Notes: a model not told the origin generated them from the letters alone. 24,680 nt of DNA from Archangiaceae bacterium (GCA_043750125.1 JAYVCD010000012.1:1-24680); one strand, 5' to 3'; positions 1 through 24,680 are shown, counted from the stretch's first letter. A program made the numbers and translations.

Positions 1-54
1 CAGGGCGACGACAGCGAAGACACCCTGCCTCCGTCCCGGGTGAGCGGGCTCTAA
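1..54 (+). CDS. possible 3' end of an upstream gene (partial, ...QGDDSEDTLPPSRVSGL*)
   Basis: Frame 1 is open from the window edge to TAA at 52-54 with mostly G/C third positions. Too short to identify. Confidence 0.3.
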   Translation, partial: QGDDSEDTLPPSRVSGL

Positions 55-73
55 GAGCGAACTGTCGCTTGAG

Positions 74-412
74 TCAGGGCTTCATGTGCCACACGCGCCT
101 CAGCCGCTCGGGAGGCGTCCCGCGGGTGACGGTCCCGGTGCCGAGGTCCATCTTTCCGAAGGCAGGCACGCCGGCCTCCAGCCCGGTGAAGAGCAGCATC
201 CCGCTGCGCCCGCTGGCGTCGTCGAGAGTGAGGCCAGCAAGGATCAGCGTCGCCACTCCGGTGGTGCGGTCGTGCTTGTAGTACTCCGGGTTGCTGTTGG
301 CCGACCGTGAGAAGCCCCATGTCCCTTCGGCCCGAATCCAGAACGCGCAGCTTCCGCCGGCCGTAGTCTTGGCCCCTGCCGACGAGACCGGCGCCGCGGA
401 CGTAGAGCAGTG
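74..412 (-). pseudogene. possible gene remnant or small hypothetical ORF
   Basis: The frame is open 412->74. The 3' part (NPEYYKHDRTTGVATLILAGLTLDDASGRSGMLLFTGLEAGVPAFGKMDLGTG...) has coding-like codon usage, but there is no canonical start upstream of GTG256. Confidence 0.25.
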
Positions 413-448
413 TCACCTGAGGTCGGCTTTGATCAGCGCGGCCGGGCT

Positions 449-3400
449 CTAAGCGCGCTTGGCTGCCGTCAGCTGAGAGCCGGTCTGGACGCGCAGCGTG
501 TGCAGGTCTCCTCCCACCGCGAAGACGACCAGCTCGCGGATGAAGAATTGGACGCGGGAGCTTTGCATCGGCAGCACCCGCGCCTGCACCGGCTCGAAGT
601 CGCCCGCCACCAGCAGCGCCGCCCGCGAGGTGGTGTGACGAACCGCGTCCAGGTAGGTGGCCGCGATGTTGGTGCGGCCGCTGGTGCGAAGAAGGTTCGA
701 GGCCAGCCGGGCGAGGGCCGTTTTTCCTTCGGCGCTGAGCGCTTTGCCCAGCCGCTTCTGCTCGACCTTCAGCTGCTTCGGATCTCCACGCGGCACGTAG
801 CTCGGGTCGCCGAAGGTCAGCGCGGCCTCGATCAGCAGCGACAACCCGTCGGGAGGAAGCAGCACCGCCATTCCCAGCTCGGGGCGCAGCAGCGCCAACG
901 TCGCGGCCAGGTGGGCGGTCAACTGTTGCAGGTCGGCCTCGCGCAGCAGCGGCTCGCCGATGAAGAGACTCAACGGCGCGGTGGGGTTGACCCGGATTCC
1001 CACCCCTTCGTCGGGGTGCCGCTCGGCCCGGCCGGTAATCCTCGCGGCCAGAAACGGCGAATAGAGGACCAGCGACTCGAAGCCGAGCGAACGGGCGATG
1101 AAGCGCAGGTTGTTCAGCGCGGGCTCTTTCGATTCGCCCAGCTCGATTCGGTGCTTCTTGGGGTGCAGCTTGAAGTCACCCAGGTCCGCGGCGTACTTCG
1201 CGCCCACGTGGGTGTGAATCAACGCCATCAGGTGTCCCAGCGAGCCCCGAAGGTTGGGGTGGAGCAGCAGGTTCTGCCATTGGCTCTCGGACACCGGCGC
1301 CCGCAACTGAGCCGGCGCGCGCGCGACCCGTCCAAATTCGCGCAGCATTCGCACCTCGTCGGGCCCGGGCGCACCCAGGACCGCCGCCGCCCCGGCCGCG
1401 AGCAACATCGAGTCGTGATCGCCGCGCTTCTGGGCGATGCGGGCCAGCGCACCACATACCCGGGCCGGAGCTTCACTGTGGGGAATCGCGCGCACGTAGG
1501 CGGCGCTCGCCTCGGCCTCGTGCTCGGTGTGGGCGATCGCGAAATCGCCGAGCGCTTCCTGGGCGACCGCATCGTCCGGAGCCAGGCGCGCTCCCGCGGA
1601 ATACGCTTCGAACGCGCCGGGGTCGTCCTTCAGTCGCACCGCCCGCAGCTCGCCGAGGCTGCGCCACAAGACCGCCCGCCGAGCTGCACTGGCCGGCACT
1701 TTCTCGAGCCGAACAATCAACCGCCGGGTGCACTCGTCGAGCGTCTTCCACCGCTTGCTCCCGACCAACAGGGCCTCGAGCAGCTGCAGCGCCTGGACGA
1801 ATTGCGGCGAACGGTCGAGGGCGGACTCGAGCAGCGCGACCGCGCGATCCTCTTCCTTCATCGTGCGACCCAACAGCTCGGCCAGCGACAGCGTCTCGCG
1901 GTGGCGCGCGTCTTCAGACAGCAGCGGGTGGGCGAGCAGCGTCGCTTGAAGTTTGGCCGCCTCTTGCAGTTGTCCCGCGCTGCGGTAGGCGAGGTGAATT
2001 CGCTCGAGGACGTCGAGCGCGTCGGGGTGAAGCTCGAGCGCCGCGGCGTAACCGGTGATCGCGAGCTTGGGTTTGAGCAGCTTGTCCTGCGCAATTTTTC
2101 CCAGCTCGACCAGCAACGCGAACCGCTCTTCACCCTTCGCGATGCCCGCCAGCCGCTGCCGGTACAGCGCCGCCTTGTCCCACGTGCTGGCCCCGTCGCT
2201 CAGCTCGATCGCCAGCCGAAGCGCCACCGGCTGCACCGGGTCAGCGTCCAGCGCCTTCTCGACCATCGCGATCGCGCGGTCCTTCTCTCCCAGGGTCCGG
2301 AACAGGCGGGTCAGCCGCACGCGCAGCTCGGCCCGGTCGACGGCAGGCATCGCCTTCTCGTGGTGCTTGAGCAACAGCTCGTACTGCTGCGCGGCCTCGG
2401 TCGCTTTTCCCGCCAGCTCGTACAGCTCGGCCCGCCCTCGCAGCGCGCCGGGCTCGGTCGCATCGAGCTTCAACGCCTGCTCATAGGTCTGCAACGACAC
2501 CGCGCTGTGTCCCAGCTCGCGCTCTACGTCTCCCAACTTGCTCAGGTGGGCAATCAGCGCGAGCCGATGGGTGGGCCCGCCCCGCTCGAAGAGTGAAATC
2601 AACACCCGCAGGGTCTGCGCCGCGCGGGGCCACTGGCTGGCCGCGATCAACAGCTGGGTCAGCGGTTGCGCGGCTTCAATCCACTCGGGGGCGTTGCTCA
2701 GCGCGTGCTCGTACCAGCGAATCGCCCGTCGGTTGTCGGTGCCCAGCGCGTGAAGGTGCCGCGCGAGCTCGAGCCCGGCCGAGGCGCGGTCTGCTTCCGT
2801 CGGCGCGTGCTCGGCTTCCTGCGCCAGGGTCTGCTCGAAGCCGGGCCAGTGGGCGTCTTTGAAGTACAGCGCGCGCAGCCGTCGCAGGGACGGCAGGTGG
2901 GTCGGCTCGCCGGCCAGGGCCTTCTGGTAGGCGGTGCTCGCCCCGGCCAGGTCGCGCAGCTTGTCTTCGAGCAACAGCCCACTGCGATGAAGCAGCTCGG
3001 CGCGCAGGTGGGCGTCGGTCTCGAGAAGGGCTTCGCGTTCGATCATCCGCGTCGCCTCGAGCCAGCGGCCGTGCAGTTGGTGCAGGTGGGCCAGTGCGCT
3101 GAAGGCAGGCCGGTGCTCGGGCACCGACTCGAGCGCGCGCTTCCACCAACGGACCGCGCCCTCGTCGTCCCGCAGCTGCTGGTGCAACAGTCCGCCCAGC
3201 TGACCGCAGAGCAGGGCTTTGGGCAGCGGGCCCTGCGCGACTTCGACGTGGCGGGTCAGAACGTCCACCAGGCCGGCCCACCGTTCGCCCGCGCGCCGCA
3301 GCCGCGCCAGCCCTTCGAGCGCCCGCTCTTCGGAAGGACGCAGCTTGAGGATCCGTTCGAGCCGCTGGTCCGCCTGAAGCCCGGGCCCTTTGCCTTCCCA

Positions 3401-6400
3401 CAACGCGGCGGCCTCGTAGAGCAGCGGAACCTGCTCGGTGGGGTCGGTGGTCAGCGTCAGCCGCTGCTCGATTGCCTTCAGCAGCTCGGCCGGGCGATCG
3501 AGCTTCTTGTACAGCCGGTGCAGCGCCTGAAACCCTGGAGCAGAAGAGGGCTCGAAGGACAGCGCCTGCAGGTAGGCGGCGATCGCCGCTTCGGGATCTT
3601 TGAGCTCGCCCTCGCACAGCTGCGCAATCTGAAGCTGAATTCCGCACCGCTCTTCGGGAAGGGCCAGCCGCACCCACTGCTGCAGCGCCTGCAAGCATTG
3701 CGGCCACTGCTGATGGCGGCGGTGCAGCGCCGCGAGCAGCGCCGCCGATTCAGGGCTGTTCGACAGCTCGACCCACCGCCGCAACGCGAGGGCTGCGGCA
3801 CGCGGGTCCTTCAGCTTCGTTTCGTGCAGCTGCGCCAACCCTTGCAACAGGGTCCCGCGCGCGGCGAGGTCGAGGGTCGCTTCGAGCTTCAACTCGAGCG
3901 CTCCGGCCTGTCGCGCGTGCAGCGCCCGCCGGGCGAACAGCTGGACCAGCGCGTCGAGCGCGGCCTTGCTGCCTACGTCGTGGGCGAGCAGACCGAGCAG
4001 CGTCTTCTCGGCCTCATCGACCTGGTCCAGCGCCTGGTCTTGAATCGCCGCCAGCGCCAGCGCGAGCCGTTCGTGGGTGGGCCCGAAGGCCAGCCCTTCG
4101 AGAATCTGCTGATAGAGCTTCGCCAGCTCGGCGGGCTTCGAGAGGCTCTTCGCCAGCCGCTCGGCCCGGTCGCGCCGCGAAGTGGGCGTGGGGTCGAGCT
4201 GCACGGCCTGGCAGGCCCAGTGGAAGGCGGCGGGCGCATCGTTCAACTGTTCTTCGTGAAGCTCCGAGAGCTCATCGAGCGTCACCGGCAATTCCGCGCT
4301 CTGCAGGTGGGGAAGAAAGGTCTGCAGCAGCCCCGCGGTCGGGGCCCACTGCGAGGTGCGGGCGTAGAGCGTTCGCGCCTCGTCGAAGGCCGTTCGGTTC
4401 GCAGGCTCGAGGCTCAGCACCCGCTGCAGCGCGGCGGCGGCCTGGGGCAGCGCGTTCAACCGCTCGTGGATTCGGGCCAGCTCGAGCAGGCTCGTCACCC
4501 CTTCGACGCTCGACCCCGCGTGCAGCTGGGCTTCGACCAGCAGGGCGAGGCTCTGGGCCAGCTCGGCAAACGCGTCGTAGCCTGCGAAGACGGAGCGCAG
4601 CCGCTGCAGCTCGGCTGCGGCGTCGGGAAGCAGCTCGAGGGAACTCCGGGCGGCCGCGAGCGCCAGGTCCCGGGAACCCAGCTCGACCAGCACTTCGGCC
4701 CGTCGCAGCAGATGGACTCTGCGTCCGGCCGCGGCTTCCGGAGACTCGGCGAGCTCTCCCAGCGCCTGGGCCAGCGCCGCCTTCGGACCCAGCGCAGCGT
4801 AGATCTCGACCAGCGCGGTGAGGGCGCCGGCGTGGCTGCGCGCGCGCTCGAGCACTTCGCGGTAATGAATGATCGCCGGCTCGGGCTGATTGAGCCGGCG
4901 GTAGGCCAGCTCGCCGAGCTGAAACTCGAGCGAAGCGACTTCGCGGGGATCCAGCGTCACTCCGCGTCGGGCCCGAAGCAGCTGGCCCAGCTCGTCATGA
5001 CGAAGGGCCCGCTCGTAGTGGCCGACCAGCAGGGCGAACCCTCCGGGATGAAGCGGGTCATCGGTCAGCAGCGCGCGCCCCAACTCGATCGCCCGCTGAG
5101 GGTTCGTCTGCGAGCACAGCCGCGCCAGCTTCAAGCGAAGCGCCTGACGTTCGAGCTGCGGCACGTGCAGCAGCAGGTGCTCGAGAATGGAAATCAGCCG
5201 CTCGGGCTGCGCGGTGCGCTCGTAGAGCTCTTCGAGTTTCCGCGCCGCCGCGACGTGGGCGGGCTCGAGCTCGAGCACCTCGCGCAGCGCGCTGCCAGCG
5301 CGGTCGGGTTGGTCCAGCCGTTCGTCGGCAACCGCGGAAATCCGCAGCAGCAAAGCGACCTTCGCTTCCCGGGTCGGCGCCACCCCCAGGCATTCTTCGA
5401 GCACGGGCAACAGCTCGGCCCAGCGGCCCAGGCCCTCGAGCACCCGGTCGAGCCCGGCCAACGCCGGGGTAAACGCCGCCTTCGCTCCCAGAGCCCGTCG
5501 GTAGAAGTCGGCGGCGCGCTGCGAATCTTTCAGCGGCCCCTCGTACAGCGCGCCCAGCGCCAGGCTGGTCTGCGCCACGCCTTCGGGCTCGAGCAGCGGC
5601 AACACTTCTTCGAGCACTGCCCCGAGCGCGTCCTGACACTGGGCGAGTGCGGCCAGCTCGATCAGCTGCGCCCGCAGGGCCGCGTCGGCGGGGGTCTCTT
5701 TGAACGCCCGCGCCAAAGCGAGGAAGCCCAGCTCGGGGTCCTGCTGCTTTTCCAGGCGCAGCTTGCCCAGCTCGAGCCAGAGCGCGCGTCGGCGGGTGCT
5801 CTCGGTCGAAAGCGGCGCGCGCCACTCGAGGAACGCGGCGAGCCGCTTCACATCACCGAAGTGCCGATACCCGCCCAGCAGCAGCTCGCTGGCGTGACCG
5901 AAGTGGGCCTCGCCCTCGAGAAATTGCTCGAGCTGGGCCAGCGCTTCGGGGTGGCTGGGGTGGGACTGGAGCACCTCGGCCAACAGCGGCAGCGCTCCGG
6001 TGCGATCTTCCAGCCGCGCGCGGCGCACCTCGGCCAACCGCAGGCGCAGCGGCACCGCGTCGTGCGGCTCGAGCCGGATTCGGCGGGCGAGGATCTCGGC
6101 CTGCTCGGTCCACAGCTGCAGCTGGGAACAAAGCCGGTCGAGCCGTCCCAACGCGGCCACGTCGTTCGAGGCCAGCTCGAGCACCCGGCGGTACGCGCTG
6201 TAGGCCCCGCGGGCATCGCTCAGAGAGTCATCGCGAACGGCGCCGATGCGCGAGAGCAGCGAAATCCGTTCCGGGTCGTCGTGGGCGTGAAGCAGCCGGG
6301 CCTCGAGCACCGCCACCAGCTCTCCCCAGCGCCACGAGCTCTCGAGCAGACCGACCGCGGCGGTGAGCGCTTCGTCGTCGTCGGGCAGCAACAGCAGCAG

Positions 6401-9400
6401 GGCGCGCCATTGCTCGAGCGCCGCGTCCGGGTCCCCGAGCTTCTGGTGAAGAGCGGCCAGCGGACGAAGCATCAAAATCTTCACGTCGTTCGACTCGACC
6501 TTCGGCAGCACCTCGGACAACAGCGTCGCCAGCGTCCCGTCGGCCTTCGCGATTTCGCCCAGACTCAAGCACCGCAGAAGCGCGCGGGGCTCTTCGGGAC
6601 TTTCGCGAAGCAGGCCGGCCAGGGTCTGCAGCGCCGCGGCGGGGGACTGCAGCCGGTGTTGATGCAGGTCGGCCACCCGGTGAAGCAAAGCCGCCCGCGC
6701 TGGCCCGACCGCCAGGCCCGCCCGCGCTCCGAGCACCTCGAGCAGCGCCGGCCACGCCTGGGTCTCTTCGAGCAAAGGCTCGAGCAGCGCCGCGGCAGAA
6801 TCGCAAGCCGGCCCCCCGGCGCGCATCAGCTCGGTCGTGGCTGCGAGCGCCTCGGGATGATTGGCCTGTTGGCCGAGGACTCCGCGCAGCAACTCCAACG
6901 CCCCTTCATCGTCGTTGAGCGACCGATGCTTGACCCGCGCCAGCCTCACCCGAAGGGTCCGCTCGAGCGTTTCGTCGCCCCGCCCTTCGGCCCGGCCCAT
7001 CTGTTCCTCCAGCAGCCGCGCGAGCTCATCGAAGTGGCGGTGGGCCTCGAGCAGCTGTTCGAGCACCGCGAGGGCGATGCGATGGTCGGGGGCGCGGCTC
7101 AACGCCAGTCGGCAGCTCTCAATTGCCAGCGGCGGGTCTTTGAGCTGCAGCTCGGCGAGGTCCACCAGCTCGAGCAGAAGGGAAATCTGCTCTTCCACCG
7201 ACGGCTGCAGCTCGGCCCGATTGCGCAGCAGCCGGGGCAGCTGGGCGAAGTCGCGCTCTTCCCGGTAGAGGGAGCACAGCGCAATCAAGGGGGCCTCTTC
7301 TCCCGGCTGACGGCGGGCCACCTGTTCCCAGGCCTCGGCCGCTCGCGGGCGCTGGCCCAGTCGTTGGTGAAGGACGGCCACCGCACGCCACAGCGCGAGC
7401 GCGAGCGGCTCGGGCAACCCGGTGAGCAGTTGCGCGCGGTACAGCGCGGTCAGCTCTTCGAGGTGGGCGGTGGTCTCGGCCAGCCGTTCGAGCTCGGCGC
7501 GGACCCGAAGATTTTCGGGCGTGGCCTTGAAGACCTCGGCCCGAGCCAGGAACGCCCGCCCGGGGTCTCCCAACGCCTCTCGCAGGACTGCCAGCTCTTC
7601 GAACAGACCCAGCGCGCGGGCGGCGGGCGCGGTCGACAGCTGCAGCTCGAGCGCTTCGGCCAGGCGCGGCGAGTCCTGGCGAGCGCGGTAGACCTTCTCG
7701 AGGATCGCCGCGGTGGGGGCCCGCAGCAGCGGAGCGCGCAGCAGCAGCGCCTCGAGCCCTTCGACCGCGGCGGCATCGGTGGCGCGCAGCCCCAGCGTCT
7801 GTTCGAAGAACCCCAGCGAGGCGTCCGGCTGCTTCAGCGGCCCGAGCGCCAGCTGACCCAGTCGCACCAGGGCGTCGGCCCGCTCATCCGCGGACTGCTC
7901 GGCGACGGTCAGCCGGCGCTTGAGCACCTCGTAAAGCTCGGGGTGCAGCGCGAGCCGCTCGAGCATTCGCGCCAATGCGCCAAACGCCTTCAAGTCGGAA
8001 GGAGCGCGCAACAGCACGTCTCGGTAGGCGGTGGCGGCCGTGCTCCAGTCGCCCAGGGGCGCTTCGGCCAGGCGGCCCAGCTCGTTCAATGCCGCAAGCT
8101 GCGCGGGGACTTCAGCCAGCAGGGGGACCTGCCGACGCAGCACCGCCGTGAGGGCCGCGAAGTTCTTTGCCGCCCGGTAGAGCTCGGCCAGCGCCTGCAG
8201 CGGCTCGAGGCTCAACGGGTCCAGCCGCGCCACTTCTTCCCACATCCGTGCGGCTTGAGCGGGGCTGGCGAGGCGGCCCGAATAAAGGCGAGCCAGCGTT
8301 TGGCTCAGCGCGAGCGAGACCGCGGCGGACGGCCGTCGCTCGAGCAGGTCCTCGTACGCGCCGACGAGCTCTTCTTCGAGCTGGGCGGCGATGGCGACCC
8401 GTTCGGCTTCGGCGCGGGCGAGGGGGTCTTCGACCGAGGCGCGGACCAGGCGCAGTCGTTCGACGAACGCCTGCCGGTGCTCGCCGAGGGCCTCGTACAG
8501 GCTCGCCAGCTCAGTGCGCAGCGAGCGCTCGGCGTGCGCATCGGCGTTCGCGACCAGGACTTCGAGGACGGCCAGCCGCTGCCACCGGTGCGCAGGATCC
8601 CGGTATACGCCCTCGAGCGACTCGGCCACCCGGGCGCTGACCCGGGGCTCGGCGGCGAGGCCGACCAGCGCGTTGACCGCGCGATCTTCCCGCGGAGCGC
8701 CGCGCAGCACTTCGGTCAACAACGTCACCGCCAGCTCGAGCTCGCCCGAGGCAATCAACGCTTTGGCCTGCTGGAGCAGCCGGTCGTTCTTCGACTGCGG
8801 GTCCGGCGCCGCCGCGGCGAGCCGGCCGAGCACCTCTGCGCGCTCGCGGTGGCGCTGCAGCTTGCCCAACACCCGCTCGAGCGCTCCGAGAGCCTCGAGC
8901 CCCTGGTCGAGCGCGAAGAGCGTCAACAGCGAGTCGGCGGCGGTGTCGAGCTGCCCCAACTTCTCGCGGGCCAATGCCAGCGCGAGCAGGGCGGCGGGCC
9001 GTTCGGTGGGCGTCGCGTTCTCGGCGCGGTGCTGCAGCAGCGTCGCGAGCTGGGCGTGGCGCCCGGCCTGGTCGAGCAACACCCCAAGTCGTTGCTGGGC
9101 TTCGGCGTCCAGCGGCAGGCAGGCCTGCACCTGGCCCCAGGTGGCGATCGCATCGTCTGGATCTCCTCCTGTCTCTTGCAGGTGGGCCAACGCCCGGAAC
9201 AGCTCAGCGCGCGCGGGGCCTTCGGGCTGACGCGTTCCGAGCTCTTCGAGCAGCGCGGCCAGCTCGTCCTTGAACCCCGCTGCGGAATCAGCCCGACCAG
9301 AAGTCGACCCGCTCATCCCCGGAGTGGCCGCTCCGTTCATCCCCGGAGCAGTCGACCCGTTCATCCCCGGAGCAGTTGCCCCGTTCATCCCGAGAGCAGT

Positions 9401-12382
9401 CGAGGGAAGGGGCCCTTCGGCCTCGCTGAGCTGAACGCAGCGCTTGAGCAGGGCCGGGTCGTGAGGGACTTCGCGCAGCGCGCGCGCGGCAGCGAGGAAC
9501 GCACTTTCAGGGTCTCCCAACGCGCCCGCCTGGAGCTGCGAAATCTTCACCCACAGCGCGGCGCGCTCGACCGCGTCGGCCTGAACCGAGATCTGCGCGG
9601 TGAGCAGCCCGACCAGCGCGAGGTGATCGCCGCGCTTCTCGAGCAGCGGCCCCGCGAGGCCAGCGGCCTGCGGTTGCAGCGGCCCGGCCCGCCCCGCCAT
9701 TTGAACCAGGCCCGCCACGGCGCCCGCGTTCCCCGGCTGCAGCCGCAGCACTTCGCGCAGCAGCTCGAACGCTCCCGCTTCGTCCGTTGCAGTCTGAAGC
9801 TTCAGCTGCGCCAGTCGAAGCGCGATCGCAGCCTCATCGCTCGAGCCTGATTCCCGCGCCCGCTGAAGGTCTCGCGCCAGGGCGTCGGCCCACTTCGGGG
9901 TGTCCTGACACTTCTCGTACAGCCGCTGCAGCGACGCGAGCAGCGAACGGTCTTTCGGGGCGTGCGCGCTGAGCCGCTCGGTGGCCCACGCCGCGAGCGC
10001 CGCATCGGCCAGCTGCTCTTCAGCCAGCCGGGCCAGCTCGACCAGCAGCTCGCTTTGCCGCGACGGCTCGGCGGTCGCTTCGACCTGTCGCCGCAGGACC
10101 GTCGCCAATCGGGAAAGATCTGCCTGGGCCCGAGCGCGACTGGCGTACGCGCGCAGCAGCACCAGATCGGTGGGGTCCGTCTGGGTGGCCTTTTCCCACG
10201 CCTGCGTCGCGGGCTCTCGTTGACCGCGCGCATCATGCAGCTCGGCGATTCTGCGCCAGAGGGTAGCCGGGTGGGGCTCGAGGCCCCGGTCGAGCTTGTC
10301 TTCGTACGCGGCGAGCAGCTCATCTTCGGCGCCCAGGGTCCCCGCCAGGCGCGCCAGCTCGGTTCGAACTTTCTCTTCGCCGCTCGAAAGCGCGAACGCG
10401 CGAAGCCGGGCGCTCAGCGCGACCCGCGGCTCAGAGGCGAGTTCCCACAGGGCCGCAATTTCAGAGAGCCGCTGAACGCGGGCGACGGGGGCCGGGACGG
10501 CTTCGAGCTGGACTTCAATCACCTCGGCCAGCGCGCGGGTCTCTTTGCGTTCGCGATGAATCGGCTCGAGCGCCTGCGCCGCGGCCTGGCGGGCCGAGGT
10601 GGTGAGCAGCTGCTGCAGACCCCCAATCGCGTCCGTCGTCGCTGCGCCGCACTCGATCGCCCGGAGATAAGCGACCACCGCCGCGGCCGGCTCGGTGCCC
10701 TTCAACAGCGCGCCGCGCCGCAGGTGCACTTTGCCCTGCTGGGCCGCGGGCTCGAGCTGAGCCAGCGCATCGAGCACGTACGCGTGGAGCTCGGCCCGTC
10801 GCACCGGCGCTTCGTCCGAGTCGCGCTTCCATTCCTGCGGAGTGGCGTCGTCCGCCAGCAGCCGGGTGACCGCCTTCAGCGCGCGCAGGTCGGTGCCCAC
10901 CGCCAGCGATTCTTCCAGAGCGTCGAGCGCCTCTTCGGTCGCGCCCCCATCCTCGAAGAGCCCCGCCGCCTCGAGCAGGCGTTCGATTTTTTCCGGCCCG
11001 TCGACGAGCCGCGCGCGACGAACACCCACTTCCGCCGCGCTCTGAGCTTTTCCGACCTGCCTGAACAACTTGAAGAGGTGGTCGAGGCCCTCGGGGTCTT
11101 CGGGCCGGACTGCGAGCAGATCCGTCCACATCAGCACGGCGGCCTGTGGCTGCTTCAGTCGCTCGCGAAGGCGCGCCACGAAGCGCAACAGCTCGGCGAC
11201 TTCATTCGCGTCGCTCGACGCTTCGGACGCGGCTTCGACGGCTTCGGCCAGCTCGTCCAGCGCGTCGGCCTGCTCGGCGAGCTGCAGCAGGGCGGGCAAC
11301 TTTTCCAGGCGCCCGGTGCCCTCTTCAAAAGCCTTCAATGCCTTGAGCAGCGCCTGCGTCGGGTGGGTGGGCAGCTTCGCGGTCAGACTCTCGACCGTCG
11401 CAAGCCACATCGCGCGCTCGCCCGCGGGTGCGCATTCGAGGCGGTCCTGCAGCAGCTGCAGCCGGGCCTCGAGCTGCCCCGTGGCTTCGAAGGCAGCCGA
11501 GAGCGCTCCCACCGCGGCGGCTCCCAACGGGCTGGGATCTGCGACGAAGCGTCGCAGCAGCGCTCGCGCCTCGGGGTGGGTGGGGACGGCGGCGAGGACC
11601 TCGGTGGCTCCGGCGACCGCTTTGCTCGGCAGGTTCAGCCCGCTGGCCTGCAGCTGCGCGAGCTGAAGGGTCAGCGTCCACCGTCTGTCTCCCGCGGCGG
11701 CCGACCGCTCGCCTTCCAGCGCCCGCGCGAGGTCCGCCGGCCGGTCGAGCGCGGTGGCCAGGCCCCGTACCGCCTCGAGCCCTTCGCGATCATCAGCGGC
11801 CAGGTCGAGGACGCGCAGCCAGCAGGCCAGCGAGCTCTCTTCGTCCCTCAGGTGGTCCTCGTGGACGCGGCCCGCCATGCGCCAGGTGGCGAGCTGTTCA
11901 TCGCGGCTGGCCTGCAGGCGGGCGAGCTTCTCGAGCACCTCGGCGAGTGCGGCCCATTCTTGTCGCTGCAGGTGCAGCCGGCGCAGGCCTTCGAGCGGAG
12001 GGACCTCGCGGGGGGCAGCCACGGTCGCGGCGCGCAGCTGATCAATCGCGCCGGTGGGATTTGACAGCCGCAGTTCGTTCAAAGAAGCCAGCCGAAGGTG
12101 AATCGCCGCTCGGGTGGGGCCGGTGGTTCCCTCGACCTGGTCGGCGAGGACCTCGAACAGCGCATCGACCGCGTCGACTTCGACCGCCACCTCTTCGGCC
12201 TGTTGCTGCAAAGTGGGGTCTGCCGGGCTGCCCTGCAGTGCGCGGGTCAGCGCGGCGAAGACCAGGTGGGGCTGTTGGAGTTTTCGCAGCGCCAAGGCTG
12301 CGTCGAGGCGGTGGTCCGGGGCGACGAGCAGAGCCTCGAGTTGCGCCAGCGCCTCGGCGTCTCCGGGACGCGCGGCGAGCAC
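449..12382 (-). CDS. giant tetratricopeptide-repeat protein, AgmK/GltI-like myxobacterial family (orthology not established)
   Basis: 3977-aa Ala/Leu/Glu/Arg-rich ORF with dozens of TPR-like helix pairs (e.g. AIAAYLQALSFEPSSAPGFQALHRLY) and a non-TPR C-terminal domain. No signal peptide. The true start may lie slightly upstream. Confidence 0.9.
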   Translation of the reverse strand: MLAARPGDAEALAQLEALLVAPDHRLDAALALRKLQQPHLVFAALTRALQGSPADPTLQQQAEEVAVEVDAVDALFEVLADQVEGTTGPTRAAIHLRLASLNELRLSNPTGAIDQLRAATVAAPREVPPLEGLRRLHLQRQEWAALAEVLEKLARLQASRDEQLATWRMAGRVHEDHLRDEESSLACWLRVLDLAADDREGLEAVRGLATALDRPADLARALEGERSAAAGDRRWTLTLQLAQLQASGLNLPSKAVAGATEVLAAVPTHPEARALLRRFVADPSPLGAAAVGALSAAFEATGQLEARLQLLQDRLECAPAGERAMWLATVESLTAKLPTHPTQALLKALKAFEEGTGRLEKLPALLQLAEQADALDELAEAVEAASEASSDANEVAELLRFVARLRERLKQPQAAVLMWTDLLAVRPEDPEGLDHLFKLFRQVGKAQSAAEVGVRRARLVDGPEKIERLLEAAGLFEDGGATEEALDALEESLAVGTDLRALKAVTRLLADDATPQEWKRDSDEAPVRRAELHAYVLDALAQLEPAAQQGKVHLRRGALLKGTEPAAAVVAYLRAIECGAATTDAIGGLQQLLTTSARQAAAQALEPIHRERKETRALAEVIEVQLEAVPAPVARVQRLSEIAALWELASEPRVALSARLRAFALSSGEEKVRTELARLAGTLGAEDELLAAYEDKLDRGLEPHPATLWRRIAELHDARGQREPATQAWEKATQTDPTDLVLLRAYASRARAQADLSRLATVLRRQVEATAEPSRQSELLVELARLAEEQLADAALAAWATERLSAHAPKDRSLLASLQRLYEKCQDTPKWADALARDLQRARESGSSDEAAIALRLAQLKLQTATDEAGAFELLREVLRLQPGNAGAVAGLVQMAGRAGPLQPQAAGLAGPLLEKRGDHLALVGLLTAQISVQADAVERAALWVKISQLQAGALGDPESAFLAAARALREVPHDPALLKRCVQLSEAEGPLPSTALGMNGATAPGMNGSTAPGMNGAATPGMSGSTSGRADSAAGFKDELAALLEELGTRQPEGPARAELFRALAHLQETGGDPDDAIATWGQVQACLPLDAEAQQRLGVLLDQAGRHAQLATLLQHRAENATPTERPAALLALALAREKLGQLDTAADSLLTLFALDQGLEALGALERVLGKLQRHRERAEVLGRLAAAAPDPQSKNDRLLQQAKALIASGELELAVTLLTEVLRGAPREDRAVNALVGLAAEPRVSARVAESLEGVYRDPAHRWQRLAVLEVLVANADAHAERSLRTELASLYEALGEHRQAFVERLRLVRASVEDPLARAEAERVAIAAQLEEELVGAYEDLLERRPSAAVSLALSQTLARLYSGRLASPAQAARMWEEVARLDPLSLEPLQALAELYRAAKNFAALTAVLRRQVPLLAEVPAQLAALNELGRLAEAPLGDWSTAATAYRDVLLRAPSDLKAFGALARMLERLALHPELYEVLKRRLTVAEQSADERADALVRLGQLALGPLKQPDASLGFFEQTLGLRATDAAAVEGLEALLLRAPLLRAPTAAILEKVYRARQDSPRLAEALELQLSTAPAARALGLFEELAVLREALGDPGRAFLARAEVFKATPENLRVRAELERLAETTAHLEELTALYRAQLLTGLPEPLALALWRAVAVLHQRLGQRPRAAEAWEQVARRQPGEEAPLIALCSLYREERDFAQLPRLLRNRAELQPSVEEQISLLLELVDLAELQLKDPPLAIESCRLALSRAPDHRIALAVLEQLLEAHRHFDELARLLEEQMGRAEGRGDETLERTLRVRLARVKHRSLNDDEGALELLRGVLGQQANHPEALAATTELMRAGGPACDSAAALLEPLLEETQAWPALLEVLGARAGLAVGPARAALLHRVADLHQHRLQSPAAALQTLAGLLRESPEEPRALLRCLSLGEIAKADGTLATLLSEVLPKVESNDVKILMLRPLAALHQKLGDPDAALEQWRALLLLLPDDDEALTAAVGLLESSWRWGELVAVLEARLLHAHDDPERISLLSRIGAVRDDSLSDARGAYSAYRRVLELASNDVAALGRLDRLCSQLQLWTEQAEILARRIRLEPHDAVPLRLRLAEVRRARLEDRTGALPLLAEVLQSHPSHPEALAQLEQFLEGEAHFGHASELLLGGYRHFGDVKRLAAFLEWRAPLSTESTRRRALWLELGKLRLEKQQDPELGFLALARAFKETPADAALRAQLIELAALAQCQDALGAVLEEVLPLLEPEGVAQTSLALGALYEGPLKDSQRAADFYRRALGAKAAFTPALAGLDRVLEGLGRWAELLPVLEECLGVAPTREAKVALLLRISAVADERLDQPDRAGSALREVLELEPAHVAAARKLEELYERTAQPERLISILEHLLLHVPQLERQALRLKLARLCSQTNPQRAIELGRALLTDDPLHPGGFALLVGHYERALRHDELGQLLRARRGVTLDPREVASLEFQLGELAYRRLNQPEPAIIHYREVLERARSHAGALTALVEIYAALGPKAALAQALGELAESPEAAAGRRVHLLRRAEVLVELGSRDLALAAARSSLELLPDAAAELQRLRSVFAGYDAFAELAQSLALLVEAQLHAGSSVEGVTSLLELARIHERLNALPQAAAALQRVLSLEPANRTAFDEARTLYARTSQWAPTAGLLQTFLPHLQSAELPVTLDELSELHEEQLNDAPAAFHWACQAVQLDPTPTSRRDRAERLAKSLSKPAELAKLYQQILEGLAFGPTHERLALALAAIQDQALDQVDEAEKTLLGLLAHDVGSKAALDALVQLFARRALHARQAGALELKLEATLDLAARGTLLQGLAQLHETKLKDPRAAALALRRWVELSNSPESAALLAALHRRHQQWPQCLQALQQWVRLALPEERCGIQLQIAQLCEGELKDPEAAIAAYLQALSFEPSSAPGFQALHRLYKKLDRPAELLKAIEQRLTLTTDPTEQVPLLYEAAALWEGKGPGLQADQRLERILKLRPSEERALEGLARLRRAGERWAGLVDVLTRHVEVAQGPLPKALLCGQLGGLLHQQLRDDEGAVRWWKRALESVPEHRPAFSALAHLHQLHGRWLEATRMIEREALLETDAHLRAELLHRSGLLLEDKLRDLAGASTAYQKALAGEPTHLPSLRRLRALYFKDAHWPGFEQTLAQEAEHAPTEADRASAGLELARHLHALGTDNRRAIRWYEHALSNAPEWIEAAQPLTQLLIAASQWPRAAQTLRVLISLFERGGPTHRLALIAHLSKLGDVERELGHSAVSLQTYEQALKLDATEPGALRGRAELYELAGKATEAAQQYELLLKHHEKAMPAVDRAELRVRLTRLFRTLGEKDRAIAMVEKALDADPVQPVALRLAIELSDGASTWDKAALYRQRLAGIAKGEERFALLVELGKIAQDKLLKPKLAITGYAAALELHPDALDVLERIHLAYRSAGQLQEAAKLQATLLAHPLLSEDARHRETLSLAELLGRTMKEEDRAVALLESALDRSPQFVQALQLLEALLVGSKRWKTLDECTRRLIVRLEKVPASAARRAVLWRSLGELRAVRLKDDPGAFEAYSAGARLAPDDAVAQEALGDFAIAHTEHEAEASAAYVRAIPHSEAPARVCGALARIAQKRGDHDSMLLAAGAAAVLGAPGPDEVRMLREFGRVARAPAQLRAPVSESQWQNLLLHPNLRGSLGHLMALIHTHVGAKYAADLGDFKLHPKKHRIELGESKEPALNNLRFIARSLGFESLVLYSPFLAARITGRAERHPDEGVGIRVNPTAPLSLFIGEPLLREADLQQLTAHLAATLALLRPELGMAVLLPPDGLSLLIEAALTFGDPSYVPRGDPKQLKVEQKRLGKALSAEGKTALARLASNLLRTSGRTNIAATYLDAVRHTTSRAALLVAGDFEPVQARVLPMQSSRVQFFIRELVVFAVGGDLHTLRVQTGSQLTAAKRA
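9309..9407 (-). repeat. REP-like element with 4 tandem 24-bp units, in frame inside the TPR gene (PSTALGMNG-ATAPGMNG-STAPGMNG-AATPGMSG)
   Basis: Units start at 9309, 9333, 9357 and 9381 on the + strand. The reverse complement of 9381-9407 is TCCCTCGACTGCTCTCGGGATGAACGG. Confidence 0.9.
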
Positions 12383-12416
12383 AGTGACGCAGTCTTGGAC
12401 TTGTGAGGAAACCAGA

Positions 12417-12447
12417 GGGGGTTTTTCCGAAAACGCCCCGAAGAATA
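12417..12447 (-). promoter_or_regulatory. candidate -10 box (TATTCT, 12447-12442) and adjacent inverted repeat upstream of the TPR gene
   Basis: TAnnnT hexamer next to an imperfect inverted repeat GGGGGTTTT-TCCG-AAAACGCCCC (12417-12439). Confidence 0.3.
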
Positions 12448-12507
12448 GCGACCGATCTGCAGCCGCGGCCAGATCTTCGCGATCCAGGCGGTGGGCAAAG
12501 GTGACCG

Positions 12508-12580
12508 TCCCTCGACTGCTCTCGGGATGAGCGGGGCGAGGCTCTCGGGATGAGCGGGGCGAGGCTCTCGGGATGAGCGG
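12508..12580 (+). repeat. intergenic REP-like element with 3 tandem units of 23-bp period
   Basis: TCCCTCGACT followed by GCTCTCGGGATGAGCGG(GGCGAG) at 12518, 12541 and 12564. Confidence 0.9.
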
Positions 12581-12701
12581 TCCGGCGGAACTTTCCTTCC
12601 CGGGCGGTCAGCGAGCAAGCCGCTGCCTTGTGCGCGGGGGTTCGGCTAGGGTCCCGCGGTTTTTTGCAGTCTGGGCCGCTCAAGTCGAAGGACGCCTCCA
12701 C

Positions 12702-15700
12702 ATGACCCGCACTCTCCTGTTTGCCCTCGCGCTGTGTTGCGCTGCGCCGTCCTTCGCCACTGAGCCGGATCTCGCTCACGCCGGCTTCACCCAGTGGCTG
12801 CAGCGCTGGAACACTGCGGAGCCCGGGCTGCCCAGGCAGCGTCTGCTCGACGAAGGAATCAAGCTGGCCCGCGCGCGCCGCGAAGTGATGTCGCGGCTGG
12901 TTCGCACCGACCCCGAGCGGGCCCTGGCCCAGCAGCTGTCCCGCGCCGCCGTGCCTGCTGAGGTCGCGGAATTCGTCGAAGAGGGCTTCGACGCGCAGGG
13001 AAAATGGGAAGTCCTCGCGATGCTCGGCAAAGATCGCCGCACCACCTACGAGCGATCGATTTCCTTCGGCGCGCGCCGCTTTCGCGCCGAGGCCTGGGGA
13101 AATCTGCAGCACGCCAAGACCGTGGCGATGCACCTGCGCGGCCTGACCCTCGACGGGTGGGCCGCGGTGCGTGACGACGCGGTACCGCGAGCCAACATTC
13201 CCGGGGGCCCGCAGGCCTCTCCGCACACCATCGGGAACAAGAAGCTCCTCTACATCCGCGTCGACTTCATGGACGCTCCCGGAGAGCCGATTTCCCTCGT
13301 GCAGGCCCAGACCGACATCGCCGCGCTGAACAACTATTACAAGGCGTCCAGCTACAACAAGACGAGCATCACGGGCACCGTCACCAACACCTTGCGCATG
13401 CCGCTGAGCAAGGCGACGTACGGCACCACCAACAACACCTCGCAGCTCCTGGCGGACGCGCGCTCGGCGGCCTACGCGGCGAACCCCGGCGCGTGGGATC
13501 TGGACGTCGTCTTCTTCTCGACCATTTCCCAGTGGAGCTGGTCGGGCCTGGGCTACGTCGGCCAGAAGGGCACCTGGCTCAACGGCTCGGCCGGGGTCGG
13601 CACGGTGGCGCATGAGGTCGGCCACAACTACGGGCTGTACCACGCGAACTTCTGGCAGGCGGGAGCCGAGACGATCATCGGCGCCGGCAGCAGCCTCGAG
13701 TACGGCAACGTGTTCGAAGTGATGGGCAGCGGCAACGGCCAACCGAACGCCTGGTACAAGTGGGACCTCGATTGGTTCGGCCCGACCGAAGTCGAAGTCG
13801 TCACCGGCTCGAACAGCTTCCGCGTCTATGACCTCGAGCAGCCCATTCTCGGCGGCGCCCACGCGCTGAAGGTTCCGATCAGCGGAGCGCGCGACTACTG
13901 GGTCCATTTCCGACCCGCGTCGGGCGGCCTCAACGCGCACGGCACCGAAATCAACTGGGGCTACCCGAACTCCGACTCGTCGGACCTGCTGGACATGACG
14001 CCGTGGACCCAGACGGCCGCAGACGCTCCGCTGGTGATTGGGAAGACGTTCAGCGACTCGACCGCGGGTATTCACATCACCCCCACCGGCCTTGCGAGCA
14101 CCACGCCTGCGAGCATCGATGTCACCGTCAATCGGGGGCTGTTCGCCGGCAACCGGTCTCCGACGGTCACGCTGGTGGCGAGCGGGACGCAGGTGAACCC
14201 CAACACCGCCGTCACGTTCACTGCGACGGCCAGCGATCTCGATGGAGATCCGCTCGCCTACTACTGGGACTTTGGCGACAGCTCGGTGTCGACCAACTCG
14301 GCGCTGCAGACGCGCACCTTCACCACGGCGAAAGAAGTGGTGGCCCGCGTCACCGCCACCGACATGAAGGGCGGCACCGGCACCGCATTCGTAGTGGTCC
14401 GGGTGGGGAACCCTTCGACCTACCGAATCAGCGGCACCGTGCGAGAGCTGGGCGTGGGCGTCGAAGGCGTGCGCGTCTTCGTCGGCAGCAAGATGACGCT
14501 GACCGACACCCAGGGCGACTACACCCTGACCGGCTTCACCTCGGGCTCGTTCACCGTCGGCGCGACCAAGCCCGGCTGGACCCTCAACAGCAGCTTCGTC
14601 AACCCGGTGATGGTGAACACTGTAAACGTCACCGGCATCGACTTCACCGGCTTGCGCGCGACGTACACCATCAGTGGCAACGTCACCTCGGTCGCTCAGC
14701 CCTCGCCGGGAGTCACCATCACCGCCGGCCAGTACTCGACCGTCACCACCGCCAGTGGCGCCTACACGTTGTCCGGAGTGCCCAATGGCGGCTACCAGTT
14801 GCTGGCCAAAGGATCGTCCGGAGAAGTCTTCAACCCCACCGGCTTCACCAACCCGATTCAAATCAACGGAGCCAATCAGTCGGCTCGCAACTTCGTCGAG
14901 AACGTCTTCCCCGTCTCGGGCCAGGTGACCGGCACCGCGGGTCCGCACGATGTGACCGACGGAATTCGAACCGTGCAGACGGCGCTGTTTGGAGGAAGTT
15001 GGCTCTACAAGTTCCCCCGCGTCCCGCCGGGCAACTGGAACTTCGTCGCGTCTGCCGCCGGACAATTGATTGTTCCCAGCTTCGCCAACCCGGTCGCGGT
15101 GAGCGCGGCCGTGACGGGAAAGGACTTCACCGCTTCGGTCGGCGTGGGTTACCGGATTCGCGGGTACATCGATGAAGCGGGCTCACCGCTGGTGGGCTGC
15201 CTCGTCACCAGTGGCGCTCTGAGCTCTACGTCCGACTCGCTGGGCTTCTACACCTTCCCCAACATCGCCAACGGCAGCCTCGACGTGATGCCGGTGAAGT
15301 CCGGGTACGTCTTCTCGCCCGCGAGCTGCGCTGGGGTGGACGCCGGTTGTCGGACGGTGACGGTGGCGGGATCCGACGTGTCCACCGGAGTCGACTTCTC
15401 GGTGTTCGGCGCCAACGCCCCGCCGACGATTGCGTTTCCTCCCCACGCGAACCCCAGCCCGGTGATTGGGAAGACCGCCAGCCTCACCGTGCTGGGCGAC
15501 GACCCGATCGAAGGCGAGCAGGCGCTGAAGTATTTCTGGCGCCAGACTTTCCCGATCCCAACGCCGCTTGCGGACGGTGGCGCCGGACTCAATCAAGCGA
15601 CGTTCTCGACCAACAACACCAACGCGAGCAAGCAGGTCACGGTCACGTTTCCCAAGCCGGGCGCCTACGGCTTCGCGGTGGACATCATCGACGGGGGCGG

Positions 15701-18700
15701 GTTGAAGGTGACCGGCCAGGTGTCGCTGCTGGTGCTGCAGACGTCGTCGGTGGTGGCGGTGACTTCGCAAAAGAGCCTGCTGGAAGTCGACAGCCCCGAG
15801 CAGTTCACCGCCTCGGTCACTGACCAGTTCGGCGGGCTGGTGGACTTCGGAAACGAAGCGCTGTGGACGGTCAACGGCGGCGGCACCATTTCACCGACCG
15901 GAAAATTTCTGGCGATGACGGCGGGGGACTGGGTGGTGAGCGCGGAGGTCGACGGGAAGACGGGCAGCAAGATGGTGAAGGTGGTGGTGGGCCCGGTGCC
16001 GCGAATCGCGATTGCCCCGGCAGCGAACCCCAACCCGGTGATGGGAGACACCGCTCAACTCAGCGTGCTGGGCAGCGACGACAAGGGCGAAGACAAGCTG
16101 AAGTACGAGTGGAGCGCGGTGAATCCTCCGGGCGCGGTCACCTTCATGCCCAACGGCACCAACGCTTCGAAGGCCTCGACGGCGGTGTTCTTCGCGGTCG
16201 GTCTGTACAACCTGAAAGTCGAAGTGACCGATGAAGACGGACTGTCGACCTCGGGGTTCCTCACCGTCGATGTGAAGGTCGGAGTCTCGAAGATCGTCGT
16301 TTCCCCCTCGGCCGCGCAGGTTCCGGTGGGCACGTCGTTCACGTTTGGCGCCCAGGCGAAGGACGCCGCCGGCGCCAACATCGCCACTCCCGCGTGTGCC
16401 TGGAGCGCGGGCGGCGGCGCGATTGACGGGGCGAGCGGGCTGTTCACCGCGGCCATGACCGCAGGGGACTTCACGGTCACCGCGGTCTGTGGCGGGAAGA
16501 CGGGCAGCGCGCCGTTCAAGGTGACTTTGAAGAACGGAACCGATGGCGGCGGCACCGGCGGCGGGACCGGAGGAGGAGGGAAGGGCTGTGGCTGTACTTC
16601 CGGAGCCGAAGGAGCTGCGCCCTGGGCGATGTTCTTGATCGCGGTGGCGATGTGGGCCGGCCGTCGCAATCTGCGTCCCTCGACTGCTCTCGGGATGAAC
16701 GGGAAGGCTGCTCTCGGGATGAACGGGAAGGCGGCGATTGCGGCGATGGTCCTCGGTCTGTCGGGGTGTACCGAGCGGGCGCAGGATCAGGCGGCGAAGT
16801 CTCCGGGGGCACCGCAGTCGGTGCACAGCTCGAAGGCGGCGTTGGGCGAGCCGCAGTCCGGCTACCCGTCGGATCAAGAGCGGATGCTTCACGTGTTGAT
16901 CAACCAGGCGCGGCACTCGGCGACGACGCCGAACAACAACGAGTGTGGCGACTACACCGCTGAAGTGGGCGCGAACGTGAACAAGGTCCCGCTGGTCTGG
17001 GTGAAGGAAGCGAACCTCGGGGCGCGCTTCACCTCGCGGCACATGTCCGAGCTGGGCTGTTACCAGCACGAGAACTGCTGCGAGCTGGGTGACGCGGGAG
17101 CCGGAACCGTCGGCTGCATCGGCCCGGCCCAGTGCAGTGGTACCGGCTGCAACAAGACCTGCGATGCGGGCACGGGGCAGACGTCGACTCAGCGCTTTGG
17201 CTTGTTGGGTTTCAATTCGCTCTCGTCCGAAAGCATCGGGCAGGGCGTAGCGAGCGCGTACGACTTCTGGTGCGGGCTGATGCAGTCAGCGTCCAACCGA
17301 GAGGCGATCTACGCGGACGCAGGAACCCAGATTGGAGCGGGCAACTACGTCGCGAGCGCGCAGACTTGCAACGGCAGCTACTGGACGTTGGCCTACGGAA
17401 ACGCGCAGGTCACCGTGCCGAAAATCCCGGCCGCGGCGGCGATCTACAACCCTCCGAACCCGCTCAACACCTCGACGCTGTACTTCGCCGCGAACTATTA
17501 CGATCCGGGCAAGGCTCCGAAGCGGGCCGAAGTCGTCGTGGCGGGCCACTGCTTCGATCTCGAAAAGAAGTGGGGCTACGAAGACAACGGAACGTACGAG
17601 GTCCACTTCCCAGATCCGGACGTGCTGCCCGACGGGTGCCACCCGTACTACTTCCTCTTCACCGACGCCGATGGCGGGCGACTGACCTACCCGACCGTGG
17701 GCAGCTTTCAGCTCGCACTCGGTCAGACCACCACCTGTCCAGTGGCATACGACCCGGGCGCGCAATTGCTCGCGGACTGCGAGACGGGCATTCAGCAGTG
17801 TCCGGCCAATGGCTCGCAGAAATGTTACACGGCGGACAACGCGACGCTGGGCAAGGGTGAGTGCCGGCAGGGAAATCAGGTGTGCCGCAACGGCTTCTGG
17901 AGCGCCTGCAAGGACATGATCGGGCCGTTCCCGGAAGTGTGTGATGGGCTGGACAACGACTGCGACGGCACGGTGGACGTATTACCCGATGGCGGACTTC
18001 CCGGCGGCTCGTCGAGCTGCTCGGTGTTCGGAGAGCGAGGCATCTGCGCGGCGGGAGTGCGGACCTGTACCTCGGGACGGATGACGTGCGCGGGGACGAC
18101 AGCTCCGCAGGTCGAGGTGTGCAACAACATCGACGACGACTGCGACGGAAAGATCGACGACGGCTTTTCGATCGCCACCTGCGGAGTGGGCGAATGTTTT
18201 CGAATCGCGCTCGAGTGCAACGGTGGGACTCCGGGAGTCTGCGTGCCGGGAACGCCGACCGCCGAAGTGGCGGACTTCAAAGACAACGACTGCGACGGAA
18301 TCGTCGACAACGGGTTTTTCTGCACGCCCGGCATCATTCGCAATTTGCCGGCGACGCTGTCGCGTTTCACGGACGGGGGCATCTACCCGGTGAGCCTGCC
18401 GTGTAAGGGTGGGGCACAGATTTGTCAGCCGGACAGCGGGTGGGGCCCGACGCTGCAGGAAGTGTTGCCGTCGCGTGAGATCTGCGACGACAAGGACAAC
18501 GACTGCGACGGAAAGAACGACATCGACAGCATCAACAAGATTGGCTGGCTGCGGTGTGGAGTGGGCTCGTGCATGGTGTTTCCCGCATCGTGCAAAGCGG
18601 GAGGGGTAGCGGTGACCTGCACTCCAGCCGCGCCCACGGCGGAGATCTGCAATGGCGCCGACGACAACTGCAATGGAGTGATCGACGAGAACTGCCATTG

Positions 18701-19124
18701 CCGGATTGACGAAGAGCGTCCTTGTTACACCGGGACCTCGGCGACGCGTGACGCGGGTGTTTGTCACGGCGGCAAGCGGACGTGTCCGATGGGCGAATAC
18801 ACGAAGTGCACGGGCGAGGTGAAGCCGTCGCCTGAGTACTGCAACAACCTGGACGACGACTGCGACGGAGTGATCGACAACACCTGCATCCCGCTGACGG
18901 ACGCGGGCTCGGGCGGTGGGTCCGGAGGCGGCGCTGGAGGCGGGACGGGGGGCGTCGGTGTCGGTGGCGGAGGCGGCTCGGGCGGTGGCTCTTCGGCCGG
19001 GGGCGGAACGGGAGGTGGAGCCGAAATGAAGAAAGGCTGTGGTTGCTCAGGGGGCCCAGATGGCGCGATCGTCTTTGCTCTGCTCGGAATGCTGAGCACC
19101 GTCGTGAGGCGGCGCCGAAGCTAA
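12702..19124 (+). CDS. large secreted/surface protein: metzincin metalloprotease (M11 gametolysin-like) + PKD + carboxypeptidase-regulatory-like/Ig repeats + internal MYXO-CTERM; then lipobox + CAP/SCP-like domain + six Cys-rich CDxxDNDCDG repeats + terminal MYXO-CTERM
   Basis: ATG12702 has GAAGGA upstream and a signal peptide MTRTLLFALALCCAAPSFA. HEVGHNYGLYH at 13611-13643, followed by EYGNVFEVMG (Met-turn). PKD signature YYWDFGD. GCGC-TM-RR motifs at ~16581-16670 and at the C-terminus. The ORF-finder start at 12573 lies inside the repeat and is probably spurious. Confidence 0.88.
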   Translation: MTRTLLFALALCCAAPSFATEPDLAHAGFTQWLQRWNTAEPGLPRQRLLDEGIKLARARREVMSRLVRTDPERALAQQLSRAAVPAEVAEFVEEGFDAQGKWEVLAMLGKDRRTTYERSISFGARRFRAEAWGNLQHAKTVAMHLRGLTLDGWAAVRDDAVPRANIPGGPQASPHTIGNKKLLYIRVDFMDAPGEPISLVQAQTDIAALNNYYKASSYNKTSITGTVTNTLRMPLSKATYGTTNNTSQLLADARSAAYAANPGAWDLDVVFFSTISQWSWSGLGYVGQKGTWLNGSAGVGTVAHEVGHNYGLYHANFWQAGAETIIGAGSSLEYGNVFEVMGSGNGQPNAWYKWDLDWFGPTEVEVVTGSNSFRVYDLEQPILGGAHALKVPISGARDYWVHFRPASGGLNAHGTEINWGYPNSDSSDLLDMTPWTQTAADAPLVIGKTFSDSTAGIHITPTGLASTTPASIDVTVNRGLFAGNRSPTVTLVASGTQVNPNTAVTFTATASDLDGDPLAYYWDFGDSSVSTNSALQTRTFTTAKEVVARVTATDMKGGTGTAFVVVRVGNPSTYRISGTVRELGVGVEGVRVFVGSKMTLTDTQGDYTLTGFTSGSFTVGATKPGWTLNSSFVNPVMVNTVNVTGIDFTGLRATYTISGNVTSVAQPSPGVTITAGQYSTVTTASGAYTLSGVPNGGYQLLAKGSSGEVFNPTGFTNPIQINGANQSARNFVENVFPVSGQVTGTAGPHDVTDGIRTVQTALFGGSWLYKFPRVPPGNWNFVASAAGQLIVPSFANPVAVSAAVTGKDFTASVGVGYRIRGYIDEAGSPLVGCLVTSGALSSTSDSLGFYTFPNIANGSLDVMPVKSGYVFSPASCAGVDAGCRTVTVAGSDVSTGVDFSVFGANAPPTIAFPPHANPSPVIGKTASLTVLGDDPIEGEQALKYFWRQTFPIPTPLADGGAGLNQATFSTNNTNASKQVTVTFPKPGAYGFAVDIIDGGGLKVTGQVSLLVLQTSSVVAVTSQKSLLEVDSPEQFTASVTDQFGGLVDFGNEALWTVNGGGTISPTGKFLAMTAGDWVVSAEVDGKTGSKMVKVVVGPVPRIAIAPAANPNPVMGDTAQLSVLGSDDKGEDKLKYEWSAVNPPGAVTFMPNGTNASKASTAVFFAVGLYNLKVEVTDEDGLSTSGFLTVDVKVGVSKIVVSPSAAQVPVGTSFTFGAQAKDAAGANIATPACAWSAGGGAIDGASGLFTAAMTAGDFTVTAVCGGKTGSAPFKVTLKNGTDGGGTGGGTGGGGKGCGCTSGAEGAAPWAMFLIAVAMWAGRRNLRPSTALGMNGKAALGMNGKAAIAAMVLGLSGCTERAQDQAAKSPGAPQSVHSSKAALGEPQSGYPSDQERMLHVLINQARHSATTPNNNECGDYTAEVGANVNKVPLVWVKEANLGARFTSRHMSELGCYQHENCCELGDAGAGTVGCIGPAQCSGTGCNKTCDAGTGQTSTQRFGLLGFNSLSSESIGQGVASAYDFWCGLMQSASNREAIYADAGTQIGAGNYVASAQTCNGSYWTLAYGNAQVTVPKIPAAAAIYNPPNPLNTSTLYFAANYYDPGKAPKRAEVVVAGHCFDLEKKWGYEDNGTYEVHFPDPDVLPDGCHPYYFLFTDADGGRLTYPTVGSFQLALGQTTTCPVAYDPGAQLLADCETGIQQCPANGSQKCYTADNATLGKGECRQGNQVCRNGFWSACKDMIGPFPEVCDGLDNDCDGTVDVLPDGGLPGGSSSCSVFGERGICAAGVRTCTSGRMTCAGTTAPQVEVCNNIDDDCDGKIDDGFSIATCGVGECFRIALECNGGTPGVCVPGTPTAEVADFKDNDCDGIVDNGFFCTPGIIRNLPATLSRFTDGGIYPVSLPCKGGAQICQPDSGWGPTLQEVLPSREICDDKDNDCDGKNDIDSINKIGWLRCGVGSCMVFPASCKAGGVAVTCTPAAPTAEICNGADDNCNGVIDENCHCRIDEERPCYTGTSATRDAGVCHGGKRTCPMGEYTKCTGEVKPSPEYCNNLDDDCDGVIDNTCIPLTDAGSGGGSGGGAGGGTGGVGVGGGGGSGGGSSAGGGTGGGAEMKKGCGCSGGPDGAIVFALLGMLSTVVRRRRS
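16676..16733 (+). repeat. REP-like element with 2 tandem 24-bp units, in frame (PSTALGMNGKAALGMNGKA)
   Basis: 16676-16702 is TCCCTCGACTGCTCTCGGGATGAACGG, identical to the copy in the TPR gene. Units start at 16686 and 16710. Confidence 0.9.
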
Positions 19125-19291
19125 GGCGACGTGAACCCGTTCGATTCGGTGCTCCCCGTCGTCACCTTTCGCTCTGGCCGTCTGTTGAAGCCGTGGCAAG
19201 CGCCGCGGAAGGTTCCTGCGTCCCTTGGGCATTGGCAGGGAAAGGGTCTTCCTCCCGGTTGCCTTTGCGGCGTTGGCCTCGCTTTCAAGTA

Positions 19292-19324
19292 GACGAAGCC
19301 GAGTCAAAGCGGCTCGCCTTCGTC
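19292..19324. terminator. stem-loop between convergent genes (terminator-like or part of a structured RNA)
   Basis: GACGAAG-C-CGAGTC [AAAGC] GGCTCG-C-CTTCGTC forms a 13-bp stem. No poly-U tail. Confidence 0.35.
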
Positions 19325-19419
19325 GTCGAGATCCCTGAGGGCGGCGTTGCATTTGACGAGGGCGCCTCTGCGTGGGGCTGACGTCTGAACCTGGATGAAT
19401 GGCGAATCGCGACCGGGGT

Positions 19420-19953
19420 TCAACTTCCGAGCGGAACAGTGGCCAGGGCCCGGTACTGACCGCTGACGCTGGCATAGATGGTGAGGTGGCTCACATCCCA
19501 CGAGCCGAAGTCGGTGCGTTCCAGACGCCGGGCAACGACGTTGAACATCGGATCTCCGGTCTGATGCTGCGCGCGGGCGATCGTGAGGTGGGGAATGAAT
19601 TCGAGGTGATCGCGATCGACCGCGAGCTCCTGGCTCAAATGAGAAGCCAGCGCGGCGAGCGGCTGGAGCGCGCCGCGGACGCCGAGCCAGAGCACCTTCG
19701 GAACGGTCCCCGAAAAAGTGCCGGCGCCTTTGACCTGCAGCCTCATCGGCGCATGTTCGCGCGCGACTCGGGAGGCTGTGGCGGTGATCTCCGACTGTCG
19801 CTGAGCCTCGAGCTCGCCGAAGAACACCAGGGTGAGGTGAAGCGCCTCGGTGCGAACCCACCGGGCGTCCACCGTGTCGCGCTCGCGGAGGATCGCCTCG
19901 GCGACCCGGGCGCGAACTTCCTCATTGAGGTCCAGAGCAATGAACAGGCGCAC
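19420..19953 (-). CDS. thpR: RNA 2',3'-cyclic phosphodiesterase (2H phosphoesterase, LigT family)
   Basis: N-terminus MRLFIAL, two HxT motifs (LHLTL, PHLTI), 177 aa. Confidence 0.93.
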   Translation of the reverse strand: MRLFIALDLNEEVRARVAEAILRERDTVDARWVRTEALHLTLVFFGELEAQRQSEITATASRVAREHAPMRLQVKGAGTFSGTVPKVLWLGVRGALQPLAALASHLSQELAVDRDHLEFIPHLTIARAQHQTGDPMFNVVARRLERTDFGSWDVSHLTIYASVSGQYRALATVPLGS

Positions 19954-19975
19954 GGGGGGCAGCTACACTGAAGCG

Positions 19976-20467
19976 ATGGCGCTCGCAAAGCTGATGTCCG
20001 CAGGCAGTCACATCGAAGCGCAGTTGGTCAAAGGGCTGCTCGAGACCGAAGGCATTCCCTGCGTGGTGAACGGAGAATCGCGCAGCACGGACATGGGAAC
20101 CGAGGCGGGCTTCGCAGAGATTTTACTGCTGGTGCCCGAAGAGCTGCTGCAGCAAAGCAAGCTGTTGCTGGAAGCGAAGGTGGTGACCGAAGGGCCGGGC
20201 AGGCCGGGAGCGATTCCAGACGGGGCGGTGTGTCCGGTGCATGAGCTGAAAGCGACAAGCCTCTGCACGCGGTGTGGCTCTTTCCTATGCGCCGGCTGCG
20301 GTCCGGCGACGGTGCCACCACTGTGCGAGGCGTGCAGCGTGAAGCTCTCAGACCAGCCCCGCCCGCTCAGCAAGACGAAGGCGATCGCGTGGATGATGCT
20401 GCTGGTCCTGCTGGGGGTGCCGCTGATCGCGGTGGCGCTGCTGCGGCTGATCTCCGGACTGCGGTAA
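19976..20467 (+). CDS. DUF2007-like (putative signal transducing) domain + Cys-rich zinc finger + C-terminal TM helix
   Basis: EAQLVKGLLETEGIPC at the N-terminus, CPVH...CTRCGSFLCAGC...LCEAC, and a hydrophobic tail. ATG19976 is preferred because earlier starts overlap thpR. Confidence 0.8.
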   Translation: MALAKLMSAGSHIEAQLVKGLLETEGIPCVVNGESRSTDMGTEAGFAEILLLVPEELLQQSKLLLEAKVVTEGPGRPGAIPDGAVCPVHELKATSLCTRCGSFLCAGCGPATVPPLCEACSVKLSDQPRPLSKTKAIAWMMLLVLLGVPLIAVALLRLISGLR

Positions 20468-20599
20468 TCGACTCCCGGTCAGCCGGGCCGTAACAAGTGC
20501 AGGCCCAAGGCGACGACCAGCATCACCACGGCCGCAACATCGGCGATCACGACGCGTTGCCACCGCTGGAAACGGCGGCGATGGCTTTCTGAGGGACGT

Positions 20600-20785
20600 T
20601 CATGGGTCGAAGGGGAGCTTTTCGTCCGGACCGCTGACCTTCATCGAGGCGTCGGCGCATTGGAGCACGGGCTGAGGGGGGTACTTGTTCGGCAGCTTCT
20701 TGCACATCAGAAAGACCGAGCGCGCGGTCTCGACCCGGTGAAGGTGGGAACACCCATGGCAAATGCTCTCAGGAAAAGGCTGCAC
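20600..20785 (-). CDS. small Cys-rich hypothetical protein (61 aa, CxxCxH...C...KYP..P...C)
   Basis: GTG20785 gives MQPFPESICHGCSHLHRVETARSVFLMCKKLPNKYPPQPVLQCADASMKVSGPDEKLPFDP. It fills the gap divergent to the selenoprotein gene. Confidence 0.55.
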   Translation of the reverse strand: MQPFPESICHGCSHLHRVETARSVFLMCKKLPNKYPPQPVLQCADASMKVSGPDEKLPFDP

Positions 20786-20811
20786 GCGAAATTGGGGTAT
20801 AGCAGTCGGCG

Positions 20812-21345
20812 ATGCTTCCCGACCTCGAGCCACTGGCCGACCTGCAGCTGGTCGATCACACCGGCCGCCCGGTGCGCTTCGGCAGCGCATGGGAGACCGG
20901 GCCGGCGGTGCTGGTCTTCCTGCGCCACTACGGTTGACTGTTGTGCCGAGAGCACGCGGCGGAGTTCCGCCCGCATGAAGAATCACTGAAGCGCGAAGGC
21001 ATCCAGCTGGTCTTCGTGGGAATGGGGCTGCCGGCGATGGCGGACGACTTCCGCGCCCAGCTGAGCCTGTCCTCGCCGGTCTGGGTCGACACCAAACGCC
21101 TGACCTACAAGGCGCTGAAGTTCACCCGGGGGTGGAAGACCGTGCTCAATGCCCGGTCGCTGCTCAACGCGGTGCGCGCCTTGAGCAAAGGCCACTTCCA
21201 GCACCGGACCCAGGGCGACGCGCTGCTCAACGGCGGAGTCCTCGTCGCGAAGCAAGGCGGGCAATGCATCTACGCCTGGGCCTCGCAGGTGGCAGGCGAT
21301 CATCCCCGGACGGCCGACGTGCTCAAGGCTGCGCGCCACGGCTGA
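20812..21345 (+). CDS. AhpC/TSA-like (peroxiredoxin-like, thioredoxin-fold) selenoprotein; in-frame TGA at 20935-20937 read as Sec
   Basis: ATG20812 gives MLPDLEPLADLQLVDHTGRPVRFGSAWETGPAVLVFLRHYG-U-LLCREH...GGVLV...GDHP. The TGA sits at the first Cys position of the family's FLRHxGCxxCRE motif. 177 aa. Confidence 0.85.
20953..20977 (+). promoter_or_regulatory. candidate bacterial SECIS hairpin
   Basis: GCG-GCGG [AGTT] CCGC-C-CGC. The apical loop begins 25 nt after the UGA and has a G in its second position. Confidence 0.65.
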
Positions 21346-21370
21346 GCTCGCTGTGGGTCAAACCGGAAGC

Positions 21371-22012
21371 TCAAATCGCAAACTGCCAGTGCCACGGCTC
21401 ACGGGGAATGGTGCTGAAGCCGAAGCGGGAAGCGTTGGCTCGAAGCCACTGCGTGCCGTGGCTGTTGGTATTGACATCGACGGCCAGCCCCCAGCCGTGC
21501 TGACTTTTTCCGGGGGTCGCGGCCAACCCACCCTGGGAGTACAGGCCCTTGCGGCGAACGAGGTCCACCTGGGTCGCGAAGGACCGATAGGAATCGGTCA
21601 CCCCAATCTGCACGCCTTCGCGCGCGGCAGCGGCGCGCATCCGGATGAACGAAGCGGCGGCAGGCGCATACAGCCGGTGGCCCCCAATTCCGATGGAGCT
21701 CAGCGAGGACGCAGGGATGCGGCCGTTGCCAAACCGGCGAAGTTCCGCGGGAGTCGTGGCGCTCCCCGCCGAAGCGGGCCGCGCGGGAGCGTGGGTGTGA
21801 GCCTTTGCCTGACTTGTCGGGGTGTGGGCGCCTGAGTGTTTCTTCGACGGCTGGAAGGAGTCATGGCTGCCGGGGATGTTCAACGCCGCGCCGGGGCGAA
21901 GCAGGTTGGCATTCCTGATCTGCGGATTCGCCTTCAGCAGTGCGCCGATGGTGGTCCCGTTCTTCTTCGACAGCGCCCAAAGGGTGTCACCGGAATGAAT
22001 GCGATAGCTCAT
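21371..22012 (-). CDS. LysM domain + M15 (VanY-like D,D-carboxypeptidase family) peptidoglycan peptidase
   Basis: LysM: YRIHSGDTLWALS...LLKANPQI...LRPGAALNIP. M15 motifs: SYRS...Q, PGKSQHGWGLAVD, EPWHW. Confidence 0.9.
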   Translation of the reverse strand: MSYRIHSGDTLWALSKKNGTTIGALLKANPQIRNANLLRPGAALNIPGSHDSFQPSKKHSGAHTPTSQAKAHTHAPARPASAGSATTPAELRRFGNGRIPASSLSSIGIGGHRLYAPAAASFIRMRAAAAREGVQIGVTDSYRSFATQVDLVRRKGLYSQGGLAATPGKSQHGWGLAVDVNTNSHGTQWLRANASRFGFSTIPREPWHWQFAI

Positions 22013-22184
22013 GGTGGATTGTCGGTCGGGCGCCGAACCCGACTTCCCTCAAAATGTAACTTCGCTTGATCCTGGGCCTGAGTTTTCGCGGTCATTTTTG
22101 GGCAGTCCTCTGCTCGGGCTGAAGATTGATTCGGGTCCATCGAACTCCCGGAAAAACCCACCCGCAGGGGTAGGGTGGGCGCAA

Positions 22185-23213
22185 GTGACGGGCGCTCCTC
22201 CACGTTTCTCGGTGCCGCGCCTGATCGCCACCTGCGCCGTCAGCGCGGCGGTGCTGGCCATCGCGCTGTTGCTCGGAACGGTCTTCGGAGCCGAGCCGCT
22301 GACGCTGGCCGACGCGTTCACCGCTGACACTCCGTCCTCGGTGATCCTCTTCGCGCTGCGCATTCCGCGGGTGGTGTTGGCGGCGCTGGTCGGTGCAGCG
22401 CTGGCCGCCTCGGGCAGCACGCTGCAGGCGTTGATGCGCAACCCGCTCGCCGACCCGTTCGTGCTCGGCGTCTCGGGTGGAGCGGCGCTCGGGGCGACCA
22501 TCGCGCTCGCGCTGGGAGTCACGTCCATCGCCGCCCTTCCCGGGCTCTCGGCGGTCTCGATTCTCGCGCTCTTCGGCGCGGTGTCAGCGACGGCGCTGGT
22601 GATGGGCATCGGGCGGCTGGCGGGCCGGGGAAGCCCGCACACCACGCTGCTCGCAGGCGTCATCTTCAACGCCTTTGCCCTGGCGGCGATCATCTTCATC
22701 AAGGCGCTGGTGGCTCCGGACAAGGTGGGCGAAGTGCTGTTCTGGCTCGCGGGCACCCTGGGCTACGAGAAAGCCACCACGCTGTGGGCGACCTTCGCGG
22801 TGCAGCTGTTCGCGATCGGAACGATGGGAATCCTCGCCGGTCGGCTCAACCTGCTCAGCCTGGGGGACGAAGACGCCGCCTCATTGGGCGTGGACGTGAA
22901 CCGCACCCGGACACTGCTGCTCGGCGTGGCTTCGCTTTCCGTTTCCGCGGCGGTGGCGCTCTCGGGGTTGGTCGGCTTCGTCGGGCTGCTGGTCCCGCAC
23001 CTGGCGCGCCTGGCGCTCGGCCCCGACCAACGGCTGCTGCTGCCCGCCTCGGCGCTGCTGGGCGCGGCCTTCCTGGTGCTCGCAGATCTCGGAGCCCGGG
23101 TGCTGTTCCGGGTCTTTCACACCGAGCCCCCGGTGGGAGTCATCACCGCGCTGCTCGGAGGCCCCGCTTTCCTGTTGTTGCTGACGCGCCGGGCCCGCGC
23201 CCAGTCGACCTAG
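22185..23213 (+). CDS. FecCD/BtuC/HmuU-family iron-chelate or cobalamin ABC transporter permease
   Basis: Motifs RIPRV, RNPLADPFVLGVSGGA, LNLLSLGDEDAASLGV, GFVGLLVPH, PVGVITALLGGP, with multiple TM helices. Start estimated at GTG22185. Confidence 0.92.
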   Translation: MTGAPPRFSVPRLIATCAVSAAVLAIALLLGTVFGAEPLTLADAFTADTPSSVILFALRIPRVVLAALVGAALAASGSTLQALMRNPLADPFVLGVSGGAALGATIALALGVTSIAALPGLSAVSILALFGAVSATALVMGIGRLAGRGSPHTTLLAGVIFNAFALAAIIFIKALVAPDKVGEVLFWLAGTLGYEKATTLWATFAVQLFAIGTMGILAGRLNLLSLGDEDAASLGVDVNRTRTLLLGVASLSVSAAVALSGLVGFVGLLVPHLARLALGPDQRLLLPASALLGAAFLVLADLGARVLFRVFHTEPPVGVITALLGGPAFLLLLTRRARAQST

Positions 23214-23222
23214 TACGACAGT

Positions 23223-23522
23223 TCAGAAGTTCGTGCTCGGTCCAAGGAGCCAAGGAAAGCTCTCAGCCACCATCGGTAGCACTTCGAGCAATTGCCCCTG
23301 GAAAGGCATTCGCTCCCACCTGCCGGTGTGAGTGGCTGCGTCGACGCCCCAATTCTTCGGAGAGAGCTTGCGGACGCGCAGGTGAGGAATTCGGTTGTCA
23401 GCGGGTCCGGACTCGATCGCAATCGTGTTGCCGCGTTTGCGACACCGAAGGTGGCGACGTTCTGGTGCGGCGAGGAACTTGGTGATGGCCGAGACATCGG
23501 CGTCGGTAACGGGGATGGGCAC
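23223..23522 (-). CDS. 99-aa hypothetical accessory protein inside the IS630 element
   Basis: GTG23522 is preceded by GAGGAG overlapping the transposase TGA. Its stop lies inside the terminal inverted repeat. Sequence MPIPVTDADVSAITKFL...RKRGNTIAIESG...HTGRWERMPFQG...FPWLL. Confidence 0.75.
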   Translation of the reverse strand: MPIPVTDADVSAITKFLAAPERRHLRCRKRGNTIAIESGPADNRIPHLRVRKLSPKNWGVDAATHTGRWERMPFQGQLLEVLPMVAESFPWLLGPSTNF

Positions 23523-23533
23523 GACGGATCTCC

Positions 23534-24634
23534 TCAGGCAGCGCGCTGAGAAGAAGAGTGCTCGAAGCGACCGGTGAAGGTCCACCGAAACGGATGCGCT
23601 TCGGCGCGGTTCCAGTGCGAGATGAAGCCGAGAACGGCTTCTCTGAGCGGTGGGACTCCGTCAAAGGACCCGTGCCGAATCACGCGGCGCTGGAGAATTG
23701 AGAACCAGATTTCCACTTGGTTCACCCACGAAGCGTGCAGCGGCGTGTAGGCGAAATGGAAACGTCCATTGTGGCGCAGGTTGAAGGCAGTCCACCGTTG
23801 CGCTTTGCCTTCGAGATGGATGTTGAGGTTGTCCCAGACCACGTAGACCTGCCGACCTGGGTGGTGCTTGGCGACCTCGTCGAGGAACGAGACGAGTGCT
23901 TCACCGGTGCGACGTTTCACAACCCGACCGAGTACTTCTCCGGTCTGAACGTTGAACGACGCCAGCAGACAGCAGGTCCCGTGGCGCTTGTACTCAAACT
24001 CGCGCCTGATGCTTGCGTCCGGTTGGCGCTGCGTCGGGTGTTTGCGCCCGAGCGCCTGCATCGGCTTCTCATCAATGCAGACCACGACGCTGCCCGGCGG
24101 CGGCTTCAGGTACAGCCCGCAGACTTGCGCGACCTTTTCGCGGAACAGCGGGTCGGGGCTGTGCAGCCATTGGCGCACGCGGTGCGGCCTGAGTCCCTCA
24201 GCGCTCAGCACCCGCTGCACGGTGCTGCGACTGATTCGCTTTCCGCTCTGACGATGCAGCGTGTCCGCGAGGCACTGCTGCGTCCACACCGTGGTGAAGG
24301 CCAACTTCGGTGGGCGTTCGCAGGCCAACTTCACCAACTCGCACTTCGTTGCCAGGGAAATGACCGCAGGCCGGCCCGGTCGATCCGCATCGCGGAGGCT
24401 TTCGATACACGGAGAAACAAGCCACCTCGCCTTCCACTTCTTGACCCAACGAGGGCACGCCCCAAGGCCCCGAGCCACCTCGACGATGGATTTACCCTTT
24501 CGGATCGCCAACAGGGCACGCGCTCGCTGAACGATCGCGTGTGACGACCTCGTGCTTCGCGACAAGCGCCGAATCTCCAATCGCTCACCACGAGTCATCG
24601 GAAGTAACGAGGTCACGGCGCTCTCAACCGTCAA
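23534..24634 (-). CDS. IS630-family transposase (HTH + DDE)
   Basis: N-terminal HTH with RPGRP, then catalytic CIDEKP, VWDNLNIH and WVNQVEIWFS. No frameshift. Start is TTG24634 or ATG24598. Confidence 0.95.
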   Translation of the reverse strand: MTVESAVTSLLPMTRGERLEIRRLSRSTRSSHAIVQRARALLAIRKGKSIVEVARGLGACPRWVKKWKARWLVSPCIESLRDADRPGRPAVISLATKCELVKLACERPPKLAFTTVWTQQCLADTLHRQSGKRISRSTVQRVLSAEGLRPHRVRQWLHSPDPLFREKVAQVCGLYLKPPPGSVVVCIDEKPMQALGRKHPTQRQPDASIRREFEYKRHGTCCLLASFNVQTGEVLGRVVKRRTGEALVSFLDEVAKHHPGRQVYVVWDNLNIHLEGKAQRWTAFNLRHNGRFHFAYTPLHASWVNQVEIWFSILQRRVIRHGSFDGVPPLREAVLGFISHWNRAEAHPFRWTFTGRFEHSSSQRAA

Positions 24635-24680
24635 CCACGGCCCGCATTCCCGGGCACGAACTTCTGATCTGTCGTACTAG

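Follow-up and report, generated by a model that had tools for sequence, protein, structure and literature searches.

How can a single open reading frame (ORF) carry a sorting signal of the C-terminal type in mid-protein and then run on, through a lipoprotein export signal, into another surface protein? This question is raised by a gene of an uncultured myxobacterium, located in a 24,680-nucleotide stretch of DNA (the window), in which a surface protease with a C-terminal-type MYXO-CTERM tag is joined to a lipoprotein with an export signal. With moderate confidence, we read the locus as an evolutionarily retained in-frame fusion of neighbouring surface-protein genes, the product of which is cut into two anchored proteins. 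The protease part (half 1), the lipoprotein part (half 2) and the seam between them comprise the following features:

12506–12580 (+): intergenic copy of the repeat element of the loop, upstream of the ORF, with a head and three 23-bp units
12702–19124 (+): whole fused ORF, 2140 amino acids plus stop
12702–12758 (+): N-terminal signal-peptide-like segment MTRTLLFALALCCAAPSFA, judged by eye
13302–13805 (+): Peptidase_M11 (gametolysin-like) domain, residues 201–368
14151–16544 (+): stalk of half 1, with PKD, CarboxypepD_reg, K319L-like PKD and more beta-rich repeats, bounds approximate
16545–16580 (+): Gly-rich linker ahead of the internal tag
16581–16670 (+): internal MYXO-CTERM-like tag, with a GCGC motif, hydrophobic helix and RR
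16674–16732 (+): copy of a dispersed repeat in frame with the ORF, comprising a head and a tandem of two 24-bp units (16684–16732) and encoding PSTALGMNGKAALGMNGKA in the predicted cytoplasmic loop
16731–16769 (+): h-region and lipobox (AAIAAMVLG-LSGC), Cys codon at 16767–16769
16857–17408 (+): CAP/SCP/PR-1-fold domain, model residues 31–214
17415–17729 (+): Ig-like beta-sandwich, model residues 217–321
17931–18869 (+): Cys-rich MopE-type metal-binding repeats, with DxDCDG starting at 17952, 18132, 18282, 18495 and 18852
18903–19022 (+): Gly-rich linkers ahead of the terminal tag
19029–19121 (+): terminal MYXO-CTERM tag, by NCBIfam profiles

No in-frame stop occurs anywhere on the plus strand from 12573 or 12702 to 19124, and translation probably starts at the ATG at 12702, the alternative ATG at 12573 sitting within the intergenic repeat copy. 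The first-pass annotation had described this open frame as an internal tag followed by a lipoprotein-type signal, and the description was exact, with every quoted string in its place: KGCGC...GRRN at 16581–16670, LSGC at 16758–16769 and KKGCGC...RRRRS at 19029–19121. About 1350 residues precede the lipoprotein signal, and about 800 residues come after the internal tag.

Half 1 is a predicted M11/metzincin-like protease with a PKD/CarboxypepD_reg stalk and a MYXO-CTERM end. The Pfam match (PF05548, 36.2–38.6 bits) passed the gathering cut-off of 21 and contains an HExxHxxGxxH zinc motif at 13611–13643; the NCBIfam M6 domain reached just 43.2 bits against a cut-off of 110.8. Half 2 is a predicted lipoprotein with a CAP/SCP-fold domain, an Ig-like domain, MopE repeats and its own terminal MYXO-CTERM tag. 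Its N-terminal domain had no Pfam CAP match at E values up to 10, and a profile search against PDB sequences gave a best E value of 0.22. The assignment of this domain to the CAP/SCP fold comes from the structure model of half 2 (pLDDT 81.4, pTM 0.82). Foldseek alone was ambiguous on the multi-domain model (best TM approximately 0.2), and a second structure comparison settled the fold, with hits to 4ifa (Z 15.9, rmsd 2.1 over 125 residues), 4d53_A (Z 13.7) and 4h0a_B (Z 11.9).

The NCBIfam profiles bore out both tags. The internal tag passed TIGR03382 (GC_trans_RRR; 16.9–17.5 bits, cut-off 15.85) and narrowly missed TIGR03901 (MYXO-CTERM; 18.3–18.6 bits, cut-off 20). The terminal tag passed both models with half 2 alone as the query (21.3 and 18.2 bits) and scored 19.8 and 16.7 bits with the whole ORF as the query. 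It lies at the C-terminus, whereas 818 residues separate the end of the internal tag from the stop. Among 23 fused orthologues, 19 internal tags exceeded at least one curated MYXO-CTERM cut-off, those of G012, G123 and G005 passed neither model, and the fourth non-passing tag, that of G073, was improperly scored. C-G-C is present in all 23 seams, its cysteines being residues 1296 and 1298 in the present ORF, and a helix and an R/K cluster come after it. Two seams also gave weak matches to NF058595, the 'lipo-invert tail' (13.4 and 15.6 bits, NCBIfam cut-off 37).

The lipoprotein signal peptidase II (SPII) signal, like the N-terminal signal, was called by inspection and rule, the lipobox rule being a PROSITE-like one. 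The signal conforms to this rule, with a 12-residue uncharged run and two basic residues in the n-region. Its Cys is residue 1356 of 2140 and is thus internal, whereas the lipobox Cys of split relatives is N-terminal. The rule is passed by 22 of the 23 fused orthologues, with L19/F3/S1 at position −3 and G12/S6/A5 at position −1.

The loop between the two signals contains a repeat copy that the first-pass annotation overlooked. Its 24-bp tandem is perfect; the repeat is missing in same-genus relatives, and this in-frame copy makes the loop longer than in relatives. Rfam gave no match over the whole window; the repeat does not belong to any described RNA family. The seam of the metagenome-assembled genome (MAG) might have been mis-assembled over the repeat, in which case the true locus would have a stop or frame shift and consist of two genes in this genome only. 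Contigs from four public DNA runs of two studies were compared with the seam. They end at 16651–16731, where the summed depth is approximately 1100–7000 versus approximately 9 in the flanks, and one contig each of X3 and X4 has a 1-base deletion at 16708. None of the contigs from these runs spans 16732–16812 and bridges the repeat, so the length of the seam in this genome is that of the MAG assembly alone. However, broken and variant contigs can originate from any one of the numerous copies of the repeat, and any copy number of the 24-bp unit preserves the frame. One public contig matches 16300–16702 exactly, from the tag through RRN into the repeat, although it is not independent because the source sample may be its origin. 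The fused seam is also present, without the repeat, in three same-genus genomes and 19 others, and mis-assembly is highly improbable.

The first-pass annotation had raised the question of whether relatives encode the halves as one ORF or two genes, and both arrangements were found. A family search of 151 genomes gave a match in 34; the 30 loci fetched comprised 23 with one ORF, six that are split and one cut by a contig end. A stop-free seam is therefore kept in 23 of the 29 informative orthologous loci, across eight genera with a protein identity of approximately 50%, so the seam is not an assembly error and the fusion is not the recent accident that had been offered as an alternative. The open frame extends over 2115–2503 codons in 18 genomes, and a frame change lies within half 1 of the G001 copy. 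Of 18 non-self matches among public protein sets, 15 (2074–2162 aa) span 99% or more of the junction (251 aa), indicating that gene callers predict one protein. In split relatives, half 1 ends with a MYXO-CTERM tag and a stop (G056), and half 2 opens with Met and a lipobox; the two genes are at most 2–5 kb apart on the same contig in three of four g13 genomes. The half-2 tree requires three changes between fused and split forms, so both appear viable.

Alignment of the 23 seams left only four invariant columns, three for the C-G-C of the tag and one for the Cys of the lipobox, and the helices are unconserved. The residues kept at the seam are exactly those that both sorting pathways need. Mean pairwise identity was 0.32 in the helix–loop–helix hairpin, 0.52 upstream and 0.67 downstream; the hairpin is 35–81 aa long and tolerates insertions of 20–40 residues. 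Such fast divergence is the pattern by which removed signals evolve. It bears on the alternative that the conserved fusion remains uncut at the seam, with an inner-membrane hairpin anchoring both ectodomains in the periplasm and at most the terminal tag being processed. The topology fits a stable two-helix anchor equally well, and the three internal tags below both MYXO-CTERM cut-offs favour it. However, the invariant residues are confined to the CGC motif and the lipid-acceptor cysteines, divergence is faster in the hairpin than in the flanking sequence, and split relatives encode both proteins separately with matching signals. The lipobox in 22 of 23 species would also be needless for a plain anchor, and we consider this alternative unlikely.

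Half 2 might also, or mainly, be produced from an internal start codon, which would make the locus two coupled genes without a stop between them. In this genome (G000), the repeat contains two ATGs in frame, located 24 and 16 codons ahead of the Cys, and in 15 of 22 loops an ATG, GTG or TTG lies 12 or more codons ahead of it. The other seven loops have none, so half 2 there would be made only as part of the fusion. Furthermore, the start position is conserved nowhere in the seam alignment, no Shine-Dalgarno-like spacing was seen by eye ahead of the G000 ATGs, and ribosomes on half 1 necessarily continue into half 2 because there is no stop. An internal start is thus an improbable source of half 2.

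Because the join is retained in many related species, the fusion product is probably cut back by the cell into two anchored proteins, as far as the sequences indicate. The machinery for such processing is encoded in the genome: MrtX at G000:C206:9995-10723 (−) (NF040593, 352 bits, cut-off 180), LspA (100.4 and 80.0 bits, cut-off 73.95), Lgt (136.2 bits, cut-off 118.9) and GspD (615.9 bits). The topology and polyprotein idea of the first-pass annotation is strengthened by these genes for MrtX, Lgt and LspA and by the retention of both signals in the 23 fused orthologues; only its recent-accident alternative falls away. In the proposed mechanism, the helix of the internal tag would act as a stop-transfer segment during Sec export of half 1, the basic loop would remain cytoplasmic, and the h-region after the loop would restart translocation. 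Lgt and LspA would then process the lipobox, with a cut before its Cys, and MrtX would cut after the Cys of the tag. Equal amounts of two products would be expected: a protease with a lipid anchor at its C-terminus and a lipoprotein with an anchor at each end. The hairpin of 35–81 residues would be cut at both ends and discarded, and would thus be a self-excising membrane linker.

In the bacterium Bradyrhizobium japonicum, the membrane polyprotein FbcH, a cytochrome b/c1 precursor, is divided at a signal peptide within the chain. It is cleaved by signal peptidase I, without lipid anchors or sorting tags, and its proteins are unrelated to the present ones. In the literature searched, nothing relevant was found on lipoprotein signals at internal positions or on polyproteins containing lipoproteins, and 'internal MYXO-CTERM' was found only in PMC11980579. 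An internal MYXO-CTERM fusion is thus already known, namely, MXAN_5598 of Myxococcus xanthus, treated in the discussion of that paper (PMC11980579, mBio 2025). As described there, MXAN_5598 resembles the present ORF in having a MYXO-CTERM in mid-ORF and a second exported module downstream. The two belong to different protein families, and the downstream part of MXAN_5598 consists of a beta-barrel of the outer membrane together with an OmpA domain (TraB-like), whereas here it comprises CAP, Ig-like and MopE domains. The discussion describes neither a lipoprotein signal nor a second MYXO-CTERM for MXAN_5598; in the present ORF, an SPII-type lipobox directly follows the tag, and half 2 has its own terminal tag.

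In Haloferax volcanii, an ArtA substrate carries a central PGF tripartite signal that arose by gene fusion and is processed (Abdul Halim et al. 2017, as reported in PMC6098224). This substrate likewise has a C-terminal-type sorting signal placed in mid-protein through gene fusion, with processing established there according to that account. The case is archaeal and involves an archaeosortase acting on a Tat substrate, and the account in PMC6098224 does not describe its NifU-domain downstream part as re-exported via a second signal. TraA and other ordinary MYXO-CTERM proteins are presented as MrtX-processed and exported by the type II secretion system (PMC11980579; 10.1101/2023.06.07.544157), and TraA processing by MrtX is reported in E. 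coli as well (PMC11980579). In these accounts, they share with the present ORF the tripartite tag (Cys motif, helix and Arg cluster), a genomic MrtX and an N-terminal signal peptide. In the present ORF, by contrast, one of the two tags lies 818 residues from the end.

Similar seams were sought elsewhere. A six-frame regular-expression scan of the 6.17-Mb genome gave eight internal matches to a CxC–helix–basic pattern, two of them followed by a lipobox-like string. The match at C449 was rejected as a sorting-tag seam, being a Cys-rich membrane stretch, and only the ORF at 12702–19124 looks tag-like. The pattern is strict, finding only 12 terminal tags, so a blank elsewhere means little. Profile search identified an equivalent seam in six further proteins of different domain content, one of which has four modules. 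The second seam at C182 matched no family in NCBIfam or Pfam.

These seams allow a broader, tentative reading, which we hold with less confidence than that of the present locus. In myxobacteria, a MYXO-CTERM tag followed by a signal peptide may form a general self-excising hairpin linker, cut by myxosortase and by LspA or signal peptidase I, with two to four surface proteins encoded per ORF in a fixed ratio. Fusion and fission at seams would in that case be almost neutral, accounting for the alternation of fused and split forms on the tree. If this general reading is true, the locus would exemplify, with good sampling, a bacterial polyprotein system not yet described as such.

Should cutting at the seam occur in the proposed way, the locus would offer the first test of myxosortase on a non-C-terminal tag and of LspA on a lipoprotein signal 1350 residues into a precursor, and the family, with 23 fused and at least six split orthologues bearing the same signals, provides a natural experiment. 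Cutting would also constitute a simple bacterial route to the fixed-ratio co-export of two surface proteins. Such ORFs are now annotated as single proteins of 2100 residues, and, if they are cut, current counts of MYXO-CTERM proteins and lipoproteins in myxobacteria would be underestimates.

The plus-strand frame from 12573/12702 to 19124 was stop-free over its entire length. Translation likely starts at the ATG at 12702, which is directly followed by a segment that is signal-peptide-like by inspection, MTRTLLFALALCCAAPSFA; the alternative ATG at 12573 lies within an intergenic repeat copy. Signals were called by inspection and with a PROSITE-like lipobox rule. The internal MYXO-CTERM tag, lipobox and terminal tag quoted in the first-pass annotation were all found exactly where it had placed them:

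16581-16670, plus strand, internal tag, KGCGC...GRRN
16758-16769, plus strand, lipobox, LSGC
19029-19121, plus strand, terminal tag, KKGCGC...RRRRS

The claim that the internal segment is a complete sorting signal held for one of two models: it scored 16.9-17.5 bits with TIGR03382 (curated cut-off 15.85 bits) but narrowly missed the TIGR03901 cut-off (18.3-18.6 against 20 bits). The terminal tag exceeded both cut-offs when the second half was scanned by itself. Among public contigs, none bridged the seam of this genome (internal tag, basic loop, h-region and lipobox).

Half 1 of the ORF matched Peptidase_M11 with an HExxHxxGxxH motif and also contained PKD, CarboxypepD_reg and K319L-like PKD domains. 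The first 400 residues of half 2 had no match in Pfam. Half 2 was modelled with AlphaFold from 27 orthologues (pLDDT 81.4, pTM 0.82), and structure comparison assigned modelled residues 31-214 to a predicted CAP/SCP/PR-1 fold (4ifa, Z 15.9; Borrelia BB0689, Z 13.7; SAV1118, Z 11.9) and residues 217-321 to a predicted Ig-like sandwich, after which come MopE-type Cys-rich repeats. Window neighbours unrelated to the fusion included genes for a DUF2007/B-box protein, a LysM-VanY peptidase and a FecCD permease, and an IS630-like transposase (DDE_3 and HTH domains) near the window end at 23534-24634 on the minus strand.

With a 450-aa query that had the seam at its centre, 34 of 151 genomes of the family gave a match at E <= 1e-20; 30 loci were retrieved, and each of their junctions was read. 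The first-pass annotation had asked whether relatives encode one ORF or two adjacent genes, and both arrangements occurred: 23 loci in eight genera carried the stop-free fusion (eleven in g11, four in g1, three in g51 and one each in g9, g21, g50, g19 and g2), six were split (four in g13, one each in g52 and g53), some with the halves near each other, and one (G002) was cut by a contig end. The genome G011 (g8) was split on reading, and G072, G091 and G069 matched in half 2 alone, within frames open for 760-1122 codons. The open frame spanned 2115-2503 codons in 18 genomes. In G001, a MAG that is 78% complete, the seam was open and the frame changed within half 1 about 410 codons ahead of the lipobox (L002/L016), which could reflect a pseudogene or an error of assembly. 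Of 18 non-self matches in the public protein collection, 15 were 2074-2162 aa long and spanned 99% or more of the junction region; these, all MAG or metagenome derived, carry single-protein annotations (carboxypeptidase regulatory-like, MopE-related, PKD domain or MYXO-CTERM domain-containing). The recent accidental fusion offered as an alternative in that annotation is contradicted by the recurrence of the same stop-free seam across these genera; the fusion of the two halves is real and old.

Among the split forms, half 1 of G056 (L039) ended in a MYXO-CTERM tag with a stop 8 residues past RR, half 2 began with Met and a lipobox, and a small secreted HEAT-like gene lay between them where the seam would be. 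Within g13, the halves were 2-5 kb apart on a single contig in G075 and G106 (same strand) and G016 (opposite strands), and on separate contigs in G094; for G057, half 1 was not found with the seam-centred query. Stand-alone half 2 reached a MYXO-CTERM motif in the three of six split loci that extended far enough. A maximum likelihood tree of half 2 (27 rows; L016 and L031 left out as too short, L037 as uninformative) required three fused/split changes, all forced by well-supported branches. Both states persist, whichever the direction of change.

Just four columns were invariant when the 23 seams were aligned: the C, G and C in the tag, and the Cys of the lipobox (Cys 1356 of the ORF). At least one curated cut-off was exceeded by 19 internal tags, and those of G012, G123 and G005 fell below both; the G073 score says nothing on its tag, because a long loop made the scanned segment miss the motif. 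The lipobox rule was passed by 22 seams, the single failure having a 9-residue h-region, as did three of the six split forms; position +2 was S, A, T, N or G. The hairpin (helix-loop-helix) varied from 35 to 81 residues, and its mean pairwise identity was 0.32, against 0.52 in the upstream 120 residues and 0.67 downstream. A regular expression read 22 of the 23 seams (G005 was missed), and seven of these had no ATG, GTG or TTG from helix 1 to 12 codons before the Cys, so that half 2 with its signal can there be produced only as part of the fusion.

The seam loop also contained a copy of a dispersed, REP/MITE-like repeat element, one of three in the window:

16674-16732, plus strand, in-frame copy in the seam loop
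16684-16732, part of the seam-loop copy, perfect tandem of 24 bp x 2 between RRN and the h-region, preceded by the genome-recurrent head sequence
12506-12580, plus strand, intergenic copy just upstream of the fused ORF
9314-9407, minus strand, copy in the helical-repeat ORF

The last lies in frame (PSTALGMNGATAPGMNGSTAPGMNG...) in a 3977-codon TPR/ARM-like ORF (449-12382, minus strand), which may be a single gene carrying an insertion or two genes joined by the element. Both coding copies translate in frame to PSTALGMNG, reminiscent of the palindromic elements that lie in frame in Rickettsia genes. The conserved head, about 25 nt, had 37 copies on 27 of the genome's 460 contigs; tails were often of period 23-24 nt, some copies formed inverted pairs, and most lay in short open frames. 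Rfam gave no match to the element. Summed metagenome depth was about 1100-7000 over the element versus about 9 in its flanks. The element occurred also in G001, G004 and the more distant G032, and was absent from the seams of same-genus relatives; the long loop is thus a secondary in-frame insertion. In another genus, the G022 (L034) loop held two copies of a variant element in a different reading frame (…PRLRSGKTE…SPRLRSGRTE), and the G054 (L031) loop may hold a degenerate copy. Element insertions seen in seam loops were in-frame only, and loop-coding DNA seems to attract the element.

Run against 1.84 billion representative proteins, a profile built from the 23 seams gave 21 matches at E <= 0.001: two of the fused protease/lipoprotein family, 13 short proteins matched at the C-terminus in the usual way, and six long proteins with other domain content, whose internal seams were read directly and Pfam-scanned:

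P0030, Kelch, lipobox follower
P0042, TSP_3, Big_2 and LTD, lipobox follower
P0041, BNR
P0027 and P0035, He_PIG, SPI-like followers
P0024, 4011 aa, metagenome, four tandem He_PIG/CARDB modules, three internal seams

Each P0024 module ended in a MYXO-CTERM tag, with a signal-peptide-like segment after each of the three internal tags, making it a candidate four-part polyprotein. A second seam in the genome of the window (C182:14400-16457, minus strand; L055:401-2458, minus strand) had an internal GCGC-helix-RRARR tag. Directly after it come an SPI-like signal (…GSAQA|QADGG) and a beta-rich tail some 185 residues long; neither part matched any Pfam or NCBIfam family. MXAN_5598 also carries an internal MYXO-CTERM motif, for which a gene fusion, with the N-terminal portion processed, was proposed on sortase and archaeosortase precedents (PMC11980579); in the literature searched, internal motifs were mentioned in that article alone. 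The fused ORF is a variant of this kind.

The genome encodes MrtX (352 bits, cut-off 180), Lgt, two LspA matches and a GspD secretin (615.9 bits). In the proposed processing, the internal tag region would stop transfer and translocation would then restart; Lgt/LspA would cut ahead of Cys 1356 and MrtX behind the tag's Cys, releasing two lipid-anchored proteins with loss of the hairpin. Alternatively, the hairpin could be a permanent anchor without cleavage at the seam, which is less favoured: fixed residues are limited to the two acceptor cysteines and the CGC motif, whereas the helices drift and the loop accepts insertions, and split forms carry the same signals. This pattern of sequence constraint favours cleavage, and the fused locus makes the proposed cutting directly testable.
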